Of a DNA stretch of 64,000 nt, positions 1 to 64,000 are shown one piece after another. Within the stretch, counting starts at the first letter, position 1. Each line of letters starts with the position of its first letter. Origin of the DNA: Patescibacteria group bacterium UBA4787 (lineage in GTDB: Bacteria; Patescibacteriota; Patescibacteriia; UBA2591; UBA4787). The position numbers were made by a program, and so were the translations under genes. A model generated the notes under the pieces. It was not told where the DNA came from and ran no database searches. It saw only the letters and a program-made list of their open reading frames with translations. The DNA lies in assembly GCA_002402995.1 (NCBI GenBank), contig DHGX01000004.1:85186-149185 (forward strand), read 5' to 3'.

Positions 1-39
1 GGTATCAAAAATCGCCAAAAAAGCAACCAAGTTGACTAA

Positions 40-1089
40 ATGGGCAGCTCGGCATATTATGGTAATATGATGTTTAAAGAATCAATTTTATATCGAAAAT
101 TAAACAAACAAATAGTTCAATGCCAAACCTGCGCTCATTATTGCATTATCAAGCCCGGTGAGCGGGGTTTTTGCGGTGTACGAGAAAATCAAAATGGGAA
201 GCTTTATGTTTTAAATTATGGTAAGATTATCGCGCTTAATATCGATCCAATTGAGAAAAAACCACTATTCCATTTTTTGCCAGGCAGTCAGTCTTTGTCA
301 TTAGCTTCGGCCGGCTGTAATCTTGCCTGCGCGAACTGCCAGAATTGGGAAATTTCCCAGAGCCCGCGATTATATAAAAAAATAGAAGGAAACAATATTA
401 AACCGGTAGAAATTATTAAAATTGCTCGAGAAAATAATCTCCCATCAATTTCTTATACTTATACAGAGCCGACAATTTTTTTAGAATATGCGCTGGAAGT
501 AATGAAATTAGCAAAAAAAGAAAAGATAAAAAATGTTTGGGTCAGCAATGGTTTCATGTCTCCGGAATCGGCCAAGCTTGTCATCCCCCATCTCGCGGCC
601 AACAACATTGATCTCAAAAGCTTCTCAGATGATTTTTACCAGCAGAGTTGCGGGGCACGATTAGCGCCGCTCCTTGAAACATTAAAATTAATGAAAAGGG
701 GCGGAGTATGGCTGGAGATTACCACTTTGGTTATTCCCACTCTTACTGACACAGAAGAAAATTTTAGACAAATTGCCAAATTTATTTATGATCAATTAGG
801 CGCAGAAACTCCGTGGCACATCAGTCGTTTTTCCGGAGCAATTTCTTGGAAATTAAATAACCTGCCCGACACGCCGATAAAAACGCTAAAATTGGCTTAT
901 AAAATTGGCCAAGAAATCGGCCTTAAATATATTTACGTGGGCAATGCGACGGAATTAAATTTAGAAAATACTCATTGTCCCAAGTGCAACAATCTTTTAA
1001 TACGAAGAACGGGTTATGAGATTTTTCGTTTTGATAAAAACGGTAAATGTCCCAAATGTTACGAAAGTGTTAATCTAATCATTGATTAG
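40..1089 (+). CDS. AmmeMemoRadiSam system radical SAM enzyme (pyruvate formate-lyase activase-like)
   Basis: 349 aa. The CNLACANCQNW motif (CxxxCxxC) and the upstream FCGVREN...IDPIEKKPLFHFLPGS block are typical of the AmmeMemoRadiSam radical SAM family. Confidence 0.8.
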   Translation: MGSSAYYGNMMFKESILYRKLNKQIVQCQTCAHYCIIKPGERGFCGVRENQNGKLYVLNYGKIIALNIDPIEKKPLFHFLPGSQSLSLASAGCNLACANCQNWEISQSPRLYKKIEGNNIKPVEIIKIARENNLPSISYTYTEPTIFLEYALEVMKLAKKEKIKNVWVSNGFMSPESAKLVIPHLAANNIDLKSFSDDFYQQSCGARLAPLLETLKLMKRGGVWLEITTLVIPTLTDTEENFRQIAKFIYDQLGAETPWHISRFSGAISWKLNNLPDTPIKTLKLAYKIGQEIGLKYIYVGNATELNLENTHCPKCNNLLIRRTGYEIFRFDKNGKCPKCYESVNLIID

Positions 1090-1113
1090 ATAATATTTTA
1101 AACCTGTGGATAA

Positions 1114-1140
1114 TTAGCACTCTCCCTTGACGAGTGCTAA
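1114..1140. promoter_or_regulatory. CIRCE operator (HrcA binding site) upstream of clpB
   Basis: TTAGCACTC-N9-GAGTGCTAA is a perfect match to the CIRCE consensus inverted repeat and lies 43 nt upstream of the clpB ATG. Confidence 0.85.
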
Positions 1141-1155
1141 CGATTGTGTTATGAT
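1127..1155 (+). promoter_or_regulatory. putative sigma70-like promoter of clpB overlapping CIRCE
   Basis: TTGACG -17 nt- TATGAT immediately upstream of clpB. The -35 hexamer lies inside the CIRCE spacer. Confidence 0.4.
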
Positions 1156-1182
1156 TATTAAATAATTTTCAAATATTATTTT

Positions 1183-3813
1183 ATGAATAATTTTACCATT
1201 AAAGCTCAAGAAGCTTTGCAAAACGCCCAGAATATAGCTATAGAAAACAATCAACAGCAAGTTGACTCTGCTCATCTGGCTTTTTCTCTTCTTATTCAAG
1301 AAGAAGGGATTATTCCAACAATTTTACAAAAACTAGAAGCTGATTTTGATAAAATAAAAAATAAAATTTCAAAAATCATTGAATATATTCCGCAAACACA
1401 ATTGCCAGGTAGTGTCGGTTTAGCCGAAATGTTTATCACCCCCCTTCTTCAAAAGACGCTCTTTCAGGCGACCAAAGAAGCTCAACAATTTAAAGATGAA
1501 TACGTAAGCACCGAACATCTTTTTCTGGCTATTTTAATCGTACCGTCTATTATAAAAGACGTTTTTAAGGAATTTAACGTTGATCACGACAAGGTTTTGA
1601 AAGTATTGGTTACTATCCGCGGCAATGAAAAGATTACAGAACCGGAACCGGAAAGCAAATATCAGGCGTTAGAAAAATATACTACAAATTTAACCGATAT
1701 GGCTCGTCGCGGGAAAATTGATCCCGTTGTTGGAAGGGATGACGAAACGAGGAGGGTAATACAAATACTTTCTAGAAGAACAAAAAACAATCCGGTTTTA
1801 ATCGGTGAAGCCGGCGTTGGTAAAACCGCCATTGTCGAAGGATTAGCTCAAAGAATCGTAAGCGGAGAAGTGCCGGAATCCCTTAAAAATAAAGAATTAA
1901 TTTCTTTAGATTTAGGAGCTCTTATTGCCGGAACGAAATTTAGAGGCGAATTCGAAAATCGTCTAAAAGCTGTTTTAAAAGAAATTAATAAATCCGGTAT
2001 TTATATTTTATTTATTGACGAGCTGCACACCCTTGTAGGCGCCGGAAGCGCGGAAGGAGCGGTTGACGCTTCAAATATGTTAAAACCTGCGTTAGCGCGA
2101 GGAGAACTTCATTGCATCGGCGCTACCACCCTAAAAGAATATCAGAAATATATAGAAAAAGATCAAGCTTTTGAAAGAAGATTTCAACCGATTTATGTTG
2201 TCGAGCCATCAACAGAAGATGCAGTTGCTATTCTCAGGGGTATTAAAGAAAAATATGAAATTCATCATGGCATTAGAATTACCGACGATGCTATTACCGC
2301 AGCCGTTAAATTTTCCCAACGCTATATTACTGATCGCTTCTTACCGGATAAAGCTATTGACTTGATTGACGAATCCGCGTCTTCCTTAAGAATGGAGATC
2401 GAAAGCCAGCCGGAAGAATTAGACAAGCTAAAAAGAAAAATTAAACAATTAGAGATTGAAAAAACAGCCATCGGCAATGATAAAGGAGTCAAAGAGCAGA
2501 TTAAAAAAATAGAAAAAACCATGGCTGATCTAAAAGAGAAAGCGGTTGATTTTGAATTGAGATGGAGAACAGAAAAAGAATTAATTTTGAACATTAAATC
2601 GTTTAAAGGAAAGATTGATAATTTTAAACAAGAAGTTAAAGAGAACGAACGTCGAGGCGATCTTCAGAAAGTGGCAGAAGTTTTGTATGGTAAAATACCG
2701 GAAGCCGAAAAACAGCTTGGAGCAACACAAAACAAATTATCTAAATTGCAGAAAAATAAAAGAATTTTGAAAGAAGAAATTACCGAAGAAGATATTGCCA
2801 AAATAGTGTCTCGTTGGACTGGCATACCCATTAATAAAATGATGGAAGAAGAAACTAAGAAATTACTAGAGTTCGAAAACGAGATTCATAAACGATTAGT
2901 CGACCAGGAAGAAGCCGTTAAGGCCGTGGCTAACGCTATTAGAAGATCACGAAGCGGACTAGGAGAGGAAAATCGTCCAATCGCCTCTTTCATCTTTTTG
3001 GGTCCGACGGGTGTAGGAAAAACAGAATTAGCCAAGGCTTTGGCAGAATTTATATTTGATAGCGAATCAGCGCTAGTTCGTTTTGATATGTCTGAATATT
3101 CCGAAAAATATACCGTATCCAGAATGATCGGAGCGGCGCCAGGATATGTCGGTTATGAAGAAGGCGGACAATTAACAGAAATTATAAAGCGTCGTCCCTA
3201 TAGCGTTATTTTGTTTGATGAAATTGAAAAGGCTCATCCGGAAATCTTTAATATTCTATTGCAGATTTTAGACGACGGTCGTTTAACTGACGCGAAAGGC
3301 AGGACGATTAATTTCAAAAATACGATTATTGTTATGACATCGAATATAGGTAGCGAGATAATACAGGCGCACGTCAAAAGCGCCGGTGGTTTTGGTTTTA
3401 CGCCGAAAGAAGACAGCGCTCAGTCCAATAAAGACTTGCAAGAAAAAATAAATTCTCTGTTAAAAGAAAATTTTAAACCCGAGTTCTTAAATCGTGTTGA
3501 CGAAATTATTACTTTTCAATCGTTAAATAAAGATGATATTAAAAAAATCGTTGATCTTCAGCTTAACAAGGTAAATAAAAGATTAATTGAAAAGAGAATA
3601 GACCTGGAGATAACCGAATCTGCTAGAGCTTTAATTGCCGAGAAGGGCTATGATCCGGTTTTCGGTGCCCGACCGCTTAAAAGAGTCATTCAGAGAGAAA
3701 TTTTAGATCCACTATCCTTAGAAATAATTAAAAGTAAAATTAAAGAAGGAAGCGTAATCAAGGTTGACGCCGTTAATAATAAAATTTCTATTAGTAAAAT
3801 TAGTAAAAAATAG
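1183..3813 (+). CDS. clpB: ATP-dependent chaperone ClpB
   Basis: 876 aa with an N-terminal Clp domain, two AAA+ modules ([12 protein letters not shown] and [15 protein letters not shown] Walker A motifs), a long coiled-coil middle domain and a C-terminal domain. Confidence 0.95.
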
Positions 3814-3849
3814 TTATATTATAAGTCTCAATCCGTCGTCTGACGGAGA

Positions 3850-4641
3850 TTATAGTTTAAAGTTGGCTATTAAATAGCCAACTCCGAATGGTCCCTCGTA
3901 AGAAATGACCTCTGTTTTGTATTTGGTCTCAAACAGAATACTCATTAAAACCAGTAAAGAACGAAAACCGCATTCCCCTGCTTCTTCAAGAAGTGATTCG
4001 TCTAAGTCAAGCAAAGACTTAATTGCTGTTTTTGGTTTCTTGATTATATCAACAATTTTTTGGTCAAATATTATTCCCCGCGGTGAATAGCCGGCCGGCG
4101 CGTCAACCGTTAAGCGATGGGATAGGTCACCCGATGCGACAATAGCCACCTTCTTGTTAGATTTTAGGATTTCTTCTTTTAAAAGCGCGCCAAATTTTAT
4201 ATGTGTGTCGCGATCAAGTGAAGAATAACTCAGTGGTATTATGTTGAAATTGTTTAAATAGCGGCTTAAATAATAAAGAGGGACGCTTACGCCATGGTCT
4301 AGAATCTGATCGCTAATCATGGTTAGGGGTATTTTTGTTTCCATGCCTTCTCTTATTTGATGTGCCAACTTAATATCACCTTTAAATTTTAATTGCGTTG
4401 ATAAATCTCCGAAGTCTTTAAGGTTGCCGTAATAATCTTCGGATAAATTAATACAAAAAGCATCGCCGAATATCTGTCCGTGCGGTGAAATTATTATGAT
4501 CGTTTCCGGCGCGGCTTTGCCGATTTTTTTAGCTAATGTGCCAAATCCGCGAACCGTTTTTTTTATAAATTTTATATTTTCTTTCCCAACAGAAGGCACG
4601 GCAATGGGTGGATGAGGAACAAAGGCAGCAAAGTTTAACAT
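3850..4641 (-). CDS. AmmeMemoRadiSam system protein B (Memo1/LigB-like)
   Basis: 263 aa. Memo-family motifs are present (PHPP near the N-terminus, SPHG, GDLSHRL). Confidence 0.75.
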   Translation of the reverse strand: MLNFAAFVPHPPIAVPSVGKENIKFIKKTVRGFGTLAKKIGKAAPETIIIISPHGQIFGDAFCINLSEDYYGNLKDFGDLSTQLKFKGDIKLAHQIREGMETKIPLTMISDQILDHGVSVPLYYLSRYLNNFNIIPLSYSSLDRDTHIKFGALLKEEILKSNKKVAIVASGDLSHRLTVDAPAGYSPRGIIFDQKIVDIIKKPKTAIKSLLDLDESLLEEAGECGFRSLLVLMSILFETKYKTEVISYEGPFGVGYLIANFKL

Positions 4642-4662
4642 AAATATTATAAATTTATGCGT

Positions 4663-6030
4663 TTAAAGAGTTGAACTTAAATCTAGGGTTTCACCATCCG
4701 AATGCAATCCTAACACCGTCAAAGAAGTTTCCAAGACATTGGTCCAACCATAGCCAAGCGCTAAAAAAGTTTCTTCATTGGCGATGGCTAGTTTTTTACC
4801 ATGAGATATCACATAAACGGTCGGGTTGTCGTTTAATTTCACGAGAGTTCCGTCGGCGAGTTTAATGGGGTCGCCAATTTTTAATAATTCTAATTCTGAA
4901 TTATTAATTTTATCCAGTGTTCGATAAGAAAAATTGTTATCTAGAATATCTTTTGAGATAATTGGATGAAAGGTGTCGTCGACTACGTAATAAACTGACC
5001 CAGTGTCTATATTTTGAATTAATGAACCGGTTGGATAAGGAGTATTAATCGTCGGCCCGTCTTGATATAGAGCCAGATCCTTTTTATTAACTTCGATAAT
5101 TTCTTCGGGGTTGATTCCTATTTTTTTAACTAATTCGTATCCGTTAAATTTTCTCTTTATGTTTTTAAAAACTAAATAAAAGTTACTTCCCTCTTTTAAA
5201 ACAGAATAGTCGGGAAATAGCATTGGTTCACCGATAGAATATTCAATGAAATCTTTTTGGCTGACGGTTTTGACTTTTTCGTAACTATGACTGGTTAAAA
5301 ATATATTTTTGGAATAGAATGGCCTTTTTGCGTTATTCTGTATAAGCCAAACGCCCGGCTCATTGGCAAGTTTGATTAAAGATCCTTCTGCTAAGGGACC
5401 TTCTTCGTAGCTGAACCATTTATTCCATATTTTCCAAAACAACTTATTGGCTTTAATATAAGGGGTGTAATTATACAGAGCAGCTGTGGCTAAATTTTGT
5501 GGGACAATTAAGCCGGCTGTGGTTTTTGAAGATTGTCCTGGGCGAAATTTAAATTCCCAAGGATGCTTTAAAAAATAATCTAATCGCCAGGCAGCGCTAT
5601 AAACTTGATTGGTAAAGCCCGCGAACCGACTAATGGGCTTCTGGCCGTCATAACAGGCAAAGCCGGTTGCCCAGTCTATTTGGCTTTGTTTTTCCGCTTT
5701 ATTGGTAACCAAAGACTGTTCTTTTTGAATTAAAGTTATTAGTGCTTTAGGATTTATTCCGTGTTTTTGACTGGCGCCAAAAATTATTTCTGAAGAATGT
5801 TTAATTTTGCCGTCTAAATCAGTTACATATAATTCGGCTAAAGCCCCACTCTGTTTTACTAAAAAATTATTTATTTCGTCTAAAGACATTGACTGCGAAT
5901 TAGTCAATTCAAAATCCGAAATAATATAATTTTGATTAAATTCAGAAGTCGCACCAAGCGCATTGCCACAAGGAAAAACGACAAGACCAATAAAAATAAT
6001 AAAAATAGTTTTTTTAATTATTCCATTCAT
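4663..6030 (-). CDS. secreted hypothetical protein (N-terminal signal peptide)
   Basis: 455 aa with a hydrophobic N-terminal signal sequence (FIIFIGLVVFPCGNALGA). No family was recognised by eye. Confidence 0.55.
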   Translation of the reverse strand: MNGIIKKTIFIIFIGLVVFPCGNALGATSEFNQNYIISDFELTNSQSMSLDEINNFLVKQSGALAELYVTDLDGKIKHSSEIIFGASQKHGINPKALITLIQKEQSLVTNKAEKQSQIDWATGFACYDGQKPISRFAGFTNQVYSAAWRLDYFLKHPWEFKFRPGQSSKTTAGLIVPQNLATAALYNYTPYIKANKLFWKIWNKWFSYEEGPLAEGSLIKLANEPGVWLIQNNAKRPFYSKNIFLTSHSYEKVKTVSQKDFIEYSIGEPMLFPDYSVLKEGSNFYLVFKNIKRKFNGYELVKKIGINPEEIIEVNKKDLALYQDGPTINTPYPTGSLIQNIDTGSVYYVVDDTFHPIISKDILDNNFSYRTLDKINNSELELLKIGDPIKLADGTLVKLNDNPTVYVISHGKKLAIANEETFLALGYGWTNVLETSLTVLGLHSDGETLDLSSTL

Positions 6031-6045
6031 TCTTAGTTGGACTAT

Positions 6046-7572
6046 TTATTTTATTTTAAAAATATCTATTTCTTTTAAAGCGGTTTCGGCTAATTTGATA
6101 TGAAGTTGGCTGACAGTATACATCGTAAAAAGAATTTCGCCTTTTTTAATTTTATCCCCCACAACTTTATGAATATAAACACCCGCCTTTTTTTCGCTGG
6201 GCGCGCCCAGTAAACGGCAAATTTCTACTAGATTTTTATTATCAATGTCGATTATTCTGCCATTTTTTTTCGATTTAATAGCTAGTTGCACTGTGCCTTG
6301 TTGGATTCTTTCTGAATTAATATTTTGATTGCCTCCTTGCGCTTTAATAATTTCTTGCATTTTTCTCCAGGCCTTTCGGAGTCTTAAAGATTGTTCTGCT
6401 ATTAATATTCCTTTTCCTTTCGGCGCTTTTCCGCATAATTCCAATAATTTACCGGCTACAATCGTTGATTTTTTTTCTAAATCCATCGGTCTGTTTTCTT
6501 TTTGCTGAAGGACCCTTAAGATGTCTCTTGCTTCTAATGAAGGGCCGATACCTCGACCGATCGGTCCATTGGCCTTGCTAATGGCTACATAAATTTTCAC
6601 GCCGAATCTATTAGCAATATATTTGAATAAGGATTTTAATTCTCGAGCCTCTTTCATGTTTTTGACTTTCGCTGTTTTGCCCACAGGCATGTCGATAATT
6701 AAATATTTTGCCCCCATGGCTAGTTTTTTAGCCATAATACTCACTACCATTTTGGAAAAAGGTTCAATACCTAAATGATACATTGTTTTAAGAATACGAT
6801 CGTCGGCAGGCGCTAATTTTACTGCTCCGCCCCACACCAAACATCCGTTCGTCTTTTTCACCACCCTCTTAATTTTTTTTATATCTAATTGCACCGGAGC
6901 GATAACTTCAAAACTATCGGCTGTGCCGGCGGCCGAAGTAATGGCACGGGAAGATGTTTTGGGTATACAAATGCCTTCACCAGCCAAAATAGCCACTAAA
7001 ATTGGCGTAACTCTGTTGCCAGGCAGCCCCCCTACTGAATGTTTGTCGGCGACACGATTATTAAAATGAAGCATTTCGCCGGTTCCAGCCATCGCTTTGG
7101 TCAAAAAATACATTTCTTCGCGGCTGAAACTTGCTTTGTCAAAGGCGCTGGCCACAAAAAAGGCAATTTGCACTTCGTCCAATCTATGGTCAACTATATC
7201 TTTAATAATGGAATAAATTTCCGAATAAGAAAGGCGTCCACCTAATAATTTTTTTTGTATGGCTTTTACCGAAATCGGCTGCCCGGGCAATAAGAATTCG
7301 ATTAAATTATTATTTTGTATTTTATAAGTATTGGTAATATCCCTAAAGACTCCAACAAAACCGGGTTTAACCAAATCGATAGCTTCAGTAAGCGCTGTTA
7401 CGTTAACCATAACAACGGTTCTGTGTCTATGCCACTTAAAAATTAATTCGTCTCCGGACCGTAGACCGTAGCGCAGAGCATCTTTTTGGTGTAATACCAC
7501 AACCCATGGATGACCGGCTTGAATGTCGAGTTTCTTGGCGCGCAAGAAGATTTTATGACCGTTGTTATTCAT
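6046..7572 (-). CDS. AMP phosphorylase (archaeal-type DeoA/thymidine phosphorylase family with N-terminal extension)
   Basis: 508 aa. The pyrimidine-nucleoside-phosphorylase fold (HSVGGLPGNRVTPILVAILAG, TSSRAITSAAGTAD) plus a ~80 aa N-terminal domain fits the ~500 aa AMP phosphorylases rather than ~440 aa thymidine phosphorylases. Confidence 0.7.
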   Translation of the reverse strand: MNNNGHKIFLRAKKLDIQAGHPWVVVLHQKDALRYGLRSGDELIFKWHRHRTVVMVNVTALTEAIDLVKPGFVGVFRDITNTYKIQNNNLIEFLLPGQPISVKAIQKKLLGGRLSYSEIYSIIKDIVDHRLDEVQIAFFVASAFDKASFSREEMYFLTKAMAGTGEMLHFNNRVADKHSVGGLPGNRVTPILVAILAGEGICIPKTSSRAITSAAGTADSFEVIAPVQLDIKKIKRVVKKTNGCLVWGGAVKLAPADDRILKTMYHLGIEPFSKMVVSIMAKKLAMGAKYLIIDMPVGKTAKVKNMKEARELKSLFKYIANRFGVKIYVAISKANGPIGRGIGPSLEARDILRVLQQKENRPMDLEKKSTIVAGKLLELCGKAPKGKGILIAEQSLRLRKAWRKMQEIIKAQGGNQNINSERIQQGTVQLAIKSKKNGRIIDIDNKNLVEICRLLGAPSEKKAGVYIHKVVGDKIKKGEILFTMYTVSQLHIKLAETALKEIDIFKIK

Positions 7573-7588
7573 AAATTTATATGTGATT

Positions 7589-8581
7589 TCATTTATTGTT
7601 TAAAATCCAAGGATATTTATTTTTTAAAGTTTTACGTAAATTTTTTGGTTTAATAATGCCAAATTCCGTTATAAAGCCGATAATGTATTTTGGCGGTATT
7701 AAATCAAAAGCGAAATTGACAATTTTTAATTTTTTAGGAGCTTGCGGCCAAATTTCTTTTGACGCGCGTTCTTCAATTTTAATCCATGAGGCGGGATGGA
7801 ATTTTAAAAGCGGAGCTGCCACATAAATCGGCACTTTTTCTGTAAATGCCGCAACGGCTATTCCAAAACTGCCAATTTTATTAATAGTCTCGCCATTATT
7901 TAAGATGGCGTCGGCTCCGATTATTATTTTATCAATCATTATCTTCTTTCCGGAATGGCGCGAAATTAAAAATCCAGCAGATGAATCGGTAACCATTGTG
8001 GTATTGACACCAGACTTAATTAATTGCTTGGAAGTAATTCGTCCTTGGAAAAATGGTCGTGTCTCGGTGTTAAAGACTCGAAACCTTTTATTTGATTTTT
8101 TAGCCGAGATAAGAATTTGCTCCACCAACCACGAATGACAATGGGTTAAAACGTTGTCATTGTTCTTTATGATTGATTTGCCGAACGGAATAATTAATTT
8201 AGCCGCATTTTCTATCAAGTGCAAGAATTTGTCGCTTGTTTTTTTGAGGCAATTTTTAGCTTGAACTGTGTCTTTAGGTTTAGTTTTTTTTAATTCTAAT
8301 AAAATGAATTTAACCCCATTTTGAGCCAAAGGCTCGGTTGGCCTGGCAGACAGCAAATAAAAAGCCGCTTTTTTTATGTTGGACTCCCATTCTTTAATCG
8401 TTTTAGACTGATAATTAATGCCATAGTCTCTAAGCGTAAAAATGATAGCCTTAGCTATAGCCGTAGCGCCCTGGATCTTCAGGGCTTTTATATCTCGATA
8501 TGTTTTTAGTAGTTTCTTTTCCATAAAAATGTTATGATTATTTATAAGAGTAATTATACTCTCCGCCAGCTGGCGGATCAC
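7589..8581 (-). CDS. ribose-1,5-bisphosphate isomerase (eIF-2B alpha/beta/delta-like, e2b2 family)
   Basis: 330 aa eIF-2B-like fold. The real start is probably the internal ATG at 8524 (MEKKLLKTYRD...), because the ORF-track start at 8581 is a GTG. It is co-directional with and adjacent to the AMP phosphorylase. Confidence 0.7.
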   Translation of the reverse strand: MIRQLAESIITLINNHNIFMEKKLLKTYRDIKALKIQGATAIAKAIIFTLRDYGINYQSKTIKEWESNIKKAAFYLLSARPTEPLAQNGVKFILLELKKTKPKDTVQAKNCLKKTSDKFLHLIENAAKLIIPFGKSIIKNNDNVLTHCHSWLVEQILISAKKSNKRFRVFNTETRPFFQGRITSKQLIKSGVNTTMVTDSSAGFLISRHSGKKIMIDKIIIGADAILNNGETINKIGSFGIAVAAFTEKVPIYVAAPLLKFHPASWIKIEERASKEIWPQAPKKLKIVNFAFDLIPPKYIIGFITEFGIIKPKNLRKTLKNKYPWILNNK

Positions 8582-8610
8582 TCGTAAAATTACGCAATTT
8601 ATCCATTAAT

Positions 8611-8694
8611 TATACCCGCTTCGCGGGTGAAATTGGGGCGCTCGGAGTCAAATCAAAAGAAGACTTTTGTCTGACATCCTCGCTACCAATTATA
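8611..8694 (+). repeat. family B dispersed intergenic repeat, copy B1 (GAGTATAAT-box element)
   Basis: Matches the consensus TATACTCGCTTTGCTTGTGAAATTGGGGCACTCGGAGTCAAATCAAAAGTAAAACTTTTGTTTGATCTCTTCGCTACCAATTATA. It lies in the divergent region between e2b2 and the AMMECR1 gene. Confidence 0.8.
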
Positions 8695-8724
8695 CCACAA
8701 TATAAAAAAATAGAGAATATAGTC

Positions 8725-9246
8725 ATGACGGATAAATATATAGAATTGGCTTTAAAAACAATAAAAACCTTTGTTAAAGACGACAAAATTATTAACGTAA
8801 ATACGCTTGAATTACCCAAAGAACTAACGGAAAAAAGAGCCGGTACTTTCGTCTCCGTGCATTTGAAAAATGGCGAATTAAGGGGCTGTATCGGCACTTT
8901 TTTGCCCGCGCGGCGCAATATCGCCGAAGAAATTATTTATAACGCGGTGGCCGCGGCTTCAGAAGATCCCAGGTTCTCGCCTATTCGGCCGGAGGAATTA
9001 GATAATTTGGAAATATCCGTTGACATTCTTTCTATGCCCGAGGCTGTTGATTCTGTGAAAAAATTAAATTATAAAAAATACGGCGTGATTGTTAGAAGCG
9101 GCAGAAAAAGCGGACTTTTATTGCCGGACTTAGAAGGAGTAAATACTGTTGAAGAGCAAATATCCATCGCCGCACGCAAAGCCGGGATTGATTTAGAGCG
9201 TGAAAAAATAGAATTATTCAGATTTTCCGTAGAACGACACGAATGA
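8725..9246 (+). CDS. AmmeMemoRadiSam system protein A (AMMECR1 domain)
   Basis: 173 aa with AMMECR1 hallmarks: RAGTFVSVH...LRGCIGT and GLLLPDLEG. Confidence 0.8.
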   Translation: MTDKYIELALKTIKTFVKDDKIINVNTLELPKELTEKRAGTFVSVHLKNGELRGCIGTFLPARRNIAEEIIYNAVAAASEDPRFSPIRPEELDNLEISVDILSMPEAVDSVKKLNYKKYGVIVRSGRKSGLLLPDLEGVNTVEEQISIAARKAGIDLEREKIELFRFSVERHE

Positions 9247-9313
9247 AATAAAATTATAATAATTAAAAAGCTGGGAGTATCCCCTATTTTATGTTATAAT
9301 AGATAGTATTGAT

Positions 9314-9775
9314 ATGCCAAAAACAAACAAAAGGATTAAAAAGATTAAAGAAAAAAAGGAGGAATCACCGATTCAGCAAATCGTTAATCATTATTTTTAC
9401 AGCAAAGGTTTAAACTTGGAACAGATTAAAGACAACGCCCAAAAAAGAAGAATAATTTATTCTCGTTTCACCCGACCCGCCAAAGATCTTTTGGAACTGG
9501 CCGGCTCGGTTAAAAAAGCCGAGGCAGCCATTGATACGGTGGCTAATTGGGCAAAATCACGCCGCTTGGATTATACGATTGAAACAGTTTTTAAAAAATG
9601 GCTGGAGTTAGATCGTCTGCAACCCAAAGAAATAGTCAAAAAACCGTTTTACAACGATTTGCCGATGTTTTGGTCGGAGCGCGAAAAGAAGTGGTATGTG
9701 ATTCCCGAAGACGGAGAATGGAAAGAATTCGCCGGAGACGAGAAAGAAATAATCTGGAAAAAACAAAAAAAATAA
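9314..9775 (+). CDS. hypothetical protein
   Basis: 153 aa ORF filling an intergenic space. No recognisable motif. Confidence 0.45.
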   Translation: MPKTNKRIKKIKEKKEESPIQQIVNHYFYSKGLNLEQIKDNAQKRRIIYSRFTRPAKDLLELAGSVKKAEAAIDTVANWAKSRRLDYTIETVFKKWLELDRLQPKEIVKKPFYNDLPMFWSEREKKWYVIPEDGEWKEFAGDEKEIIWKKQKK

Positions 9776-9788
9776 AAGGCGCTAAACA

Positions 9789-10733
9789 ATGAATCATCAA
9801 GATACAAAGTTAATATTTTTTGGCACCGGAAGCTTCGCCGAAATAATTTTAGATTACATAAAGAACGAATTCAAAAACATCTTAATTATAACCGAACCAG
9901 ACAAACCGGCCGGCAGGAAACAAATTTTAACCCCTTCGTTGGTTAAAGTTTTGGCGAATAAATATAACCTAGAGATTTGGCAACCGGACTCAATAAAAAC
10001 TCCGGAATTTATTCAACAAATAAAAGATCAAAAACCGGATATTATCTTGATTGCCGATTACGGGAAGATAATTCCTTTAGATATTATAAAAATACCGCAA
10101 TACGGTTCTTTGAATATTCATCCGTCTTTGCTTCCCAAATATCGCGGCTCCTCCCCTATCCAGAACACTATATTAAATAACGACCAAGAAACTGGCGCAA
10201 CGTTAATGCTGATTGATGAATCGGTTGACCACGGCCCGATAATAACTAATAACAGAATACAAATAACGAATAACAAAATTACTGCCGAAGAGTTGTCAAA
10301 AGAGCTGGCAGAATTAGGCGCAAAATTATTTATAGAGACATTGCCTTTGTGGATAAGCGGAGAAATTAAAGCTATTCCCCAAGATCATTCAATGGCTATT
10401 TTTACGAAAAAAATCAAAAAGGAAGACGGTTTAATTGATTGGTCGTTAAACGCAGAGGCAATAGACGCGCGTTTCCGCGCTTATCAGCCCTGGCCAGGTG
10501 TTTATACTTATTGGCGCAATCAACGCTTAAAAATTATTAAAGCGAATACCCTTGAAATAGACCACAAATTAATATTGGGAACTGTTTTTTTAACTGAAAA
10601 AAAAGAGTTGGCTGTCGCTTGCGGAAAAGACGCTCTAATTTTAGAAGAGGTTCAACTTGAGGGAAAAAAGAAAATAGCGGCTAAAATTTTTTTGAATGGT
10701 TGTCCGGGGGTAGTTGGTTCTATCTTAAAATAA
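9789..10733 (+). CDS. fmt: methionyl-tRNA formyltransferase
   Basis: 314 aa with an N-terminal formyltransferase domain (IFFGTGSFA, SLNIHPSLLPKYRGSSPIQ) and the C-terminal Fmt domain. Confidence 0.9.
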   Translation: MNHQDTKLIFFGTGSFAEIILDYIKNEFKNILIITEPDKPAGRKQILTPSLVKVLANKYNLEIWQPDSIKTPEFIQQIKDQKPDIILIADYGKIIPLDIIKIPQYGSLNIHPSLLPKYRGSSPIQNTILNNDQETGATLMLIDESVDHGPIITNNRIQITNNKITAEELSKELAELGAKLFIETLPLWISGEIKAIPQDHSMAIFTKKIKKEDGLIDWSLNAEAIDARFRAYQPWPGVYTYWRNQRLKIIKANTLEIDHKLILGTVFLTEKKELAVACGKDALILEEVQLEGKKKIAAKIFLNGCPGVVGSILK

Positions 10734-10738
10734 AAAAG

Positions 10739-10784
10739 TCCGCCTTCTCCCGACCGAAGTCGGGATTCGGCGGATGTTCGATTT
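10739..10784 (+). terminator. putative rho-independent terminator after fmt
   Basis: GC-rich nested hairpin (TCCGCC..CCCGACCGAAGTCGGG..GGCGGA) followed by a T-rich tract. Confidence 0.45.
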
Positions 10785-10921
10785 TGTGTTTTCGCTTCGC
10801 TTAAACAAAATCGGCAAGAAATGTCGGCACAAGAATTTTTGATTGGCCATCATGATTTTTTAGGAAATAAAGGTGTGCTTTCCTTTGGATCTTTCTATCG
10901 GATATTTTTCTTCGTTCTTTT

Positions 10922-11197
10922 TTATTTTTTCTCTAAAGCTTTTAGAATATCTATGCCTGCAATTTCGTCTTTGAGGATAAAATTAAGGCTATCCGCGATA
11001 AAAAGCAAATAGAAAAAAGGAGAATTAAATTGTCGCATAAAAATCGCCAATAATCGGTGACGTTTTTCTTTGATTTCGTTGGGGCCGTAAATTTTTAAGC
11101 GACGAATCGCCTCTTATTCAAAAAGGCCATGTTCAGAACTTTCTAAAGCCACAAAGACCTCTTGGGTTGTTTTATTGGTATATTGCGAGAAAAACAT
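10922..11197 (-). pseudogene. N-terminal remnant of a P-type cation-transporting ATPase, with an in-frame stop and truncation
   Basis: The minus-strand translation MFFSQYTNKTTQEVFVALESSEHGLFE*EAIRRLKIYGPNEIKEKRHRLLAIFMRQFNSPFFYLLFIADSLNFILKDEIAGIDILKALEKK* matches the conserved N-terminus of P-type ATPases (S.EHGLS.EEA..RL..YG.NE...K......L..F..QF..P). It has an in-frame TAA at 11115-11117 and ends after ~90 codons, where a full-length protein would exceed 800 aa. Confidence 0.5.
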
Positions 11198-11200
11198 ATT

Positions 11201-11788
11201 TTATTTCTTGTTCTTAAAGAATTCTTCTTTTTTTAATGCCACATCCAATTTATATTTTGCCTTTCCTCCCTTTTTTAATTTTGTTTTAGATAATATTTTA
11301 TAGCCCGATGATTTGAATGCTTTTATGCTCCTGACATTATAATCACTTACTAACCCGAATATCATATCTACTTTTTCCTTTATAAATCCATATTCTGTAA
11401 GCATTTTGATTACGATCGTTCCAATTCCTTTTCCCCAGTATTCTTTTTCGCCTATAATTAAATCTATTCTGCGGCAATCTAATTTCGGATATTTTTTAAT
11501 AATTCTTGAGATATTCATTCTTTGCAACCAGCACTCACCAATTGGTTTTGAATTATATTCAATCATAAAGCACAATCCTCCTTTTCGTGAAACATCACAA
11601 TAGATATCCTTAACTTCTTCAATATCTCTAGATTCAATATCATCTTCTTCGCAATAATATAAAACTTCCGGATCATTATTCCATTTTAGCAGCAAATCCC
11701 AATCTTTTTCTTTTAATGGTCTAAGTTTAATAGAATTTTTTTTTAAGATAGACTTAAGAATTACATTGTGTGTTTTTAGTTTTTTCAT
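11201..11788 (-). CDS. GNAT family N-acetyltransferase
   Basis: 195 aa with an acetyl-CoA binding signature (IGEKEYWGKGIG). Confidence 0.65.
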   Translation of the reverse strand: MKKLKTHNVILKSILKKNSIKLRPLKEKDWDLLLKWNNDPEVLYYCEEDDIESRDIEEVKDIYCDVSRKGGLCFMIEYNSKPIGECWLQRMNISRIIKKYPKLDCRRIDLIIGEKEYWGKGIGTIVIKMLTEYGFIKEKVDMIFGLVSDYNVRSIKAFKSSGYKILSKTKLKKGGKAKYKLDVALKKEEFFKNKK

Positions 11789-11798
11789 GAGTTTAGGT

Positions 11799-13292
11799 TT
11801 AATTTGCTTTAGATCTTTTTTTCTCTGTCACCCGAAAACCCAGATATTTACCCAACATTAAACGCGTGATGGCGTCGGTGGCCGGAATGGCGCCATAAAT
11901 AATCATTGTAACTGGCAGGAAAAACCACTGAAGAAGCATAGAAAAATATTTGGAAATTTTATATTTACCGGGTTTAGGCGGCAACAAGAGAATACTCAAA
12001 ATAGCGGTTAATAAAAGGCCGAGAATTGTGATATTTATCAACTTCTCTAAGACAAATGGAGCGTTTTGAATAATAGCTTCTGATTTTTCTTGAAAACGAG
12101 CAAAAATAAAGGGCAAATAACCTATAAAAGTAATAATAATCGGCATAGTCGCCCAAGAGCAAGATCCTTCAAATTGTGTCCATAACGGGCCAATCTTTTT
12201 TATCCACGGCATTTTTTTGTTTCTGATAAAATACCAAAGCATATATGGCACATTTTCTACGCCGTAACCCCATCTTAACATTTGTTTGTATTGTTCAATT
12301 AAGCTCTTTTTGAGATTTCCCGCGTAGACAGTATCCATTGAAACGGGTAGATACATCGGTATTACTTGATAATTTCCATTATAATGATTGTAACATTGTA
12401 AATAAATCCTTGAATCATCGCTGACCACGTCGCGATCCCAAAATCCGACATCAACCAAGGCCTTAAAAGACATACTGTGCGAAGAAAACGTGAATAGCAA
12501 TTCTTTTCTTGCCATTTCCGTTAAAAGCCAAAAGGTAGTGCCGCGAGCGACTACGCGCATTAAAAATGGAGACTCCCAGATGTTGTTATTAAAGACCGCT
12601 ATAGGCTGGAAGCTGCAATGCGCGGGATTCGGAACGGTTAAAAAAAGATATGTTAAATAACTAAAATATTGCGAGTGAATCACGCTGTCCACATCAAAAC
12701 ACGAAGAAATAATATTTTCATAAGGAACCTTTAATTCTTCATCGATAATTTTTTTAACGATTTCGCCCGCATAAGAAGCATTTGACGCTTTGCCGGAAAT
12801 TTCATTCGGCAAATTTTTAGGATGAACGGTATAAATAAACTTGAAAAATTTACTCTTAAATTCTTCTTCTGCTTCTTTCGCGATACTTAAAAAATTTTCT
12901 TTATCCCGCTCTTCGCCGGCTAAAACAACAATTATTCTGTTAGATGGAAAAGCATTATTGCTAATGGCGGTTAAAGTTCCGAAAATAATTTCTCTCCCCT
13001 CTTTGTAGGTTGGCAAAAAAACTACGTGATATATCCTTTTCCATTCATTGATTTCTTGGCATTTATCCAGCCAGTTAATTCTTTTGGTTTTTTCCATTTT
13101 TCGCCAAGAAAAAAACAAAAAAATCAGTTTATAAGAGATTCTGATCATCCACCAAATAACAAAAATAATTATAAAATAAACACCGCCCAGCGGAAAAAAT
13201 ATTGACAACGCTAAACAAAAAATAAATATCCCCCAAATTACAAAACCAGGAACCATTTCTAAGAAACGATAAGTTTTATTTTGAGGCTTCAT
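11799..13292 (-). CDS. membrane glycosyltransferase (GT2-like)
   Basis: 497 aa with N- and C-terminal transmembrane segments around a cytoplasmic domain that carries D-rich motifs (CFDVDS, DDSR). No finer family could be assigned by eye. Confidence 0.5.
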   Translation of the reverse strand: MKPQNKTYRFLEMVPGFVIWGIFIFCLALSIFFPLGGVYFIIIFVIWWMIRISYKLIFLFFSWRKMEKTKRINWLDKCQEINEWKRIYHVVFLPTYKEGREIIFGTLTAISNNAFPSNRIIVVLAGEERDKENFLSIAKEAEEEFKSKFFKFIYTVHPKNLPNEISGKASNASYAGEIVKKIIDEELKVPYENIISSCFDVDSVIHSQYFSYLTYLFLTVPNPAHCSFQPIAVFNNNIWESPFLMRVVARGTTFWLLTEMARKELLFTFSSHSMSFKALVDVGFWDRDVVSDDSRIYLQCYNHYNGNYQVIPMYLPVSMDTVYAGNLKKSLIEQYKQMLRWGYGVENVPYMLWYFIRNKKMPWIKKIGPLWTQFEGSCSWATMPIIITFIGYLPFIFARFQEKSEAIIQNAPFVLEKLINITILGLLLTAILSILLLPPKPGKYKISKYFSMLLQWFFLPVTMIIYGAIPATDAITRLMLGKYLGFRVTEKKRSKAN

Positions 13293-13296
13293 CGGT

Positions 13297-15060
13297 TTAT
13301 GTTTTTTTAAGGAATTTTAATAGTCTTTCCATCGGCCACGCGTTAATTACATCTTTGGCTTCTACCCAGCCGCGGCGCGCAGTCATAACGCCATAACGCA
13401 TATTTTTCAGTTCTACTCTCGCATGGGCGTCCGTATTAATAACATTTTTTAAACCTATTTTCTTGACCAATTTTAAATTAACATCATTTAAGTCCAGGCG
13501 ATTCCAGTAAGCGTTTAATTCCAGAATTTTATTTAATTTTTTGGCTTCCAGTATAACTTTTTCTATATCAACATTATAGGGCATGCGCTTATTAATGATT
13601 CGGCCGGTTGGGTGAGCCAAAATTTTAACATAAGGATTTCTAATAGCCTTAATAATGCGTTCGGTCATAATTTCCGTGGGTTGTTTAAAGCCAGTGTGGA
13701 TTGCCGCAATCACAACATCGAGTTTTTTTAAAATTTCATCCGGCAGATCAAGTTGGCCATCGGCTTTGATATCAACCTCCATACCCTTGAGAATTCTGAA
13801 ATTTCTTAATTTTTTATTTAAGCGGTCTATTTTTTTAATTTGCTCCAAGACCCTTTTTGGATTTAACCCGTGGGTTACGCCGACTGAAGGTGTATGATCG
13901 GTAATGGCCAGATATTTATAGCCCATAACTTTTTGGGCGTAAGCAACAAGCTCTTCGATTGAATCGGCGCCATCTGATGCCTCGCTATGGCACTGCAAGT
14001 CGCCCTTAATGTCTTTGTCTTCGATAAGACGCGGCAATTTATTTTGTTTGGCTAATTCTATCTCTCCTTCGTCTTCCCTGATTTCCGGCGGTATGTAGGA
14101 TAAACCGACTGATTTAAAAACATTAATCTCTTCGGCACCGGTCAAAAATTTAAATTTGCCTGATTTTTCTTTTTTGAAAACTCCGTATTCATTGATTTTA
14201 AGATTCCGCGCCTGCCCCAGTTTTCTGATATGAATATTGTGCGCTTTTGAGCCGGTAAAATAATTCATAGCCGCGCCAAAACTTTCCGGTTTAATTACAC
14301 GAAGGTCAGCCTCAATCCCCTGTTTTAGAACAACATTAGCTTTCGTGGGGCCGCTTGCTTTAACTTGTTTAATCACCGATAAATGGACGAAACTATTAAT
14401 GGTTTTCTCGGGATGAGCGGAAATAGCTAAAAGATCGAGATCGCCTATGGTTTCTCTTCTTCGACGGATACTGCCGCAGATTTCTACCCTTTTTACGCCG
14501 GGAATATTTTTAATTTTTTCGGCAAGCTCTTCGGCAATCGGCAAAGCGATACCCAGAGGCAGCCGTTCGCTGAATTTCTTATATTGTTCGACACCTTGTA
14601 GAATATTGATTTCGCTCTTCTCGCCCCACCCTTTAAACTTTAAAAGTCTGTGAGATTTAATCAATTTGATTAAATCGTTGATGGAATTAATGTGGAGTTT
14701 GCTATTTAAAAATTTAACTTTTTTAGGGCCCAGTCCTTCGATTGATAATAGTTCCAAGACGCCTATAGGCACCTTTTTTTCTAAGTCGTCGATTTCTTTG
14801 GAATGCGCTGAAGTTATAAGTTCTTCGATTTTTTCCTTTAAGCCAGCGCCGATGCCGGGAATTTCCGTTAATTTATTTTGTTTATAGAGCTCATTAATAT
14901 CTTCTGGAAGAGATTCAATTGTTTGGGCGGCCCGACGATAAGCATTAACTCGAAATTGATTCTGTCCCAAGACTTCTAGAATGTCGGCCACTTTATAAAA
15001 TTTTTGCGCAATCTCCCTGTTATCCATTGTTTTGATTTTTCTCTTTAATGTAAATTGCAT
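13297..15060 (-). CDS. polX: DNA polymerase/3'-5' exonuclease PolX (Pol beta-like domain plus PHP domain)
   Basis: 587 aa. The N-terminal pol X helix-hairpin-helix/nucleotidyltransferase region (GIGAGLKEKI, GSIRRRRETIGDLDLL) is followed by a C-terminal PHP histidinol-phosphatase domain (HSEASDG). Confidence 0.85.
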   Translation of the reverse strand: MQFTLKRKIKTMDNREIAQKFYKVADILEVLGQNQFRVNAYRRAAQTIESLPEDINELYKQNKLTEIPGIGAGLKEKIEELITSAHSKEIDDLEKKVPIGVLELLSIEGLGPKKVKFLNSKLHINSINDLIKLIKSHRLLKFKGWGEKSEINILQGVEQYKKFSERLPLGIALPIAEELAEKIKNIPGVKRVEICGSIRRRRETIGDLDLLAISAHPEKTINSFVHLSVIKQVKASGPTKANVVLKQGIEADLRVIKPESFGAAMNYFTGSKAHNIHIRKLGQARNLKINEYGVFKKEKSGKFKFLTGAEEINVFKSVGLSYIPPEIREDEGEIELAKQNKLPRLIEDKDIKGDLQCHSEASDGADSIEELVAYAQKVMGYKYLAITDHTPSVGVTHGLNPKRVLEQIKKIDRLNKKLRNFRILKGMEVDIKADGQLDLPDEILKKLDVVIAAIHTGFKQPTEIMTERIIKAIRNPYVKILAHPTGRIINKRMPYNVDIEKVILEAKKLNKILELNAYWNRLDLNDVNLKLVKKIGLKNVINTDAHARVELKNMRYGVMTARRGWVEAKDVINAWPMERLLKFLKKT

Positions 15061-15886
15061 CTTTAAATCTTAAGTCAAGATATTCTAGCTTTGATCTGTC
15101 TTCAATATATTTAGTTAAGCTCTCTTGTAATTTATAAATTTGATAATTAAAGGTTGAATCACCCAACATATATATTTGCCAATCTTCGTTCGTTGTTATC
15201 TTAATTTGCAAAATATTATTGAGATAATCGATTTCGGCAATTTTAATTTTTACTTCCGGACGAACAGATAAACTAGCAATGTCGTTAACCAATTGAGAGA
15301 TTAAAGAAAAAAAGTTTTTATTCAGCGGTAAAACGGTCTGATCAAGAATAATCGGCAAAGACGACGGTTGTGGCTTTTGATAAATGGGCACAAATCCGAT
15401 TACCGGATCTAAATAATATGAGAAATCTCCATTGGGCTGGAATAAGGCTATCGGCATGATTTCCCAATATTTAATGATTAATTGGTGGGGAAAGTATCTG
15501 ATAATTTTTATTTTTTGGAACGCTTGTTGTTTTAAAACTTCTTTTTCTATCTTATCCTCTTTAATAGTCAAAAGACTATTTTTGCCAAAGAAGAATGAAT
15601 CTTTTTGGACGCGCAGTTTTTCTATTAAATCAAACAAGTCCTTTTCGTCCGCGGGAACAGTGTTTTGGTCAGATTTTATGCTCTTGATGGAAATTTCTCG
15701 AACGTCAAAATAATTATTTTTAATCAACAGCCAAATGAATCCCCCTATTAATATTATAAAAATAATCGAGAAAATTATTAAAACTTTATTTATTTTTCTT
15801 TTTTTTGATTGCCGAGCAACCATCATTTCGTGCCTAACTGCAGATTGATGTTCCGGCGAATTGTTTTTTTTCTTGAAAAGAGGCAT
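15020..15886 (-). CDS. cell division protein FtsQ/DivIB-like (single N-terminal TM, POTRA-like)
   Basis: 288 aa with a basic N-terminus, one transmembrane helix and an extracytoplasmic domain. Its start codon sits inside the target duplication of MITE copy A1. Confidence 0.45.
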   Translation of the reverse strand: MPLFKKKNNSPEHQSAVRHEMMVARQSKKRKINKVLIIFSIIFIILIGGFIWLLIKNNYFDVREISIKSIKSDQNTVPADEKDLFDLIEKLRVQKDSFFFGKNSLLTIKEDKIEKEVLKQQAFQKIKIIRYFPHQLIIKYWEIMPIALFQPNGDFSYYLDPVIGFVPIYQKPQPSSLPIILDQTVLPLNKNFFSLISQLVNDIASLSVRPEVKIKIAEIDYLNNILQIKITTNEDWQIYMLGDSTFNYQIYKLQESLTKYIEDRSKLEYLDLRFKDAIYIKEKNQNNG

Positions 15887-15887
15887 A

Positions 15888-16078
15888 CCAGGTAGTAGAG
15901 ATTCGATGCTTCTCGGGGCGCGATTTATATTAAGGAATGCGATAGAAGCAAAGAATAGTTATTTTATTAATGATGAGACCAAGTAGTGTAACGAAGCGAA
16001 AAGCTTGAAACTTAATACTCCGATGCCTTGGTCGGAGTCCAGACTCTTCGACATCGGGATTGAATTTTCACTACCTGG
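15888..16078 (+). mobile_element. family A MITE, copy A1 (long form, 191 bp)
   Basis: TIRs CCAGGTAGTAGAGATTCGATGCTTC ... ATTGAATTTTCACTACCTGG flanked by CATA at 15884-87 and 16079-82. It is ~90% identical to copy A2 at 44188-44378. Confidence 0.85.
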
Positions 16079-16511
16079 CATATTTTTGTTTAGTAATATT
16101 CGGCTGCTGATTATAGAATGGATGAATTATCTTACGAAGCGCCCTTTTGCCTCCCTGTTTCTCTAAAAATTTCAATCCATTTTTAATCAATAGAAGGTTG
16201 TCTTCATCGTTTTCGTTTGCTAAGCCCACAATCGGAATTTTTAAATTATGAGCTATGAGATTGGCCGTGGTTAAGACAACTCTTATGGAAGTAAAAGATC
16301 CGGGACCATCTATCACAATGATTCCTTCAAGCGCCAAAACATTTTCATTTTCTGCTTTAAGCAAGTTTTCTATTAAATTAAGCAGGTCGCGGCGATAAAT
16401 ATTGCCTTTTGCCGAATATAATTTACCGACAATCTCCGTGTCGTTTTTATCTTTATTTTTAATAAAGGCCAAGTAGATGTCGCTTTTTACCGCGTTAATA
16501 AACAGAATCAT
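16071..16511 (-). CDS. tsaB: tRNA threonylcarbamoyladenosine biosynthesis protein TsaB (YeaZ-like)
   Basis: The core reads MILFINAVKSD...VIDGPGSFTSIRV, carrying the TsaB GPGSFTG-like motif. The ORF-track start at 16595 would read into repeat B2, so the start is placed at 16511. Confidence 0.7.
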   Translation of the reverse strand: MILFINAVKSDIYLAFIKNKDKNDTEIVGKLYSAKGNIYRRDLLNLIENLLKAENENVLALEGIIVIDGPGSFTSIRVVLTTANLIAHNLKIPIVGLANENDEDNLLLIKNGLKFLEKQGGKRALRKIIHPFYNQQPNITKQKYAR

Positions 16512-16536
16512 TGATTGCAAAAATTGATAAATTAGA

Positions 16537-16684
16537 GTATAATTGGCAGTGAGGATATCAAATAAAAGTCTGCTTTTGATTTGACTCCGACTCACCTCGC
16601 TGACCCGCTACGCCAACGCGTTAGCGTGGCGAGAGCTCCGGCGAAGTGTAGCGCCCCAATTTCACGGAGCGAAGCGAGTATAAT
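16537..16684 (-). repeat. family B repeat, copy B2 (long form with nested GC-rich palindromic insert)
   Basis: Reverse orientation. It contains the insert CGCTACGCCAACGCGTTAGCGTGGCGAGAGCTCCGGCGAAG and ends with GCGAGTATAAT about 40 nt upstream of the ATG at 16725. Confidence 0.8.
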
Positions 16685-16724
16685 TATTTTATCTAAAATC
16701 AACCTAATAGTCAAAATTATATCT

Positions 16725-19091
16725 ATGGCGTTAAAAATCCAAACAGGCATTATCAACTATAAGCCAAAAATAGACAATTTATTATTCTCGTTTGCCGTTA
16801 TGAGCGATGAGCAAGATCGAGAATTACTCAATGTTATGGGGCAATTAGGTATGCTCTGGAAAATTAAAATTTCGGAAAATTTCAGTTCGAACCAATTAGA
16901 ATTAAACAAGAACTTTTCCGCCGAATTAAGCAAATTCGCCAGCAGCAGCTATTATGACCCGACCAAATTGGAAGATTTTGAAATCAATAAAAACTTCGAA
17001 GAATTATTAGAAAAAATAAATCAATGGATCAGAATAAAGAAAATTGACAGTTTTCGCCTCGATGAATTTGTTGAAAGCCTAGATATAACCATTTTTGTTT
17101 TTTTAAATAAAGAAATTAATTTTTCACAAATCGGGGTCAATCGTAATTTTTTAATCCAACCGTCACAAGAAGTTATAGAATTATCTCAAATCAACAAAAA
17201 GAAAACCGTGCCGTTTTTTCAAAATAAATTTTCTAATGTTGTAAGCGGCAACATCGAACAAGACAATCTTTTAGTTTTGGCCACCGAGGAATTTATTAAA
17301 TATTACGATTATAATAAATTAAGCGATTTATTAGCAAAAGGAATATCATTAAAAGAAATTCTATCGGAAATAAAAAAATCCGCGTCCGAAAAGAAATACG
17401 AAGAACCATTTAGTTTGTTGTTATTAAGATTGTCAGAAGATAGTAAATATGTTCCTCAAGCTGTTAAAGAAGAATCTGAACCGGAAAAAGAAAATATCGT
17501 CCAAACCGAAGATGCCGGCGAAAAAATCAAAAAACAAGAAACGATTATTGAACCCGAAAAGGAGAATGAAACAACCGAGGAAACTCAAGACAAAGACGAG
17601 AACGAAGAACAAGTTCAGGAAAGCGCCGCTATTGAATCTAAAGAGGAACCGAAAGATGCAACAGAAATTGAAAATGAGATAGAGCCACAAATTCCCGAAG
17701 AAAAAATCGAAGAGAATATCCAGGGAAAGATTTTAAACGAGAAAGACGAACAAATCAAAAATTTATTCTCAGAAGAAGAAAGTATTGATGATATTTCTGT
17801 TGATACAGACATAAATGAAGTGAAAAAACCGAAAAAGACCACATTTGTTAATCTAATCAAAGGATTTTTCAGATTGATAAAATTTATAATTTATCTTATC
17901 GGACGGGGTATTAAACTATTGTTTAATTTTTTAACTAAAATCCTATTTATCCAAAGCGCTTTCAATAAATTCAAAAAATTAAATCTCCAACAAAAAATAG
18001 CAGTCATCTTTTGTTTGATTCTGGGCGCGGCTTTTTTGGTTGGTTTATTTTATAACATTAATCTTAATTATCATAACAATAATAACCGCGAATATCGCGA
18101 TTTAATCAATAACCTCAAGAATAAAGAAGAAGAAATAAAACAAACAATCTCGCTTAAGAATGAAGCGAAAATCGGTTCTTTGTATTTAGAGTTTGAAGAG
18201 TTAACTAAAAATTTGCCCGCGATGAACGAAAGCCAGAAAAACGAATATAATATTATCCAAAAGCGGATCAACGACGAGTTGAAAAGCGCTTTAAAAGAAA
18301 ATAAACCGAGCCAGATTAAAATTTTATCAGATTTTCAGAGTATGCAAGCAGATTTATTGAATGAATTGGCTTATACAACGAAGAAGTTATATGTTTTGGA
18401 TCAAAACACTCAAATAGTCTATGCGACTGACACTTTAGACGGCAAAAAAACTGCCATTTATAAAACTCCTGCTAATTCGGCAAAAATAATAAAATTAAGA
18501 CTTACGGATCAAGACAACCTCCTAATCTTATATGACAATCAAAAACTTTCTAATATAAATCTTCTTGATAACAAATTAACCAGTCTTTCGTTGGAGACAA
18601 AGAACAAAAATTTGAAAATTTCAGATTTATTCGTCTATTCTCAAAAATTATACATTTTAGACAGCGCCGTTGGTAAAATTTTTAAATACACCAGAACATT
18701 GAACGGTTTTAGCCGTGAAGAAGAATGGCTAAAGTCCTCTACTTATAATTTAACCGGCGCATCTGGTTTTACCTCCGATGGTTCGGTTTATATTTTAACC
18801 GCCAACAATGAAATCAAAAAATTTTATACAGGACAAGAACAGGCGTTTAATTTCAAAATTACGCCTCCTTTAGAAGGCCAAGGCAATAAAATTTTAACTT
18901 CCTACGGCAATAATTACGTTTATATATTAAATCCGGAGCATGAAAGGATTATTCTAACCGATAAAAACGGGAAGATTATTAAAAAAATTAGCGATCCGGA
19001 AATAGGAAACGCGCTGAATTTCCAAATTAATGAAAAAAATAAAAAGATTTGGGTCAATACCAAGGACAAAATATTAGAATATGAAATTTAA
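16725..19091 (+). CDS. large hypothetical protein with an E/K-rich low-complexity region, internal TM segment and C-terminal repeat/beta-rich domain
   Basis: The ORF-track start at 16581 is encoded by repeat B2, so the start is placed at the MALKIQ codon at 16725. The EPEKENE acidic tract runs 17450-17800 and hydrophobic segments lie around 17850-18060. Confidence 0.55.
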   Translation: MALKIQTGIINYKPKIDNLLFSFAVMSDEQDRELLNVMGQLGMLWKIKISENFSSNQLELNKNFSAELSKFASSSYYDPTKLEDFEINKNFEELLEKINQWIRIKKIDSFRLDEFVESLDITIFVFLNKEINFSQIGVNRNFLIQPSQEVIELSQINKKKTVPFFQNKFSNVVSGNIEQDNLLVLATEEFIKYYDYNKLSDLLAKGISLKEILSEIKKSASEKKYEEPFSLLLLRLSEDSKYVPQAVKEESEPEKENIVQTEDAGEKIKKQETIIEPEKENETTEETQDKDENEEQVQESAAIESKEEPKDATEIENEIEPQIPEEKIEENIQGKILNEKDEQIKNLFSEEESIDDISVDTDINEVKKPKKTTFVNLIKGFFRLIKFIIYLIGRGIKLLFNFLTKILFIQSAFNKFKKLNLQQKIAVIFCLILGAAFLVGLFYNINLNYHNNNNREYRDLINNLKNKEEEIKQTISLKNEAKIGSLYLEFEELTKNLPAMNESQKNEYNIIQKRINDELKSALKENKPSQIKILSDFQSMQADLLNELAYTTKKLYVLDQNTQIVYATDTLDGKKTAIYKTPANSAKIIKLRLTDQDNLLILYDNQKLSNINLLDNKLTSLSLETKNKNLKISDLFVYSQKLYILDSAVGKIFKYTRTLNGFSREEEWLKSSTYNLTGASGFTSDGSVYILTANNEIKKFYTGQEQAFNFKITPPLEGQGNKILTSYGNNYVYILNPEHERIILTDKNGKIIKKISDPEIGNALNFQINEKNKKIWVNTKDKILEYEI

Positions 19092-19130
19092 CTGATTGCC
19101 CTATTTTATCGTAATTGATCGACATAAATT

Positions 19131-19164
19131 AAAAATACCCCGACTCGTCTCGAGGTATTTTTAA
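19131..19164. terminator. bidirectional rho-independent terminator between convergent genes
   Basis: AAAAATACCCCGACTCGTCTCGAGGTATTTTTAA forms a long stem flanked by A and T runs. It lies between the 16725-19091 gene and rplL. Confidence 0.6.
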
Positions 19165-19187
19165 TATGTTTGTTTCGTTTGTCCTTT

Positions 19188-19586
19188 TTATTTCAGAGTG
19201 ACCTTGCCTCCGGCTTCCTCTATTTTCTTTTTCATTTCTTCGGCTTCTTCTTTGCCAATCCCCTCTTTTATAACCCTCGGCGCAGCGTCAACTATATCTT
19301 TGGATTCTTTCAAGCCGAACTGGGTTATTTCGCGAACTGCTTTAATAACGGCGATTTTATTTCCGCCGGCTTCAGTTAATTCTACATTGAAAGAGCTTTT
19401 TTCCTCTTCTTCTTTGGGGCCCTCGGTAGCACCGGTCGCAACAGCCATCACCGGCGCTTGGGTAGAAACACCAAAATAATCTTCTAGTGTTTTGATTAAT
19501 TCAGCCAAATCCAAGACTGACATTTTTTCCACCATTTCAATAAAATCTTTAAACTTAGCCGGTATTGGTTTTTTTTCTTCGCTCAT
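19188..19586 (-). CDS. rplL: 50S ribosomal protein L7/L12
   Basis: 132 aa with the characteristic alanine-rich hinge and a C-terminal KVIKAVREIT..GLKEAKDLVD-like domain. Confidence 0.95.
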   Translation of the reverse strand: MSEEKKPIPAKFKDFIEMVEKMSVLDLAELIKTLEDYFGVSTQAPVMAVATGATEGPKEEEEKSSFNVELTEAGGNKIAVIKAVREITQFGLKESKDIVDAAPRVIKEGIGKEEAEEMKKKIEEAGGKVTLK

Positions 19587-19608
19587 AATATTTTAGTTAT
19601 TTAATTTA

Positions 19609-20112
19609 TTAAACTATTGCTTCTTTCTTTGATTTTAAACTATTTAAACCGTAGACTAGGGCAGAAATCGGCGCTTTAAGCGTCCAAACCAATTGAGTTA
19701 GAAGTTCTTGTTTAGAAGGTATCTTAGCTAATTGTCTAATCATTGCTTCGTCTATCAGTTTTCCTTCGAGTAAGCCGCCGGTGATTTTAATTTTTTCATT
19801 AGTTTTGGCAAAAGTGGCTACAATTTTAGCCGGTGTTACTTCGTCGCCAAAACCGAAAACAATACCCAAACCCCCGCTTAATTTTTTAATATCAATATCT
19901 TTCAACCCCGCTTTCTTAAGGGCCATATTCATTAAGGTCTTTTTCGTCACCACGTACTCGCAATTCTCGGCATTTCGCACCGCCTTTCTTAGAGTATTGA
20001 TATCTTTGACCGGCAAGCCGTAATAATCAACGATAACCGCGCTTTTCATTTTCTTCAGGGCGCTCTCTATCTGGTTTAAAATATTTTGTTTTTGTGCTTT
20101 TGTTTTAGCCAT
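19609..20112 (-). CDS. rplJ: 50S ribosomal protein L10
   Basis: 167 aa L10 fold, immediately upstream of rplL. Confidence 0.95.
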   Translation of the reverse strand: MAKTKAQKQNILNQIESALKKMKSAVIVDYYGLPVKDINTLRKAVRNAENCEYVVTKKTLMNMALKKAGLKDIDIKKLSGGLGIVFGFGDEVTPAKIVATFAKTNEKIKITGGLLEGKLIDEAMIRQLAKIPSKQELLTQLVWTLKAPISALVYGLNSLKSKKEAIV

Positions 20113-20137
20113 ATTTTTTGTTTAGCATTTTTTATTA

Positions 20138-20160
20138 ATTAAAAAATCTGCGTTTAACCG
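20138..20160 (-). promoter_or_regulatory. stem-loop plus U-run in the rplJ leader (possible attenuator/terminator)
   Basis: TCTGCGTTTAACCGCAGA hairpin with T and A runs on either side, 26 nt upstream of the rplJ start. Confidence 0.3.
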
Positions 20161-20351
20161 CAGAAAAAATTAAAACCTCGATAGGCACAAATTAAGTTCT
20201 TTTCGAACACCTATTTTCTACGGTTAAGTAAAAATATTATACATAACTAATTTACCAACGTCAATAGTTTATCCACTCCGACGCTCTGGCTCGCCTCGAT
20301 TCGGCGAAGCGGGTCGGAGTCCCGATCGTCGGGGTTGACGTCGGGGCAGAA

Positions 20352-21041
20352 CTAATGAATTAAAGTGCCAATGAATTTCTTTCCTTTTAAAAATCTTTTT
20401 AAATTTTTTAAATTGTGACCGTTTAAAACTCCGACCCTAAGATGATTCCTTTGGGCTAATCGCGAGGCAATCGGATCAAAAGGAGTATTCAAACGAGGCG
20501 TCCAATCTTTGGGGATAATCTTTCTATAATCAGACCAAGAAATTTTTTTTAATGGCTTAGCTTTTGGATTTTTAGATGGATCGCTGTCATAAACATGGTT
20601 GATGTCTGTTAGATTAATTACTAAATCGGCGTTGATATTTTTGGCCCACCATACGGCATTTTTATCAGTAGAACAACCGGGCCGCCAGCCAGAAGCAATA
20701 ATAATCTTTTTATCGGTTTTTATTTTTGTATGCGGATTGGCAACAACATTTTTATGGGCCATTTCGCCAAAAATTAGACGAACCAATTCGGCATTAATCT
20801 TTGTTATTTTAATACCCAGCCAATCCAATTCATTATTTGGACAGTTTTTGGTTAATTTTTTTACGGCGAAATTATATTTTTTATTGGTATATCCCCCGCC
20901 CACCACAACAATAAGGCGTTGATAATTGGATAAAATTTGCAAAATAAATCGTTTAAATTGTTTTAAAAAGCCAATATTTATCTCGTTTGGCACAACAATT
21001 GAACCGCCCAAAGAAATGATTAATTTTCTGTCATTTGACAT
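20352..21041 (-). CDS. pyrH: UMP kinase, archaeal-type (amino acid kinase family)
   Basis: 229 aa with LIISLGGSIV and VVVGGG motifs and a length typical of archaeal-type uridylate kinases. Confidence 0.65.
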   Translation of the reverse strand: MSNDRKLIISLGGSIVVPNEINIGFLKQFKRFILQILSNYQRLIVVVGGGYTNKKYNFAVKKLTKNCPNNELDWLGIKITKINAELVRLIFGEMAHKNVVANPHTKIKTDKKIIIASGWRPGCSTDKNAVWWAKNINADLVINLTDINHVYDSDPSKNPKAKPLKKISWSDYRKIIPKDWTPRLNTPFDPIASRLAQRNHLRVGVLNGHNLKNLKRFLKGKKFIGTLIH

Positions 21042-21101
21042 AATATTTAGTTCTTATATGATAAGCAAAGAAGATATTTAATTATATTTTTATATTCGAA
21101 G

Positions 21102-21356
21102 ATGGAAAACTTTGAACCAAACAACGACGAGATAGTTGAGAGAATTGAAAGATCGTTGGGGATAGAAGAAGAATTAGACGGTGAACTCAGAAATTTGCCT
21201 GGCGTTAAACGCGAACAACGACATCAGAAAGGAAAAAAATATTCTCCTGATAGCGGAACATTGGGGGGCCAGACGCAGAGAATGAAAGATAATAGGTTTT
21301 ATCAGGGAAGTCGACCAAGAAAGAAAATAGAGATCATCATAAAAGACAAGAAATAG
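21102..21356 (+). CDS. hypothetical small charged protein
   Basis: 84 aa ORF isolated in a 320-nt gap between minus-strand genes. Support is low. Confidence 0.25.
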   Translation: MENFEPNNDEIVERIERSLGIEEELDGELRNLPGVKREQRHQKGKKYSPDSGTLGGQTQRMKDNRFYQGSRPRKKIEIIIKDKK

Positions 21357-21362
21357 ATTTTT

Positions 21363-23102
21363 CTACATTTCATTTAATGTTTCGATGCCTAAAATATCGA
21401 GACCATTTTTTATTACCCAAGCAACAGCCGTTATTAAAGATAATCTTGAATTTAAAAGTTTCTCGTTTCCTGTTTCAAGAATTTGGTGTTTATGATAAAA
21501 AACATTAAATAATTGCGCTAATCGTATCAAATAATTAGATAAAATAGCGGGATTATATTCTGTCATTGATTTGGCTAGAATTTTTTGGAAGATAAATAGG
21601 TTTTTAATTAATTCCCTTTCCTCTTTTTCTTGGAGATTGGCTAAATTTATGTCTTTTGGGTCGATTCTATTGACGGGGGCTTTTCTAATAACACTTTGGA
21701 TTCTGGCGTAAGCGTATAAAAGATATGGTCCTGTAGCGCCTTCAAATGAAATTGATTCTTCGGGGTTAAATTTTATTTCTTGGGCCGGCGTAAACTTCAA
21801 AAAGAAAAATTTTAAAGCGGTCAAAGCAATGATTTTGCTGCGTCCGGAAAGATCAATCGGCGAAACATTTGGATTGCGCTTAAGAATTTCTCCTTTGGCC
21901 AATGATTCCATCTCTACAATAATATCATCGATTTCAATTACCGTCCCTTCTCTTGATTTCATATTTCCGCTTGGCAGGTTAACCATGCCGTAAGAAAAAT
22001 GTTCGTAATTTTTAGCCCAAGAAAAACCGAATATCTCTAAAATTTTGAAGAGTACTCGAAAATGATAATCTTGCTCGGAGGCCACCACATGAATTGATTT
22101 GGCCGGCTTAAAATCATTATATTTCAATTTAGCTAAACCAATATCTTGAGTAACATAAACGCTAGTTCCATCGGCTCTAATTAAAATTTTTTTATCCATT
22201 CCATATGGCTCAAGATTGATTTGTACGGCCCCGTCCGGCAATTTTTCGCACAAACCTTTCTTTAATGCTTTTAAAACAATGTCTTTGCCTGTTTTATATA
22301 TTTCGCTTTCGTAATAAACCTTATCGAAAGAGATATTCAATCTGCGATAAGTTTCTTCAATGCCCGATATAGCCCAATGGTTCATTTTCTGCCAAAGATG
22401 GATGGTATCCTGATCGCCCTGTTCCCATTTTTGCAGTAATTCTTGAGCTTCGCGCATTAACGAAGGATTTTCTTTTGCTTTTTGGTCAAATAAAACATAA
22501 TAATCGCCGACGAGATGATCGCCTTTTTTATTTTCCGTTTCAGGAGTTTTATTGTCGCCCCATTTTTGATAAGCCAGCATCGATTTGCAAATATGGATGC
22601 CGCGATCATTGATCAAATTTAATTTTATAGACTTAACGCCATTTCTTATAAATAGGTTATTCATCGCGTTGCCCAAGAGCGTATTTCTAAGATGGCCGAG
22701 ATGAAGCGGCTTGTTAGTATTGGGCGCCGAAAATTCAATTATATATTTATCACTTTTTGATTTTATTTTTAAAGAACCGAAATCTTGTTCTTTCTCCAGT
22801 ATCTCTTTAAGAATCGCATTGATGAAAATTTCAGAATTAAATCTAAAATTTACATAGGGGCCGACCGCTTCAGCAAATTCAATCAGATCGTTTTCTACTT
22901 TGAGTTTCTCGGCAATTTTTGAGGCAATAGAATCCGGTGATTCTTTCAAGGTTTTTGCCAGAGAGAAGCAAGCCAAAGATAAATCTCCTAATTCTTTATT
23001 CGGCGGCAGATCAAAGTCAAAAATAAAATCTTTAGGAACATCTTTAAGTGTTTCTAATGCCAAGTCTCTGATCCTATCTTCTAGTTTATTAACATCGGAC
23101 AT
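21363..23102 (-). CDS. argS: arginyl-tRNA synthetase
   Basis: 579 aa class I aaRS with the HIGH-type motif (PLHLGHLRNT) and a C-terminal DALR anticodon-binding region. Confidence 0.9.
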   Translation of the reverse strand: MSDVNKLEDRIRDLALETLKDVPKDFIFDFDLPPNKELGDLSLACFSLAKTLKESPDSIASKIAEKLKVENDLIEFAEAVGPYVNFRFNSEIFINAILKEILEKEQDFGSLKIKSKSDKYIIEFSAPNTNKPLHLGHLRNTLLGNAMNNLFIRNGVKSIKLNLINDRGIHICKSMLAYQKWGDNKTPETENKKGDHLVGDYYVLFDQKAKENPSLMREAQELLQKWEQGDQDTIHLWQKMNHWAISGIEETYRRLNISFDKVYYESEIYKTGKDIVLKALKKGLCEKLPDGAVQINLEPYGMDKKILIRADGTSVYVTQDIGLAKLKYNDFKPAKSIHVVASEQDYHFRVLFKILEIFGFSWAKNYEHFSYGMVNLPSGNMKSREGTVIEIDDIIVEMESLAKGEILKRNPNVSPIDLSGRSKIIALTALKFFFLKFTPAQEIKFNPEESISFEGATGPYLLYAYARIQSVIRKAPVNRIDPKDINLANLQEKEERELIKNLFIFQKILAKSMTEYNPAILSNYLIRLAQLFNVFYHKHQILETGNEKLLNSRLSLITAVAWVIKNGLDILGIETLNEM

Positions 23103-23256
23103 AAATAAAGACTATTAATTTTTTTGTTGACCCCGTAGAAGAATTTCGACCCTTCTTCACAAGCGCTATTTAGATTAAGAGTGAACTTATTGAGTAAAAT
23201 ATTTAGGTGGCAAAAACTATATTATATATAATAAACCGAAGGAAAACAGAGCGTTA

Positions 23257-23922
23257 TCAAAGTCCTCTACGGGTTGAAAGCGCTTTTGAGATCGTAGCGC
23301 CAAATTCTTCGGATGCTTGCGGTCCGTTAGCTGTGATAATATTTCCGCTAATCACCACTTCGGTGTCAATAAAAACTGCTCCGGCTCTTGTTAAATATTT
23401 AATCATTGACTCCTTGTCGGATGGATCGGTCCAAATAGTGGCATTTTGTCCATTAAGAACGCCGGCATTAGCTAAAATAGCAGGAGCGATACAGATAGCT
23501 CCCAATATTTTATTTTTATTTATAGCTGTTTTGGCTATTTGATGAGCGGTAGGATTATCAAAAAAAGTTCGCGCGCCTGGACCGCCGATAAAAATAATAG
23601 CATCATATAAATCAACATTTAAATCATCTAGTGTATGCACTATATCGACCGTTAATTCGCCGCTCTTGCTTTGCGCTTTTCCTATTTTGGTAGAAAAAAT
23701 TTCTATTTTGGCGCCAAATTTTTCTAAGACATTTTTTATTTTTGAATATTCTTGATCTTGGAAACCCTGAAAAGCAATAATTTCGGCAACGCGATATGAC
23801 TTTTTCTCCATATTCTTGGTAATTAATTTATTGTTAACGACGCAGCCAGAAAAGACGAATGAAGCCAATAATAAAAATATTAATAATAATTTAAGATTTT
23901 TTGCTTTCATTATTTTTATCAA
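23257..23922 (-). CDS. DJ-1/PfpI family protein (lipoprotein-like N-terminus)
   Basis: 221 aa with the class I glutamine-amidotransferase-like nucleophile elbow (AICIAP) and an N-terminal signal with FSGC. Confidence 0.7.
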   Translation of the reverse strand: MIKIMKAKNLKLLLIFLLLASFVFSGCVVNNKLITKNMEKKSYRVAEIIAFQGFQDQEYSKIKNVLEKFGAKIEIFSTKIGKAQSKSGELTVDIVHTLDDLNVDLYDAIIFIGGPGARTFFDNPTAHQIAKTAINKNKILGAICIAPAILANAGVLNGQNATIWTDPSDKESMIKYLTRAGAVFIDTEVVISGNIITANGPQASEEFGATISKALSTRRGL

Positions 23923-24778
23923 TTAATTTGACTTGATCTAACGGGAAATCTAGCAATCCTTCGTTTTCTAATCCGACAGTAATAATCTGCTTTAAAATTT
24001 GTCGACTGACGACTCGTCCCCTCCCTTTATCGGTATTAACCATACTGTTAATTGGCGGCATTTTATTTATAATTTCTTTATATTGTTCTTCTTCGTAAGC
24101 TAAACAGCATTTTAATCTGCCACAGACACCTGATAAGCGATCAATGCCGCGATGCGCAATTTGTTGATCAAAAATAAGCTCTGTGCCCACATTACCTAAT
24201 TTTTTTAGAAAACTAAAGCAACATAATGAATTGCCGCACGGACCTACATCACCCTTTAATTCTAATTCTTGTCTTTTACCTAACTGATGGAGGCGGATAG
24301 ATTTATGAAATTCTTTAGCTAAATCTCTAACGAGATTGCGAAAATCAACGCGATTATTGGCCGTGAAAGCAAACGTTATTCGCCCGCCATCGTAAGAAGT
24401 CATCACGTCAATTAATTTCATTGACAATTTGTATTTTCTAATCAGAGAATTGCATTTTTCTAATAATTCATTTTTTGATTCTAATTTTTTTTGATTTTTC
24501 TCGAGGTCTTCGGTCGAAGCTTTATGAAGCACAAACTTTAATTCAAAATCTTCTTCTATGTCATCGTTTTCTTTTTTAACAGTTGACGCCGAGATTGATT
24601 TGTCCTCTTCGCAATTTTCAATTTTAACAATCTTTAGAAGATCAATGCCACTACCGATTTTAGCAACAATAAAATCACCGACTAAAAAATCGTTGGGGTC
24701 TATAAGCTTACCGCCAGAGAATTGAGTAAATTCCTGGATTTTATCCCATGGCGCTAATTGAGCCAGAAGAATAATCAT
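23891..24778 (-). CDS. PSP1 C-terminal domain protein (RicT/YaaT-like)
   Basis: 295 aa with the cysteine motifs GPCGNSLCC and GRLKCCL typical of the PSP1/RicT family. Confidence 0.65.
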   Translation of the reverse strand: MIILLAQLAPWDKIQEFTQFSGGKLIDPNDFLVGDFIVAKIGSGIDLLKIVKIENCEEDKSISASTVKKENDDIEEDFELKFVLHKASTEDLEKNQKKLESKNELLEKCNSLIRKYKLSMKLIDVMTSYDGGRITFAFTANNRVDFRNLVRDLAKEFHKSIRLHQLGKRQELELKGDVGPCGNSLCCFSFLKKLGNVGTELIFDQQIAHRGIDRLSGVCGRLKCCLAYEEEQYKEIINKMPPINSMVNTDKGRGRVVSRQILKQIITVGLENEGLLDFPLDQVKLIDKNNESKKS

Positions 24779-24814
24779 CGGTTTATATATTTAATTGATC
24801 GTCATTTTTAGAAT

Positions 24815-25411
24815 TTACGACAAAGAATAGCGTACGAATCTTTGAATTTTGATATTTTCTCCAATCGCGGCGATTTTACCGGTCAATAATTGTTCTATAG
24901 TGATAGTCGTATCTTTGATAAATGCCTGTTTCAACAAACAGGTTTCGGAAAAAAACTTTTCTAATTTACCGTTGATAATTTTTTCTTTGATTTCTTCCGA
25001 CTCCTTGTCTTCTTTTAATTCTTCGCGATAAATTCTTTTTTCCTGTTCAATGATTTCTATGGGCACTTCGTTGGGAGAAACCCAAAAGGGATTAGTGGCG
25101 GCAATTTGCATGGAGATGTCATGAACAAAATCTTTAAAATTATCAGTGCGAGCAACAAAATCAGTTTCGCACAAAACTTCCACTAAAACCCCAAGCTTTT
25201 GATTAGAGTGTATATACGAATTGATCGCGCCTTCTTTTGTAACGCGAGCCTGCTTATTAAACGCAATTTTTTGTCCCTTCTTTCTTAAAATCTCTAAAGC
25301 TTGATTTAAATCGTTGTTGGCTTCTTTCAAAGCATCTTTACAATCATTAACGCCCGCTCCGCTTAATTCTCTTAATTCTTTTATTTTTTTAGTGTCTAGC
25401 TGTTGTCCCAT
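24815..25411 (-). CDS. tsf: elongation factor Ts
   Basis: KELRELSGAGVNDCKDAL is the UBA-like EF-Ts N-terminus. The start is placed at the internal Met (MGQQLD), which avoids an overlap with rpsB. Confidence 0.85.
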   Translation of the reverse strand: MGQQLDTKKIKELRELSGAGVNDCKDALKEANNDLNQALEILRKKGQKIAFNKQARVTKEGAINSYIHSNQKLGVLVEVLCETDFVARTDNFKDFVHDISMQIAATNPFWVSPNEVPIEIIEQEKRIYREELKEDKESEEIKEKIINGKLEKFFSETCLLKQAFIKDTTITIEQLLTGKIAAIGENIKIQRFVRYSLS

Positions 25412-25430
25412 ATCATTTATATAAAATAAA

Positions 25431-26132
25431 TTAAGCTTTCGCTCTTTTTTTAAGAGCAGTTTGAACAACGTCGGATAAATAATTAGTAATTAAGTTAATG
25501 GTCTTGGTAGAATCGTCATTCGCCGGGATGGGATAATCAACAAAATTAGGATTAGCGTTGGTATCTACTATACCGACAGTGGAAATCTTGGCTCGCTCCG
25601 CCTCCTTAAGGGTAGTTGATTCTTTTCTAATATCAATAATAAAAATGACCTGCGGCAACCGTTCCAGATTTCTTAAACCCCCGACTGTTTTTTGTAATTT
25701 TTGCAATAACCTCTCTTTTAGTAATCTTTCTTTCTTAGTGTATTTAGTGTCCCACTCGCCGGAATCTTTTTCTTTTTCCAGCCTCTTCATTTTGTTTATT
25801 GTATTAGAGATAGCCGTAAAATTAGTTAATGTGCCGCCTAACCATCTTTCAACAACGAAAGGCATGTTAGTAGCCATAGCAACCTTTTTAATGGCCTCGT
25901 ACGCGGCCGGTTTTGTACCAACGAACAAAACGTTACCGCCTTTGGCTATAATTTCAGACAAAAAATCTCCTGCCGCCTTAAGCTGTTCAACAGTTTTCTC
26001 TAAATTAATAAGATGAATAGTATTTTTCGTGCTATGGATAAAGGGTAGCATTTTGGGGTGTCTTTTGCTAACATGATGGCCTAAATGGGCTCCGGCTTTA
26101 AAAAGCTCTAAAACTGTGGGGACTTGAGTCAT
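25431..26132 (-). CDS. rpsB: 30S ribosomal protein S2
   Basis: 233 aa with a conserved S2 N-terminus (LFKAGAHLGHHVSKRHPKM) and the usual rpsB-tsf arrangement. Confidence 0.95.
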   Translation of the reverse strand: MTQVPTVLELFKAGAHLGHHVSKRHPKMLPFIHSTKNTIHLINLEKTVEQLKAAGDFLSEIIAKGGNVLFVGTKPAAYEAIKKVAMATNMPFVVERWLGGTLTNFTAISNTINKMKRLEKEKDSGEWDTKYTKKERLLKERLLQKLQKTVGGLRNLERLPQVIFIIDIRKESTTLKEAERAKISTVGIVDTNANPNFVDYPIPANDDSTKTINLITNYLSDVVQTALKKRAKA

Positions 26133-26198
26133 AATAAGAATTTTTATTGTATTTAATATTAAAATTAAGTGTATTTATTATATTCTATAATAATCCAC

Positions 26199-26226
26199 TT
26201 GTCAAAAAAAATCAAGCTGTTAAAAT
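26199..26226 (+). promoter_or_regulatory. putative promoter of rpmE
   Basis: TTGTCA -16 nt- TAAAAT, 12 nt upstream of the rpmE ATG. Confidence 0.35.
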
Positions 26227-26237
26227 AATTATCACTT

Positions 26238-26525
26238 ATGAAAAAAGATACACACCCAACTTATTATTCGGGGGCTAAAATTATTTGTGCCTGCGGAAAT
26301 ACTATTAATAGCGGTTCTACCGTTGAAGAAATGCATGTGGAAATTTGTTCCAAGTGCCATCCTTTTTATACTGGCAAACAAAAATTAATCGATACCGGCG
26401 GTCGAATTGAAAGATTCAGAAAATTAATTGAAAAAAAATCCGCGAAGAAACAGATAAAATCGAAAACGATAGCCGCAAAACTCACTACAAAAAAAGGTAA
26501 AAACAAAACTAATAAAGGACATTAG
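26238..26525 (+). CDS. rpmE: 50S ribosomal protein L31
   Basis: [10 protein letters not shown]... with the C..C...C..C zinc-ribbon arrangement of L31. Confidence 0.9.
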
Positions 26526-26588
26526 TCCTTTGTTGTTTGTGCTCACTCACCCGCCTAAATTTTTTAAAAAAACTTTGGCGGGTTTCGT

Positions 26589-27689
26589 TTGTTTGATAAT
26601 AGCGGTTCTATTTATATTATGAATTTACCAAACTTAAAAAATCTTAGAGATAAATTAATTAATCTGGAGCGCGAGTTGCAAGCCCCGGGAATTTTGTCAT
26701 TCTCAGAAAAATTAACAGAAACATCACGCGAATATAATAGGACTAAAGAATTAGTAGATCTGTTAGAAAAGATAGAAAATATTAAACAAAAAATAGAGGA
26801 ATTAGAAATTTTTTCGAAAACCGAAGAAGGCGCTGAACTTTTAGAAATTGCGCAAACAGAAAAAAACGAACTTTTTAGAGAAAAAGAAAAAATAGAAAAT
26901 GAGCTGAAAGAATTTTTGTCCGAGAAAAGCATTATCGAATCAAAAAATGTCATTATGGAAATCCGCGCCGGCACAGGAGGAGACGAAGCTTCTTTGTTCG
27001 CTGCTAATCTTTTTAGAATGTATAGTCTTTTTGCTGATCATAATGGTTGGCGAACAGAAATCTTAAATGCCAGCCGAACAGACCTTAATGGTTTTAAAGA
27101 AGTTGTTTTTAGAATTGAAGGAAAAAATGCTTATAAATATTTAAAGTATGAGAGCGGAGTTCATCGCGTGCAGCGCGTTCCCGAGACAGAAAAGAACGGA
27201 CGCGTTCACACCTCTACGGCTACCGTAGCGGTTTTGCCGGAAGCAACGGACGTTGACATCAAGATCAAAAACGAAGATTTAAAAATCGAAACTTTTCGAT
27301 CAGGCGGACATGGCGGACAAAATGTACAAAAAGTGGAAACAGCTGTTAGAATCGTTCACCTGCCTACCGGTTTAGTGGTGAGCTGCCAAGACGAAAGATC
27401 TCAATTTAAAAACAAAGAAAAAGCTTTTAAAATATTACAATCCAGGCTTTTAGTCTTAATGGAAGAAAAAAAACATAAAGAACGCGCCGACGAGAGACGC
27501 TCGCAAATCGGTAGCGCCGAGCGTTGCGAAAAAACTAGAACTTATAATTTCTCGCAAGACAGAATTACCGATCATCGCTTCAACATCAGCTGGCACAATA
27601 TCAACGATTTTATGAACGGTAACATTAAAAATGCCATTGAAGAGTTACAAAAATCAGATGAAGATAAAAGAAGCGTTAATTTGGGCTAA
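26589..27689 (+). CDS. prfA: peptide chain release factor 1
   Basis: 366 aa with the GGQ motif (RSGGHGGQNVQKVETAVR) and an RF1-type domain. The start may instead be the Met at 26619. Confidence 0.9.
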   Translation: MFDNSGSIYIMNLPNLKNLRDKLINLERELQAPGILSFSEKLTETSREYNRTKELVDLLEKIENIKQKIEELEIFSKTEEGAELLEIAQTEKNELFREKEKIENELKEFLSEKSIIESKNVIMEIRAGTGGDEASLFAANLFRMYSLFADHNGWRTEILNASRTDLNGFKEVVFRIEGKNAYKYLKYESGVHRVQRVPETEKNGRVHTSTATVAVLPEATDVDIKIKNEDLKIETFRSGGHGGQNVQKVETAVRIVHLPTGLVVSCQDERSQFKNKEKAFKILQSRLLVLMEEKKHKERADERRSQIGSAERCEKTRTYNFSQDRITDHRFNISWHNINDFMNGNIKNAIEELQKSDEDKRSVNLG

Positions 27690-28536
27690 AAAAGAATTAA
27701 AACATAAAAAAATAGAATCTTGGATGTTAGAAGCCGAGATTATCTTGGCTTATATTGTAAAAGACACCAAAGAATATTTGTATGCACATCCAGAAGATGA
27801 ATTAAATAAAAAACAAGAAGCTGGGTTTAGAAAATTAATCCAAAAAAGATTAACTGGTTGGCCAACTCCCTATTTAATCAAACATAGGGAATTTTTTGGT
27901 TTAAATCTTTTTGTTAACCAAAAAGTTTTAATTCCTAGGCAAGCAACTGAATCAATTATTGAGTATATTTTAGAAAATTATAGATTAGACACAAATTCAA
28001 AAATTTTAGAAATAGGAACCGGTTCCGGTTGTATTATAGTTACCTTGGGAAAACTCTTCCCTGTCGCTAAAATTACAGCCGTAGATATCTCTAAATCAGC
28101 GCTAAAGATCGCTGAATTAAATGCTAAAAATAATGTGGTTAGAAATATTAAATTCAGACAAAGCAATTTATTTAACAAAATTAAAGGAAGATTTGATATA
28201 ATTATTGCTAATTTGCCGTATCTTTCGCCGGCCAAAAGCAAAACAATCAAATATGAACCTGTCGTGGCTTTAAACGGCGGCAAGCAAGGGCTGGAAATTA
28301 TAAAAAGATTTTTGTTCCAAGCTCCAAATTTTTTAACACCAAAAGGTAAGATAATTATTGAAATCTCGCCTACTCAAAAAAATGCTCTTATAAAATTTAT
28401 AAAAAAACAACTTACCGATTATCATTTTAATATCGAAATTAGAAAAGACTTATCCATAAAAGATAGATTGGTGATTATAACTGCTTCGCAGTTGAAATTG
28501 GGGCGCCCCACTTCGCCGGAGCTCTCGCCGCGCTAA
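27631..28536 (+). CDS. prmC: release factor glutamine methyltransferase PrmC (HemK)
   Basis: A SAM-binding motif (ILEIGTGSGCI) and an NPPY-like motif (NLPY) lie downstream of prfA. The last ~15 codons (LKLGRPTSPELSPR) are encoded by repeat B3, so the native stop is uncertain. Confidence 0.8.
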   Translation: MPLKSYKNQMKIKEALIWAKKELKHKKIESWMLEAEIILAYIVKDTKEYLYAHPEDELNKKQEAGFRKLIQKRLTGWPTPYLIKHREFFGLNLFVNQKVLIPRQATESIIEYILENYRLDTNSKILEIGTGSGCIIVTLGKLFPVAKITAVDISKSALKIAELNAKNNVVRNIKFRQSNLFNKIKGRFDIIIANLPYLSPAKSKTIKYEPVVALNGGKQGLEIIKRFLFQAPNFLTPKGKIIIEISPTQKNALIKFIKKQLTDYHFNIEIRKDLSIKDRLVIITASQLKLGRPTSPELSPR

Positions 28537-28619
28537 CGCGTTGGCGTAGCGGGTCAGCGAGGCGAGTCGGAATCAAATCAAAAGAAGACTTTTATTTGAC
28601 ATCCTCGCTACCAACCATA
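28476..28619 (+). repeat. family B repeat, copy B3 (long form with GC-rich insert)
   Basis: It overlaps the prmC 3' end. It is the only B copy not placed upstream of a gene start, lying between convergent genes. Confidence 0.8.
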
Positions 28620-28650
28620 AGTCGTAAATAATATACAGGAATAATGTCCT

Positions 28651-29670
28651 TTATTTCTCTCCTATTATTTCAACCCAAATATTGCCTCGTAAGAATTTAA
28701 TTTCGTTGCCATTTTGGTCGTAAAAAATTGTTCGATTATTGTCGCGAATCCAACTGCCCTCAATTTTATTGCCATTCATATAAATATAGGCCATACTTCG
28801 ACCGTCTATTTTAATTTCTCTGCGCCCAACAGCGTCGATAACGGCAATCGGCATTTTTTGAACAATTAAATTAATCGTCGAGATTTGATTATTTTTGTCA
28901 TCTAAATATGGTTTATTGTTTTGATAACGAAAATAAATTTTTTTGTCATTGTCGTACTTCCAACGCACTTTATATTGACTAATTTCTACTTGTTGGATCG
29001 TGTCATTTTCCTCGTCGGATTTATTGTCGCGAAAACTCCAAGGACGAAAATCAGCGTAATTCAAAATATTTCTTTTTTGAATAAATTTATTAATAAGATC
29101 GCTTGATGTATAAAGGTTGAAGGGCGGTATTCCCGAATTATCACGCCAGAAATAACTTCCGTTAGCGCTAATTTCATCTAAATCATAGATGTCGTATTTT
29201 CCCTGCTTCAACTCATTGATAACCTGTGGACTGCCGCCGGCATGCACGTATATCGCCTGGTATTCTTCGGCTAAACCGGCGAAATACGGCCTGGCGGACC
29301 TGATTGGTCCTATTTTTTCTGGCAGATTATTTAGTTCAAAGATACTCATAAACCTGGTAACACCCGCTTCAGCGGGAAATTCGTAAACAATAGAAGCGGA
29401 ATTAACACCTGCCACAGGCCTTGAATCAATAAGTCCAGAACCGATAGCATTATCGATCATTAAAGCAAGAAAAGGATCTTTATTTTCTTGGCCGATAATT
29501 CTTCCATCCAATAGGCCATAATAAATTTGTTCATTGTTGTTTATTTGTTTATTCTCGCTGTCAGAATTAGTTATTTTTTTTACACAACCGGCAAAAATAA
29601 AAACAGAAAAAAACAGAAAAATAACGATTATTATTCCGTTTATATAAAAATTTCTTCTACTAACTTGCAT
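28651..29670 (-). CDS. DUF3048 family lipoprotein (YerB-like)
   Basis: 339 aa with an N-terminal signal and lipobox (FAGC). The conserved DUF3048 block reads IDN...SGL...ASIVYEF.AEAGVTRFM.IF...PEKIGPIRSARPYF...YVHAGGSPQ. Confidence 0.6.
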   Translation of the reverse strand: MQVSRRNFYINGIIIVIFLFFSVFIFAGCVKKITNSDSENKQINNNEQIYYGLLDGRIIGQENKDPFLALMIDNAIGSGLIDSRPVAGVNSASIVYEFPAEAGVTRFMSIFELNNLPEKIGPIRSARPYFAGLAEEYQAIYVHAGGSPQVINELKQGKYDIYDLDEISANGSYFWRDNSGIPPFNLYTSSDLINKFIQKRNILNYADFRPWSFRDNKSDEENDTIQQVEISQYKVRWKYDNDKKIYFRYQNNKPYLDDKNNQISTINLIVQKMPIAVIDAVGRREIKIDGRSMAYIYMNGNKIEGSWIRDNNRTIFYDQNGNEIKFLRGNIWVEIIGEK

Positions 29671-29710
29671 TAGAATATATAAAGATTGTTAATCCTTTGA
29701 TTGCAAGAAA

Positions 29711-30385
29711 CTATTTTTTCTCTTTGACTTCTTTGATTTGTTCTCCCGTTTCTTCTGTTTTCTTTTCGGTGATAACTTCCACTTTAGATATTTCGTCGCC
29801 TGGCTTTTCCTCTAAGGTCTTGAGTTCTTCTTCTGCGCGCGGCTGTTCTACGGCAACCAATACTTCTTCTACATTATTCATTAATTTCAATCCTGACGAA
29901 ACATTTAGGTCTTTAATGCGAACTACGTTATCAAAAGTTTTTAAATTAGAAATATCAACCTCTAGCTCGTGGATTAAATCATCTGGCAAACACTGAATTT
30001 TTATTTCTTTAAGAGCCAAAACAATAATACCGCCAAGTTCTTTTACTGCCGGTGCTTCGCCAACTAATTTTAAAGGAACATCAACAGAGATCATTTCATC
30101 GGCCCTAACCTCATAAAAATCTATATGCTCAATGCGATTCGTTAAAGGATGGTACTGAAGATCGCGAATTAAGACTTTAATGGACTTTTTTCCTTCGATA
30201 TCAAGGCTAATCAAGCTGGTTTCGCCTATTTCTTTAAAAATTTTATTAAAAGAGTTTGAAGGAACCTGGATGTTTTGATTTTTAGTGCTATGTCCATAAA
30301 TAACACCTGGTATCATCATCTGCTTCCTTAATCGTTTATTTTTTCTGCCTTTAGTTTCTCTGACTTGTGTCGAAAGGGTTAACAT
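29711..30385 (-). CDS. rplY: 50S ribosomal protein L25/general stress protein Ctc
   Basis: 224 aa with an L25 N-terminal domain and a Ctc-type acidic/lysine-rich C-terminal extension. Confidence 0.85.
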   Translation of the reverse strand: MLTLSTQVRETKGRKNKRLRKQMMIPGVIYGHSTKNQNIQVPSNSFNKIFKEIGETSLISLDIEGKKSIKVLIRDLQYHPLTNRIEHIDFYEVRADEMISVDVPLKLVGEAPAVKELGGIIVLALKEIKIQCLPDDLIHELEVDISNLKTFDNVVRIKDLNVSSGLKLMNNVEEVLVAVEQPRAEEELKTLEEKPGDEISKVEVITEKKTEETGEQIKEVKEKK

Positions 30386-30463
30386 AATATTCTTATAATT
30401 AAGATTTTATTAGATTTTAATTATACAAAGATTTAAAAAAAAAGTAAACTCCGTCTAGAAATT

Positions 30464-31570
30464 TTAAACCTCTAAGCGCGGCTGATGAATTGCAATACTT
30501 TCAACTAAACCGATAGCCAACAAACTGCACACCATGGAGCTGCCGCCATAACTTAAAAATGGCAACGGGATACCAATGATTGGCATTAACCCTATATTCA
30601 TGCCAATATTTATTATTAGTTGAATAAAAATATAAGCGCTGACACCAATGGCAATTAAAGAACCAAACTGATCGTAGGCTTTTTTGGCAATTTTGAGTAT
30701 TCTTTTTATAATCACCAAAAAGAATATCAAAACCATGCCAGCACCTAAAAATCCCGTTTCTTCGCCAATCGTGGCAAAAACAAAATCGGTTTCACTAAGC
30801 GGTAAAAAACGAAGCTGGCTTTGTGGACCAAACCCGAGCCCTCGACCGAACAACTTACCCGAACCGACAGTAATTATTGATTGATTAATCTGATAACCCT
30901 TACCTAAAAGATCGCGCCCAGGCTCAAAATAAATCATTAAGCGAGTTTTTTGATAATCTTTTAACCAAACAAACCAGCTGAAGCTAAGAAGAATAACAAT
31001 TATTAGACCCAAAACAATGAAGTGTTTGATATTATTATCAACGATTAAAAGAAAAATTAGCCATAGGCCGATAATCGCCAAAGCTGATCCGAGATCAGGT
31101 TGTTTGAGAATCAAAATAAGAGGCAGAAAAATAATCAGAAAACTCAAAAATATCCTCTTAATAGACACCTCTCTTTTTTTAGAAAATCCCCAAAAATAAG
31201 CTAGAACCAAGATAAGAACAATCTTGGCTAGTTCTACAGGCTGAAAATTGATGATTCCGTAATGGAACCATCCTTTGACTCCTCGTACGGTTTCACCAAA
31301 AAATAAAACCACCAATAATAACAAATTTGTTATTATATAAATAAAATAAATTAATGGTTTTAGATTCCTGAAATCTATCAATGAGACAATAAATAAAAGA
31401 ATGAGTCCGATCACCGCAAATACCGATTGTCTAACAAATAAGTTAGAAACACCGAATGCGGTATTTAAAGATAATGAATATTGAATAACTAGACCGAAAA
31501 TAATTAAAAAGAGTACCAGTAAAAATAAAATCCAATCGAAATTAAATATCTTTTTCCCGGTCAAAATCAT
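30464..31570 (-). CDS. SEDS family peptidoglycan glycosyltransferase (FtsW/RodA)
   Basis: 368 aa polytopic membrane protein with the conserved PLSETDFVFA...GEE.GF.G region. Confidence 0.85.
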   Translation of the reverse strand: MILTGKKIFNFDWILFLLVLFLIIFGLVIQYSLSLNTAFGVSNLFVRQSVFAVIGLILLFIVSLIDFRNLKPLIYFIYIITNLLLLVVLFFGETVRGVKGWFHYGIINFQPVELAKIVLILVLAYFWGFSKKREVSIKRIFLSFLIIFLPLILILKQPDLGSALAIIGLWLIFLLIVDNNIKHFIVLGLIIVILLSFSWFVWLKDYQKTRLMIYFEPGRDLLGKGYQINQSIITVGSGKLFGRGLGFGPQSQLRFLPLSETDFVFATIGEETGFLGAGMVLIFFLVIIKRILKIAKKAYDQFGSLIAIGVSAYIFIQLIINIGMNIGLMPIIGIPLPFLSYGGSSMVCSLLAIGLVESIAIHQPRLEV

Positions 31571-31585
31571 TAAAATTATAATTGG

Positions 31586-32464
31586 TTATCTCTTAAAATA
31601 TATAATATTTGGATCTAAGATGTCCGTGTTCAAAGAAAAAACAATTTCTGTGGTTTCGGGAAAATTAGATCCAAGAAATATTTTAACTATTCTGTTTTCT
31701 TCGCTCATAATGTTTTTAATACTGACCGGATAAACGGCAACAATGTCTCTCCCTCGATAAAATGCAGTTGTATAATCTAGTTGCCAAAAGTTAAAAACAG
31801 ACTGATTGTTTATCGTAAATTCTAATTGCGGAATAATAGTGTCGCTGGGTCCAGATAAATAATTTATTTTTTGATCTTTTATTATTAATTGGGGCAAGAC
31901 ATCCAGCATTTTCTTGTGATTAGATTTGACTCTTTGCCATTGGATATTTTTAATATTAAATTCAGCACTGTTAATTTTAGTTTGATCGCTTATTTTCTGA
32001 CCTAAAGAGAATAAATATTTTTCTTGGTTCGGCAATAGGATGGTTTTTTGAGTTGCCGTATTTGATCCATTAGAAAGCAAAAAATTATATTCTAAAGAAG
32101 AAATTATCCAATTCTCATTATTATTTTTAACGATTACGCCGATATCATATCTAGAAAAACCATACCCATCTTTACTCGCATACAAAACATGGGTCGAAAC
32201 TATTTCCAGCGGTTTTGGTTGATGAATAGCGCGTAAAAGCGAGTAATCGTCTTGTAGGGTCGTCATTTCTTCTATCATCTTGTTATAATCTTTACTATAA
32301 GTCAAAAATGTTATAAAATTATAAATGGCGAAAAAATATACTCCGAAATTAACTACGATTAAAAAAATAATCAACAATTTTTTAAGAAGTTTTTTATTGG
32401 TTAGCCACCATTGTGCCCATTTTAATTGATTGGGCGTTAAATTATATCCATTTGGATTATCCAT
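31586..32464 (-). CDS. hypothetical membrane-anchored protein
   Basis: 292 aa with one N-terminal transmembrane helix. It lies immediately downstream of the ftsW/rodA gene and probably has an envelope or division role. Confidence 0.45.
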   Translation of the reverse strand: MDNPNGYNLTPNQLKWAQWWLTNKKLLKKLLIIFLIVVNFGVYFFAIYNFITFLTYSKDYNKMIEEMTTLQDDYSLLRAIHQPKPLEIVSTHVLYASKDGYGFSRYDIGVIVKNNNENWIISSLEYNFLLSNGSNTATQKTILLPNQEKYLFSLGQKISDQTKINSAEFNIKNIQWQRVKSNHKKMLDVLPQLIIKDQKINYLSGPSDTIIPQLEFTINNQSVFNFWQLDYTTAFYRGRDIVAVYPVSIKNIMSEENRIVKIFLGSNFPETTEIVFSLNTDILDPNIIYFKR

Positions 32465-32553
32465 ACAATTAATTTTATGTTATTTTAGGCCTTTGTCAAT
32501 AATATCATATTAAAGAAAATTAACAAATATTTTAAAAAAGTAATAAAAAAATT

Positions 32554-32814
32554 ATGATTTATGGCGGAGATATTTGCTTTTATGCGCTTATTATATTAGT
32601 CGCTATTATCGCGATTTTTATTTGCGTAGCATTATTTTATTGGATATTAATCTTAAAAAAGATTGCTGATGTAACTAATAAGGTCGACAATGTGATTAAT
32701 AACTTAAAAGAGAAAATCAAGCTCTCTTCTTTACTGGGCATTTTTACTCAAATTACTAAGGAAGCCATTTCCTTTTTCCAGACTTGGAAGGAAAAAAACT
32801 CTAAAAAAAAATAG
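32554..32814 (+). CDS. small membrane protein, hypothetical
   Basis: 86 aa with one hydrophobic helix. Confidence 0.3.
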   Translation: MIYGGDICFYALIILVAIIAIFICVALFYWILILKKIADVTNKVDNVINNLKEKIKLSSLLGIFTQITKEAISFFQTWKEKNSKKK

Positions 32815-32908
32815 ATTAATATATTTTACAATCCACAGAGAAGATAATCTTCAAGTTAAAAATTTAGAATTTTAACCCTTACTTATTTCTTTATAAGAAA
32901 TCATTTTT

Positions 32909-35900
32909 ATGTCGTTTGTACATCTTCATACACATTCGCATTATAGTTTATTAGACGGCTTGGCCAAAATAGATGACTTGATTAACGAGGCTAAAAAATA
33001 CAACATGTCGGCTTTAGCAATCACCGATCACGGCGTAATGTACGGGGCTATAGAATTTTATAAAAAAGCCAAGGCTGCGGGAATCAAGCCGATTATCGGA
33101 TGCGAAGTTTATGTTGCGCCGAATAGCATGACGAGCAAAAAAGCAAGAATTGACGAAAAGCCATTTCACTTAGTTCTTCTAGCTAAAAATTACAATGGTT
33201 ATAAAAATTTAGTTAAACTTGTCAGTTTCGCCCACCTGGAAGGTTTTTACTATAAACCGAGAGTTGACAAAGAGACTCTAAAAAAATACTCGGGTGGTTT
33301 AATTGCTTTAACTGCTTGTTTGCAAGGAGAAATACCCAGGTCTATCGTTAACCAGGATTTCGCTAAAGCCGAAAAACTAACCCTTGAATATAAAGAAATA
33401 TTTAAAGACGATCTTTATCTTGAACTTCAATATCACGAAAGTATTCCGGAACAGAAAATAGCTAACGAAGGACTACTTAAATTAGCCAAAAAACTGAATC
33501 TTCCGATCGTTGCTACCAACGATATTCACTACGTTGATATCAGCGATGCAGAGACACAAGATATTCTCTTGTGTTTACAGACTAAACACAAAAAAGAAGA
33601 CAAACAAAGACTTTGCATGTTGGGTGAAGATTTTTCTTTCCGTTCGCCCGAAACAATGAGCCAGCTTTTTTATGATTATCCAGAAGCCATTAAAAATAGT
33701 GAAAAAATAGCCAATGAATGTAATTTGGAATTAGAATTAGGAAAAATAAAACTTCCTCATTTCCCTGTACCAGATAATTTAACGCCCGAAGATTATCTTG
33801 AGAAACTTTGTCAAGACAGAATCTCTAGCCGTTATCCGATTATTACCGACGAGATTAAAGAACGACTTAATTATGAGTTATCAATAATCAAAAAAACTGA
33901 ATTTGCTTCTTATTTTTTAATTGTTGAAGATTTTGTAAGCTGGGCTAAAACTAATGGCATCGTTGTTGGACCGGGTCGCGGTTCGGCCGCCGGCTCAATT
34001 GTTTCATATATTCTGAATATTACTAATATTGATCCGATAGCTTATAATTTGGTTTTTGAAAGATTTTTAAACCCGGAAAGAATTTCAATGCCTGATATCG
34101 ACTTGGATTTTGCTGATACGCGTCGCGACGAAGTAATTAGATACGTCGAAAAGAAATATGGGCAAGATCATGTTGCGCAAATAATAACATTCGGGACTAT
34201 GGCTGCTCGCGCGGCAGTGCGAGACGTTGGCCGGGTTCTCGATTATCCCTATAGTTTCTGTGATATGATTTCCAAAATGATCCCAGCCAATATGGACTTA
34301 AAAGAAGCCCTCGAAACAGTTAAAGAATTTAAAAATATTTATGAAACAAACCGAGATGCGGCTAAGATTATCAACACTGCTAAAAAATTAGAGGGCGTGG
34401 CTAGACACGCATCAAAACACGCTTGCGGCGTAGTTATCACACCACAACCCCTAACCGAATACCTCCCTCTTCAATTAGATACTTCTTCCGAAAATAAAAC
34501 CATTATCACCCAATATGAAATGCACGCTATTGAGGATTTAGGCTTATTAAAAATGGACTTTTTGGGACTAAAAAATTTAACCGTAATTGAAAATGCCATA
34601 AAAATAATCAATCATACTACCGAAGAAAAAATAAATATCGATAAGATAAATCTAAACGACGAGAAAACGTTTAAATTATTACAAAAAGGAGAAACAACCG
34701 GCGTTTTTCAACTTGAAAGCGACGGAATGAAAAGATATCTTAAAGAGCTTAAACCGACCGAGCTAGAAGATATTATGTCTATGGTGGCTCTTTATCGTCC
34801 CGGTCCCATTGAAAGCATACCAAGTTTTATTGCCGGAAAACACCATAGGAGAGAAACTACATATCTTGATAAAAAATTGAAGCCGATTCTCAAAAAAACA
34901 TATGGTGTTATCGTTACACAAGACCAAGTGTTGCAGATCGCCAGAGATTTCGCCGGTTTCACTTATGCTGAAGCTGATATTTTGCGTAAAGCCGTGGGTA
35001 AAAAAATAGAAAAATTATTAGTTGAACAAGAAAAGAAATTTAAATCGGGGGCGATAAAAAATGGCGCTTCACCCCTTATCGCTGACAAAGTGTGGGATTT
35101 TATTTTGCCTTTTGCGCATTATGGTTTTAATCGTGCCCACGCCGCTTGTTATGCTATGCTCGCCTATCAAACCGCTTATCTAAAATCCCACTATCCATCG
35201 CATTTTATGGCAGCGCTTTTAACTTCTGATTTAAGCGATACCGATCGTATTGCCATCGAAGTTGAAGAATGCCGAAAAATGGACATTGAAGTTCTACCCC
35301 CAGACGTTAACGAAAGCCTTGAAAGTTTTACGGTAGTTTCGGATGAAAACAAAAAAAATTACAAAAAAATTAGATTTGGGCTTTTAGCTATTAAAAATGT
35401 CGGTGCGGGCATCGTTAAGTCAATAATTGATGAAAGAAAAAAATCCAGTAATTTTAAAAATTTTGAAGACTTTGTTAACCGGATTCAAACCAAAGATTTC
35501 AACAAAAAATCATTAGAAAGCCTTATAAAATCCGGCGCTTTGGATAAATTTGAAGAACGTGGCACATTATTAGAAAACGCGGAATTTATTCTTGATTTTA
35601 ATAAAAAAATTGAAAAGGATAAATTGAGCGGACAAACGAACATGTTCGGCTTTAATGATAGTCAAATTAACCACAAAATAAACTTAAGGCGCGCTCCGGA
35701 TGTAGATATTAATCAAAAATTAATATGGGAAAAAGAATTATTGGGATTATTTATTTCTGCGCACCCTATGACCGAATTAAGACCCAAGCTTAAAAAATTT
35801 GTTTTACCAATAAATGAAATAAATAATCACAAACCAGGATCAAGACGTATTTTAATATGCGGTATTATCACCAATTTAAAAAAGATTATTACCGCCAATA

Positions 35901-36178
35901 AAGAATTAATGATTTTTGCGAAAATTGAAGACGAAACGGGATCGGTTGAGTCTATAATTTTTCCTAAGATTCTTAATCTTGCACCCAGAGTTTGGGAAGA
36001 GAATAAAATCATCATTATTTTAGGCAGACTTTCCGATAAAGATAATATTAAAAAAATCATTGTTGAAGATGTGGCCGAGATAAATAAAGAAAATATCGAG
36101 AAAACAGTCAAAGACTTTGATCAATTAAGGGGTAGCTTGTCGAACAGACAAGAAAATGGTAATGTTTATTATATATAG
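32909..36178 (+). CDS. dnaE: DNA polymerase III alpha subunit
   Basis: 1089 aa with a PHP N-terminus ([13 protein letters not shown]), the polymerase core (PDIDLDF) and an OB fold. Confidence 0.95.
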
Positions 36179-36184
36179 ACTATG

Positions 36185-36349
36185 TTGGGTAGTGAAAATT
36201 CAATCCCGACGTCGAAGGGTCGGGATTTCGACCAAGGCGTCGGAGTAGTAAGTTTCAAGTTTTCCACTTCGATCTACTATCTGGTTCTATTATTAATAAA
36301 ATAACTATTCTTTGCTTCTATCGCATTCCTTGATATAAATCGCATACCT
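36185..36349 (-). mobile_element. family A MITE, copy A3 (long form, reverse orientation, gene-proximal TIR partly deleted)
   Basis: TATG lies at 36181-84. The copy is ~85% identical to the reverse complement of A1/A2 and ends 3 nt before the ATG at 36353. Confidence 0.7.
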
Positions 36350-36352
36350 AAT

Positions 36353-37438
36353 ATGTTTATTTCTCCTCAAAATAAAATTATAAGATTTTTCATCATTGCC
36401 ACCATTCTTCTGGCTATCTTTTTCATGTTCTCTTTTGCGTCGTTATTCTATAAGACCACCATCAATATTGTTTCTAAACAAAAAGACATTGATGCTAATC
36501 TCGCCGCCACTCTTAATACAACGATAGAAATAAATACGGTTTCCGCTAAAAACACATTCTCTCCTACTGCTCTTGTAAGCATGGAAGATTTTGCCACAGG
36601 AGAAGCAGTTATTACCAATCGTTCAAAACAAAATCAAATTTTGATAGTCAACACCAGACTCCTCTCGTCCAGCGGGCTCCTTTTCCGTCTAACCAACAAA
36701 GCAACTATACCGTCTGGCGAGAAAAGAAGAGTAGCTATCCGTGCGGATAAAACAGGACAAGATTATGAAATCGGACCGACAAAATTTACCATTCCGGGAC
36801 TATCGCCTATTTTACAAACTCAGGTTTTCGCTGAAAGCGACAAATCAACAACTGGCGGGCTTAAAAAAGCAGGTGTTGTTACTAAAAAAGATATTGACAA
36901 CGCCGTTGAATCTTTAAAAAATGAATTAATTCAAAGTTCTATAAAAGAACTGGAAAAGAAATATGCGGATCAAGATAATTTTAAAATCGCGATTAAACCT
37001 GAAGTAATTAAGGAGAATGTCAGCGCCAAAGCAAACGAAGAAAAAACGGAATTTACCGCCGAAGTTATCTTAAAAATTATCGCTGCGCTAGTAAATGAAG
37101 AAAGGTTATTAAAATCTGCACAGGAAAAACTTGAATCTAATATTCCAGTCGGTTATCAATTATATAATGCAAATAGGTCTAGCTTGGCATACCGATTCAA
37201 GGACTATGACCCCAAAAACCAGACTGCTACTTTTGAAATTTACCTGAACGGACGATATATTGTTTCGGAAAAAAATGACCAGTTTTCAAAATCAAACTTT
37301 TTAAACCTTTCTCGTACTCAAATCAAAGACCGTTTGCAGAAAATTGAAGATATTGGTAGTTTTAAAATTTCTATGTTTCCGCCATTATTCGCTAATTCCC
37401 CTAAAAACGAAAATCGTATAAATATCAAAATAAAATGA
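36353..37438 (+). CDS. hypothetical membrane-anchored protein
   Basis: 361 aa with an N-terminal transmembrane helix. Its stop overlaps the next ATG (ATGA). Confidence 0.5.
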   Translation: MFISPQNKIIRFFIIATILLAIFFMFSFASLFYKTTINIVSKQKDIDANLAATLNTTIEINTVSAKNTFSPTALVSMEDFATGEAVITNRSKQNQILIVNTRLLSSSGLLFRLTNKATIPSGEKRRVAIRADKTGQDYEIGPTKFTIPGLSPILQTQVFAESDKSTTGGLKKAGVVTKKDIDNAVESLKNELIQSSIKELEKKYADQDNFKIAIKPEVIKENVSAKANEEKTEFTAEVILKIIAALVNEERLLKSAQEKLESNIPVGYQLYNANRSSLAYRFKDYDPKNQTATFEIYLNGRYIVSEKNDQFSKSNFLNLSRTQIKDRLQKIEDIGSFKISMFPPLFANSPKNENRINIKIK

Positions 37439-37833
37439 TAAGGGGCATTAAGCCCCATATTTGTCCCACTCGTTCGGAAAAGCAAATTCATTTATTTTTC
37501 TCTCACTCGCCCACAAATAAATTTATGGAAGTTTTTGAAGAATCTAAGGAAAGATTACCAGGAGAAATAAAATTTTTTAAATTATCCGATAAAAATAACG
37601 GCTGTTATATTCATATTATTGGAAAAAATATAGATCAAGTTTATCGCCTTGATAATAACGGGAAAATCATTGATTATAACGATATTTTAATACAGAATGC
37701 AGAAAAAAAAGAAAAACAAATGATTGTTTACGAAGACCAAAATTCCATCCACAAAAACAAAGGATGGGAAATTTTATCTGCCGAAGAAGCGTTAGAGATA
37801 ATCCCCTTTTTTAAACTGCCTGAGCAAGAATAA
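37435..37833 (+). CDS. small conserved hypothetical protein, tandem paralog 1
   Basis: It shares KFF.K..DKNGC.I...G...DQ.Y..D..G.II.Y.D...E..GW.EI......L...P.FKLP..E with the next ORF. An alternative start at 37525 (MEVFEES) would give 102 aa. Confidence 0.5.
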   Translation: MIRGIKPHICPTRSEKQIHLFFSHSPTNKFMEVFEESKERLPGEIKFFKLSDKNNGCYIHIIGKNIDQVYRLDNNGKIIDYNDILIQNAEKKEKQMIVYEDQNSIHKNKGWEILSAEEALEIIPFFKLPEQE

Positions 37834-37862
37834 TTAATTAAAAGGTTGTTATAATAACAATT

Positions 37863-38159
37863 ATGGCTATCGAAAATTTTGAAACATGTAAAAAAGAAAA
37901 TAAATTCTTTGCCAAATCGGACGACAAAAATGGTTGTTGGATTCTTACTACGGGCGAGGGATTCGATCAAACATATCATATAGATGCCCAAGGACAAATC
38001 ATTGAATATCGCGACAATAAAGCAGAGATGGCCGAGCGGCAGGTAGAAATTGTTCATGAAACTCCTCTCGCTTTAGAGCAAGAAGAGGGTTGGACAGAAA
38101 TCAACCAAGATCAGGTTCTAGGGCTATTTCCTACATTCAAGTTACCAACTAACGAATAA
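37863..38159 (+). CDS. small conserved hypothetical protein, tandem paralog 2
   Basis: 98 aa, roughly 35-40% identical to paralog 1 over the full length. Confidence 0.5.
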   Translation: MAIENFETCKKENKFFAKSDDKNGCWILTTGEGFDQTYHIDAQGQIIEYRDNKAEMAERQVEIVHETPLALEQEEGWTEINQDQVLGLFPTFKLPTNE

Positions 38160-39422
38160 ATGTCTGGTTACTATTTAATTGTTTACGGTTGTCAAATGAA
38201 TAAAGCAGACGCGGGAAGGATCGCGTCTGTCTTTGAATTCAATAAAATTAAACAGGCTGAAAACTTAAAAGAAGCCAGATACGTCATAATTATTGCTTGT
38301 TCTGTAAGACAATCGGCAGTTAATCGAATTTATGGACAGGTTAAAAACTTATTGCCGCTTAAAAAAATGGGCGCAAAACTAATTTTAACCGGCTGTTTAC
38401 TGAAGAAGGACGCTGTTAAATTAAATAAATTTTTTGATTTAATTATCAAAATTGACGATATAAAAGATTTAGCAAAAAAACTTAAAATTGTCGGCAAGAA
38501 AACTATAACAAAAAACTATCTTGATTTAAAGCCGAAAATAGGAAAATCCACTACTGTTTATGTGCCGATTTCCTCTGGCTGTAATAATTTTTGTTCTTAT
38601 TGCGTAGTGCCCTATACGCGAGGGCAAGAATATTCAAGATCGGCTAAATTTATTATAAAAGAAATAAAAGGCTTAATTAAACATGGCGTCAAAAATATTA
38701 TTTTGATCGGTCAAAATGTTAATAGTTATAAAGACAAAAAAACAGATTTTAATAGTCTTTTAAAAAAAATAAATGGTATAAAGGACGATTTTTTCCTTCA
38801 TTTTATCACTAACCACCCCAAAGACACTTCCTTTGAATTATTAAAAACTATGAAAACATGCAAAAAAATCGGCCATTATTTGCATTTACCGGTTCAGTCA
38901 GGAAGTAATCGAATTTTAAAATTAATGAACCGCCATTACACAATATCCGAATATAAACAAATCATAAAAAGAGCTAGGCTTTTAATGCCGGATATTAATA
39001 TTTCTACCGATATTATTGTTGGCTTCCCCACCGAAACAGAACAAGATTTCAAATTAACGGCTGCATTAATGAAAGAGGCGCGATTCGATATGGTTTATAT
39101 AGCCGAATATTCTCCGCGCGGACAAACAATCGCTTATGCAAAATTTAAAGACAACGTCTCACCAAAAATAAAAGCACAAAGAAGGATAATTTTAACGGAG
39201 ATTTTGAAGAAAACTGCGTTAAAAAATAATTCAAAACTTATAGGCAAAAATTTAGACGTTTTATTAGAAAAACAAAACAAAGATTATTTTTATGGACGAA
39301 CTAAAAATTTTAAGAAGATAAGAATTAAAATTAACGACGAAAGACCCTGTCGGCTTAACAAAATCACAAAAATTAAAATTACCAAAGCCGCGCCCTGGGC
39401 CTTAGAGGGAAAACCGATCTAA
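38160..39422 (+). CDS. miaB: tRNA methylthiotransferase MiaB family (radical SAM)
   Basis: 420 aa with an N-terminal MTTase domain (YGCQMN), the radical SAM CxxxCxxC (SSGCNNFCSYCVVP) and a TRAM domain. Confidence 0.85.
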   Translation: MSGYYLIVYGCQMNKADAGRIASVFEFNKIKQAENLKEARYVIIIACSVRQSAVNRIYGQVKNLLPLKKMGAKLILTGCLLKKDAVKLNKFFDLIIKIDDIKDLAKKLKIVGKKTITKNYLDLKPKIGKSTTVYVPISSGCNNFCSYCVVPYTRGQEYSRSAKFIIKEIKGLIKHGVKNIILIGQNVNSYKDKKTDFNSLLKKINGIKDDFFLHFITNHPKDTSFELLKTMKTCKKIGHYLHLPVQSGSNRILKLMNRHYTISEYKQIIKRARLLMPDINISTDIIVGFPTETEQDFKLTAALMKEARFDMVYIAEYSPRGQTIAYAKFKDNVSPKIKAQRRIILTEILKKTALKNNSKLIGKNLDVLLEKQNKDYFYGRTKNFKKIRIKINDERPCRLNKITKIKITKAAPWALEGKPI

Positions 39423-40235
39423 TTTTTGAATTTTTCGTAAATTTCGGAAAATAAAATAATAAACACTGATAATATAAACCGCCCAAACAGCTATTAGCCA
39501 AACTGCACCGTTATTTTTGCTAATTATTAGAAGTAGTGAGTTATAAAGACCGTGGAAACAGATGGCCAGGAACACTCCTTTAAATATTAACCAGAGGCTT
39601 TGTTTTTTTCCATCTCTCATAAATTTAGCTCGACCCATATAGTATCCAATGATACCGCCTGTCAAGAAATGAGTTGAAGTGGAAATAAATGTTCTCATCG
39701 TTAAAAGTCCTAAATTTTCCCATAAACCGGCATTCGAACCTATGGAATATAATATATTTTCTGTGAAAGCAAAACCCAGTCCAACAACCATACCGTAAAT
39801 CATGCCATCACGGGGACGATTAAACGCGGGGTGATGATAAATTTTATCGCTCAATACTGCATATTTGCCACATTCTTCGAAAAGAGATTGAAAAATAAAA
39901 GTATTTACGAAAATAAGCCACAAGGGAAATGTAGCCGGGTTGCGGCTTCCGAATAAAGCATAATTTAACGGAATAGCAACTAGGGCAACCGGTATGGCAA
40001 CACTGGCGCCCCAAAAAAATAAACGAACTAATTGTTTTTTAGGTTCTTTGTTTTTATCCTCTATCAACCAACAAAAAAATAACCACAAGAAACTAAATAA
40101 ACCAGCGACTATTACAATAATAGCGCTTTGATAAGAATTAGCGGCTTGGATAAAATTTTTCAAGCCAATTATTAGATTATCCATGAAATAAAATATATTT
40201 TGACTAAACCACAAATAAGAATTATTATATAACAA
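39402..40235 (-). CDS. PrsW-family intramembrane metalloprotease-like protein
   Basis: 277 aa polytopic membrane protein with EExxK (EECGK) and FxxxH/HxxxN (FHGLYNS) motifs. Confidence 0.55.
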   Translation of the reverse strand: MLYNNSYLWFSQNIFYFMDNLIIGLKNFIQAANSYQSAIIVIVAGLFSFLWLFFCWLIEDKNKEPKKQLVRLFFWGASVAIPVALVAIPLNYALFGSRNPATFPLWLIFVNTFIFQSLFEECGKYAVLSDKIYHHPAFNRPRDGMIYGMVVGLGFAFTENILYSIGSNAGLWENLGLLTMRTFISTSTHFLTGGIIGYYMGRAKFMRDGKKQSLWLIFKGVFLAICFHGLYNSLLLIISKNNGAVWLIAVWAVYIISVYYFIFRNLRKIQKLDRFSL

Positions 40236-40259
40236 ACCATTAAAAACACAAAACTAACT

Positions 40260-41237
40260 ATGAAAATAAGCAACAAATTGCCTAAAATCATCGTTGTGAT
40301 CGGCCCAACCGCTTCCGGTAAAACCGACTTAGCGCTATATCTGGCTAAAAAATTTAACGGTGAAATAATTTGCGCCGACAGTCGTACGGTTTATAAAAAT
40401 TTAGACATTGGAACGGCTAAACCGTATATCGGGAAAAAATATTATAAGAAAAACAATATTTATATAATAAACAATATACCGCATTATTTTATAAATATTG
40501 CCGAACCCAATCGCAGAATAACCGTAGCTCATTTTAAAAAGACAGCCCATAAGATCATTAATGATATTATTATTCGCAACAAAATGCCGATTATCGCCGG
40601 CGGCACGGGTTTATATGTTGACGCGCTTATTCAAGAGTATGAAATACCGCGGGTCGCTCCTGATCGAAAATTAAGATTAAAACTAGAAAAACAACTTAAG
40701 CGCTACGGCGAAAATTGGTTTTATCAGAAACTATTAAAACTTGATCCATGTGCCAAAAAATTTATTGATCCCAAAAATCATCGCCGCGTTATTCGCGCCC
40801 TAGAAGTAATTATTAAAACCGGAAAAAAATTCTCGGAATTAAGAAAAAAAAATAACAGCAAATATAAAAGTTTAATTTTGGGAATTAATTTACCGCGGGA
40901 AAAACTTTATAATCGCATAAACAAAAGAGTAGAACGAATGATAAAATTAGGATTGGTAAACGAAGCAAGAAAAATAGCTAAAAAATATTCTTGGTCTCGT
41001 TCAGCTATGAGCGGAATTGGTTATCACCAATTTAGAAAATATCTTAAAAGCGAAGAAACATTAGATCAAGCGATAAATAGCCTAAAAAGAGATACTCGCC
41101 ATTATGCTAAAAGACAAATAACCTGGTTTAAAAGAAATAAAGATATTGTTTGGCTTAATTTTAACGGCGAAAAAAAAGATTTCCTCCGCCCTTATAGAAA
41201 AGCGAAGGAAATCTGTAAAGATTTTTTAAATAATTAA
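40260..41237 (+). CDS. miaA: tRNA dimethylallyltransferase
   Basis: 325 aa with a P-loop (GPTASGKT) and an IPP transferase fold. Next to miaB. Confidence 0.9.
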   Translation: MKISNKLPKIIVVIGPTASGKTDLALYLAKKFNGEIICADSRTVYKNLDIGTAKPYIGKKYYKKNNIYIINNIPHYFINIAEPNRRITVAHFKKTAHKIINDIIIRNKMPIIAGGTGLYVDALIQEYEIPRVAPDRKLRLKLEKQLKRYGENWFYQKLLKLDPCAKKFIDPKNHRRVIRALEVIIKTGKKFSELRKKNNSKYKSLILGINLPREKLYNRINKRVERMIKLGLVNEARKIAKKYSWSRSAMSGIGYHQFRKYLKSEETLDQAINSLKRDTRHYAKRQITWFKRNKDIVWLNFNGEKKDFLRPYRKAKEICKDFLNN

Positions 41238-41752
41238 ATTTTTTGCTTCTCTGGGTTTCTTTTTCCAATATAATTCGTTAATTTATCTTTATTTTCGGCG
41301 ACCGATTTTTCTAATCTTTGTTGAGCATAATAAGCTAAACCTTTAACCATGGTATTAAAATCAGTGCCTTTTCTTCTGATGCCCACAGAGGTAGCCAATT
41401 GTGATTTTATCGCCTCTCGAATATTCATTTTATCTATGGCCTCGGGCACTGTTTTTTCATATTCTAAAAGAATCTTAATGGGTTTATATTTTTGATCTAA
41501 GTCGTCGGGTTTATATTCTTGAGTTGATTCAATTACTGTGTCCACAATCCGGCTAGCGATTTCTTGATCGGGCATATTCTCGTTGACCTCATAAATATCA
41601 GCCACTTCAATTTTACTTTCATTTTCATCAGTTTTTTCCGGTTCAACGACAACCTGTTCTTGAGCAGCCGCGGCCCCTGTCGCAGGTTTAACGTGTTCAC
41701 AATACGGCTGGCCGCAAATAGGACAATTACTTGCTTCAAATTTGTTATTCAT
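41234..41752 (-). CDS. hypothetical protein with N-terminal zinc-ribbon-like CPxCG
   Basis: 172 aa. N-terminal CPICGQPYC followed by an acidic region. Confidence 0.4.
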   Translation of the reverse strand: MNNKFEASNCPICGQPYCEHVKPATGAAAAQEQVVVEPEKTDENESKIEVADIYEVNENMPDQEIASRIVDTVIESTQEYKPDDLDQKYKPIKILLEYEKTVPEAIDKMNIREAIKSQLATSVGIRRKGTDFNTMVKGLAYYAQQRLEKSVAENKDKLTNYIGKRNPEKQKI

Positions 41753-41762
41753 AAAATTTATT

Positions 41763-42494
41763 TTATTTCTTAATTCTTTGCATTTGCCTAATCATCAAGG
41801 GTATAAGTTCTTCGGGTTTACCACCTCTTTGCTTAATAGATCTAAGGGTGATTTTAAAAAGATTAATAAGAGCTCTTCTGTCTTTTTTAGCATCTGGCGA
41901 CGAACCGCTATAATAACCAACGCCCGATAACCTTTCAGCTTCTTTTAATTTTTGATTAACCTCTGATTCTTCTTGTTGATCCAATATTTGTTCTCCCTCT
42001 AAATCTACTGGGTCGGGCCCAAGATCGAATCTTATTGGTTCTAGCACAAACTGGCGTTCTAATTTCCCTTCTTCCGCCAATTGTTCAATTATTTGAATAG
42101 CCTTCTTGGCCAGTTTTTTTAACTTCTCGTCCCAAGTTGGTATGCCTTTATCTCTTCTAATTTCATTTAAAATAGTCCTAACGCGAGGGAAAATTTCTTC
42201 TTTCTCTAAACGAGATCGGTTATTATTGCTGATCAATTTATTAACAGATTCGTTGTCTTTAAAAATATCTAAAACCCCAAAATAAATACCGGCGATTAAG
42301 ATGTCATCTTTAGCGGACATTAAGAGATTATCTTTAAAATTTAAGATTTTTTCGATATCGAGATCGATAGACGATTTGTCGTCATTTTTATCGCCAGACG
42401 GCTTATTTGATTCTTCTAATGAAACCACAAAACTCTTAAATTCGCGCGTAGCTGGTCCATCTTCGCCATTATTAATTGAGATCTTTTCTATCAT
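41763..42494 (-). CDS. hypothetical protein
   Basis: 243 aa with no recognised motif. It lies downstream of repeat B4. Confidence 0.4.
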   Translation of the reverse strand: MIEKISINNGEDGPATREFKSFVVSLEESNKPSGDKNDDKSSIDLDIEKILNFKDNLLMSAKDDILIAGIYFGVLDIFKDNESVNKLISNNNRSRLEKEEIFPRVRTILNEIRRDKGIPTWDEKLKKLAKKAIQIIEQLAEEGKLERQFVLEPIRFDLGPDPVDLEGEQILDQQEESEVNQKLKEAERLSGVGYYSGSSPDAKKDRRALINLFKITLRSIKQRGGKPEELIPLMIRQMQRIKK

Positions 42495-42526
42495 AGGCTT
42501 GATTTATATATTGAATTATACTCGCT

Positions 42527-42601
42527 TTGCTTGTGAAATTTGGACGTTCAGAGTCAAGTCAAAAGTAAAACTTTTGTTTGAACTTCTCGCTACCAACTAT
42601 A
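42527..42601 (+). repeat. family B repeat, copy B4 (short form)
   Basis: Its TATAAT box lies about 20 nt upstream of the start of the 41763-42494 gene. Confidence 0.8.
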
Positions 42602-42650
42602 CTGTATTTATATCATATTTTGATAGAAAAGTCAATATAATAAAATACCT

Positions 42651-44186
42651 TTATTGTTCTATATATTTTACGCTTATTTTAGCTTCAAAAATTTGCTTCA
42701 GTAGCTTGGGATCGGCTCTATCCTTGCTATCTTTCATCGCTTGACCAATTAAAAATTGCAAAACGTTGATTCTCCCGTTTTGATATGCTTTTACCATTTC
42801 AGCGTTTTTATCAATTACTTTTTGAACGATATTTTCTATTTCTGTAGTATTGTCAACTCTTTTAAAGTCTTCGGATTGTATTATTTTATCAACATCTGCT
42901 CCAGTTATAAACATTTCTTCCAAAAGCTTTTGAGCCATAGTGCCGGAAACCTTATTTTCATAAATTAAAATAATAAATTCGGCGAAATTTTCAGGAGTAA
43001 TTTTAAGATTTTCAAAATTTTCATGGTGCGTTTGAAAAAGATAAAACAATCGATTAATAATCCAAGACGACACCAGCTTTAATAGCTTTGATCGGTGTTT
43101 CGTCCAAATTTCTTGTTCGCTATCTTCTACGGTTTCTAAAGATATAAGCCATGCTTTGAGTTCAGAAACAACATGCTCCGTGAAATCGGCCATAATTTTT
43201 TGGCTGGTCAGAATCTTCGCCTCTTCTTTGGATAAATCATAAGAGCGCTCGAATCTTTCGCGACGAATACAGGGCAATTCAGGCAAAGAAGATCTTAAAT
43301 TATTAATATTGATGAAATTGTCCACCGTCGAATCAAAAAATGGAATATCCGGTTCCGGAAAATAACGATAATCCGTTATCCCCTCTTTAATCCTTTGAAC
43401 TATAATTTTCTCTTTGTTCTCGTCCCAACCGACCGTAATTTTTCCCTGACGCCTTACAATTTCTCCCCCGGCAATATATTCTTCGTATTGGCGATTAGCT
43501 TCAAAACCTAAAGCCCTTTCCACGGCCTTAAAGGAATTTAAATTTTTAATTTCTGTGATTGGTGTTTTAATCTCTCGCTCGTCTTTATCAAAACTAATAT
43601 TGACGTTGACGTCGCAACGCATTTGTCCTTTTTCCATATCGGCATCGGAAATATTCAAATATCGGGCAATCAACTGCAATTCTTGCAAAAATATCTTTGC
43701 CTCTTCGGGAGATTTTAGATCTGGCTCAGTAACAATTTCGACTAAAGGAATACCCGAACGATTAAAATCAATTAAAGTATTATCGCCCGAGTGCGATAAT
43801 TTAGCAGTATCTTCTTCAAGGTGAATCCTGTTTAATCTTATTTTTCTGCGCTCATTTGATAAATCAATGTCTAGATAACCGCCCGCAATAATCGGATGAT
43901 CATATTGACTGATTTGATAACCCTTCGGCAAATCTGGATAAAAATAATTTTTGCGGTCAAATTTAAATTTTTCGGCCACGCGACTATTTAAAGACAAGCC
44001 CAACGAAATCGCTTGTTCAAGAGCTAGACGATTTACTACTGGCAATGCCCCTGGCTGACCAGTACAAACCGGACAAATATTGCTATTAGGATGACTCAAA
44101 TCGAGTTTATTCTCACAAAAACAAAACATTTTTGTTTTTGTTTTAAGCTCTAAATGGATTTCTAGCCCTATAATAAATTTAAACAT
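42651..44186 (-). CDS. gatB: Asp-tRNA(Asn)/Glu-tRNA(Gln) amidotransferase subunit B
   Basis: 511 aa with the GatB N-terminus (IGLEIHLEL, CPVCTGQPGALP) and a C-terminal YqeY-like domain. Confidence 0.9.
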   Translation of the reverse strand: MFKFIIGLEIHLELKTKTKMFCFCENKLDLSHPNSNICPVCTGQPGALPVVNRLALEQAISLGLSLNSRVAEKFKFDRKNYFYPDLPKGYQISQYDHPIIAGGYLDIDLSNERRKIRLNRIHLEEDTAKLSHSGDNTLIDFNRSGIPLVEIVTEPDLKSPEEAKIFLQELQLIARYLNISDADMEKGQMRCDVNVNISFDKDEREIKTPITEIKNLNSFKAVERALGFEANRQYEEYIAGGEIVRRQGKITVGWDENKEKIIVQRIKEGITDYRYFPEPDIPFFDSTVDNFININNLRSSLPELPCIRRERFERSYDLSKEEAKILTSQKIMADFTEHVVSELKAWLISLETVEDSEQEIWTKHRSKLLKLVSSWIINRLFYLFQTHHENFENLKITPENFAEFIILIYENKVSGTMAQKLLEEMFITGADVDKIIQSEDFKRVDNTTEIENIVQKVIDKNAEMVKAYQNGRINVLQFLIGQAMKDSKDRADPKLLKQIFEAKISVKYIEQ

Positions 44187-44187
44187 A

Positions 44188-44378
44188 CCATGTAGTAGAG
44201 ATTCGATGCTTCTCGGGGTGCGATTTATATTAAGGAATGCGATAGAAGCAAAGAATAGTTATTTTATTAATAATAGAACCAGATAGTAGACCGAAGCGGA
44301 AAGCTTGAAACTTACTACTCCGACGCCTTGGTCGGAGTCCCGACCCTTCGACATCGGGATTGAATTTTCACTACCTGA
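44188..44378 (+). mobile_element. family A MITE, copy A2 (long form)
   Basis: TIRs with CATA at 44184-87 and 44379-82. The gatB start codon is the CAT of the left duplication. Confidence 0.85.
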
Positions 44379-44385
44379 CATATTT

Positions 44386-45765
44386 TTAACAAGAATGCTT
44401 ACTACTTAAAACTATGACGATGGTTTTAAGTAAAATTTTAAAATCCAACCAAATAGACCATTGGCGAACATAGAAAAGATCTAACTTAACCTCCTCTTCA
44501 AAGGATAAACTTGATCGACCTGAAACTTGAGATAATCCTGTCACACCAGGTTTAATGAATAATAATTCTTTTTGATTATAATCATATCGTGAGACTTCAT
44601 CGGGTTGATGTGGCCGAGGTCCGACCAAACTCATTTGTCCCTTTAAAACATTAAATAATTGCGGCAATTCATCGATACTATAACGTCTAATAAATTTGCC
44701 GATTTTTGTCACGCGTGGATCGTTCTTCATTTTGAATAAAGGACCATCTTTTCTCTCGTTTTGCGCCATTAGGTCTTTTTTAAGTTGTTCGGCGTTTTTT
44801 ACCATAGAACGAAATTTGTATAATCTGAAAGATTTTCCCCGTTGACCGACTCGCGTTAAACCGACAAAAATTGACCCAGATGAATCAATTTTAATAATAA
44901 GGCCTAATAAAATAAAAAATGGAGACAGAGCAATCAATCCGAAAAAAGAAAAAATAATATCTAAAATTCTTTTGACTACCCTTCCCCACCCATCTAAAGC
45001 CGTTCGTTTTACTTCGATATACGGCCTGCCCATCATAGTTTCTACGGCTAGATTACTGGAAAGCGCGCCGAAGAGATCGGCGGCATACTTAAAATTTATT
45101 TGGTGTTCCTTGCAAAAAGCAATAAGACGCAAAACATCCGATCGAGATATATTAGAATCGCCCTGAATAATCTCGTCGAAACTTGAAACGCGACTAGACC
45201 AATTATTAATCAGGTCATCTACGGAAGCGGCTTGGCCGATAATATTATATCCATGTCCGAGATTTTTACGACAAGAGTTGATTAATTCTTCCACCTCCTT
45301 TCCTTGTCCTAAAATCAAGACTGGCTCTAAGCCAATGCCTTGTTTAAAAGATATTAACTGGATTAGATGAATTAAAAATCGTCCGATACTCAAAAAAACA
45401 AAAGAAGCTATCCATCCCGCTAAAATAATAAACCGAGAAGTAAAATATTCTCTTTGAAAAAACAAAAATAGAACAATTAACATAGTGCCCATAGAACAGC
45501 CAATAAAAATTTGGCTAATTTCTTGCGTAAAATGCCGTCTGTTTTTTATGCTATATAAGCCCAATAAAACAAAAATTCCTATCCAAATTAAAGCAATTAA
45601 AACGATCTTAAAAACATAATCGTTATAAGGGATCTGTGTGAATATCGGTAAAACTTCTTTAAATAACTTAAAACGCAAAAAATAAATAGATATGCCAGCC
45701 AAAACAAGCATAATAAAATCTAATGGCAATAAAGCGGTTAAAAATATAAGTCGAGATTTGCGCAT
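44386..45765 (-). CDS. undecaprenyl-phosphate sugar phosphotransferase (bacterial sugar transferase, WbaP/PglC-like C-terminal domain)
   Basis: 459 aa with N-terminal transmembrane helices and the C-terminal motif KFRSM...DELPQLFNVLKGQMSLVGPRP. Confidence 0.85.
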   Translation of the reverse strand: MRKSRLIFLTALLPLDFIMLVLAGISIYFLRFKLFKEVLPIFTQIPYNDYVFKIVLIALIWIGIFVLLGLYSIKNRRHFTQEISQIFIGCSMGTMLIVLFLFFQREYFTSRFIILAGWIASFVFLSIGRFLIHLIQLISFKQGIGLEPVLILGQGKEVEELINSCRKNLGHGYNIIGQAASVDDLINNWSSRVSSFDEIIQGDSNISRSDVLRLIAFCKEHQINFKYAADLFGALSSNLAVETMMGRPYIEVKRTALDGWGRVVKRILDIIFSFFGLIALSPFFILLGLIIKIDSSGSIFVGLTRVGQRGKSFRLYKFRSMVKNAEQLKKDLMAQNERKDGPLFKMKNDPRVTKIGKFIRRYSIDELPQLFNVLKGQMSLVGPRPHQPDEVSRYDYNQKELLFIKPGVTGLSQVSGRSSLSFEEEVKLDLFYVRQWSIWLDFKILLKTIVIVLSSKHSC

Positions 45766-45787
45766 AAAAATAGAATATAAAACAAAT

Positions 45788-45932
45788 TATACTCGCTTTG
45801 CTCCTAAAGTTGGGGCGCCCCGCTTCGCCATAGCTCTCGCCACGCTAACGCGTTGGCGTAGCGGGTCAGCGAGGCGAGTCGGAGTCAAATCAAAAGTAAA
45901 ACTTTTGTTTGAGCTCCTCACTACCAATTATA
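45788..45932 (+). repeat. family B repeat, copy B5 (long form with GC-rich insert)
   Basis: Its TATAAT box lies about 22 nt upstream of the sugar transferase start. Confidence 0.8.
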
Positions 45933-45957
45933 CCCAATTCTGTATTTTAATTCAAAT

Positions 45958-45985
45958 AAAAAACGAGACTTAGTCTCGTTTTTAA
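45958..45985 (-). terminator. rho-independent terminator downstream of rnpB
   Basis: AAAAACGAGACTAAGTCTCGTTTTT forms a perfect hairpin followed by a U-run. Confidence 0.7.
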
Positions 45986-45992
45986 TGCTTAA

Positions 45993-46415
45993 ACAGGCCT
46001 ATAAGCCGAATTCTGTGCTCCCGATTTCTCGAGACGGCAATCATTTATCTAGCCTTAATATCGCTATTAAGGTCAAACGACCTACCTACTTCGTTCGCAC
46101 GAAGTTAATTTGGTCTTTCACCCAGTAAGGATTTAGCCGTTTCACCTCAAACGTTTCCATTTGAGCTACCCCCGAAGGGGCCGAAGCGTCTTTCGTTGCT
46201 TCGCGTCTCTGTTCGCACCTCTACCCCTCACTTGGGCCGTGAAAAAAAGAATATAATCATATAACATAATTATTTCCTATTTCATAGACCAAGTGAGGGG
46301 CGACGGCCGTTAACCGCTACGCTTTGTATTCCGATTTCTCGGAATATGGTGTTCGGACTTTCCTCCCCTTATTTAAAAAATAAGGAGTAATTGCCCGGCC
46401 CATTTAAACTATATA
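45993..46415 (-). ncRNA. rnpB: RNase P RNA (bacterial type A)
   Basis: The minus strand carries GGGGAGGAAAGTCCGAACACC (the P4 5' strand GGAGGAAAGUCCGG consensus) and, near the 3' end, ACAGAATTCGGCTTA (the P4 3' strand ACAGAAnnCGGCUUA). A P3 hairpin and GC-rich helices lie between them. Confidence 0.8.
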
Positions 46416-46426
46416 AATGATAGTTC

Positions 46427-46455
46427 AAAATCAATCTTTTGTCAATGTGTTCGAA
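46427..46455 (-). promoter_or_regulatory. putative rnpB promoter
   Basis: TTGACA -17 nt- TATCAT on the minus strand, ending about 8 nt upstream of the RNase P RNA 5' region. Confidence 0.45.
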
Positions 46456-46457
46456 TT

Positions 46458-47558
46458 TTATAAATTATCTTGCGCGATCGCTTCTCTAATTTCTTTTATC
46501 AAATTCAAATAAATTTCTAGATTATTTAAAGTGGCCAACCGTTGCGCTAACGGTTCGCCAGTTTTAAATAAATGATGCAGATAAGCCAAAGTATATTTTT
46601 TTAATTCCGGCAAATTAGAGTCGGGGTTAATTGGGGAAAAATTCGCAGAGAATTCATTGTTGGCAATCTGGATAGCGCGATAAAAATTTTTATCTTGTAG
46701 GTTGATATTTTTATTTCTTAAAAATAATCTTCCGTGGCGACCTTCGCGCGTGGGGATAACACAATCAAACATATCAATTCCTCGTTTTACCGCCTCAACA
46801 ATTTGTTCCGGTCTGCCGGCGCCCATCAAATACCTCGGTTTATCCAACGGCAGAACGGGGTTTAATAATTCAATAATTTGATATGTATTGTCAATCGGCT
46901 CGCCAATCGTAAGCCCTCCCAGAGCATAACCATCGAATCCGATTTTTATCAAAGATTCTGCGCTTTCTTTTCTTAAGTCATCATAAATTCCGCCCTGCAC
47001 GATACCAAAAAGCAATTGACCATTATCCTTTTTTTCGTCTTTCATTTTTTTGGCCCAAATAGCATTTCTCTTGATTGATTCTTCAAGATATTTATGTTCC
47101 GAGGGATAAGGCGCGCATTCGTCCAAAACCATCATAATATCAGAACCCAAATCCGCTTGTATTTCCATAACCTTTTTAGGTGTTAAATAATATTCTTGAC
47201 CGTCTATTTCTGATTTAAACTTAACTCCATCGACCAAAATTTTCCTCTGTTTAGCCAAAGAAAAAACTTGATAACCGCCGCTGTCCGTTAAAATTGGGCC
47301 AGACCAATCCATAAATTGATGCAGAGAACCAGCTTGGCGAATTAATTCATTTCCGGGGCGCATCATTAGATGATAAGTGTTAGAAAGTATAATTTCGGCG
47401 CCCAAATTTTTGACTTCATCGGTTGTCAAACTTTTTATCGCCGCGCGGGTGGCAATCGGCATAAAAACGGGCGTTTTAAAAACGCCGTGATTGGTTATTA
47501 CTTCACCCAAACGAGCCGCCGAAATTATAGATTTTTTCAACAAATTAAAACTATGCAT
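46458..47558 (-). CDS. tgt: queuine tRNA-ribosyltransferase
   Basis: 366 aa TIM-barrel Tgt with LTDSGGYQVFSL and a C-terminal zinc site. Confidence 0.9.
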   Translation of the reverse strand: MHSFNLLKKSIISAARLGEVITNHGVFKTPVFMPIATRAAIKSLTTDEVKNLGAEIILSNTYHLMMRPGNELIRQAGSLHQFMDWSGPILTDSGGYQVFSLAKQRKILVDGVKFKSEIDGQEYYLTPKKVMEIQADLGSDIMMVLDECAPYPSEHKYLEESIKRNAIWAKKMKDEKKDNGQLLFGIVQGGIYDDLRKESAESLIKIGFDGYALGGLTIGEPIDNTYQIIELLNPVLPLDKPRYLMGAGRPEQIVEAVKRGIDMFDCVIPTREGRHGRLFLRNKNINLQDKNFYRAIQIANNEFSANFSPINPDSNLPELKKYTLAYLHHLFKTGEPLAQRLATLNNLEIYLNLIKEIREAIAQDNL

Positions 47559-48318
47559 AAATTTTAATAAATTGCCTTAAAACCTTGCCCGAAGATAATT
47601 CCTCGTCGATATGCCATTGCGCCAATTTATCAATAAATTCCGTTGCTTCTTTAAGGTTTTTAAGAGATATTTTTTTCTTGTTCATCCAAAAATCAAAGTT
47701 TTTATATAAAAACAACAAAATCAACTCGTAAGTTTTAAATTCTAGTCTTGAACCTTTAATTTTTTTATTTTGATGACAATCTAAACAAACAACACCGCCA
47801 CTTTTTATATTAAAAAATAAGGTTCGTTCTTTAATCTTTTTGTTGCAATTAACACAATGAATTAATTCGGGGGCGTAACCTAGAAACGAAATAAATTTAA
47901 CAATGAAAGCATACAGCACAATAAAAGCTTGTCCGGGTTTATACTCTTCAATTGATTCCATCGTTTTTAAAATTAGAGAAAAAATTATTTTTTCTGGTTT
48001 GTTAAGCTTAGTAAACTTATCTACCAGCTCAAACACATAAGACACTAAAAATAATTTTAGATAATTGCAATTTATTTTTTCAAATTTTTTGTCAATCTCT
48101 CCTCCAATCAAATGGTAAATATTTTTCCCTTTGGCAATAAAAAGAGTAGACTGGACAAATGGTTGGCAAAAACCAATTAATTTGCTTTGTATTCTTTTAG
48201 CGCCTTTAATTTTAACTTCTACTTTGCCCATTTTTTCTGTGTAAAAGCAAACGATGCTATCAAATTCTTTATAGGGCAAGATCTTTAAAAATATAGCTTT
48301 AGTTTTAATGAGATTCAT
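47551..48318 (-). CDS. recO: DNA repair protein RecO
   Basis: 255 aa with an N-terminal OB fold and a C-terminal C4 zinc motif (CVNC...CLDCH). Confidence 0.8.
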   Translation of the reverse strand: MNLIKTKAIFLKILPYKEFDSIVCFYTEKMGKVEVKIKGAKRIQSKLIGFCQPFVQSTLFIAKGKNIYHLIGGEIDKKFEKINCNYLKLFLVSYVFELVDKFTKLNKPEKIIFSLILKTMESIEEYKPGQAFIVLYAFIVKFISFLGYAPELIHCVNCNKKIKERTLFFNIKSGGVVCLDCHQNKKIKGSRLEFKTYELILLFLYKNFDFWMNKKKISLKNLKEATEFIDKLAQWHIDEELSSGKVLRQFIKIYA

Positions 48319-48350
48319 ATTGTCTAATAGAAAAAGTTAAATCCTGTAAG

Positions 48351-49607
48351 CTATAATTTTCCGTCTTGCTCGTCGCTCGACAAAATAAAATCATTAATTT
48401 TGTTAATAAATTCTCTGATCTTATTTTCCCAAGAAAAATTTTCAACCGCTTTAATCCTCGCTTCGTGTAATTCTGGTGTATCTTGGCTAATAGCTTTACT
48501 TATTTTGTCGTTGAAATCTCGATAATCGGTGGCAATATAAATTAGATGAGAAAATTGATTGACCCCGGAGGCAGCGGTGGTTACTGTCGGAATTCCACAT
48601 GTCAAATATTCAAGCATTTTCAATGAATAAGTATATTTAATAAATTCATCCAAACGATGAGGAATAATGCCAACGGCAAATTGTCGAATATAAAAAAGAG
48701 AAACCCGATAAGATTTTCGACCCAAAAAGTAAACATTTTTCATTTTTCGCAATTTTCTTAATTCAACATCCGGTCGTCTGATATGATGCAAAAATTGCGG
48801 CCAAACCGGACCGACTAAAACCAGTGATTTATCGGGATTATTTTCCGCTACATATTCTAACAACTTAACATCTACGCGATTTTGAATAGTTCCTACATAA
48901 CCAATGATTGGTTTTTTGATGCCTTTGGTATCCCTTAGAGCATTTTTATTTAAATCATCAATGGGTTGCAAAAAATGATTAATATCTACGCCGTTAGCCA
49001 GCCAATAACATTTTTTTTCTCGACCCAAATCAGCAAAAAAAGACACCAATGATTCGGCGACCGTAAAAATCATATCGTAATTCTGAGCAATAAATTTATA
49101 ATTTTCGTTTAATTCATTTTTATAATTTTTATATGAAGGGTGCTCTGTCCAGTTATCCACTGTTTCGAATATTTTTATTGTTTCGTTTGACAATGGACTT
49201 AGGTCGACAAAAAGTGGATGATACGAAACAATGATCCTCTGGACGTTTTTTGAAGACCCGTTTAATCGATTGATGATGCGATCAATCTTCTTAATAAAAG
49301 TTTTTGGATGAATATACGAATCTACGGTCGAGATGATAAATAAATTTTTATCTTTTTCCGGCTTAAAACAGGTCGTAGTTAAATCTTGATAAATATTCTT
49401 TTTAAAATAACGCGGGAAAATATCTTTTAAATAAACTTTTACCGCCGAAAATAGATTAAAGGGCAAAAAATCTACGCCAATTACTTTCTTAACCTGCGGA
49501 TAATTTTGGATTCCGAAAAAAATATGATAATTACGATTAACGACTCCTGCCTGCCAATCGCGATAAGCAGACATATTAAAAAATATAAATTCTAAATCTT
49601 TTTTCAT
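48351..49607 (-). CDS. glycosyltransferase family 4-like (GT-B fold)
   Basis: 418 aa with the C-terminal E...E motif region typical of GT4/GT1 (GIIPHRLDEFIKYTYSLKMLEYLTCGIP). Confidence 0.55.
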   Translation of the reverse strand: MKKDLEFIFFNMSAYRDWQAGVVNRNYHIFFGIQNYPQVKKVIGVDFLPFNLFSAVKVYLKDIFPRYFKKNIYQDLTTTCFKPEKDKNLFIISTVDSYIHPKTFIKKIDRIINRLNGSSKNVQRIIVSYHPLFVDLSPLSNETIKIFETVDNWTEHPSYKNYKNELNENYKFIAQNYDMIFTVAESLVSFFADLGREKKCYWLANGVDINHFLQPIDDLNKNALRDTKGIKKPIIGYVGTIQNRVDVKLLEYVAENNPDKSLVLVGPVWPQFLHHIRRPDVELRKLRKMKNVYFLGRKSYRVSLFYIRQFAVGIIPHRLDEFIKYTYSLKMLEYLTCGIPTVTTAASGVNQFSHLIYIATDYRDFNDKISKAISQDTPELHEARIKAVENFSWENKIREFINKINDFILSSDEQDGKL

Positions 49608-49612
49608 AAGCT

Positions 49613-51052
49613 TTATCGTTTTAATAAATTACGAAAATAAGATAAATCTTCTTTGGAAATAATCCCTGATATCAAAATTCCAATCACGTAACTTAATATT
49701 CCGACCATCATCAAAAATATAAAATTAATCCTGTCTTGGAGAACATAAACTATAAAACCCATAATCATGGAAATAGCGAGGATCTTCAGGAAGTTAAAGA
49801 AAATATTTTTTAATTTAAAATTGATAGCCTTATAAGTATATATAAAACCCAGAAGCGCTAAAATAAAAAAACTTGCCGTACTGGCTATGGCGGCACCCTG
49901 ATATTGATATAGTGGGATTAAAAGCAAATCAAATAAAATAATAGCAATCATCGCGATACCCCTGTTTCTGGCATTTATTTTTTCTTTAGAAGAAGCGTTG
50001 AGAACAGAAACAAATATATAGTCTAAAAACGCAAAGAACATTCCAAAAATCATTATTTTTAAAGGAATGGAGCTGGCCGTAAATTTAACGCCGTAAACAA
50101 TTTGTGTTATTTGTCTGGCCAAAATAAAAACTGAAACAACGATCGGAGTGACGACGAGTAAAATGTATTCAAAGGTTTTCTCGACAATCTTAACAATTTC
50201 TTCTTTTTGCTGCTTAGAAAAGTAATAACAAATAGTTGGGTAGATAGAGGCGGCAAAAGCAACAGGAAACATCCGCAATGCGTTAGGAATTTTCTGGGCA
50301 GCCGAATAATAACCAACTGCTTGATCGCCGCTTAATAACGAAAGCAAAACAATGTCGATGTAACCAAAAACACTGCCAAAAAAACTAGCCCCAAAAAAAT
50401 GAAAAGATTTCTTAATTATATGTTTAATAAGCGAAATATCAATTATAAATTCCGGCTTAAGTTGGTATTTTCTATTGGTTATAATAATAAGATAAAAAAG
50501 AATAATAATTTCTGATAAAATTAATGGAACGAAAAGATAAACTGTGGGCAATTTTAGAAAAATAACCATTAGGCCGACCGAAAAAACTGTTAATTGGCCG
50601 ATAATAATACCGATACTCTCGTATTTTAAATTTTGATAACCTCGAATAACCGAATAAAGCGTCCCGTTAATATTATTAATGATTATCATAATTCCTGCCA
50701 AATAAACCATCCAACGAATTTCTATTGGTTTGCCTAATAAAAAAATAGCGGCCACCATTATAAAATAAATAATGACGCCGCTTAACAATTTAAAAATAAT
50801 AATATTGCCCAAATAACGCGCTGTATTTTTAATTTCGCGCGCTACCTCACGAATTAAAAAATTGTTTATGCCCAAATCAATAAATACGACAAAAATGGAC
50901 GTAAAAGATAAAGCAAAAGAATATTGCCCGAGAGCTTCAACGCCTATGGCTCTCGCCAAAATAGCAAAATACAAAAAAGTTATAAATTTCTGAACGATGG
51001 AACCGAGAGTATACCACAAAGTATTCTTTTTCAGCCCCGGACCTTGAAGCAT
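49613..51052 (-). CDS. oligosaccharide/polysaccharide flippase (Wzx/MOP superfamily)
   Basis: About 12-14 transmembrane helices. The start is placed at the internal Met, which avoids a 73-nt overlap with rpsI. Confidence 0.65.
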   Translation of the reverse strand: MLQGPGLKKNTLWYTLGSIVQKFITFLYFAILARAIGVEALGQYSFALSFTSIFVVFIDLGINNFLIREVAREIKNTARYLGNIIIFKLLSGVIIYFIMVAAIFLLGKPIEIRWMVYLAGIMIIINNINGTLYSVIRGYQNLKYESIGIIIGQLTVFSVGLMVIFLKLPTVYLFVPLILSEIIILFYLIIITNRKYQLKPEFIIDISLIKHIIKKSFHFFGASFFGSVFGYIDIVLLSLLSGDQAVGYYSAAQKIPNALRMFPVAFAASIYPTICYYFSKQQKEEIVKIVEKTFEYILLVVTPIVVSVFILARQITQIVYGVKFTASSIPLKIMIFGMFFAFLDYIFVSVLNASSKEKINARNRGIAMIAIILFDLLLIPLYQYQGAAIASTASFFILALLGFIYTYKAINFKLKNIFFNFLKILAISMIMGFIVYVLQDRINFIFLMMVGILSYVIGILISGIISKEDLSYFRNLLKR

Positions 51053-51074
51053 AAAATAATTTTTAAAATACAAA

Positions 51075-51635
51075 CTAACGTTTTTTCCATTGCGGAGCCC
51101 GGCGCGCTCTTTTAAGGCCAGGTTTCTTTCTTTCTTTGATGCGGGCATCGCGGGTTAAAAAGCCAAGAGATTTTAAAGAATCTCTCAAATTATTATCTAT
51201 AGCAATCAAGCATTTAGCTATACCCAACCGAATGGCTTCGCTCTGCGCGCTAATTCCTCCTCCTTTTACGCGAATAATAAATTTATAATTCTTATATTCT
51301 TTAAATAAATTTAAAACATTTTCGATGTTTTTTTGCCAGGAAAAATATGGAAAATATTTTTTATAATCCTTTTTATTAACTATTATTTCGCCTAATCCAT
51401 GCCCCCAAACCTGAATTTGAGCAATAGATGTTTTTCTTTTACCGGTTGCTTGACCAACTAAAACAGGGGCGCCGGTTTTTTTAGCTTTAACAATCTCTAT
51501 TTTAGGCATTACCCTCTTCTTTAATTCAAAAGTTATTGGAATTTCTTTTTCCGGTTTTGCGACAATTTGCTTTTTTGTCTTTTTAACAGAATTTTTAGGT
51601 TTAACAATTTTTTTTGTTGTTATATTTTTGGGCAT
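51075..51635 (-). CDS. rpsI: 30S ribosomal protein S9 (with ~55 aa lysine-rich N-terminal extension)
   Basis: The C-terminus KKPGLKRARRAPQWKKR and the S9 core are present. The N-terminal K-rich tail is unusual. Confidence 0.85.
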   Translation of the reverse strand: MPKNITTKKIVKPKNSVKKTKKQIVAKPEKEIPITFELKKRVMPKIEIVKAKKTGAPVLVGQATGKRKTSIAQIQVWGHGLGEIIVNKKDYKKYFPYFSWQKNIENVLNLFKEYKNYKFIIRVKGGGISAQSEAIRLGIAKCLIAIDNNLRDSLKSLGFLTRDARIKERKKPGLKRARRAPQWKKR

Positions 51636-51640
51636 AATTT

Positions 51641-52042
51641 TTAAAATTTAAATTCTAATCTTTTAATCATGCTCTTTCTCAGTTTGTTTTTGGGAAGCAT
51701 CTGATAAACGGTTTTTGTAAATGTTTTAGCCGGATCTTTCGCCATCGCTTCTCCTTTCGAAATGGTTTTTAAGTTGCCTATATAACCCGTGAATCGATGA
51801 TATTTATCTTGTTCTAATTTGCGTCCGCTAATAATTACTTTATCAATATTCTCGATGATTACCATGTCGCCTTGATCTAAATAAGGCAAATAATTGGTTT
51901 TATTCTTTCCATTTAAAATTTGAGCTACTTCACAAGCTAATCGACCGAACACTTTACCGCGCGCATCAATCGTATACTTCTTTCGTTCCGGCGTTATTGT
52001 TATGTTTTTTTTCTCCTTTTTTGAATATTTTCCCTTGGCCAT
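51641..52042 (-). CDS. rplM: 50S ribosomal protein L13
   Basis: 133 aa L13 in the rplM-rpsI pair. Confidence 0.9.
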   Translation of the reverse strand: MAKGKYSKKEKKNITITPERKKYTIDARGKVFGRLACEVAQILNGKNKTNYLPYLDQGDMVIIENIDKVIISGRKLEQDKYHRFTGYIGNLKTISKGEAMAKDPAKTFTKTVYQMLPKNKLRKSMIKRLEFKF

Positions 52043-52061
52043 ATTTTATTTAAATAAAATG

Positions 52062-52412
52062 TTAAATTAGTTCTAAGACAGCCAATGAGGCGGCATCTCC
52101 CTTGCGTTGCGCTAATTTAATTATTCTTGTGTAGCCACCCTTTCTGTTCAAATATTTAGAACTTATCTCTTCGATTATTTTTTTAGCCAACGCTCTATCG
52201 CCAACTATGCTTATTAATTTGCGACGAGACGCCAAGTCGTTTTTCTTTCCGAGAGTAATAGTTCTCTCAACAAAGGGTTTAATCATTTTGGCTTTGGCTA
52301 AAGTGGTCTTTGAACGACCATAAATAAAAAAATTCTTTAATAGCGCCGTTTTTAATGCTCGAAGCGGACCTTTTTCGCGACCTAAAATTTTTCCCTTTTT
52401 TTGATGACGCAT
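52062..52412 (-). CDS. rplQ: 50S ribosomal protein L17
   Basis: 116 aa L17 downstream of rpoA. Confidence 0.9.
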   Translation of the reverse strand: MRHQKKGKILGREKGPLRALKTALLKNFFIYGRSKTTLAKAKMIKPFVERTITLGKKNDLASRRKLISIVGDRALAKKIIEEISSKYLNRKGGYTRIIKLAQRKGDAASLAVLELI

Positions 52413-52424
52413 GTTCTAGAAATT

Positions 52425-53141
52425 TTATTTACTTTTTTTATCAATGTAATCGCCGATATAATTAAATTGATCAGCTAACATTTTAGCTGAATTTTTGAAA
52501 GCATCCATGGGCGAGATTGTCCCATCGGTTTCTAAATCAATAATTAATTTATCATAATCTGTTCTTTTCCCGACGCGAACATTTTCAACGCGGTGGCCAA
52601 TTTTAACAATGGGCGTGAAAATTGAATCAATTAACATGCTGCCCAATTCCAAGTTGGTTCGATCTTTCTCCTCAGAAGAAATGTAGCCATACCCTCCAAT
52701 AACTTCTGCGCTAATTTCTAGGATCGCTTTTTTCTCGGTAAGAGTAGCTATATATTGATCGGGGTTTACAATTTCAATATCAGAATTTTTATCAAAATCA
52801 CCCGCTGTTACTTTTTTTTCGCCGCTGACTTTCATTTTTAACAAAACAGGAGTTTCGTCCGATTTTAAGATCTTAAATCTTAAAGATTTAAGATTTAAAA
52901 CGATTTGTAAAATATCTTCTTTGATACCCGGTAAAGTAGAAAATTCGTGTTTTACGCCATGTATCTTAACAATATTAATGGCCGCGCCTGGTAAAGAAGA
53001 AAGCATTACCCTTCTTAAGGCGTTGCCCCACGTAATACCATAGCCCGGGTAACAAGGCTCAATGATAATAGTTGCTTTGTTTTTATTTTTTGTGCCTGCC
53101 TGTTGATATTCGACTTGACCTGGTATAAATATATTTTCCAT
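52425..53141 (-). CDS. rpoA: DNA-directed RNA polymerase alpha subunit, N-terminal domain only (no alpha-CTD)
   Basis: The 238 aa protein aligns with the alpha-NTD up to the linker and then ends. rplQ follows directly, so no separate CTD is encoded. Confidence 0.85.
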   Translation of the reverse strand: MENIFIPGQVEYQQAGTKNKNKATIIIEPCYPGYGITWGNALRRVMLSSLPGAAINIVKIHGVKHEFSTLPGIKEDILQIVLNLKSLRFKILKSDETPVLLKMKVSGEKKVTAGDFDKNSDIEIVNPDQYIATLTEKKAILEISAEVIGGYGYISSEEKDRTNLELGSMLIDSIFTPIVKIGHRVENVRVGKRTDYDKLIIDLETDGTISPMDAFKNSAKMLADQFNYIGDYIDKKSK

Positions 53142-53165
53142 AAAATTAAATATTTATTTATGATT

Positions 53166-53798
53166 TTATCTTGAATAAAATTCAACAATTAGCCTAGTAT
53201 CAACATCCTGCGGAAGTTCTTCGTCGTCCGGGTGTTTAACTATTTTAATAGTTGCATTTTTTGCGTCTATCGTGAACCATGTTAATTCGCGTTTTTTGCC
53301 TTTGTTAGCAGCTAAATTTTCTTGAATATTTTTTCTTATTTTTGAAGATTCTTTGATGGAAATTTCGTCGCCAATTTTTACGACATAAGAAGGAATATCT
53401 AGCTTTTTGCCATTAACCCGAACATGTCCGTGGCCAATTAATTGTTTACAGGCGTTTCTCGAAGACAAGAATCCTGCGTTAAAAACAACGCTGTCCAGCC
53501 TAGTTTCTAAAAGTCTAAAAAGCTGAAATTCGGTATTACCTACACTTTTTTTTGCTTTATTAAAATAATTTTTAAGCTGTCGCTCTAATATTCCGTATAT
53601 TTTTTTTAATCTTTGCTTTTCTCGCAATTGTTGTCCGTATTCAGAAGTTCTCGGAAAACCCTTGGGACCATGTTGTCCCGGCGGATATTTTCTTTTAACA
53701 ATAGCGCATTTTGGCGAATAACATCTCTCGCCTCTTAAAAATAATTTTTTGCCTTCTCGGCGGCAAAGTTTACATTTTGGTCCGGTTTCTCTTGCCAT
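53166..53798 (-). CDS. rpsD: 30S ribosomal protein S4
   Basis: 210 aa S4 with its N-terminal zinc-ribbon-like cysteines. Confidence 0.9.
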   Translation of the reverse strand: MARETGPKCKLCRREGKKLFLRGERCYSPKCAIVKRKYPPGQHGPKGFPRTSEYGQQLREKQRLKKIYGILERQLKNYFNKAKKSVGNTEFQLFRLLETRLDSVVFNAGFLSSRNACKQLIGHGHVRVNGKKLDIPSYVVKIGDEISIKESSKIRKNIQENLAANKGKKRELTWFTIDAKNATIKIVKHPDDEELPQDVDTRLIVEFYSR

Positions 53799-53833
53799 TT
53801 ATTTTACTTTAAATTTATATGATATTAGTAAAA

Positions 53834-54262
53834 TTAAACTCTTCTAACTTTCGGCGGACGGCAACCATTGTGCGGAATCGGTGTAATATCTTTTATGGTC
53901 GAAATATCCAAGCCATTCGCATGAAGAGCGCGAATCGCTGCTTCGCGTCCGGCGCCAACTCCCTTAACAAAAACTTGAACTTCTTTCAAGTCATATTTTT
54001 TGGCTTTTTCGATCGCATCTTTTACGATTATACTGGCAGCGTATGGAGTAGCTTTTTTGGGCCCACGAAATCCCATTTTTCCAGCTGCAGACCAACCCAA
54101 AACATTGCCCTGCATATCACTTATGCTGATTATAGTATTATTATAGGTTGCTTGAATATTAACCCGTCCTTTAATTATTTGTCTAACAACTTTTGAGGCT
54201 GCTGATTTTTGAACCACCTTATTTTCTTCTTTTTTTGTTTTCTTTGTTGCCATAAAAATCAA
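53834..54262 (-). CDS. rpsK: 30S ribosomal protein S11
   Basis: 142 aa S11. Confidence 0.9.
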   Translation of the reverse strand: MIFMATKKTKKEENKVVQKSAASKVVRQIIKGRVNIQATYNNTIISISDMQGNVLGWSAAGKMGFRGPKKATPYAASIIVKDAIEKAKKYDLKEVQVFVKGVGAGREAAIRALHANGLDISTIKDITPIPHNGCRPPKVRRV

Positions 54263-54278
54263 AAATTTTATTTAGGTT

Positions 54279-54668
54279 TTAGGTTTTTTGTGATGATGAT
54301 ATTCGTCCGGAACCCATAGTCTTTCTAACGTTTCCGCGAACCGTGCGAGAATTAGTTTTAGTTCGCTGTCCCCTTACTGGCAAACGCTTCATGTGTCTTG
54401 TGCCGCGATAAGCGCCAATATCTTTGAGTCTTTTAATGTTAGAAAAAATTTCGTGTTTCAATTCCCCTTCTGTTTTACAGTTTTTTTCGATCAATAATTT
54501 TAATTTCTCAACTTCTTCCGAAGTTAAGTCTTTTACTTTTTTATTTGGGTCTATACCAGCCATCGCGAGGATCTTGTTAGACAAACTTGGACCAATGCCA
54601 AAAATATGAGTTAGACCTATTTCGCTTCTTTTTTGGGGAGGTAAGTTGATACCCGCAATTCTTGCCAT
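54279..54668 (-). CDS. rpsM: 30S ribosomal protein S13
   Basis: 129 aa S13. Confidence 0.9.
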   Translation of the reverse strand: MARIAGINLPPQKRSEIGLTHIFGIGPSLSNKILAMAGIDPNKKVKDLTSEEVEKLKLLIEKNCKTEGELKHEIFSNIKRLKDIGAYRGTRHMKRLPVRGQRTKTNSRTVRGNVRKTMGSGRISSSQKT

Positions 54669-54701
54669 AAAAAATAGTAAAATTAAAATTAATTCTTAAA
54701 A

Positions 54702-54815
54702 TTATCCCTGTCGTTGTTTATGTTTGGGATTTTTACAAATAATATAAAGTACTCTGTTCCGTCGAACAGACTTGCAGAAGCGACAAATTTTTTTAACAGA
54801 AGCCCTAACTTTCAT
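54702..54815 (-). CDS. rpmJ: 50S ribosomal protein L36
   Basis: The hand translation [37 protein letters not shown] is 37 aa. It is absent from the ORF track because it falls below the size cutoff. Confidence 0.85.
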
Positions 54816-54975
54816 AATATACCGATAAAAACCATTAAATTAACAAAGAAAGTAAAATAATTATAATCGCTTCGCTCTTGAAATTTACTCGCTCAGGAAT
54901 CAGGTAAAAACCATTTTACCTATTCCCTCGCTCAAAAATTATACTCTAAAACAAAAAAAATGTCAATCAAAATAA

Positions 54976-55200
54976 CTAATATCGGAAAGTTATTCTACCC
55001 TTAGACAAATCATACGGACTCATTTCTATTTTAACTCGATCGCCCATGGCTATTCTAATCCGATTTAGTCTTAATCTTCCAGAAAGATAGGCCAAAATTT
55101 CTTGGCCATTATCTAATTTAACCTTAAAGGTCGTCGAAGGCAAAAGTTCTTCAATGGTTCCGTCTGATTCTAAAAATTCTTCTTTTTTGGCGTTAAACAT
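54976..55200 (-). CDS. infA: translation initiation factor IF-1
   Basis: S1-like OB fold. Two adjacent ATGs lie at 55198-55203, and repeat B6 abuts the start. Confidence 0.9.
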
Positions 55201-55285
55201 CATACTCGCTTTGCTTGTGAAATTGGGGCACTCGGAGTCAAATCAAAAGTAAAACTTTTGTTTGATCTCTTCGCTACCAATTATA
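55201..55285 (+). repeat. family B repeat, copy B6 (short form)
   Basis: It directly abuts the infA start codon. Confidence 0.8.
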
Positions 55286-55394
55286 GAAAAACTAACGTTT
55301 AATATTTTAAAACAATTATCATTCTTTGTCAATATTGCCAAAAAATTAATAAGGTCAAAACCGACTTTTAATTTCGGTTTTAAAAGTTTGGGCG

Positions 55395-56354
55395 CTAAAA
55401 ACCCACATATTCAATTTCTTCGTTCAACTCTATATTAAACTTGTCTTTGACTTTTTGTTTAATCAGACCGATTAATTTATAAGTGTCATTCGCCGTAGCA
55501 TGGTTGGCATTAATTATAAAATTCGCGTGTTTTTCGCTTATTTTTGCCCCGCCAATTCCTTGTTCCTTTAATCCTGTTTTTTCAATAAGCCAACCCGCCG
55601 GGATGGTGCCAATTTTTAAAAACCTCAAAAAATCGTCATGATATTCTGCCTCTATGGGCGCAACCATATCCGTGCTTAGGTTAATTAATTTCGCATTGCG
55701 AAATACGCAACCCGCGCTAGGTTCGAGCGGATTGTTCTTGCGCAATGCCAGATTCTTGTTCATCTCTTCGGCAATTGTCTTTTGATCTTGTTTCGCTAAT
55801 ATTATTTCCCCGCTTAAAATAATATAATTTTTATTTATCTTAAATAAACTGTATCGATAAGAAAATTCGCATTTGTCGGCGTCGAAAAAGAGTGTTTTAT
55901 TATTTTCAACATCAAAAACTTTAACACGCGGAGAATTATTCTCTATAGTTTTGCCAAAAGCTCCGGCGTTGCCGCATATTGCCCCGCCGATTGTTCCGGG
56001 AATGCCAGTCGCCCACTCCAGGCCGCTCAAAGAATTTTTAAAAGCAAAATCAACCAAAGAGCTTAAATCGACGCTTGCGTCAAATTTTAAAATTCCATTT
56101 TCGTATAAAATAGAATTTCCTTTAAATTTAATAACCAATCCCCTAAATCCTTGATCTGATATTAAAATGTTGCTGCCGTCGCCTAAAATAAAAAACGGTA
56201 TATTATTATCCCTCGCGTAAATCAAAGAAGCGCAGAGATCATCTGTGTTCCTAGGTTCATAAAAAAAATCGGCTGGGCCGCCTATTCTGAAGGTCGTATG
56301 GGGGCCCAACGCAACATTATTTTTTAAGTATTCTGCTTTAAACATCTTATTCAT
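55395..56354 (-). CDS. murB: UDP-N-acetylenolpyruvoylglucosamine reductase
   Basis: 319 aa with an FAD-binding N-terminus (HTTFRIGGPADFF, ILGDGSNIL) and the MurB C-terminal domain. Confidence 0.85.
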   Translation of the reverse strand: MNKMFKAEYLKNNVALGPHTTFRIGGPADFFYEPRNTDDLCASLIYARDNNIPFFILGDGSNILISDQGFRGLVIKFKGNSILYENGILKFDASVDLSSLVDFAFKNSLSGLEWATGIPGTIGGAICGNAGAFGKTIENNSPRVKVFDVENNKTLFFDADKCEFSYRYSLFKINKNYIILSGEIILAKQDQKTIAEEMNKNLALRKNNPLEPSAGCVFRNAKLINLSTDMVAPIEAEYHDDFLRFLKIGTIPAGWLIEKTGLKEQGIGGAKISEKHANFIINANHATANDTYKLIGLIKQKVKDKFNIELNEEIEYVGF

Positions 56355-56438
56355 TATACTCGCTTTGCGAGTGAAATTAGGGCACTCGGAGTCAAATCAA
56401 AAGAAGACTTTTGTTTGATCTCTTCGCTACTAATTATA
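56355..56438 (+). repeat. family B repeat, copy B7 (short form)
   Basis: It directly abuts the murB start codon (…GCGAGTATAATGAAT). Confidence 0.8.
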
Positions 56439-56558
56439 TCAGAAAATCTATGTTATTACTACACCATTAAAGGCATTCCGCGGCAAAAATGTAGAATCAC
56501 TTGGCTTAAAAAAGGAGAGGTGATATACTAGAATAAAGATAATCTAAACAAAAAAAAT

Positions 56559-57488
56559 ATGTTTTTGCCAACCATTCAACAAATTGACGAAAAAAACTTG
56601 CACTGGATCAATGTCTGCAGAACCGGCATCGAAGAAATAAAATTTCTGGAAGAAACTTATAAATTCCACCCTCTTCACCTGGCAGATTGCGCGTCTCCAA
56701 TCCAAAGACCAAAATTAGATGTCACCAATGACTATATTTTTATGGTCCTTCTGTTTCCTGTTTATCATAAAAAAACAAGGCAAATTGTTCCGACAGAGAT
56801 AGATTTTTTTATCGGCCCGGATTATTTAGTTACTGTTCATAACAACGAGCTTCCGCCTTTAATTAATTTCTTCAATCTTTGCCAAATCAGCGCGTCTCAT
56901 AGGAAGAAATATATTACGGGCAATCCCATGCTTTTACTGTACGAAATATTGAACCGCCTTTTTAAATATTGCCGGCCGCTTTTAGAGAATCTTCATTTGG
57001 GCTTAGCTAATATTGAAGATAATATTTTTAGGGGTTACGAAAGAAGAATGGTAAAAGAAATATTGATCATAAAAAAAAATATCGCCAATTTGCGCCGCAT
57101 CCTTCAAGTCCACCGATCTGTTGTCAATAAGTTGATAGAGAGAGGAGAACGAATGTTTTCGATGAGTCAAATTAAAATATTTTTTCTGCAATTAACCGAA
57201 TCTGCCAATGACATGTGGGATACGCTGGAAAACATACGCCAAACCATTGAAGATTTTGAACATACCAACAACGCTCTTATTTCGTTCCGCCTCACCGACA
57301 TCATGAAAATTCTTACTACAATATCTGTAGTAGTTTTGCCAATTTCTCTTTTAACGGGAATTTTCGGCATGGGCTTTAAAAGTACGCCATTTTTAAGCAA
57401 CCCTTATGGCTTTTGGGTTATTTTAGGTCTAATAATGGCGCTATTAATAGCTTTCGTATTCTACCTTAAACGCCGTAGGTGGTTGTAG
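56559..57488 (+). CDS. CorA-family divalent cation transporter with variant GMG signature
   Basis: 309 aa with two C-terminal transmembrane helices. The loop reads GIFGMGF where canonical CorA has YGMNF. Confidence 0.7.
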   Translation: MFLPTIQQIDEKNLHWINVCRTGIEEIKFLEETYKFHPLHLADCASPIQRPKLDVTNDYIFMVLLFPVYHKKTRQIVPTEIDFFIGPDYLVTVHNNELPPLINFFNLCQISASHRKKYITGNPMLLLYEILNRLFKYCRPLLENLHLGLANIEDNIFRGYERRMVKEILIIKKNIANLRRILQVHRSVVNKLIERGERMFSMSQIKIFFLQLTESANDMWDTLENIRQTIEDFEHTNNALISFRLTDIMKILTTISVVVLPISLLTGIFGMGFKSTPFLSNPYGFWVILGLIMALLIAFVFYLKRRRWL

Positions 57489-57511
57489 TTGTGGGATAAA
57501 TATAAATTATG

Positions 57512-57652
57512 CCAGGTAGTGAAAATTCGATAGTGCTTTTTGCTTCGGTTCACTATTTGGTTTCATTATTAATAAAATAAATATTCTTTGCTTCCAGTTT
57601 ATTCTTTCATATAATCGCACTTTAAGAGAAGCATCGAATTTCTACTACCTGG
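57512..57652 (-). mobile_element. family A MITE, copy A4 (short form, reverse orientation)
   Basis: TATG lies at 57508-11 and 57653-56. The cysS ATG is inside the right-hand duplication. Confidence 0.85.
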
Positions 57653-57653
57653 T

Positions 57654-59042
57654 ATGTTGCAGTTTTTTAACGACTTATCCAAAAAAAAGGAGATTTTTAC
57701 GCCAATAAAAAAAAGAGGCGTTGGTTTGTATACTTGCGGACCAACGGTTTATAATTATGTTCATATCGGTAATTTAAGAACATTTCTTTTAAATGATATC
57801 TTGAGAAGGACATTGGAGTATAACGGTTATTCTGTAAAAAATATAATTAATATAACCGACGTCGGACACTTAACTTCTGACGCTGATACAGGCGAAGACA
57901 AAATGGATAAAATGTCCAAGGCGGAAGGACGCGCTCCGGAAGAAATCGCGCAATTTTTTACCGACGCCTTTTTGGCCGACATTAAAGATTTGAATATTAT
58001 CCATCCCAATGTGCTTTGTAAAGCCACGGAACATATTCCGCAGCAAATAAAATTAATTAAAAAACTGGAAAAGAACGGCTTCACCTACCAAACCTCTGAA
58101 GCCGTATATTTTGACACGGCTAAATTTCCCGAATACGGCAAAATGGCCGGTTTTAGCGAGAAAAAAACCCAGGAAGCCCAGGCCAGAGTTGAAGAAGATC
58201 CGGAAAAGAAACATCTGGCTGATTTTACCTTATGGTTTAAGCGCGTTGGCCGCCACGCCCATCATATTATGCACTGGGATAGCCCCTGGGGCGACGGCTG
58301 GCCGGGGTGGCACATTGAGTGCAGCGCCATGTCAATGTATTATTTAGGCAAAACCTTTGATATTCACGGTGGCGGCATTGATCTTCTGCCGGTTCATCAT
58401 ATTAATGAAATCGCCCAATCCGAAGCGGCCACAGGCCAGAAATTCGTTAACTACTGGGTCCATGGGGAATTTATTCTAATGGACAGTAAAAAGATGGCCA
58501 GATCAGAGGGCGGATTTATTATGCTGCAGAATCTTATTGAAAAAGGCTTTAATCCCCTTGCCTTTCGCTATCTCTGCCTTAACACCCATTATCGCACGCA
58601 ATTAAACTTCTCTTTTCAGGCCTTGGAAGCGGCCCAGAATGCTTTGAATAAATTGTATCAAGCTATTAACGACTTCCCTAAACCGCGCGGCCGCGCTCCT
58701 GAATTTGAAGAACGCTTTTTAACGGCCATAAACGATGATTTAAATATGCCATCAGCTTTAGCCGTGGTTTGGGATTTACTTAAAACAAAAAATATTAAAC
58801 CCAGCGCCAAACTAAACACTTTATTCAAGTTTGATAAAGTTTTGGGACTTAAATTTGAAGAAACCTATAACAATTCCCAGGACACGCCGGAAGAAATAAA
58901 ACTTTTAGCCCAAGACAGAGAAGAGGCCAGGCAGGAAAAAAACTGGAAGAGAGCCGATGAAATCAGAAAAAAAATCCAAGAAGCCGGCTATCTGGTTGAA
59001 GACACGCCAACCGGACCTGATATAAAAAAAATAATATTGTAG
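57654..59042 (+). CDS. cysS: cysteinyl-tRNA synthetase
   Basis: 462 aa with HIGN (HIGH-like) and KMSKS-region motifs. The N-terminus aligns with canonical CysS. Confidence 0.9.
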   Translation: MLQFFNDLSKKKEIFTPIKKRGVGLYTCGPTVYNYVHIGNLRTFLLNDILRRTLEYNGYSVKNIINITDVGHLTSDADTGEDKMDKMSKAEGRAPEEIAQFFTDAFLADIKDLNIIHPNVLCKATEHIPQQIKLIKKLEKNGFTYQTSEAVYFDTAKFPEYGKMAGFSEKKTQEAQARVEEDPEKKHLADFTLWFKRVGRHAHHIMHWDSPWGDGWPGWHIECSAMSMYYLGKTFDIHGGGIDLLPVHHINEIAQSEAATGQKFVNYWVHGEFILMDSKKMARSEGGFIMLQNLIEKGFNPLAFRYLCLNTHYRTQLNFSFQALEAAQNALNKLYQAINDFPKPRGRAPEFEERFLTAINDDLNMPSALAVVWDLLKTKNIKPSAKLNTLFKFDKVLGLKFEETYNNSQDTPEEIKLLAQDREEARQEKNWKRADEIRKKIQEAGYLVEDTPTGPDIKKIIL

Positions 59043-59054
59043 TCCATAATAAAA

Positions 59055-59085
59055 ACAGCCCCGATAAATCGGGGCTGTTTTTTAA
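59055..59085 (+). terminator. rho-independent terminator after cysS
   Basis: ACAGCCCCGATAAATCGGGGCTGT followed by TTTTTT. Confidence 0.75.
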
Positions 59086-59114
59086 TATACATATAACGTA
59101 TCGGCATATCTAAT

Positions 59115-59233
59115 GTTTCGCCGACCTTCTTATTATTTATCAAATGGAGGCGAAATTTGGGTGAAAGAAAAAGCGCAACTTTTGAAAATTATTAACGCAC
59201 TCTTTCTTGAACCTCATACACGCTGTTAAGTGA
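59115..59233 (+). repeat. family C repeat, copy C1
   Basis: About 85% identical to 60729-60849 in the same orientation. The minus strand encodes the 25-codon mini-ORF MRFKKECVNNFQKLRFFFHPNFASI. Confidence 0.7.
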
Positions 59234-59332
59234 TGTAATTTTTAACTTTTGGATTTCCAAATGCTATATATAGAAAAATTAAATAAACAGATAATAAAAA
59301 AATGGCTAATAAATTTTTTGGTCTTATAATAA

Positions 59333-59737
59333 CTACTCAACTTCTTGACCACCTTTAACTATATAACTAACTAATTTAAAAATGATTAGGAAGTATATAG
59401 CCTGTAGTCCATAGAAAAAAATAACATAAGTTACGGCTCCGTAAACAAAGAAAATATTTTCCGAAACTGCATATTTACTCTCACACTCTGCTTTTTCAGC
59501 TTCCCACTTTTCGACACTTGCATCATTATAGTCACGAGCTAGAAAATCGTCATCTGCATAGTTTTCACAGTTAAACAGAGGGGTAAAAGAGTTCTCATAA
59601 GCCGTCATCGTCAATTGATATGGCGCAATAGCAACTACAAGGAAAAACAAGACTACCAAAACTCTGTGCCACCAATATTTTTTCAACTTATTTTGTGTTT
59701 TTGTAAACGGAAATAGCCATTTTTTTATTTTTTTCAT
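59333..59737 (-). CDS. hypothetical small membrane protein (2 TM)
   Basis: 134 aa with two hydrophobic helices. Confidence 0.45.
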   Translation of the reverse strand: MKKIKKWLFPFTKTQNKLKKYWWHRVLVVLFFLVVAIAPYQLTMTAYENSFTPLFNCENYADDDFLARDYNDASVEKWEAEKAECESKYAVSENIFFVYGAVTYVIFFYGLQAIYFLIIFKLVSYIVKGGQEVE

Positions 59738-59761
59738 AGAGTTCGAAAATAAAATTATTTT

Positions 59762-60154
59762 TTATCTCACTACCACGTCAAAGCTATAATCTTTTGTCCA
59801 TTCAAAGCCAGGAAAATCAAACAACTGTTCTTGTAAGTCTTTTTTTATCATTTCCTTAATATCTTCTGCTCTGTCTTGTGGTAAAATATTCTTGGGATAT
59901 ACATAAACTACAATGCTTTTTGCAAGCACAGATCCGTATGCGTTAAAATCAAGAAACAAGACAGAATCCTTTATTTGACGACGATAAAAATAATCATTGA
60001 TAAATCCCTCAAGCTCTAATTCAGTTTTTCTAGTAATTTCAGTCGTTTGATTTTCTGATTGTTTAACTGGTTGTGTGTCGTTTTTAACAAGTGTCGAACA
60101 ACCTGTTAAAACTAAAACAACAAGCAATAGTGTTGGAATTAGTAGTTTTTTCAT
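59762..60154 (-). CDS. hypothetical lipoprotein
   Basis: 130 aa with a signal peptide and lipobox (VLTGCST). Confidence 0.5.
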   Translation of the reverse strand: MKKLLIPTLLLVVLVLTGCSTLVKNDTQPVKQSENQTTEITRKTELELEGFINDYFYRRQIKDSVLFLDFNAYGSVLAKSIVVYVYPKNILPQDRAEDIKEMIKKDLQEQLFDFPGFEWTKDYSFDVVVR

Positions 60155-60177
60155 AGTGGTTTTGATAAAAAATAATT

Positions 60178-60675
60178 TTATTTTTTAAATTCTTCCACTT
60201 TCCTTTTTAGAATGTCATTTCTAACTTTATTTACAGCTCTTAAATAAGAAATATCATTTTCTGTATAGTTGTCTCCGTAATCAGATAGATAAAAACTATA
60301 TAACGCTTTCAGTGTTAAAGCATCGTAGATATCATAACTAAGGATATAATTTTTTCCATTAATATTCGTTGAAAAGGAGCTTGAATATAAACAAGTATTA
60401 AGGGTGGGGCTATAAAATATCTCTTCAAGAACCTCTTCCCCTAAATTTCCATTAGATTCCTTGATGATTTGTTGGATTTTATCAAGCTGGTCAAAACATG
60501 CCTTTTTCTTTGTAAACAAATCTTCCGGTTGCTTTTCTGTTGCCGAGGCATCTTGGTTAATTTCTTGATAGTTGTTTTGAGCGTCGTTTTTGGAGGATTG
60601 ATATTTATCAAAGATAATATATGCCCCCAATACTACAATAATTGCTACTAAAATTGGTGCGATAAATTTTTTCAT
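60178..60675 (-). CDS. hypothetical secreted/membrane-anchored protein
   Basis: 165 aa with an N-terminal hydrophobic helix. Confidence 0.5.
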   Translation of the reverse strand: MKKFIAPILVAIIVVLGAYIIFDKYQSSKNDAQNNYQEINQDASATEKQPEDLFTKKKACFDQLDKIQQIIKESNGNLGEEVLEEIFYSPTLNTCLYSSSFSTNINGKNYILSYDIYDALTLKALYSFYLSDYGDNYTENDISYLRAVNKVRNDILKRKVEEFKK

Positions 60676-60728
60676 AAAGATGTATAGTAATTTTTTATTA
60701 TTTCACTTAACGTTCAAGTATATGAGAA

Positions 60729-60849
60729 GTTTCGCCGACTTCCTTATTATTTTATCATAGAGGAGACGAAATTTGGGTGAAAGAAAAAGTGCAACCTTTG
60801 AAAATTATTTATGCGCTTTTTCTTGAACCGCATATTCGTTGTTAGACGA
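60729..60849 (+). repeat. family C repeat, copy C2
   Basis: It lies upstream (minus-strand sense) of the three-gene cassette. The minus strand encodes the 27-codon mini-ORF MRFKKKRINNFQRLHFFFHPNFVSSMIK. Confidence 0.7.
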
Positions 60850-61133
60850 AGTTGCGAATACTTGGAGCAATTTTGTCTAACTCGTTTTTAAACGAAATAT
60901 TTATGATGATTTAACAAATATCGTATATTTTATACATAATTAGCGGGGGCGGGTAAACTACGATATAATATATACATAGCCAATTAAGCGATTCAGCCTT
61001 CGTAGCCACTACGGCGAAGTAGGCAGCCTTAGCGAAGTTTAATGGCAGGACACTCGGGTTAAGTGCCAGATATTTAAGAGTATTTTAAGGGATTTCGTGA
61101 ATTATCTAATTGAGATATGTGGGTCGGCAAATA

Positions 61134-61427
61134 TTATCGGCACCCAGCATCATTGCAAACGGTTTTACATATTGGTGAATCTTGAAGATTGTTTTTATCA
61201 AGCGAAGAACATTTATACCCGCAATCAAATCGTTCAGCCGTTTTGTCCGCAATATATGAGCGACCAGCAGACAAACAAGCGTCCTTTGAAGGGTAATCAA
61301 GTCTCATTATAGTTTGTCCACCCCCATAAACACTCAACATCCATGGTTTCGAGTTTTTATAAACAACAAAAACAATAATAACAACTAGAATAATTCCGAG
61401 CGCAATAAGTATTTTTTTTGTATTCAT
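61134..61427 (-). CDS. hypothetical small Cys-rich secreted protein
   Basis: 97 aa with an N-terminal signal/TM and 8 cysteines C-terminally. It is preferred over the overlapping plus-strand ORF at 61097-61312. Confidence 0.4.
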   Translation of the reverse strand: MNTKKILIALGIILVVIIVFVVYKNSKPWMLSVYGGGQTIMRLDYPSKDACLSAGRSYIADKTAERFDCGYKCSSLDKNNLQDSPICKTVCNDAGCR

Positions 61428-61459
61428 AGTTAGTGGGTTTATCCGATACTAAATAGTCA

Positions 61460-61533
61460 TGGCGGGGGCGGCAGGAATCGGACCCGCATCCTCGGTTTTG
61501 GAGACCGATATTCTACCACTGAACTACACCCCC
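61460..61533 (-). tRNA. tRNA-Trp (anticodon CCA)
   Basis: Hand-folded cloverleaf with acceptor GGGGGTG/CGCCCCC, anticodon arm TCGGT-CTCCAAA-ACCGA, T arm GCGGG-TCCGATT-CCTGC and an encoded CCA. Confidence 0.85.
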
Positions 61534-61547
61534 GCGGCTCTGCGAAA

Positions 61548-61703
61548 CTACTTTGTTTCTTTGTGTAAAGTGTGCTTTTTGCACCATTTGCAGTGTTTCT
61601 TTAATTGCAATCTTTCTTTAAGAGTTTTCTTATTCTTTTTAGAATAATAATTAATATGGCGGCACTCACTGCACTCGAATTTAATTAAATTTTCTTGTGA
61701 CAT
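61548..61703 (-). CDS. rpmG: 50S ribosomal protein L33
   Basis: The hand translation MSQENLIKFECSECRHINYYSKKNKKTLKERLQLKKHCKWCKKHTLHKETK* has the C4 zinc ribbon. It falls below the ORF-track size cutoff. Confidence 0.85.
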   Translation of the reverse strand: MSQENLIKFECSECRHINYYSKKNKKTLKERLQLKKHCKWCKKHTLHKETK

Positions 61704-61754
61704 ATTTTTTGGTTAATAAATATTGATTTAATATTTTCAACAATTTTGATAGTA

Positions 61755-61826
61755 AGCCAGCGGTCGGATTTGGACCGACGACCTACTGTTTACAAAACAG
61801 TTGCTCTACCGCTGAGCTACGCTGGC
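61755..61826 (-). tRNA. tRNA-Thr (anticodon TGT)
   Basis: Acceptor GCCAGCG/CGCTGGC, anticodon arm ACTGT-TTTGTAA-ACAGT, T arm GTCGG-TCCAAAT-CCGAC. Confidence 0.85.
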
Positions 61827-61868
61827 AAAATTTTCCAAGAACTTAAATATTGGCGTGTTGATTTTAAA

Positions 61869-61951
61869 TGGGCGGGGTAGGATTTGCACCTACGGAGCCC
61901 GAAGGCGTCAGATTTACAGTCTGATCCGTTTGACTACTCCGGCACCCGCCC
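61869..61951 (-). tRNA. tRNA-Tyr (anticodon GTA), class II with long variable arm
   Basis: Acceptor GGGCGGG/CCCGCCC, anticodon loop CTGTAAA, a long variable arm and T arm GTAGG-TGCAAAT-CCTAC. Confidence 0.8.
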
Positions 61952-61979
61952 ACATAGTTTGCCCGCCTGCCAAAGCCAG

Positions 61980-62052
61980 AGCCCACCGTCGGATTTGAAC
62001 CGACGACCTACTCCTTACCATGGAGTTGCTCTACCAGCTGAGCTAGATGGGC
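61980..62052 (-). tRNA. tRNA-Thr (anticodon GGT)
   Basis: Acceptor GCCCATC/GGTGGGC (one G-U pair), anticodon arm ACTCC-ATGGTAA-GGAGT, T arm GTCGG-TTCAAAT-CCGAC. Confidence 0.85.
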
Positions 62053-62093
62053 TTTGGTTTTGACGGGCAGACCTACTTTGGCATAATTTTTAA

Positions 62094-62121
62094 ATTATAC
62101 CTAATTAAAATAAAAAATCAA
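62094..62121 (-). promoter_or_regulatory. promoter of the tRNA-Thr/Tyr/Thr-rpmG-tRNA-Trp operon
   Basis: TTGATT -16 nt- TATAAT on the minus strand, about 35 nt upstream of the tRNA-Thr(GGT) 5' end. Confidence 0.55.
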
Positions 62122-62122
62122 G

Positions 62123-62264
62123 CCAGGTAGTAGAAATTCGATGCTTCTTAAAAAGTGCGCTTATATGAAGAAATGCGGCAAGAGCAAAAAATATTTATTT
62201 ATTAATTACTAGAACCAGTCGGTTAAAGAGAAGCAAAAAGCACTATCGAATTTTCACTACCTGG
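62123..62264 (+). mobile_element. family A MITE, copy A5 (short form)
   Basis: TIRs flanked by CAAG at 62119-22 and 62265-68. It lies immediately upstream of the tRNA operon promoter. Confidence 0.85.
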
Positions 62265-62279
62265 CAAGCCTCCTAAATT

Positions 62280-62510
62280 TTAATTACTGTTCGATGGGCG
62301 CTGACGACGATTTTTAAACCGCAATTTTAATGAATTTATATTACGTTTAAGATAATTTAAAATTAATTGTCTTTTTATCCAATAACGCTTCTCTTGCGTA
62401 AGCTGCTTTAAATCAAGAGAAGCTGCCAGCGACAACTTGGCAGATAATAATATAATAATTCTTGCCAATAAAGCGAGAATAAAAACAACTAAAATTATAT
62501 TTATTATCAT
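62280..62510 (-). CDS. hypothetical small membrane protein sandwiched between two MITE copies
   Basis: 76 aa with an N-terminal hydrophobic helix and a basic tail. Its start codon is the CAT of the A6 target duplication. Confidence 0.3.
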   Translation of the reverse strand: MIINIILVVFILALLARIIILLSAKLSLAASLDLKQLTQEKRYWIKRQLILNYLKRNINSLKLRFKNRRQRPSNSN

Positions 62511-62511
62511 A

Positions 62512-62649
62512 CCAGGTAGTAGAAATTCGGTGCTTCTTAAAGTGCGATTATTAAGAAACGCGCTGGAAGCAAAGAATTAGTTATTTTATTAATGATGGGA
62601 CCAAGCAATGGAACGAAGCAAAAAGCACTATCGAATTTTCACTACCTGG
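62512..62649 (+). mobile_element. family A MITE, copy A6 (short form)
   Basis: TIRs with CATA at 62508-11 and 62650-53. Confidence 0.85.
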
Positions 62650-62788
62650 CATAATATAGATTTAATTAACCTTACAAATTCATTTGGCATATATTATAAA
62701 ATTATTCCTCAAAATCATTTATTGTCAAGCAAGCGAGTGAAATAAAAATTTTATTTTCATTTCCGAGCGAGCGCAGACAACACAGGGT

Positions 62789-63667
62789 TTAATACTCTTT
62801 ATTGTTTTGCACAGTTTTTAATCCCCACCAAAACAGGCTTTTTGCGTCCTGAAATCTTGCCTCGTCGGTCGGTGAGCCCAACAAAACAACCATAATATCG
62901 TTATTATTAGATTTATCATTAATTTCACCGACAAAACAATAGCCCGCTTCATCCAAAGAGCCGGTTTTCGCGCCCTTAAAACTTAAAAAACTATTTAATA
63001 ATTTATTAGTGCTTTTCAAGCGCTCTACTCTTTTATTTCCTTCGGGGCCGGCAATATTAATGTTATCTTCGGATTTTACTAAAATATCATGCAATTCTTT
63101 ATTCTTTTGCACGGTTGAAAATATCTTTATCAAATCTTTCGCGGTTGAATGATTGGCCGGATCCAAGCCGGTAACATCAAAAAAATGCGTATTCTTTAAA
63201 TCCAATTCATTGCATTTCTCGTTCATTTTCGTTGTCGCTGTTTTTAAATCCCCAAAAACAGCGCGCGCCATCGCTTTGGTGGCGTTGTTGGCTGATTTGA
63301 CTAAAGAAGCTTTAAGAAGGTCTTTTAACATAACCCTGTCTCCCTTGTGAATATTAATTTTTGACTCTTCGGCGTCGTCTTCTTCCTTTATTTCCACCCA
63401 AGAATTCATATCTGGTTGCTTCTCAACAACCACCAAGGCCGTCATTAGTTTAGTTAGGCTCGCGATAGATAATATTTGATTCGGATTTTTTTCGGAGAGA
63501 ATTGCGTTTGTTCCAATATTATAAACAATAGCGCTTTTGGCCTCTATTTTAACGCCTAAACTTTGATTAATGGACACCGAACGATTAACAACTTCGGGGT
63601 AAAAAAAAGACGGCTGAGCAATAACAGTCTGTCCGATAATAAAACTGATAATAAAACTGATGATCAT
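62789..63667 (-). CDS. D-alanyl-D-alanine carboxypeptidase (serine-type, S11/PBP5 family)
   Basis: 292 aa with an N-terminal signal and the SxxK (SIASLTK), SxN (SANN) and KTG motifs in the canonical order. Confidence 0.8.
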   Translation of the reverse strand: MIISFIISFIIGQTVIAQPSFFYPEVVNRSVSINQSLGVKIEAKSAIVYNIGTNAILSEKNPNQILSIASLTKLMTALVVVEKQPDMNSWVEIKEEDDAEESKINIHKGDRVMLKDLLKASLVKSANNATKAMARAVFGDLKTATTKMNEKCNELDLKNTHFFDVTGLDPANHSTAKDLIKIFSTVQKNKELHDILVKSEDNINIAGPEGNKRVERLKSTNKLLNSFLSFKGAKTGSLDEAGYCFVGEINDKSNNNDIMVVLLGSPTDEARFQDAKSLFWWGLKTVQNNKEY

Positions 63668-63675
63668 TTTAAGGA

Positions 63676-64000
63676 TTAAATTTTAATTTCTAATTTTTCC
63701 GGATCTTCATTCTCTGAATTTTCTTGGTTTGGCGCGTTTTCAATTGGAGTCGACAATAGACTAATTGGTATTTCTAATTTATGGAGTTCTTCATAATTCG
63801 GCAATTCGTTGAGCTTGGTAAATCCCAAATATTTCATCATTTCTACCGCAAGACGATAATGGATTTTATTCGAAATATTTTCTGTTTCCACTAGTCCCTT
63901 GATTGACAGGTTTCTCAAAATAATAGCGCAATTAACGCCCCTGATTTGCTCTATCTCTTCGCGTGAAATAGGGCTGCGATAAGCTATTATAGATAAGGCT
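63676..64000 (-). CDS. scpB: segregation and condensation protein B (partial; N-terminus lies beyond the window end)
   Basis: The reading frame stays open to the window edge. It translates as ...PISREEIEQIRGVNCAIILRNLSIKGLVE..., matching the ScpB winged-helix motif (TR.EIE.IRGV). The start shown in the ORF track is an internal TTG. Confidence 0.65.
   Translation of the reverse strand, partial: ALSIIAYRSPISREEIEQIRGVNCAIILRNLSIKGLVETENISNKIHYRLAVEMMKYLGFTKLNELPNYEELHKLEIPISLLSTPIENAPNQENSENEDPEKLEIKI

Follow-up and report, generated by a model that had tools for sequence, protein, structure and literature searches.

The question raised by this locus is what becomes of ribulose-1,5-bisphosphate (RuBP) in a bacterium that carries, side by side, archaeal-type genes for an AMP phosphorylase (deoA-like) and a ribose-1,5-bisphosphate (R15P) isomerase (e2b2), with no RuBisCO gene between or beside them. 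An AMP/nucleoside salvage pathway has been described in CPR bacteria (Wrighton 2016, PMC5113843; Jaffe 2019, PMC6389311). It is thought to be a main CPR route, turning scavenged nucleotides into glycolytic carbon in metabolically minimal cells, and the present locus is one more example of this already known pathway, with its annotation confirmed. Judged by sequence comparison, the pair is likely to represent working orthologues of the first two archaeal/CPR AMP salvage enzymes, with a RuBisCO slightly likelier to lie elsewhere in the genome than to be replaced by another sink. The 508-aa deoA-like protein would act by phosphorolysis on AMP, and probably on further NMPs, releasing the base and R15P, which the e2b2 protein would isomerise to RuBP via a Cys/Asp pair; these substrates are the ones we infer for the two enzymes. 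The RuBP consumer is not encoded at the locus. The relevant part of the window (the whole 64-kb stretch of DNA that was analysed) is organised as follows.

40..1089, plus strand: AmmeMemoRadiSam system radical SAM enzyme, a member of the conserved neighbourhood
1183..3813, plus strand: ClpB (called gene, identified by its Pfam families), converging on the Memo gene
3850..4641, minus strand: AmmeMemoRadiSam system protein B (Memo gene), LigB/Memo fold, 263 aa, end of the co-directional string
4663..6030, minus strand: 455-aa exported protein with an N-terminal lysozyme/GH73-like domain and four EccB-like repeats
6046..7572, minus strand: deoA-like AMP (NMP) phosphorylase homologue, 508 aa, with an extra N-terminal domain
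7589..8524, minus strand: e2b2, R15P isomerase homologue, 311 aa, start ATG 8524
8525..8724, minus strand: intergenic region between the divergent AMMECR1 and e2b2 genes, probably a promoter region, with one copy of a repeat inside
8725..9246, plus strand: AMMECR1, protein A of the AmmeMemoRadiSam system, transcribed away from e2b2

The first-pass annotation had described an adjacent, co-directional, archaeal-type gene pair in a bacterial context, and both parts of that description hold. The two genes lie on the minus strand with a gap of 16 nt in the list of open reading frames, followed by gaps of 15 nt (deoA to the 455-aa gene) and 21 nt (455-aa gene to Memo), and bacterial markers (RNase P class A, an L10 leader, FtsW and MurB) are found nearby. 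A hairpin at 3832-3847 separates the ends of ClpB and the Memo gene. The AmmeMemoRadiSam set is complete in the window, each member scoring above its NCBIfam cut-off: AMMECR1 (Pfam 160 bits; TIGR04335 135.9 bits, cut-off 99), protein B (LigB 148.8 and Memo 36.6 bits; TIGR04336 39.5 bits, cut-off 26) and the radical SAM enzyme (TIGR04337 338 bits, cut-off 220).

The e2b2 reading frame can be extended to a GTG at 8581 (7589..8581, 330 aa). The true start is probably the ATG at 8524, because this codon is conserved while the GTG lies within a repeat element of ~100 nt that has no counterpart at this site in the closest relative; public gene calls likewise give 311 aa. The repeat is specific to this genome, with one copy at 8605-8703 that displays boxes reading TGGTATAAT and GGGTATAAT and a pair of GC hairpins, and ~150 nt of the AMMECR1/e2b2 intergenic region are missing at the same site in the related loci L021 and L022. 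An RNA leader or riboswitch ahead of e2b2 was considered and rejected, as an Rfam search of this region gave no match even at E<=1 and the additional nucleotides represent one of the dispersed repeat copies.

The empty RuBisCO position

As had been noted earlier, the window is without a RuBisCO large subunit: motifs of the large subunit were absent from its 64 kb, tblastn with two CPR RuBisCOs gave no match to it, and no such gene was called in the window or in ~4 kb of one flank and ~10 kb of the other (~78 kb together, roughly one-tenth of a genome likely to measure 1 Mb). In a search with the RuBisCO from the nearest relative that carries the operon, none of the 120 best Parcubacteria-type matches listed came from this genome, a listing outside which distant forms (II/III) fall. 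One bacterial RuBisCO, P0221, was considered as belonging to this organism and rejected, as it comes from another genome, which has its own e2b2 and deoA.

The nearest relatives are Parcubacteria with e2b2-rbcL-deoA operons (L006, L033, L122 and L123), and the window genes are orthologous to those flanking their RuBisCO. The conserved block in relatives runs AMMECR1, then e2b2, in some cases a HAD gene, rbcL and deoA, then Memo, the 455-aa gene, ClpB and the radical SAM gene, followed by LigT. In L122 and L123, which share the neighbourhood of the window, rbcL sits exactly between e2b2 and deoA, and because of this match the window lineage is seen to have the same cassette minus RuBisCO. The canonical slot is empty in three related genomes, those of the window, L021 and L024. 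Identities of ClpB, Memo, the 455-aa protein and LigT were near-equidistant across four lineages and did not polarise gain versus loss of rbcL. In CPR bacteria generally, deoA and e2b2 are inherited vertically and RuBisCO is sparse, occurring mostly between the two (PMC5113843, PMC6389311).

Two accounts of the RuBP formed at this locus have to be weighed. A RuBisCO encoded elsewhere in the genome is favoured by a small margin over a RuBisCO-independent sink, because RuBisCO is, to our knowledge, the only RuBP consumer in bacteria and because dispersed pathway gene sets have a precedent in the CPR, namely PER-1. The lesser but substantial possibility is that the organism lacks RuBisCO altogether and that the pair feeds another route, for example a RuBP phosphatase and ribulose-1-phosphate (Ru1P) aldolase as in haloarchaea, or some other use of R15P or RuBP. 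Such a route is known in haloarchaea (PMC9700705), and CPR organisms are reported to have carried AMP phosphorylase and R15P isomerase prior to RuBisCO acquisition (Jaffe et al., PMC6389311). The empty slot of the three genomes, in which both flanking genes are nevertheless under purifying selection, and the lack of a candidate from this genome among the 120 best RuBisCO matches listed, fit this account as well. However, neither a HAD phosphatase nor a class II aldolase occurs among the called genes of the ~78 kb, and in haloarchaea the NMP phosphorylase is confined to RuBisCO-bearing species (PMC9700705). The tenth of the genome in view, and a best-120 listing that would omit forms far from the query, also limit what the lack of a RuBisCO match can say for it. 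The narrower proposition, that rbcL was lost or never gained in a Parcubacteria lineage that kept the pair, with the RuBisCO-independent use of R15P or RuBP in a bacterium that this implies, is somewhat unlikely. Should the complete genome prove free of RuBisCO, the clade would offer a clean system for RuBP use without this enzyme, and how RuBP is used in CPR bacteria with deoA and e2b2 only is a question that Jaffe et al. (PMC6389311) left open.

Genes downstream of deoA

The pair had been described as co-transcribed with a secreted protein of unknown function and the Memo gene. The close spacing of the genes, with no terminator, agrees with co-transcription, which would proceed from the AMMECR1-e2b2 intergenic region; a scan of the locus for promoters and terminators found sites no more numerous than expected by chance. 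As a conserved arrangement the string fails, for in L116, L122 and L123 the 455-aa and Memo genes stand behind ClpB on the opposite strand, convergent with deoA. Comparison of gene orders indicates that they follow deoA in the window through a lineage-specific local inversion and not as a conserved operon, and a functional link with deoA is unlikely, since the adjacency stems only from that inversion.

The 455-aa protein is exported, as first described, and its function can be narrowed. No Pfam family reached its cut-off (Peptidase_C13 fell below threshold, 20 vs 22.8 bits) and a PDB sequence search gave no match. The AF2 model (pLDDT 89) resembled EccB1 (E=1e-6) and the autolysin AtlE/LytB (E=1e-2) in Foldseek searches, by which the lysozyme/GH73-like domain and the EccB-like repeats were recognised. 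The family is confined to Patescibacteria (743 matches), with Glu104 invariant. On the strength of this model it is probably a cell-wall protein outside the AMP pathway, and a role as AMP-supplying nuclease or nucleotidase was rejected on account of the same fold and repeats.

That the AMP salvage genes, the AmmeMemoRadiSam system and the 455-aa protein form one functional unit is improbable. Four co-directional genes only 15-21 nt apart, without an intervening terminator, would suit such a unit, as would the placing of the cassette between the AmmeMemoRadiSam A gene and the B and radical SAM genes in the window, L021 and L123 (in L122 the latter two lie downstream). Against it, besides the strand reversal in the three relatives and the hydrolase-like fold of the 455-aa protein, a Prs-like gene occupies the slot beside AMMECR1 in L023, and the locus is set in an extended run of housekeeping genes (fmt, ClpB, LigT and GluRS).

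Identity and maintenance of the two enzymes

The 508-aa protein is a member of the AMP phosphorylase family, a type recognised by a thymidine phosphorylase (TP)-like catalytic core with an extra N-terminal domain of ~85-95 aa. Its Pfam domains (Glycos_trans_3N, Glycos_transf_3 and PYNP_C) begin at residue 103, and the extra domain was confirmed by alignment with the Thermococcus kodakarensis (Tk) AMP phosphorylase 4ga5, in which residues 15-492 of the query match residues 8-477 of the chain. This structure was matched at 351 bits, compared with 126 bits for pyrimidine nucleoside phosphorylase (PyNP). Scores exceeded the cut-offs of NF003338 (520 bits, cut-off 434) and TIGR02645 (513.6 bits, cut-off 435) and fell short of the equivalog cut-off of TIGR03327 AMP_phos (509.9 vs 535 bits). 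The shortfall is a trait of the lineage, since the score is 492-528 bits for CPR orthologues that lie within RuBisCO operons. The protein retains 49/49 family-conserved columns and 11/11 signature columns, and its DKHSVGGLPGN and KTSSRAITSAAGTAD motifs agree with the Tk enzyme, not with the HSTGGVGD and SGRGLGHTGGT of TP/PyNP. The phylogeny called for in the first-pass annotation, a neighbour-joining tree of 112 sequences, placed it with the Thermococcus AMP phosphorylase, split from TP/PyNP with a bootstrap of 1.0. This tree and that of e2b2 were built with a simple distance correction, and support near the closest neighbours of the window clade was 0.3-0.5.

The e2b2 protein belongs to the IF-2B family (Pfam 232 bits), and its top NCBIfam match was TIGR00511 (200.7 bits, below the equivalog cut-off of 314.1), followed by mtnA at 145 bits. 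Orthologues from CPR RuBisCO operons are also low on TIGR00511 (191.4 bits in L006 and 200.0 bits in L109), and sub-cut-off NCBIfam scores were rejected as a sign of non-membership, as the RuBisCO-operon orthologues of both genes score alike. Best PDB matches were the R15P isomerases of Tk and Ph, with 151 bits to 3a11 (Tk). The residues Cys133 and Asp202 (Tk numbering), whose catalytic role in R15P isomerase is established (PMC6423476), are retained, in THCHS and GADAI compared with THCHS and GADSI of Tk. The phosphate-binding residues Arg63, Ser135, Lys213, Lys238 and Arg254 are also kept, Ser135 and Lys238 being those for the 5-phosphate, with Gln replacing Arg20. This change was considered as a sign of altered isomerase function and rejected, as Gln20 is common to the RuBisCO-linked CPR proteins of L006, L015, L019 and L109.

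Grouping with methylthioribose-1-phosphate isomerase (MtnA) had been named beforehand as the result that would overturn the e2b2 assignment, and it was not found. Four MtnA proteins, the whole comparison set, taken from mtnK/MTAP contexts, carry C-N-(A/T) and T238 where the window protein has C133-H134-S135 and K238 as in R15P isomerase, and the MtnA-specific Asn134, Ala/Thr135, Thr238 and Pro23 are not present in it. In the e2b2 tree the four were monophyletic at 1.0, with the window protein outside them, among RuBisCO-operon e2b2 proteins; it paired with that of L021 at 1.0, L033 (from a RuBisCO operon) joined at ~0.6, and the CPR clade was split off at 1.0. The proposal that the gene pair supports placement in the CPR needs qualifying, as archaea and other bacteria also carry it, while its close homologues are all Patescibacteria.

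Purifying selection on both genes is strong, with dN/dS of ~0.09 for each, and 0.16 in the comparison with L021. It is hardly credible, then, that they are functionless and in decay, left over from an e2b2-rbcL-deoA operon that lost RuBisCO. The lack of RuBisCO where relatives carry rbcL might suggest decay, as might the L021 deoA, only 66% identical to that of the window when neighbouring genes are 87-98% identical. However, the reading frames of both genes are intact in three lineages, the conserved columns and catalytic residues are kept, and the divergence of the L021 gene is better explained by allele exchange than by relaxed selection, because its dS is also up threefold. Just as hard to credit is that the genes are an ordinary thymidine or pyrimidine phosphorylase and MtnA: NCBI labels many homologues 'thymidine phosphorylase' and e2b2 passes TIGR00524 (eIF-2B_rel, described as methylthioribose-1-phosphate isomerase; 193.9 vs 185.85 bits), but TP/PyNP models gave only 130-209 bits, far under their cut-offs, against 510-520 for AMP phosphorylase-type models, both trees and the missing MtnA residues speak otherwise, and no mtnK, mtnB or MTAP occurs among the called genes of the ~78 kb.

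Comparison with known systems

Working AMP salvage enzymes remain the preferred reading of the pair, and their archaeal counterpart is the T. kodakarensis pathway of AMP phosphorylase TK0353, R15P isomerase TK0185 and a form III RuBisCO, as summarised from Sato 2007 and Aono 2012 in PMC5113843 and PMC6389311. Both enzyme families are shared with it, including the extra N-terminal domain of the phosphorylase and the Cys133/Asp202 pair and most of the phosphate-binding residues of the isomerase. The window differs in its bacterial (CPR) host, in proteins only ~35-40% identical to the Tk enzymes, in Gln for Arg20 and Trp for Lys136 in the isomerase, and in the lack of RuBisCO at or near the locus. 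With MtnA and TP/PyNP the proteins share superfamilies (the IF-2B fold and the Glycos_transf_3/PYNP_C fold), but they form separate clades, have other substrate-pocket residues and score far under the cut-offs of those families.

[quoted passage not shown] 2022, PMC9700705), which sets a precedent for RuBP being used without RuBisCO. In place of an NMP phosphorylase that pathway relies on guanosine phosphorylase and ribose-1-phosphate kinase, and a HAD RuBP phosphatase and a FucA-type Ru1P aldolase are operon-linked in it (PMC9700705); these last two were not found in the ~78 kb around the present locus. If RuBP use were independent of RuBisCO here, the locus would represent a bacterial analogue of the haloarchaeal route, or an undescribed fate of RuBP.

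The CPR sets of nucleoside-pathway genes in which RuBisCO is of form II/III, III-like or III-c (PMC5113843, PMC6389311) have deoA and e2b2 of the same kind and with the same profile scores. Unlike these, the window has the two genes directly adjacent without RuBisCO, and the 455-aa and Memo genes inverted downstream of deoA. The result is a natural comparison, in which one syntenic block exists with RuBisCO (L122 and L123) and without it (the window, L021 and L024), and the flanking enzymes are kept in both.

The salvage gene pair and its setting

The first-pass annotation proposed adjacent, co-directional genes for a 508-aa AMP phosphorylase-like protein (deoA) and an IF-2B-family putative ribose-1,5-bisphosphate (R15P) isomerase (e2b2), and this was confirmed by ORF calls, Pfam and NCBIfam assignments, and the bacterial context. 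The genes of the region are as follows.

40..1089, AmmeMemoRadiSam radical SAM enzyme (338 bits)
1183..3813, plus, ClpB, convergent with the last gene of the minus-strand string
3850..4641, minus, 263-aa protein, AmmeMemoRadiSam B (Memo; Pfam and NCBIfam)
4663..6030, minus, 455-aa protein (ORF call)
6046..7572, minus, 508-aa protein, deoA (ORF call)
7589..8581, minus, IF-2B protein, e2b2 (ORF call)
8725..9246, plus, AmmeMemoRadiSam A (AMMECR1), divergent from e2b2 (Pfam and NCBIfam)

The four minus-strand ORFs, from e2b2 to the 263-aa gene, are spaced successively by 16, 15, and 21 nt. For e2b2, the ATG at 8524 is conserved and gives 311 aa; the GTG at 8581 lies inside a stretch absent from the site in the nearest relative. 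Bacterial markers in the window and its flanks comprised RNase P class A, an L10 leader, FtsW, RF-1, GatB, TGT, and MurB, and the named entries among the best 120 homologues of the 508-aa protein were all Patescibacteria/Parcubacteria (Moisslbacteria, Liptonbacteria, Paceibacterota, Minisyncoccia).

All three AmmeMemoRadiSam components were present, surrounding the e2b2-deoA cassette. The A, B, and radical SAM genes are separated by the e2b2-(rbcL)-deoA cassette (rbcL being the RuBisCO large-subunit gene), ClpB, and the 455-aa gene, a split layout repeated in the relatives whose loci span both sides of the cassette (among L021, L122, and L123, the last of which shows the whole block), where ClpB was just 63-69% identical.

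Two families of intergenic repeats were also found in the window.

8605-8703, minus, family 1
16528-16684, plus, family 1
28474-28619, minus, family 1
42515-42601, minus, family 1
45786-45932, minus, family 1
near 54860-54960, minus, family 1, degenerate copy
55195-55293, minus, family 1
56349-56447, minus, family 1
15884-16087, family 2
36181-36344, family 2, inverted
44184-44387, family 2
57497-57670, family 2
62105-62266, family 2
62508-62680, family 2

Family 1, which is dispersed, comes in two sizes, roughly 90 nt and, with a 60-nt GC-rich insert, roughly 150 nt; it begins with (G)TATAATTGGTAGCGAGGA, carries a conserved hairpin, CAAAAGTCTTCTTTTG, and finishes with GCGAAGCGAGTATAAT, and its 17-nt 3' motif gave 7 matches against 0.09 expected. 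Copies usually sit close ahead of a gene that points the same way, and 8 nt separate the final TATAAT of the murB copy from the ATG. Family 1 was not found in the relatives' loci, and Rfam gave no match. Copies of family 2 measure 165-200 nt, with identity between them reaching 95%.

Assignment of the two enzymes

The 508-aa protein did not fall among the thymidine and pyrimidine nucleoside phosphorylases (TP/PyNP). In a neighbour-joining tree of 112 sequences (200 bootstraps), including 98 homologues from fetched loci and matches, the Thermococcus kodakarensis AMP phosphorylase (Tk-AMPpase), E. coli DeoA, and three PyNP sequences transcribed from PDB alignments, TP/PyNP were split from all others with support of 1.0. 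The best structure match was Tk-AMPpase (4ga5/4ga6, 351 bits) over residues 15-492, an alignment that takes in the extra N-terminal domain, compared with 126 bits for the top PyNP and about 80 bits for E. coli TP. The protein has Glycos_trans_3N, Glycos_transf_3, and PYNP_C domains (Pfam), and scored 520 bits with NF003338, 514 with TIGR02645, and 509.9 with the AMP phosphorylase model TIGR03327 (cut-off 535), while the NCBIfam TP/PyNP models gave no more than 130-209 bits. Its loops DKHSVGGLPGN and KTSSRAITSAAGTAD are those of the Tk enzyme, unlike the TP/PyNP equivalents HSTGGVGD and SGRGLGHTGGT. It kept 49/49 conserved columns (at least 93% conservation across 108 AMPpase-like sequences) and 11/11 columns separating the AMPpase family from TP/PyNP.

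Neither did e2b2 group with the S-methyl-5-thioribose-1-phosphate isomerases (MtnA), represented by four plasmid genes that lie in mtnK or MTAP operons. In a neighbour-joining tree (500 bootstraps) the four MtnA were monophyletic (1.0), the window protein paired with that of L021 (1.0) and then with L033 (about 0.6), and their CPR clade was split from the Tk enzyme, another archaeal sequence, and MtnA (1.0). The protein scored 232 bits with IF-2B, 200.7 with the R15P isomerase model TIGR00511 (cut-off 314), and 145 with the mtnA model; its best structures were the R15P isomerases of Tk (3a11, 151 bits) and Pyrococcus (5yfj, 146), against 117 for Thermotoga MtnA. Of the residues with roles in R15P isomerase (PMC6423476), it has Cys133, His134, Ser135, Asp202, Asn212, Lys213, Lys238, Arg254, and Arg63, whereas the MtnA counterparts include Asn134, Ala/Thr135, Thr238, and Pro23. 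Since MtnA has Ala/Thr135 and Thr238, the 5-phosphate holders Ser135 and Lys238 are, judged by alignment, of the R15P isomerase type. Departures from the Tk enzyme are Arg20 to Gln and Lys136 to Trp; Gln20 is common to CPR e2b2 proteins inside RuBisCO operons (L006, L015, L019, L109), and L033, whose operon is e2b2-rbcL-deoA, has the stretch THCHSWLVEQILI unchanged.

The two checks that the first-pass annotation had named as able to overturn its claim thus left it standing. Both proteins scored under the NCBI equivalog cut-offs (TIGR03327, TIGR00511). Because CPR orthologues within RuBisCO operons fall short by the same margin (191.4 and 200.0 bits with TIGR00511; 491.6, 505.1, 509.5, and 528.5 with TIGR03327), the low scores reflect CPR divergence and not another family.

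The missing RuBisCO gene and the rearranged block

That the window lacks RuBisCO was borne out: no large-subunit motifs were present in its six reading frames, tblastn of the window with two CPR RuBisCOs gave no match, and no RuBisCO Pfam was found in the called genes of the window plus about 4 kb past one end and 10 kb past the other. Among 120 Parcubacteria-type RuBisCOs listed for the RuBisCO of L033, the closest relative with a RuBisCO operon, none was assigned to the window's genome.

Two relatives, L122 and L123 (GCA_028715115.1, Patescibacteria group bacterium), share the neighbourhood gene for gene (deoA identity 60% and 56%), in the following order.

fmt <- 153aa <- AMMECR1 / e2b2 -> (HAD) -> rbcL -> deoA / Memo <- 455aa <- ClpB <- rSAM / LigT -> GT2 -> GluRS -> M23

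The whole block is visible in L123; L122 begins partway into e2b2, its upstream end being outside the sequence. The window, L021 (neighbouring genes 87-98% identical to those of the window), and L024 carry the same block minus rbcL and the HAD gene, and the 455aa-Memo segment is inverted in place, so that it now lies behind deoA. Moisslbacteria locus L116 retains deoA / Memo <- 451aa <- ClpB, without e2b2 or rbcL, and the conserved unit in other loci is (rSAM)-ClpB-455aa-Memo. As 455aa-Memo is on the opposite strand in L122, L123, and L116, the grouping of the salvage genes with Memo and the exported protein is derived and local. The proposed co-transcription retains its four co-directional ORFs with 15-21-nt gaps, but the association itself is a product of local inversion.

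The identities of ClpB, Memo, 455aa, and LigT leave the lineages nearly equidistant and do not separate loss of rbcL here from its gain in the others; Jaffe et al. favour lateral RuBisCO gain by lineages already possessing deoA and e2b2 (PMC6389311). Six deoA matches (P0008, P0009, P0011, P0013, P0020, P0036) have RuBisCO matches on the same contigs, and these, Moisslbacteria, and the Prs-linked L023 were the nearest neighbours of the window clade in the deoA tree, with weak support (0.3-0.5).

The inverted segment's 455-aa product had been called a secreted protein of unknown function. The hydrophobic N-terminal leader agrees with the first part; the second gives way to a predicted lysozyme/GH73-like domain and EccB-like repeats. 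No Pfam family was above cut-off, and the family is restricted to Patescibacteria and annotated 'hypothetical protein'. In a Foldseek search with an AlphaFold model (57 homologues, mean pLDDT 89), EccB from type VII secretion systems matched the four repeats at the C-terminus (E about 1e-6), and two GH73/lysozyme-like autolysins, AtlE and LytB, weakly matched the N-terminal domain (E about 1e-2; target TM about 0.4). Glu104 is invariant. It is best read as a predicted cell-wall-binding or -hydrolysing protein. This fold argues against a nucleotide-scavenging enzyme, and 'exo-alpha-sialidase', the NCBI name of one homologue, found no support in the model or its Foldseek matches.

Several other arrangements were seen among the relatives. 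In L123 (8066-8689) and L109 (9264-9677), both of which carry RuBisCO, e2b2 and rbcL are separated by an HAD-family hydrolase gene; the haloarchaeal RuBP (ribulose-1,5-bisphosphate) phosphatase is an HAD enzyme as well (PMC9700705). In most of the closest metagenome deoA relatives (48-61% identity), a PRPP-synthetase-family gene, not e2b2/rbcL, is directly upstream of deoA (L023, 6813-9450; L029-L052, L055; about 21-25 loci); that of L023 (TIGR01251, 189 bits, cut-off 113) fills the slot beside AMMECR1 that e2b2 has in the window. Short-form deoA homologues without the N-terminal ~95 aa (L008-L013, L018, L058-L060, L063, L075, L078, L081, L083, L084, L095) come from MAGs labelled Gammaproteobacteria, Levyibacteriota, and Acidiferrales and form their own clades in the deoA tree, with no e2b2 or rbcL within 10 kb. 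The Patescibacteria contig L019 has two deoA paralogues (5891-7414 and 10001-11464) either side of rbcL, in the order e2b2-deoA-rbcL-deoA, and in these genes TGA serves as a sense codon, as it does in the Absconditabacterales loci L015 and L020.

Proposed pathway and comparison with the CPR gene set

By orthology, the 508-aa enzyme would convert AMP or other NMPs and phosphate to base and R15P, and e2b2 would convert R15P to RuBP; the described reaction relies on Cys133 and Asp202 and passes through a cis-phosphoenolate (PMC6423476). In relatives, form III-type RuBisCO turns RuBP, CO2, and H2O into two 3-phosphoglycerate (PMC5113843, PMC6389311); at the window locus this third, RuBP-consuming step is without a local gene. 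RuBisCO may be encoded elsewhere in the genome, for which the PER-1 genome, with deoA/e2b2 and RuBisCO on separate scaffolds, provides a precedent. It is also possible that RuBP or R15P has another fate, by analogy with the haloarchaeal non-carboxylating pathway (PMC9700705), although neither an HAD phosphatase nor an aldolase turned up in the window and flanks. That the pair is a decaying remnant is unlikely, since both ORFs are intact in 3/3 lineages (window, L021, L024) and dN/dS is low: 0.09 for e2b2 (window versus L021 and L024) and 0.09 for deoA (L024), in the same range as neighbouring housekeeping genes (0.02-0.18).

The deoA genes of the window (6046-7572) and L021 (10001-11515) form one clade (bootstrap 0.99) but share 67% identity with a dS of 1.5, compared with 81-98% and 0.24-0.78 for the flanking genes, which points to gene-specific substitution of a diverged same-clade allele by recombination rather than relaxed constraint.

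Unless the complete genome turns out to be without RuBisCO, the locus is of modest interest. The CPR AMP/nucleoside pathway gene set is well described, and the window pair is a member of it, not new in kind; what is particular to this locus is that rbcL is cleanly missing from an otherwise conserved block, that both flanking enzymes are retained under purifying selection, and that an inversion has appended two unrelated genes behind deoA.

Follow-up and report, generated by a model that had tools for sequence, protein, structure and literature searches.

Six copies of a short inverted repeat lie in the window, the whole 64-kb stretch of DNA analysed here, and five of them end exactly on the start codon of a gene. 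This raises the question of what kind of element settles on first codons, what moves it, and how the genes that receive it continue to be expressed. The initial annotation, made from the sequence alone, had described a Correia-like family of miniature elements (MITEs) selected as a mobile promoter and leader for essential genes. The mobility is borne out below and the promoter role fares less well. In our assessment, with a probability of roughly two in three, the repeats are non-autonomous, MITE-type members of a family that spans Patescibacteria (CPR) and whose full-length form encodes a GIY-YIG nuclease, an estimate that covers the mobility and expression steps proposed with it. Neither the CPR-wide spread of the family nor the nuclease of its full-length members had appeared in the initial annotation.

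Six repeat copies at gene starts

All six copies located by the initial annotation were recovered (Table 1), together with its short (~140-bp) and long (~190-bp) forms and the 51-nt GC-rich module. The copies measure 138-191 bp, carry 20-bp arms, and contain no Pfam-bearing open reading frame (ORF) (n = 6, 64 kb). The inverted ends are real, but their reported length of 26 bp was reduced, as the inverted repeat held in common across the family is 20 bp. A 25-nt end motif finds five matches in the window at three or fewer mismatches, compared with zero expected from shuffled sequence, and a seventh, partial copy lies just beyond the window end, at the start of scpB.

Table 1. Positions of the repeat copies in the window, and of two unoccupied sites whose counterparts are filled in a related genome
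Feature	Position	Strand	Form and length	Flanking 4-mer	Adjoining gene (3′ side of copies)
c1	15888..16078	(-)	long, 191 bp; A arm 15888-15907, B arm 16059-16078	CATA 15884-15887 and 16079-16082	15020-15886(-), ftsQ-like in the initial annotation; ATG 15886-15884 adjoins A arm
c2	36185..36351	(+)	long, decayed	TATG 36181-36184 and 36352-36355	36353-37438(+); ATG within right flank
c3	44188..44378	(-)	long, 191 bp	CATA 44184-44187 and 44379-44382	gatB, 42651-44186(-); start adjoins A arm
c4	57512..57652	(+)	short, 141 bp	TATG 57508-57511 and 57653-57656	
c5	62123..62264	(-)	short, 142 bp	CAAG 62119-62122 and 62265-62268	
c6	62512..62649	(-)	short, 138 bp	CATA 62508-62511 and 62650-62653	76-aa ORF 62280-62510(-); ATG adjoins A arm
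Empty site, rpsI start	51633..51636	(-)		TATG(CC)	51075-51635(-)
Empty site, rpmE-like start	26237..26240	(+)		TATG	95-aa gene, 26238-26525

Checked base by base, the flanks of every copy are a direct 4-bp target-site duplication (TSD), as had been claimed: TATG in five cases, read along the adjoining gene, and CAAG in one. Even the decayed copy c2, in which the B arm (36185-36204) has mutated to TTGGGTAGTGAAAATTCAAT and ~24 nt including most of the A arm are deleted, retains both TATG flanks and is 95.5% identical to c3 across 157 nt. In c1, c2, c3, c4 and c6 the duplicated ATG is indeed the first start codon of the downstream ORF. The view that the gatB and cysS starts are authentic also stands, with the GatB and CysS Pfam domains beginning at residues 5 and 15, respectively, and the CysS N-terminus conserved from codon 1 in the orthologue of the related metagenome-assembled genome (MAG) JBBTUI01. 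The leaders lack a Shine-Dalgarno sequence, as stated, but this does not set them apart, since Shine-Dalgarno sequences are all but missing from the 64 genes of the window.

Every copy is situated between co-directional genes whose original stop-to-start spacers were ~4-20 nt. Copy c4, for example, separates the corA stop (57488) from the cysS ATG (57654), and the sugar-transferase gene upstream of c3 stops at 44386, ~4 nt from the original ATG. The gene-proximal (A) end faces the downstream gene in all six copies, so that the orientation noted for the five start-codon copies extends to c5, which is off any start codon and whose A end faces a tRNA-Thr/Tyr/Thr/Trp operon (62052 to 61460, minus strand) 70 nt away. 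Two smaller features of these copies were also recorded. A TsaB-like ORF upstream of c1 (16071-16595, minus strand) takes its stop, TAG, from within the c1 B arm. The frame from the upstream ATG is open for 22-43 codons in five of the six copies; a conserved short ORF was considered on this basis and judged not significant, since the copies have a common ancestry and most frames are in any case closed by the AT-rich centre.

Insertion, loss and target choice

Mobility was assessed by comparison with JBBTUI01, the closest related MAG, which derives from groundwater of the Hainich wells and is syntenic with the window at 80-90% nucleotide identity. Empty sites had also been sought through close CysS homologues, and as the nearest protein outside the same species was just 60% identical, DNA synteny with JBBTUI01 was used instead. 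The cysS site occupied by c4 is precisely empty in JBBTUI01, with a single TATG. In the other direction, the rpsI start that is unoccupied in the window carries in JBBTUI01 a 143-bp element (L034 7735-7877) flanked by TATG on both sides, and the rpmE-like start carries a 139-bp element (L063 449-587). These three precise pairs of empty and filled orthologous sites, in both directions, demonstrate that the elements insert precisely with a 4-bp duplication and that, after the split of the window organism from JBBTUI01, copies were gained or lost. The initial annotation had itself proposed a search for empty sites in relatives, and its claim of a MITE-like mobile element is upheld by the outcome. 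The repeats are small, multi-copy and non-coding, with terminal inverted repeats (TIRs), a duplication of fixed length, presence/absence polymorphism and a longer coding element with the same ends, the features by which MITEs are recognised.

Across the family, the distal (B) arm reads CCAGGTAGTGAAAATTCGAT and the A arm CCAGGTAGTAGAAATTCGAT, giving the consensus CCAGGTAGT[GA/AG]AAATTCGAT. The two arms differ at positions 10-11, which are GA in the B arm and AG in the A arm without exception in 132 unique elements, and they co-vary at position 20, where both arms are changed in 54 elements and one alone in 5. A TIR scan of species genomes returned 70 loci, ~60 of them in ~34 CPR MAGs, with arms 60-433 bp apart and interiors of 20-400 bp. 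About ten single-arm matches in non-CPR genomes were treated as chance, given an estimate of ~17 chance matches for the pattern in 596 Gb. The interiors of the MITEs are unrelated between lineages. Element sizes form two groups, of 60-200 bp and 300-450 bp, and the 907 kb of sequence examined yielded no paired arms with a spacing above 450 bp. A literature search on the arm sequences, on CPR MITEs and on GIY-YIG insertion sequences found no description of such elements. This agrees with the earlier impression of novelty, and the family is apparently undescribed.

Among 120 unique sites, 60 have TATG on both sides and 7 the reverse orientation. Other sites have identical 4-mers without ATG (CTTG, TAAG, CGTA, ATAA, TGGA, CCCA, TGAA), and this variety indicates that the duplication is genuine. 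With C enriched at the two bases following TATG, the preferred target is TATG, often TATGCC, which is the usual start-codon context in these Shine-Dalgarno-less genomes. About three-quarters of copies lie exactly on a start codon, and in about nine-tenths of those the A arm points toward the gene. For the elements found by their TIRs (n = 55), an ORF of 60 codons or more begins directly at the A arm in 34 cases and at the B arm in 5, compared with a control in which 28.5% of all TATG sites open such an ORF. Part of this association is explained by selection against intragenic insertions alone, as 37 of the 64 window genes start with TATG and just 44 other intergenic TATG sites are present.

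A minimal GIY-YIG element with the same arms

The initial annotation had suggested a search for a transposase with matching TIRs. No member large enough for a DDE transposase was found in the 907 kb of sequence or among the TIR scan loci, but longer members with the same arms do encode an enzyme, a Pfam GIY-YIG domain (E about 1e-18). The full-length form is ~313 bp and has a single ORF, a single-domain GIY-YIG nuclease of ~88-90 aa that takes up the whole inter-arm space. In the 88-aa protein, residues 3-72 match PF01541, and the predicted fold (pLDDT 81) consists of the GIY-YIG core and C-terminal helices only, its nearest solved relatives being UPF0213 (E 1e-5) and the structure-specific nuclease SLX1. 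The match to TIGR01453 was weak (21.7 bits against a cut-off of 56), and a tblastn search of plasmids gave only weak YazA-type matches at 33-42% identity. One tight GIY-YIG clade comprises 80 metagenomic genes, and each of them lies in an element of 304-431 bp with an arm at either end (0-4 mismatches). JBBTUI01 itself contains one GIY-YIG copy (L006) and ~14 MITE loci with the same arms. As the same arms surround coding and non-coding elements, the window copies are read as non-autonomous relatives of this minimal element.

The position of the nuclease ORF relative to the duplicated ATGs is suggestive of how it could be expressed. Of the 120 nearest protein clusters, ~70 begin, as annotated, with MPGSEN..., the translation of the flank ATG and the B arm, and two clusters have no internal methionine at all. 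The ORF is open in frame from a flank start codon in 46 of 73 unique long elements, but the metagenome ranking was biased to ORFs with the N-terminal extension, and in the TIR-driven set the ORF is in frame from a flank ATG in only one of five long elements. Of 66 gaps between the stop of the ORF and the host ATG, 46 measure 20-21 nt. Start-codon insertion would thereby benefit the element, with the upstream duplicate ATG and the native initiation context starting the nuclease ORF (M-PGSENS-...) and the host gene being re-initiated at the downstream duplicate 20-21 nt after that ORF ends. For the MITE copies, the host gene would be transcribed by read-through from the upstream co-directional gene, which would place its start codon at the foot of a 20-24-bp RNA stem. 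This stem would have to be melted by ribosomes translating a short ORF that begins at the upstream ATG, or else be degraded by an RNase acting on double strands; in some copies an internal promoter may contribute as well. This is how we infer that the host genes stay translated after insertion.

We likewise infer that transposition is driven by the nuclease. The GIY-YIG protein would be the element's own mobility enzyme, acting on a hairpin or cruciform of the paired arms in which the invariant positions form an adjacent G-T / A-C mismatch, and the cut would fall at the junction of arm and TATG. A full-length copy, assumed to lie elsewhere in the genome, would act in trans to mobilise those in the window; no GIY-YIG gene is present in the 64-kb window or in ~10 kb beyond its end. 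Full-length copies can be stable, as one identical GIY-YIG protein on many contigs (P0120) occupies the same locus in 10 of 10 contigs examined from many samples, a pattern that gives no evidence of recent transposition.

A precedent for the proposed cut is the Ssn nucleases with their NTS/SRM repeats, represented by Neisseria SsnA (NMB0047; Chenal et al. 2025, PMC11893778). These enzymes bind to a hairpin in DNA and cleave the single strand a few nucleotides upstream of it, and the halves of the stem can come in trans (PMC11893778), as would suit a stem assembled from arms that lie far apart. In both systems the sole protein is a single-domain GIY-YIG enzyme (~94 aa for Ssn, ~88-90 aa here), and the gene lies between inverted copies of a repeat that is also dispersed through the genome, mostly between genes. 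The flanking repeats here, however, pair with each other over 60-430 bp, whereas NTS copies each form their own ~28-nt hairpin, and the arms fail the SRM consensus HGTCWY..YYVSBRH..WNVSBRG..RNCYNB, with no match on any element even when the pattern is relaxed. The authors of that study remarked on an IS-like architecture and hypothesised mobility for NTS (PMC11893778), whereas the 4-bp duplication and the empty sites demonstrate mobility here. Insertion on start codons, with an ORF in frame with the host ATG, is a further difference. The minimal GIY-YIG element resembles the Ssn/NTS system in architecture, a likeness that falls short of proving membership.

Other small repeats share fewer of these features. 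The Correia elements, MITEs of Neisseria, are likewise small (~100-155 bp), non-coding, bounded by TIRs and found in short and long forms. They are often co-transcribed with their neighbours as long hairpins, and their ends can be promoter-like. The label Correia-like is nonetheless an analogy only, since the end sequences are unrelated and Correia elements, with their characteristic 26-bp inverted repeat, duplicate TA, in contrast to 4 bp, usually TATG, in the CPR family; we know of no start-codon targeting or protein-coding parent for them. IS200/IS605 and REP/RAYT (REPIN) systems are also very small, with recognition of single-stranded hairpins, a short specific tetranucleotide adjoining the element, and dispersed intergenic non-autonomous hairpin derivatives served by a single-copy enzyme gene. 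They employ a Y1 HUH transposase and sub-terminal hairpins without a TSD, whereas the CPR family has GIY-YIG as its only ORF, true inverted ends and a TSD. Free-standing and intron-borne GIY-YIG homing endonuclease genes (I-TevI, T4 Seg proteins) are selfish, have a GIY-YIG nuclease as sole product, and lie at or between genes with little harm to the host. Their enzymes, however, combine the nuclease with a DNA-binding domain and reach a single cognate allele through break repair, without inverted ends, TSD or non-coding derivatives, whereas the CPR protein is a bare ~88-aa catalytic domain found at many host genes. Insertions that encode GIY-YIG proteins have also been reported within rRNA genes of CPR bacteria (PMC11270868). 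DDE insertion sequences and their MITEs share TIRs, a fixed short TSD and non-autonomous derivatives with only the ends in common, but the transposase ORF of at least 250 aa expected between the repeats has no counterpart among the CPR elements in the 907 kb examined, where paired arms are at most 450 bp apart.

Other accounts of the repeats

The copies could instead have been kept mainly as operon hairpins at the RNA level, where they would be sites of processing or attenuation, or would repress translation by burying the start codon, with mobility only as their route of arrival. This account is compatible with the nuclease-bearing family, and as the main reason for retention we regard it as unlikely, though with points in its favour. 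In the window, each copy separates two genes of the same direction that once stood close together, and the long hairpins that the initial annotation expected in read-through transcripts do appear on folding, in a predicted stem that includes the UAUG and has a dG of -35 to -55 kcal/mol at z -4.5 to -6.6 (-36.8 kcal/mol and z -4.5 computed for c4). The long form adds a terminator-like hairpin in sense orientation, the arms co-vary, and transcripts of Correia elements are, by analogy, cut by RNase III. Set against these points, Rfam searches at gathering and E-value thresholds gave no family on any copy, and the interiors show no relationship from one lineage to the next. The fixed G-T/A-C asymmetry does not single out the RNA strand, being found on both strands alike. 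The loss of one arm from copy c2 has had no apparent ill effect, and the polymorphism of sites between relatives argues against a conserved regulatory role.

The proposal of the initial annotation was that an outward TTGCTT-16-TATAAT promoter in the A end drives the downstream gene and that copies are kept for the promoter and 5′ UTR they bring to essential genes. The A end faces the downstream gene in six of six copies, c1-c5 have a TATAAT, TATAAA or TATAAG hexamer at a distance of 38-45 nt from the ATG, 13 subfamily members share conserved TTTGCT and AATCGCAC blocks, and the original intergenic spacers are too short for a promoter, so that an internal one would help after insertion. The hexamer pair is present in c1-c5 but not in c6, however, and the promoter scan does not call it, as its -35 matches TTGACA at only three of six positions. 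Hexamer spacing is not conserved in the subfamily, seven of whose 13 members, including c6, have AATAAT at 14-nt spacing, and -10-like hexamers arise easily in AT-rich DNA. Native promoters also persist, with TTGTCA-17-TAAAAT still upstream of the rpmE-like insertion point and the tRNA promoter (TTGATT-16-TATAAT, 62121-62094, minus strand) outside c5, its -35 overlapping the TSD. Finally, the same orientation bias occurs in the GIY-YIG parent, which has no room for a promoter, and in the unrelated MITE interiors of other lineages, and is thus a property of the family and not promoter-driven. The case for selection as a promoter cassette is therefore weak, and we consider it rather doubtful as the explanation of the copies.

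The arms could be recognised by a conventional transposase that has escaped notice, such as a DDE enzyme from a family with 4-bp duplications, and the GIY-YIG gene would then be only a passenger or selfish cargo in some copies. Inverted ends with a fixed-length duplication are a DDE hallmark, and the window is without a GIY-YIG gene. GIY-YIG enzymes hydrolyse DNA, and we know of no strand-transfer or ligation activity for them, which leaves the 4-bp duplication and the rejoining unaccounted for and counts against the nuclease as mobility enzyme. The limit of 450 bp on the spacing of the arms in the 907 kb examined and the two size groups speak against such a transposase, as do the 80 clade genes that all lie within arms, since an ORF that exactly fills the inter-arm space is not expected of cargo. 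Co-variation of the arms around a conserved internal mismatch is, in addition, as expected for hairpin recognition, and we consider this explanation improbable. An ancient fixed leader common to orthologous genes is practically dismissed, despite one GIY-YIG copy fixed at a single site in many samples, by the empty and filled sites in JBBTUI01, by host genes and duplicated 4-mers that vary between copies, and by tandem insertions with one TATG in common.

Returning to the family built around the nuclease, a bolder form of this reading can be offered tentatively, at somewhat short of even odds. The ~313-bp unit of TIRs and GIY-YIG gene may constitute a new class among the autonomous transposons of prokaryotes. 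It would be smaller than any other known and the first to have a bare GIY-YIG nuclease as its sole enzyme, that nuclease acting on a hairpin or cruciform of the element's own ends. It would have evolved to settle on start codons, where it borrows host initiation signals and returns the ribosome 20 nt later, with the window copies as its non-coding offspring. To our knowledge the smallest insertion sequences are ~700 bp, so that the autonomous-looking form lies well below them. If the GIY-YIG protein is the mobility enzyme, it would add a catalytic class to bacterial transposons, lower the autonomous size limit to ~313 bp, and give Ssn-type nucleases a concrete origin in a selfish element, which the original paper only suggested. 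Targeting of start codons with in-frame capture of the host ATG would be an unusual route of expression for a parasite that spares an essential gene, and it offers a natural test bed for translation start and re-start in Shine-Dalgarno-less CPR bacteria. An 88-aa nuclease that is hairpin-guided and sequence-specific, if such it is, would also be of interest as a molecular tool. At a practical level, the repeats break metagenome assemblies of CPR bacteria, as contigs of other samples break within the c6 B arm, and they mislead gene callers, the nuclease being annotated with a 10-residue extension read through the repeat.

Copies in the window and precise insertion

All six copies of the inverted-repeat element reported in the initial annotation (c1 to c6) were found at their coordinates, and a BLAST search of the window with each copy returned matches at the same six places only. 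A 25-nt end motif gave five matches at three or fewer mismatches in the window, compared with none in 100 shuffles. Alignment bore out the division into a short form (138-142 bp) and a long form (191 bp), with a 51-nt GC-rich module adjoining one end of the long form only. Reading the flanks base by base confirmed the 4-bp target duplication in all six copies, and in five of them the ORF downstream indeed has the duplicated ATG as its first start codon. The claim that these starts are authentic holds, because the Pfam domains begin at residue 5 of GatB and residue 15 of CysS and because, in a related genome, conservation of the CysS coding sequence starts at codon 1 and does not extend to the DNA upstream. 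Co-directional genes lie on both sides of every window copy, and c5 presents the same end to a four-tRNA operon 70 nt distant, which had been overlooked.

Coordinates of element copies and associated features (window positions unless stated)
Feature	Position (strand)	Flanks	Context
c1	15888-16078 (-)	CATA..CATA	before gene 15020-15886 (-)
c2	36185-36351 (+)	TATG on both sides	before gene 36353-37438 (+); ~24 nt lost, including most of one arm
c3	44188-44378 (-)	CATA..CATA	before gatB
c4	57512-57652 (+)	TATG..TATG (same duplication as CATA, other strand)	before cysS
c5	62123-62264 (-)	CAAG..CAAG	faces tRNA operon
c6	62512-62649 (-)	CATA..CATA	before ORF 62280-62510 (-)
Seventh copy	L001 16618-16637 (~64271)		just past window end
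tRNA operon promoter, TTGATT-16-TATAAT	62094-62121 (-)		between c5 and tRNA-Thr
Motif GCRAAGCGAGTATAAT	42515-42530 (-), 45786-45801 (-), 56353-56368 (-), 55199-55214 (-), 54860-54875 (-), 16669-16684 (+), 8609-8624 (-)

Several further features of these sites were recorded. The c5 copy is inserted at the -35 box of the tRNA operon promoter, since this box overlaps the CAAG/CTTG duplication (62119-62122). Upstream of c1, a TsaB-like ORF (16071-16595, minus strand) has its TAG stop within the distal (B) arm (16071-16078; ..TAT GCC AGG TAG); uninterrupted, it would extend ~17 codons into the next gene, so its C-terminus appears to have been replaced by the insertion. The seventh copy is located at the scpB start codon, between scpA and scpB (CATA followed by CTAGGTAGTAGAAATTCGAT), with an unrecognisable distal arm. 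The ORF between c5 and c6 is putative (76 aa, no Pfam match). Two contigs from other sequencing runs of the same organism (L165 and L166) have their last 24 nt inside the c6 B arm, and as independent assemblies stop there, these repeats break CPR metagenome assemblies.

Mobility of the element was confirmed by comparison with JBBTUI01, a related MAG (Patescibacteria, isolate H41-bin211_1) that shares synteny with the window, with a nucleotide identity of 80-90%. At three orthologous sites the exact difference between the two is the element plus one TATG: the cysS site is filled in the window and empty in JBBTUI01 (...GAACTTATGTTGTGG...), and the rpsI site (AAAAATTATGCCCAAAAAT in the window) and the site of an rpmE-like gene are empty in the window and filled in JBBTUI01. 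These empty and filled sites, found in both directions, rule out an ancient fixed leader, and the mobility claim thereby survives the refuting condition set in the initial annotation. Tandem elements have one TATG in common, a further sign of insertion, and since other duplicated 4-mers occur in the family (CTTG, TAAG, CGTA, ATAA, TGGA, CCCA and TGAA), the target, and not the element, is the source of the copied 4 bp. A JBBTUI01 copy beside a different host gene (L066 1765-1844) is 98.75% identical over 80 nt to c6 (window 62508-62587), against only 80-90% for the housekeeping genes of the two genomes, a hint that the element was exchanged recently or is strongly constrained.

Arm structure and the GIY-YIG gene

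A GTDB scan of one genome per species, using the 20-nt core common to both ends, returned 70 loci. About 60 were in ~34 Patescibacteria MAGs of many classes (Paceibacteria, Saccharibacteria, Liptonbacteria, Doudnabacteria, Gottesmanbacteria, Berkelbacteria and others); the remaining ~10 were single matches in unrelated phyla, a number that fits chance. The CPR loci carry the motif as inverted pairs 60-433 bp apart, with interiors unrelated from lineage to lineage. Across 132 unique elements, arm similarity stops sharply at nucleotide 20; the distal arm invariably reads ...AGTGAAAAT... and the gene-proximal (A) arm ...AGTAGAAAT..., and elsewhere in the arms changes occur jointly (at position 20, both arms changed in 54 elements and one alone in five). 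Pairing of the arms, as ssDNA or RNA, would produce a stem of 20 bp, an invariant feature of which is a G-T (G-U) wobble next to an A-C mismatch.

Between the arms of the longest pairs (313-433 bp) is an ORF of ~88 aa whose GIY-YIG catalytic domain is clear, and the arms and this gene are exclusively associated. In a metagenome scan with the protein alignment, the gene had a B arm on one side and an A arm on the other (0-4 mismatches) in all 80 loci kept, in elements of 304-431 bp flanked mostly by TATG..TATG. The host ATG and the ORF share one reading frame, which is open from a flanking start codon in 46 of 73 unique long elements, although the metagenome ranking is biased to ORFs with an N-terminal extension. 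A fairer estimate therefore comes from the protein search, which found at least 894 clusters of close relatives; among the best 120, at 70-100% identity, ~70 are annotated from MPGSEN..., a translation of the flanking ATG and the B arm, and two have no internal methionine, leaving the flanking ATG as their only possible start. The spacing from stop codon to host ATG is likewise fixed, with the stop at the A arm's inner edge and a gap of 20-21 nt in 46 of the 66 long elements whose ORF reaches 80 codons or more.

In the 907 kb of sequence examined, the arms of a pair were never more than 450 bp apart, and thus no member there is big enough for a conventional transposase. The GIY-YIG clade is tight (nine representatives at E <1e-30 in a 50%-identity library), with 2,886 small relatives in its broader surroundings (E <1e-10). 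Structure prediction gives a bare GIY-YIG core (pLDDT 81), most similar among solved structures to UPF0213 and to SLX1, a structure-specific nuclease. The window organism's closest relative, JBBTUI01, has one coding copy (L006) and ~14 loci where copies of the window's subfamily are non-coding; no coding copy was found in the window or ~10 kb past its end. The CPR-wide spread of the family and its minimal GIY-YIG parent outweigh the initial observation in importance.

Target preference and proposed mechanism

Insertion is precise, with a 4-bp duplication, a preference for TATG(CC) and a bias to start codons and to one orientation. The flanks are TATG/TATG at 60 of 120 unique sites and the reverse at seven, with ATG within most others, and C occupies the two positions after TATG in ~45% of sites, in genomes of ~35% G+C. 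Among 55 elements found by arm pattern alone, the A arm abuts the beginning of an ORF 60 or more codons long in 34, the B arm in five, both in one and neither in 15; in a control, such an ORF begins at 28.5% of all TATG of the same DNA. Part of the start-codon association is cheaply explained by loss of intragenic insertions, as the window holds 327 intragenic TATG and few other intergenic ones (44), with 37 of 64 genes starting TATG. The effect size across loci and the 34:5 orientation bias go beyond this explanation and still need to be accounted for. One metagenome GIY-YIG element (L148, ~1625) has a CCCA..CCCA duplication and apparently lies at the 3'-terminal CCA of a tRNA-like sequence.

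We propose that the element is mobilised by its own GIY-YIG nuclease, which would recognise the mismatched stem of both arms, by analogy with the published Ssn nucleases. Those proteins consist of a single GIY-YIG domain, bind a hairpin repeat, cut ssDNA a few nucleotides upstream, accept a two-strand stem and have their own repeats flanking their genes (PMC11893778). The element's protein, a candidate member of the Ssn family, is also single-domain and its gene is flanked by dispersed repeats, but the arms depart from the Ssn repeat consensus. In mode of working, the Ssn/NTS system and hairpin-based IS200/IS605-REP would be closest, whereas in appearance the element resembles a classical inverted-repeat transposon with MITEs; its labelling as Correia-like captures only a loose likeness. 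Against the proposal, GIY-YIG enzymes are purely hydrolytic and are not known to join DNA, whereas insertion leaves rejoined DNA with a 4-bp duplication.

By landing on a start codon, the element ORF may borrow the host initiation context, and the ribosome would be handed back to the host ATG 20 nt past the element's stop. At the non-coding window copies, host gene transcription probably continues from upstream; the pre-insertion spacers are only ~4-20 nt, so the host genes would have been operon members. The start codon would then lie at the base of a stable RNA stem (predicted dG -35 to -55 kcal/mol, z -4.5 to -6.6 for window copies) that would have to be melted or cut.

In the searchable literature, the arm sequence was found in no paper, and no GIY-YIG element with inverted ends and duplications is described. 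A CPR study does report GIY-YIG proteins in non-intron insertions within rRNA genes, described as outside a homing context (PMC11270868), and these may belong to the same TIR-GIY-YIG family. We tentatively put the probability that the family is a new class of transposon at about 0.4.

Internal promoters and expression context

While the initial annotation correctly described a MITE on start codons, its reading of the element as a promoter cassette is weakly supported. Some copies may hold an internal promoter, but it neither defines nor orients the family. TTGCTT matches the -35 consensus at three of six positions, the hexamer pair was not flagged by a promoter scan, and a TATAAT-like hexamer at 16-nt spacing occurs in only six of 13 aligned subfamily members, the other seven, c6 included, having AATAAT at 14 nt. 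Native promoters also persist outside the element at the rpmE-like site and, with the -35 overlapping the duplication, at the tRNA operon beside c5.

The element leader does lack a Shine-Dalgarno sequence, as annotated, but this is not particular to element genes, as the absence is genome-wide; Shine-Dalgarno sequences are essentially absent upstream of all 64 long ORFs in the window. The regions upstream of these ORFs are A/T-rich, with T at position -1 in 58% of genes, and some genes (e.g. 37863) have a TGnTATAAT box 6-8 nt ahead of the ATG, which suggests leaderless or near-leaderless mRNAs for some window genes. A second recurring motif, GCRAAGCGAGTATAAT, has eight occurrences in the window at three or fewer mismatches against ~1 expected. 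Often preceded by GAGTGCCC-AATTTCAC and found just upstream of genes (infA, rpmJ-like, murB and a sugar transferase), it resembles a strong promoter common to these genes or another family of small repeats.

Follow-up and report, generated by a model that had tools for sequence, protein, structure and literature searches.

An RNA polymerase alpha subunit without a C-terminal domain in a patescibacterial genome and its relatives

To our knowledge, the C-terminal domain of the bacterial RNA polymerase alpha subunit (alpha-CTD) is usually regarded as a universal part of the enzyme. This domain reads UP elements at the promoters of rRNA and ribosomal-protein genes, and many activators dock on it. 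Assembly and basal transcription require no more than the N-terminal domain (alpha-NTD), with the CTD needed for the contacts to UP elements and activators (PMC8321222, PMC4495994). Accordingly, E. coli alpha(1-235) and B. subtilis RpoA-del support core assembly and basal transcription without UP-element or class I activation (PMC8321222, PMC4495994), and studies summarized in PMC4495994 suggest that neither E. coli nor B. subtilis is viable without the CTD.

Natural loss of the alpha-CTD with retention of the NTD has been described in the reduced-genome endosymbionts Hodgkinia and Tremblaya, and a single sentence of the same paper states that the loss "is also present" in Parcubacteria (PMC8321222). 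The Euglena chloroplast RpoA, likewise CTD-less but an organelle gene, enters here as cited in PMC8321222. The main text of Nelson & Stegen 2015 (PMC4508563), the work cited for the parcubacterial loss, makes no mention of rpoA, polymerase or alpha. In the literature library searched, the only link between Patescibacteria or CPR and the alpha-CTD, or between alpha and AT-hooks, is the sentence in PMC8321222, and the same library yielded no analysis of the distribution, tail replacement or selection of CTD-less patescibacterial alpha subunits.

Other counterparts are archaeal Rpo3 (subunit D) and eukaryotic Rpb3/AC40, which share the dimerization domain and insert platform, have no DNA-binding CTD and function in assembly only. 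Archaeal D and eukaryotic Rpb3 pair with a separate Rpb11/L partner and form no homodimer. Identification of the protein described below as an archaeal subunit D was considered and rejected, the scores being 34.3 bits against 153 for NF001988 and 22.8 against 194 for NF011548.

The DNA analyzed here, referred to as the window, is a 64,000-nt stretch of contig DHGX01000004.1 from Patescibacteria group bacterium UBA4787. Its RpoA is a further case of a CTD-less alpha of the kind already mentioned in passing for Parcubacteria, and it resembles the alphas of Hodgkinia, Tremblaya and Parcubacteria in that the CTD has been lost naturally, and the NTD kept, in a reduced-genome bacterium. The laboratory truncations of alpha in E. 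coli (at residue 235) and B. subtilis are its closest functional analogues, having the same structural end point (the equivalent of E. coli residue 240 in the window protein), but they were engineered, whereas the truncation in the window is natural, fixed and under purifying selection.

The rpoA gene, its operon and nearby promoters

The rpoA gene occupies positions 52425..53141 on the minus strand, from an ATG start to a TAA stop at 52427-52425, and encodes a protein of 238 aa that comprises the alpha N-terminal (assembly) domain only; the open reading frame ends ...SAKMLADQFNYIGDYIDKKSK and then TAA. Pfam places PF01193 at residues 28-226 (E 2.4e-20), split by PF01000 at residues 58-176 (E 8.5e-31), and gives no match to the alpha-CTD family PF03118 in RpoA even at E <= 1. 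Matches to the NCBIfam rpoA models are confined to about positions 1-239 of 298-344. The protein passes TIGR02027 (240.6 bits, cut-off 227.8), with model positions 2-211 of 298 aligned, and falls under the cut-offs of the PRK05182 sub-models (e.g., 264.4 against 277), since each of these models is left unmatched over its last third.

Comparison with known structures leads to the same end point. Residues 20-234 align with E. coli 21-236 among the alpha chains of the PDB, and in the multiple alignment the last residue, K238, corresponds to E. coli residue 240, which lies inside the inter-domain linker. An AF2 model built with 30 homologues (pLDDT 90.5, pTM 0.80) has the full alpha-NTD fold and closes with a long helix spanning residues 211-237; the top 50 Foldseek matches of this model in the PDB are all RNA polymerase alpha chains (TM 0.74-0.87, E down to 1e-27). 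The arginine that contacts beta (R45 in E. coli, R44 here) is invariant across the alignment, as is the surrounding NALRR motif. By every criterion except the CTD the gene is a bacterial alpha orthologue, and the absence of the CTD is thus a domain loss within the alpha family. A sequence-only reading of this DNA had described rpoA as encoding 238 aa without a CTD, with rplQ following 13 nt later, and the ORF, Pfam and alignment results bear out the description of the protein. The distance is likewise correct when counted to the ATG of rplQ, whose first base is the 13th nt past the stop, leaving a 12-nt spacer (52413..52424, minus strand; AATTTCTAGAAC).

The gene lies in the canonical order infA-rpmJ-rpsM-rpsK-rpsD-rpoA-rplQ-rplM-rpsI, and all of the neighbours located here are on the minus strand. 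Upstream are rpmJ (L36; 54702..54815, 37 aa, below the length of the listed ORFs and identified by sequence reading, the first gene after the promoter considered below), rpsM (S13; 54279..54668, PF00416) and rpsK (S11; 53834..54262, PF00411), with the Pfam assignments of the latter two made in an identical locus (L001), followed by rpsD (S4; 53166..53798, PF00163 and PF01479), which directly precedes rpoA. Downstream is a complete rplQ (L17; 52062..52412, ATG at 52412), which matches PF01196 over positions 4-97 of 97 (E 7e-28), and the same gene string continues with rplM (L13; 51641..52042, PF00572) and rpsI (S9; 51075..51635, PF00380), the Pfam assignments again being from L001. Since rplQ starts 12 nt past the rpoA stop, there is no space for a CTD behind rpoA.

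The intergenic region between infA and rpmJ contains a perfect (12/12) match to a sigma-70-type promoter, TTGACA-17 nt-TATAAT, at 54938..54966 on the minus strand, which is likely to be the promoter of rpmJ-rpsM-rpsK-rpsD-rpoA-rplQ-rplM-rpsI; by a rough composition-based estimate, about 0.02 such matches are expected by chance in this 6.5-kb stretch. A second perfect match (26205-26177) lies upstream of rpsB, and matches at 11/12 precede infA, the RNase P RNA and the L10 leader. Of the 11 sites that match TTGACA-N16-18-TATAAT at 11/12 or better, eight, both perfect ones included, fall in the 8.5% of the window that is intergenic. The window also has a family of ~90-100-nt repeats, found ahead of several genes on the minus strand; when read along that strand, these begin with TATAAT and fold into a long hairpin. 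No conserved -35 element was found upstream of the TATAAT of this family, and an Rfam scan of the window assigned no family to the intergenic repeats. The best promoter matches, that of the rpoA operon among them, are single-copy and lie outside any repeat family. The suggestion in the sequence-only reading that loss of the CTD is consistent with repeat-borne promoters is therefore not sustained, and the repeat family has no bearing on dependence on the alpha-CTD.

CTD distribution and C-terminal tails among relatives

Among the 120 best-matching clusters at 90% identity, which are patescibacterial wherever named, PF03118 is missing from 118, with lengths of 231-312 aa. This clade-wide absence went unremarked in the sequence-only reading, as did the lysine-rich or AT-hook tails that most relatives bear at the position of the CTD. 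In a scan of species-representative genomes, where the relatives among the matches listed were at most 52% identical, CTD-less rpoA genes were found in genomes labelled as Veblen-, Uhr-, Moranii- and Magasanikbacteria and in several labelled "Parcubacteria". Among the same listed matches, the CTD profile (described below) finds the domain in Microgenomates, Pacebacteria and some Parcubacteria genomes, and the non-patescibacterial genomes fetched keep it as well, except L020. The last is a Chloroflexia rpoA with a cut CTD that appears to be frameshifted. Among 50%-identity representatives, ~45 of the best 150 matches are CTD-less with charged tails. Many of the remaining matches in that set in which no CTD can be detected appear to be gene calls that are frameshifted or chimeric.

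Judged from these sequences, loss of the CTD is a trait of a large patescibacterial clade and not of the window genome alone, and it was probably ancestral to that clade. A neighbour-joining (NJ) tree built from the NTDs has patescibacterial alphas with a CTD branching close to the base, and one sequence that retains the domain (P0108) is placed within the CTD-less group; because of this placement, and because the tree is without support values, the order of the losses is uncertain.

The sequence behind the last NTD helix was aligned and classed for the query and its 120 homologues (n=121). A true helix-hairpin-helix CTD is present in two. The most frequent class (67/121) is a lysine-rich tail, often with KKxVKK repeats reminiscent of histone H1, followed by tails in which an acidic or mixed spacer leads to a terminal AT-hook motif such as KKKRGRPKK (24/121); 12 tails are acidic, eight are mixed and eight proteins are essentially tail-less. 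The tailed patescibacterial alphas resemble the window protein in their NTD (51-64% identity), in their operon and in having lost the helix-hairpin-helix CTD, but differ in having 25-87 extra residues behind the last NTD helix, either as KKxVKK-type repeats or as an acidic spacer plus KKKRGRPKK.

The pattern [KR]G[RK][PL][KR][KR] occurs in 24 of the 121 tails, always in the last 15 residues, and in 0.26 +/- 0.48 tails after composition-preserving shuffles. At these same termini, in four relatives, the Pfam AT_hook model aligns with sub-threshold scores (7.9-11.8 bits against 17.4), as expected for a model of 13 residues, and the argument for an AT-hook therefore rests on the shuffle test. The RGRP core requires G/C-rich codons, so that read-through of A-rich spacer DNA does not account for these tails. 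The AlphaFold model of one tailed relative (P0099) has pLDDT below 50 over residues 233-272, in keeping with a flexible tether.

When K-rich and AT-hook tails are defined as a basic, low-complexity stretch of at least ~25 aa, or a C-terminal [KR]G[RK][PL][KR][KR], behind the last NTD helix, the window RpoA has neither: its conserved Phe is followed by 13 residues only (FNYIGDYIDKKSK), with no K-rich tail or AT-hook motif. In the NJ tree, the window protein and two close orthologues nest among lysine-tailed sequences, and a second tail-less cluster, of Uhrbacteria type, nests among acidic-tailed ones, a pattern that suggests secondary and repeated loss of the tail. The lineage of the window thus appears to have lost even the K-rich or AT-hook tail secondarily. 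A tentative extension of this view, to which we would give somewhat less than even odds, is that across much of Patescibacteria the CTD was replaced and not merely lost. Non-homologous, disordered DNA-binding tails, built as a terminal AT-hook on an acidic tether or as H1-like lysine repeats, could keep the polymerase bound to AT-rich DNA upstream by way of minor-groove contacts, and would have been dropped by the window lineage and, independently, by some Uhrbacteria-type lineages. These tails, standing at the position of the CTD in the relatives, may be the more novel element.

Alternative explanations for the short alpha

The short gene could be an artefact or a pseudogene, in which a frameshift introduced during sequencing or assembly, or a truncation by recent mutation, affects what is truly an alpha of ~320 aa. 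Frameshifted rpoA genes do exist in public MAGs (L020 with its cut CTD, and several with out-of-frame tails), and an A7 homopolymer sits just ahead of the rpoA stop. Removal of one base from this run, however, would add only ~15 residues before entering rplQ, and addition of one base would give an immediate stop; with a complete L17 directly downstream and no CTD-coding DNA in the 12 nt between, a frameshift could not restore a CTD of ~90 aa. The 1080 nt of rpoA-rplQ have no mismatch to the window in four independent assemblies (from ENA, 162 kb; from JGI, 25 kb; and from two Logan runs). Orthologues at 94% aa identity (dS 0.33, dN/dS 0.08) and at 89% (dS 1.13, dN/dS 0.05) keep both the TAA and the length of the 12-nt spacer. 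In these two diverged loci (L091 and L093) the run of A is broken (GATAAACAAAGT) with stop and spacer length unchanged, and there too no CTD-coding sequence lies between rpoA and rplQ. The short rpoA is under strong purifying selection with a conserved truncation point, and the absence of the CTD in 118 of 120 relatives also speaks against an accident in one genome. The frameshift or assembly error near 52425-52440 that the sequence-only reading had raised is excluded by the identity of the four assemblies and the completeness of rplQ, and the chance that the gene is an artefact or pseudogene is vanishingly small.

A missing function could instead be supplied from elsewhere, by a CTD encoded separately (stand-alone or fused to an RNA polymerase-associated protein), by a second, full-length rpoA, or by another protein. 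Both the separate CTD and the second rpoA are unlikely. For the former, a CTD profile built first from three and then from 69 sequences, which gave E 1e-18 to 1e-22 with positive controls and finds the domain at E 1e-10 to 1e-34 in ~60 intact non-patescibacterial and several patescibacterial rpoA genes, had no significant match in six frames of the window plus ~12 kb flanks of the same contig (~76 kb in all), nor any in the 3 kb to each side of five further rpoA genes that lack the CTD. The stand-alone CTD against which the sequence-only reading had advised a genome-wide check is accordingly absent from these ~76 kb, which are part of a genome whose longest contig bearing this protein is 360 kb. 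A marginal match (E 0.05-0.06; ORF ~13297-15069) proved to be a PolX DNA polymerase with HHH_8/HHH_5 helix-hairpin-helix motifs. The CTD of P0108, used as a query against a collection of 5.8 billion proteins, gave no matches in a search that also missed P0108 itself. The non-homologous tails that relatives carry at the CTD position argue for replacement and not relocation of the domain, and an untethered CTD would be expected to be unable to recruit the polymerase; a split gene is on balance quite improbable. A full-length paralogue with which the short alpha heterodimerizes has a precedent in Francisella, where solved RNA polymerase structures contain two distinct alpha chains (6wmp chains A and B), and here too the search was partial (~76 kb). 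It is the short gene, however, that stands in the canonical ribosomal-protein operon under strong purifying selection, and a closely related full-length paralogue would be expected among the nearest 120 clusters, where CTD-bearing forms are almost absent, so that this arrangement is very unlikely. Finally, a small basic DNA-binding protein could dock on the polymerase and supply the upstream-DNA contact in trans, with an AT-rich upstream element retained. The K-rich and AT-hook tails of the relatives suggest that such contact is useful in the clade, and 12 predicted promoters are each preceded by 30 nt of DNA that is AT-rich overall (71%); in this small sample of 12 these stretches nevertheless show no UP-like enrichment over the intergenic background (68.5%). 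No candidate protein was identified within the window, and this purely speculative possibility seems rather doubtful.

Proposed working of the polymerase and its implications

The reading preferred here, at a probability of about 80%, is that of a functional alpha reduced by evolution to an assembly module, with sigma-based promoter recognition and a CTD loss ancestral to the clade. From homology and fold, we infer that the window alpha serves in assembly and lacks UP-element and class I function. It would dimerize through its Rpb3/RpoA-type dimerization domain and scaffold beta and beta', much as E. coli fragment 1-235 does. With both the linker and the helix-hairpin-helix CTD absent, the established roles of that domain imply that the enzyme would make no UP-element contact and would not be brought to promoters by activators that bind the alpha-CTD, and class I activation through alpha would not occur; the statement in the sequence-only reading that promoter architecture here is independent of the alpha-CTD holds on the same grounds. 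Given that the NTD suffices for assembly and basal transcription and that the CTD serves UP elements and activators, the enzyme should recognize promoters by sigma alone, through sigma contacts with strong -35 and -10 elements. The near-consensus promoters predicted in the window, ~12 pattern matches, are consistent with such recognition. Regulation would be left to sigma, to the alpha-NTD, beta or beta', or to repression and attenuation.

For annotation, the shortness of a patescibacterial rpoA gene should not earn it a partial or frameshifted label. If the proposed replacement of the CTD is true, these bacteria would offer a natural series, from CTD to AT-hook or K-rich tail to nothing, that tests the need for upstream DNA contacts, and the tails of the relatives would allow the exchange of a folded DNA-binding domain for a disordered one to be tested. 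The regulatory repertoire is predicted to be without class I activators, and CTD-less genomes would be a place to seek strong consensus core promoters. A whole bacterial radiation without the alpha-CTD would mean that a cell can be sustained on promoter recognition by sigma only.

Predicted promoters, structured RNAs and neighboring genes

Intergenic DNA makes up 8.5% of the window, and matches to the sigma-70-type pattern TTGACA-17-TATAAT (−35 and −10 boxes spaced 17 nt apart) were found by pattern matching to be strongly enriched there. Perfect or near-perfect matches on the minus strand lie directly upstream of the rpmJ-rpoA operon (54938-54966), infA (55304-55332), rpsB-tsf (26177-26205), the RNase P RNA (46417-46445) and the L10 leader (20236-20264), and are predicted to serve as promoters. 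The RNase P RNA is of class A (45986-46406, minus strand; 122 bits), the L10 leader (20132-20241, minus strand) is located upstream of rplJ-rplL, and the window also carries a cluster of four tRNA genes (61463-62052, minus strand). The first gene of the rpoA operon, rpmJ (L36, 37 aa; 54702-54815, minus strand), is positioned between infA and rpsM and is missing from ORF lists because it falls under the 40-aa minimum.

Elsewhere on the minus strand, an AMP/thymidine-phosphorylase-like gene with Glycos_transf_3 and PYNP_C domains (6046-7572) adjoins an IF-2B-family gene (7589-8581). The pair may be akin to the nucleoside-salvage/form III RuBisCO pathway, which is frequently described from CPR genomes. 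The gene at 13297-15060 (minus strand) encodes a DNA polymerase of the PolX family that carries HHH_8, DNA_pol_B_thumb and PHP domains, and it is from this gene that the only marginal match of the alpha C-terminal domain (CTD) profile arises. Two large ORFs, of 836 aa (16581-19091, plus strand) and 288 aa (15020-15886, minus strand), gave no Pfam match at E ≤ 0.001.

Intergenic repeat families

An intergenic repeat of ∼90–100 nt is present in six copies (8605-8703, 28580-28619, 42515-42601, 45846-45932, 55195-55293, and 56349-56447), every one of which, when read on the minus strand, starts with TATAATTGGTAGCGAGGA... and ends with ...GCGAGTATAAT. Folding predicts that the repeat forms a long conserved hairpin (AATTGG...CCAATT). 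A minus-strand gene lies directly downstream of five of the six copies. Two of these genes are infA and murB, where the repeat extends into the ATG, and the other three are an IF-2B-like gene and two unnamed ORFs. An upstream −35 box is not conserved among the window copies, and the family has no match in Rfam. The family may represent a common 5′ leader or an element of the MITE type.

Members of a second intergenic family (D1, D6-D9, D11, and D20 among the labeled repeats of the window) are up to 204 nt in length and share 92% identity. Direct copies are found at 15884-16087, 44184-44387, 62119-62266, and 62508-62651 and inverted copies at 36170-36338 and 57497-57654, some of them adjoining the tRNA cluster.

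Alpha C-termini in other genomes

Many Patescibacteria alpha subunits end in a canonical AT-hook (KKKRGRPKK) carried on an acidic tether predicted to be disordered, and many others end in lysine repeats of the KKxVKK type. In these relatives, which include P0051, P0054, P0063, P0067, P0080, P0092, P0099, P0103, and P0104, among others, and loci L005, L006, and L017, one or other tail takes the position of the alpha-CTD. No description of either was found in the literature searched.

Among public rpoA gene calls, that of a Chloroflexia MAG (locus L020) and those of several representatives (e.g., P0187, P0200, P0201, and P0233) have a C-terminal part resembling an out-of-frame translation or a chimera. 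It follows that short or odd alpha subunits from non-patescibacterial genomes frequently stem from errors in assembly or gene calling, and evidence of CTD loss should not rest on alpha length alone.

Follow-up and report, generated by a model that had tools for sequence, protein, structure and literature searches.

Does a short dispersed repeat that ends in a TATAAT box just upstream of gene starts deliver promoters to its host, serve a regulator as a binding site, or belong to a mobile element for which such boxes are landing sites? This question is raised by family B, a repeat present in the window, by which we mean the whole 64,000-nt stretch of DNA analysed here. The host is an uncultured groundwater bacterium of the Patescibacteria (CPR) with a GC content of ~35%, and its lineage is an isolated one, the closest further GatB homologue found in protein searches having 56% identity. 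Three populations make up the comparison set, namely the window strain (a contig of 360 kb) and two sister populations: population 2 (Ga0265296 and ERZ27249422), whose nucleotide identity to the window strain is ~90%, and the Hainich H41 groundwater MAG, with an identity of ~80-85%.

The limits of the copies were taken from an nhmmer profile and the covariance model R1 and are given in Table 1, together with an unoccupied target; P1 to P4 denote the helices described further below. A profile made from seven copies retrieves all seven with E-values of ~1e-25 to 1e-30, and the motif GCGAGTATAAT, with at most one mismatch allowed, occurs 11 times in the window as against 1.46 +/- 1.12 times in shuffles.

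Table 1. Family B copies, a tandem fragment and an unoccupied target, in window coordinates
Feature	Position	Strand	Details
B1, full short copy	8607-8696	-	Left hexamer TATAAT 8689-8694, right hexamer TATAAT 8609-8614; IF-2B-family gene downstream, its real start being ATG 8523
Fragment (right end) of a further copy, tandem to B1	8553-8606	-	..AATTTTACGAG-TGATCCGCCAGCTGGCGGAGAG-TATAAT
B2, long copy	16536-16686	+	60-nt P3 at 16591-16650; right TATAAT 16679-16684, 40 nt to ATG 16725
B3, long copy	28472-28621	-	P3 at 28507-28566; flanked by two convergent genes; TATGGT, a decayed form, as left hexamer
B4, short copy	42513-42603	-	Between gatB and a 243-aa gene; hexamers TATAGT and TATAAT
B5, long copy	45784-45934	-	P3 at 45819-45878; RNase P RNA on one side, the sugar-transferase gene on the other
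W54858, eighth complete copy, diverged	54858-54945	-	Upstream of the rpmJ-rpsM operon
B6	55197-55287	-	infA leader; left hexamer TATAAT, right hexamer TATGAT overlapping the infA start
B7	56351-56440	-	At a TGnTATAAT box 7 nt before the murB ATG (56338)
Unoccupied target TATAAT	26177-26182	-	Upstream of gene 25431-26132; filled in L117

All seven copies listed in a preliminary description of this DNA were recovered within a few bases, B4 having been begun ~12 nt too far in, and to these are added two features that it had missed, the complete copy W54858 and the fragment next to B1. In this fragment the last hairpin is lengthened by a CCGCCAGCTGGCGG palindrome, the same extended hairpin being present in L113 and L118, and its TATAAT (8553-8558) lies 29 nt before ATG 8523. 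The earlier observation that copies lie upstream of gene starts holds for six of the seven, with a same-strand start 0-86 nt away; with W54858 counted, seven of the eight window copies have such a start 0-86 nt past the right TATAAT, and B3 is the exception to the rule. A TATAAT box at the gene-side end had been correctly described, while the one at the 5' end of every copy had been overlooked. Also, the ~60-bp GC-rich insert with an ACGCGT palindrome is found, as had been noted, at an identical internal position in B2, B3 and B5 and in these copies only, and the palindrome has no other occurrence in the window. The suggestion that the insert is a smaller nested element is possible, since a 32-nt palindrome added to the 30-nt form gives the 60-nt form; the palindrome was not found anywhere as a free-standing copy. 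The spurious reading-frame extensions were likewise real: the prmC ORF extends 65 nt into B3 and the 16581 ORF has its TTG start inside B2. False ORF extensions and false starts are produced at the IF-2B gene, murB, prmC and the 16581 ORF.

With eight copies in the 64-kb window and ~35 in related contigs, the density in the window strain amounts to about 8-9 copies per 70 kb, a ninth copy lying just past the right end of the window (L143:16705-16792). Family B is known from one narrow lineage only, represented by the three sampled populations: in a metagenome search of 241 million records the family-specific pattern was met only in the sources of population 2 and H41, and a contig scan with a looser pattern gave 115 matches, mostly due to chance, among which the genuine ones belonged only to contigs of the Patescibacteria MAG H41-bin211_1. 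Two scans of viral contigs and a plasmid BLAST returned zero copies. No match to Rfam 15, self-cleaving ribozymes and leaders included, reached the gathering score across the window, and nothing meaningful appeared at E <=10 in 54800-56500.

Evidence on the mobility of family B is provided by seven comparisons of filled and empty orthologous sites with the two sister populations. In each case precisely one element separates the two versions of the site, and the number of TATAAT-like hexamers is always one where the element is missing and two where it is present. Upstream of murB, where the window reads CTGATATAAT, B7 and then ...GAGTATAAT/GAATAAGATG, the empty site is CTGATATAAT/AAATAAGATG (TATAAT) in L131 and CTGCTACAAT/GAATAAGATG (TACAAT) in H41. 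At infA the empty sequence of H41 is ..GTTATC-TATGAT-GTTTAAT, and both the window strain and population 2 have TATAAT, B6 and TATGAT in its place. The empty rpmJ site of H41 reads TTGACA-N16-TATAAT-TATTTTACTTT, and in the window W54858 lies within that hexamer. At 26177-26182 it is the window that has the single TATAAT, and the H41 relative L117 is filled, with TATAAT and TTTAAT separated by 206 nt, this copy standing 17 nt after a TTGACA. The B5 site is empty in L138, with a single TATAAT 8 nt before the ATG, and the B4 site is empty in L138 and L140 (H41), with a single TATTAT, as compared with TATAGT and TATAAT around B4 in the window. Finally, a copy in L130 is bounded by TATAAT and TATAAA, and the window-strain sequence L142 is empty there, with TATCAT. 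The "empty" site opposite a tandem pair in L131 is not a clean one, the window carrying TATCTTTAT at this place.

Non-consensus empty hexamers (TATGAT, TATTAT and TATCAT) have as their counterparts filled sites in which one hexamer or more is a perfect TATAAT, and a search for correlated hexamer variants, which serves as a test of target-site duplication, found none among the copies, every deviation being confined to one flank. Since non-consensus targets gain a perfect TATAAT and deviations are one-sided, family B carries a hexamer of its own, and a simple duplication of the target site is unlikely. From the infA case it seems that the right-hand hexamer is the original one, B4 and the L130 copy being ambiguous in this respect. 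At some sites the polymorphism may represent precise loss instead of insertion.

Read in the direction of the gene, the unit consists of TATAAT, TGGTAGCGAGG, hairpin P2 (AG.TCAAACAAAAG-loop-CTTTTGATTTGA.CT), CCGA, an optional hairpin P3, GCGCCCCAATTTCAC, hairpin P4 (xxGC-GAA-GCxx), G and TATAAT, and so has a TATAAT-like hexamer at both ends. It is ~85 nt long, or ~115, 150 or 205 nt with the extra internal hairpin P3, which is modular and may be absent or take a form of 30 nt, 60 nt (as in the window) or ~115 nt (as in an H41 relative); hairpin tips are able to carry the CCGCCAGCTGGCGG palindrome. The right end has the form CCAATTTCAC-P4-GTATAAT, in which P4 is a GCGAAGC mini-hairpin, and d(GCGAAGC) is an exceptionally stable DNA mini-hairpin. 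Helix P1 (6 bp) is formed by AATTGG, whose AATT belongs to the left hexamer, pairing with CCAATT in a subterminal position at the right, 4 nt 5' of P4. There are no terminal inverted repeats, the ends being TATAATTGGTAGCGAG... and ...AAGCGAGTATAAT, and GCGAG/GAGCG occurs three times per unit, as direct repeats. The tetranucleotide GTAG precedes a hairpin on its 5' side in the main subfamily, its place being taken elsewhere by GCAG, GTAA, GTGA or CTAG. In tandem head-to-tail arrays (L116, L127, L131 and L132) neighbouring units share one hexamer.

This fold is borne out by covariation. An alignment of 35 distinct copies, taken from the window and from related contigs and itself fitted to the model, has 87.6% of the cells in the proposed helices paired; in 21 of 29 pairs both sides have changed, compared with 8.2 +/- 1.9 in column shuffles (0/500) and with at most 11 when the pairing is slid by 1-3 columns. 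P1 is paired in 94.9% and P2 in 96.4% of cases, and P1 exists as AATTAG/CTAATT (B7), AATTT/AAATT (W54858, whose P2 is AGGTAAAA/TTTTACCT), AATTCC/GGAATT (L133) and AATCG/CGATT (L143); both helices are maintained by compensatory substitutions across subfamilies. For P4, covariation supports mainly the inner GC/GC pairs (GC-GAA-GC). Folding as single-stranded DNA gives z-scores of -4.5 to -5.6, equal for both strands, and the counts of G-T versus A-C (34 vs 26 overall, 26 vs 19 in clean helices) do not distinguish the folding strand. Several candidate structures were rejected: a further helix P1b (GCG/CGC, from RNAalifold) is weak, with 76% pairing and one-sided changes only; an intrinsic terminator is ruled out, as no hairpin is followed by a U-tract; and a known self-cleaving ribozyme is ruled out, as neither core motifs nor an Rfam match were found.

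The window contains 139 TATAAT hexamers, 102 of which lie in coding sequence, and all family B elements are intergenic. In W54858 the left hexamer (54938-54943) and a TTGACA at 54961-54966 make up a perfect TTGACA-N17-TATAAT, which belongs to the rpmJ-rpsM operon and has the hexamer as its -10, and the left hexamer of the L117 copy likewise completes a perfect TTGACA-N17-TATAAT. More generally, the left hexamer is accompanied by a TGn extension or by a -35 that matches at 5/6 or better in 8 of 32 copies, as against 5 of 96 coding TATAAT hexamers; the right-hand hexamer itself possesses neither a -35 nor a TG extension. Judged by these boxes, the targets would often be evident sigma-70 promoters. 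The target at infA is not a -10: it is a look-alike that overlaps the start codon, and a conserved TTGACA-N17-TAAAAT (55332-55304) lies upstream of B6. Since this target is a non-promoter look-alike, what is recognised appears to be the sequence and not promoter activity.

Insertions have a single orientation relative to the hexamer, and a same-strand gene lies just downstream at about 24 of 31 independent loci, where chance would give one half. This orientation bias relative to genes, expected by the preliminary description, can be attributed to the oriented target and to the loss of disruptive insertions. Genes found downstream are functionally unrelated (IF-2B family, a gene of unknown function, sugar transferase, murB, infA and rpmJ). 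The host genome essentially lacks Shine-Dalgarno motifs, and many of its genes have a TATAAT 4-13 nt before the ATG. The rebuilding of a hexamer at the old distance from the ATG offers a plausible reason why insertions are tolerated in a compact genome without Shine-Dalgarno sequences. The same preliminary description had considered a mobile -10 module and had proposed comparing loci with and without the element in related genomes; the seven filled/empty pairs support insertion, and mobility (sister sites being empty) and the TATAAT beside the gene both stand. The import of a promoter does not, because family B lands on an existing TATAAT-like hexamer, often within a recognisable promoter, and regenerates that hexamer.

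Two copies have a history that is distinct from this general picture. B6 and W54858 are present in the window strain and in population 2 and absent from H41, and between the window and L131 they are identical at 88/91 and 88/88 positions respectively, whereas third codon positions of neighbouring genes are 77-88% identical (pooled ~83%) and other spacers 36-86%. At the synonymous rate ~31 differences would be expected and three are seen, which is not what neutral decay produces; conversion from paralogues is an unlikely cause, since the P2 of W54858 is unique. B4, which is younger than the strain split, deviates from the consensus by ~9%. Such strong conservation of two orthologous copies is odd for a purely selfish element. 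The chances that some copies have been exapted by the host seem to us to be even. The conservation suggests that B6 and W54858 may have become parts of a promoter or 5' leader, one example being a stabilising hairpin close to the 5' end. An RNA begun at the left promoter would have its first nucleotide a few nt before P2, which would give it such a 5'-proximal hairpin.

The explanation that best accounts for all of these observations, and to which we assign a probability of about 0.7, is that family B is a non-autonomous, structure-dependent mobile element that targets TATAAT. Its being a mobile element targeted to TATAAT-like hexamers is, taken by itself, highly probable. The comparisons show that family B integrates in a fixed orientation at TATAAT-like hexamers, mostly -10 boxes situated a few to ~45 nt before start codons, in such a way that the upstream hexamer keeps the old -35 or TG context and the downstream hexamer stands at the old distance from the gene, and that it is able to insert beside its own end, giving rise to head-to-tail arrays in which one hexamer is shared. 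A -10 box rebuilt on the gene side would allow promoter insertions to be tolerated and would explain both the position and the orientation of the copies.

How family B might move is a more tentative matter. By analogy with known systems, folded single-stranded DNA may be moved in trans by a strand-specific HUH enzyme (similar to IS200/IS605 TnpA or to RAYT), with P1 presenting the hexamer for cleavage; we regard this as possible and no better than that. The lack of inverted termini, the fixed orientation at an asymmetric target and the covarying structure point away from a DDE enzyme and towards a strand-specific enzyme acting on single-stranded DNA, and the pairing between an internal sequence and part of the hexamer on the target side, the insertion at the element's own end and the apparently seamless empty sites point further in this direction (features from PMC3597680). 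Pfam analysis found no transposase or recombinase in the window ORFs tested or in ~45 kb of annotated flanks and sister loci; scans of 20 ORFs, 10 of them adjoining copies, contained no transposase, and precomputed Pfam assignments, which cover ~120 kb of loci and include nine annotated loci (L135-L143) representing a fraction of each genome, no TnpA or integrase. Doubtful is a more ambitious version, according to which family B would be a self-guided single-stranded DNA transposon specific to -10 boxes, its P1 pairing with the attacked hexamer and the promoter being rebuilt, its copies at infA and rpmJ-rpsM would be domesticated, and the family would belong to a guild of tiny elements, each landing on and regenerating a core expression signal: C in TTGAC(A) -35 boxes, B in TATAAT, A at ATG start codons and D at TTTATT. 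Families A and C, which occur in the same genomes, are MITEs bearing terminal inverted repeats (TIRs) and target duplications.

The targeted, structure-dependent element has to be weighed against four other explanations. The first is a classical MITE that a DDE transposase moves by cut-and-paste or copy-and-paste, with the hexamers arising as a target-site duplication from a 6-7 bp stagger at TATAAT(T). It would be in keeping with the direct TATAAT repeats that flank every copy, the single hexamer at every empty site and the T that stands after the right hexamer in some two thirds of the copies and gives TATAATT on both sides, as well as with the coexistence of the TIR-bearing families A and C. 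A duplication would, however, yield identical flanks, and no copy has a hexamer variant common to both; the empty infA site is TATGAT and yet the left hexamer is TATAAT, and the empty B4 site is TATTAT and yet the flanks are TATAGT and TATAAT. As terminal inverted repeats are also lacking and the GCGAG motifs are direct repeats, this explanation is improbable. Comparably improbable is a host cis-regulatory structured RNA (a 5' leader, mRNA stabiliser or processing signal) that is spread by duplication or recombination and whose mobility is a by-product. Gain and loss of copies between strains that are ~90% identical, in front of functionally unrelated genes, speaks against it, as do copies running antisense into gene 3' ends (B3; L143 16705-16792), the failure of Rfam to give a match even at E <=10 and the ~9% decay from the consensus of the young copy B4; moreover, P1 makes use of bases upstream of the expected start of the left promoter and would be absent from that RNA. 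What such an RNA would explain well are the covarying helices, the two orthologous copies far more conserved than synonymous sites, the presence of copies in the infA and rpmJ-rpsM leaders and left-promoter transcripts predicted to begin a few nt before P2.

Very improbable is a folded site of a tyrosine or serine recombinase (integron attC- or Xer-like) with TATAAT as its crossover core. As in att sites, there is one core hexamer where the element is missing and two where it is inserted, the paired ends around a variable terminal structure recall the architecture of attC, and the infA hexamers look like a hybrid with a crossover in or before TAT; but the hexamer is not accompanied by inverted recombinase-binding arms, GCGAG being a direct repeat, RYYYAAC/GTTRRRY boxes are absent, the neighbours are syntenic housekeeping genes and not cassettes, and the annotated loci contain no integrase. 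The least probable explanation is the one that the preliminary description had given as its second option, namely an operator or array of sites for a transcription factor, with the ACGCGT palindrome as the binding site. Although GCGAG/GAGCG is found three times per unit, three window copies have the palindromic insert and the position beside -10 boxes would be suitable, the insert is optional, being missing from five of the eight window copies and replaced in sister genomes by unrelated hairpins of 30 nt or 115 nt; in its behaviour it is a variable third hairpin rather than a fixed binding site. It is the pairing that is conserved and not the sequence, which varies in the stems, and family B is an insertion polymorphism upstream of unrelated genes. 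The operator is therefore not supported.

If family B does specifically settle on -10 hexamers and leave a restored one next to the gene, this would explain how a high density of mobile DNA can exist in a CPR genome of ~1 Mb in which intergenic DNA is scarce. The co-occurring strains constitute a natural set of promoter variants with and without the element, and family B provides a covarying DNA or RNA fold with a target-pairing helix that can be tested. Should the mobilising enzyme prove to be an HUH protein, family B would offer a simple case in which base pairing selects the target. In annotation the false ORF extensions and start codons caused by family B are of practical importance, and the family also breaks assemblies of these genomes.

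Among known systems, MITEs share with family B a small size, the absence of coding capacity, multiple copies and presence/absence polymorphism. Membership among classical MITEs was rejected on the defining feature, inverted termini, the only inverted pairing of family B being the 6-bp P1. Correia elements (CREE/nemis, Neisseria), MITEAba12, BrickBuilt and QMITE1 are promoter-bearing MITEs with effects on nearby genes (PMC10969869, PMC3184786). Family B resembles them in being small, abundant, non-coding, strain-variable and mostly located just upstream of genes, and it has sigma-70-like boxes near an end, as Correia-type MITEs do, whose hairpins fold in transcripts; no sequence similarity between family B and these elements was found. 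Viewed as a putative promoter-bearing repeat, it has a consensus -10 at both ends, the left one often accompanied by a -35 or TG in the flank and the right one by neither. Correia elements, however, bring promoters to new places, and they are bounded by terminal inverted repeats of 26 bp and show a TA duplication, whereas family B is without inverted termini and regenerates an existing hexamer. The bcr1 repeat of the Bacillus cereus group is a strain-variable structured repeat of ~100-150 nt with short AT-rich direct-repeat flanks (PMC3184786), in which compensatory changes keep a fold of two stem-loops and which, according to the same review, may form a special class of mobile sequence (PMC3184786). 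Family B is similar in its structure, strain variability, direct-repeat flanks and compensatory changes, and differs in sequence and host phylum, the flank of bcr1 being a 5-bp repeat with no link to promoters; the related family D of the window (flank TTTATT) comes nearer to the bcr1 arrangement than family B does.

The IS200/IS605-derived PATEs likewise have no inverted termini and insert in a specific orientation beside a short specific sequence (PMC3597680), and they have subterminal hairpins at both ends, which TnpA binds, and a short internal sequence that pairs with the cleavage or target sequence; in family B, P2 near the left end, P4 near the right end and P1 may be the counterparts. 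PATE excision can be seamless (PMC3597680). In IS200/IS605 elements a guide tetranucleotide 5' of the foot of each hairpin complements the cleavage site, and the left linker measures 15-16 nt as compared with 8 nt at the right (PMC3597680). Family B departs from PATEs in that its left (P2) and right (P4) hairpins are dissimilar and its target is a hexamer rather than a tetra- or pentanucleotide, and from both PATEs and IS608 in that the partner of the left hexamer in P1 lies next to the right-end hairpin and is not a guide 5' of its own hairpin; its linkers on the top strand, ~9-14 vs 0-9 nt, fit IS608 loosely (PMC3597680). REP sequences consist of a GC-rich palindrome of 20-40 bp tagged by a conserved GTAG or CGTC tetranucleotide (PMC3733652). 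Like the REP/BIME and RAYT system, family B comprises high-copy extragenic hairpins, which in that system are thought to be moved by an HUH enzyme in trans, and in its main subfamily a hairpin is directly preceded by GTAG on the 5' side. In contrast with REP sequences, which usually lie at gene 3' ends, it is at least 85 nt long, has several hairpins and is bracketed by TATAAT, and its GTAG is not conserved. Integron attC sites differ in that the paired ends of family B are AATTGG/CCAATT without AAC/GTT triplets and that its neighbours are syntenic housekeeping genes. Neither a TATAAT-targeting element nor MITEs of CPR bacteria turned up in the literature searched, which is weak evidence of their absence. 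Dispersed repeats with promoter boxes are already known, and what is unusual about family B is that it specifically targets and regenerates the -10 hexamer, that P1 pairs with this hexamer and that the host is a CPR bacterium.

Family A is a repeat of ~160–200 nt with inverted termini (CATACCAGGTAGT...ACTACCTGGTATG), and for three of its copies the exact end of the element is the ATG of a gene (15020–15886, 42651–44186 and 57654–59042). In L117 (the H41 relative's locus; H41 is a Hainich groundwater MAG with ~80–85% identity to the window strain) the rpmE start codon holds a copy, arranged as CTTATG[...]GGTATG|AAAAAAG. This site is filled in L117 and empty in the window, which means that family A duplicates (T)ATG and restores the start codon. 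In L138, a sister-population locus, no family A copy lies between gatB and the sugar-transferase gene.

Upstream of 64 window genes, including those for ribosomal proteins, the Shine-Dalgarno motif is nearly absent, and these regions are A/T-rich, with TATAAT located just 4–13 nt 5' of the ATG in several genes, which suggests that the mRNAs are leaderless or carry very short leaders.

Coordinates of repeat families, palindrome sites and RNA features in the window and in related loci
Feature	Window	Related loci
Family A copies	15884-16087, 36181-36344, 44184-44387, 57497-57670, 62105-62266, 62508-62664	
Family C	54961-54966 (empty site)	L131:2773-2886; L136:4250-4470
Family D	62718-62805	L116:6151-6321 (two in tandem)
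CCGCCAGCTGGCGG palindrome (in related loci, the family B copies that carry it)	8563-8576	L075:5193-5291; L113:1-84; L118:4228-4328
RNase P RNA (class A)	45986-46406	
L10 leader	20132-20241	
Four tRNA genes (Trp, Thr, Tyr, Thr)	61460-62052	

The insertion site of family C, whose termini are likewise inverted (CCCC(A/G)TTAGAGATT...AATCTCTAA..GGGG), is the -35 box TTGAC(A) of the rpmJ promoter, with TTGAC flanking the element on both sides. The site is filled in H41 and in population 2 (~90% nucleotide identity to the window strain) and unoccupied in the window strain, a distribution that implies either precise loss of the element or its repeated insertion. The window contains zero copies of family C; in L116 and L129 the element is also found within copies of family B, the dispersed hairpin element with a TATAAT-like hexamer at both ends, at TTCAC.

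In family B copies, a palindrome of 14 nt with a PvuII site in it, CCGCCAGCTGGCGG, is found at the tips of differing hairpins (the long hairpin P2 in one copy, the GCGAAGC mini-hairpin P4 in others), as if these tips had been extended by a common palindromic unit; its single window occurrence is in a fragment adjoining copy B1. A tandem pair of family B copies adjoins the start of a corA-like gene in a sister population (L131:1020-1219), and its window counterpart at 56510-56535 reads TATCTTTAT, not a clean hexamer; either a footprint left by excision or mere divergence could account for this. The family B copy at L124:4418-4505 is without P4 and the right hexamer, and its sequence leads directly to a hairpin that resembles a terminator and has a T-run (AGGAGAATATATTTATTCTCCTATTTTATTTT).

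Family B also distorts ORF calls (window 7589-8581, 55395-56354, 27631-28536, 16581-19091 and 16071-16595). The true start of the IF-2B-family gene is ATG 8523 (311 aa), and that of murB is ATG 56338 (316 aa) according to gene calls in L142, from the window strain, and in L143, which reaches past the right end of the window. Copy B3 carries 65 nt of the end of the prmC ORF, and B2 contains the starts of both the 16581 TTG ORF and the 16595 GTG ORF. The immediate neighbours of copy B5 are RNase P RNA on one side and the sugar-transferase gene on the other.

Elsewhere in the window, two ~130-nt stretches (59094-59228 and 60708-60844), 76–87% identical to each other, may represent a duplicated regulatory or intergenic segment; three small genes nearby (59333-59737, 59762-60154 and 60178-60675) have no Pfam match.

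Family D, further copies of which occur in L122, L123, L124, L126 and L130, is related to family B and has a similar layout, TTTATTGTC-AAGCGAG-[AT hairpin]-CCGAGCGAGC-GACAA-CACAGGGTTTAAT-ACTC, with TTTATT(G) repeated at both sides. Its P1 helix, TTGTC/GACAA, differs from that of family B, in which the left hexamer pairs with internal sequence, and between the two families the flank and its internal complement change together.
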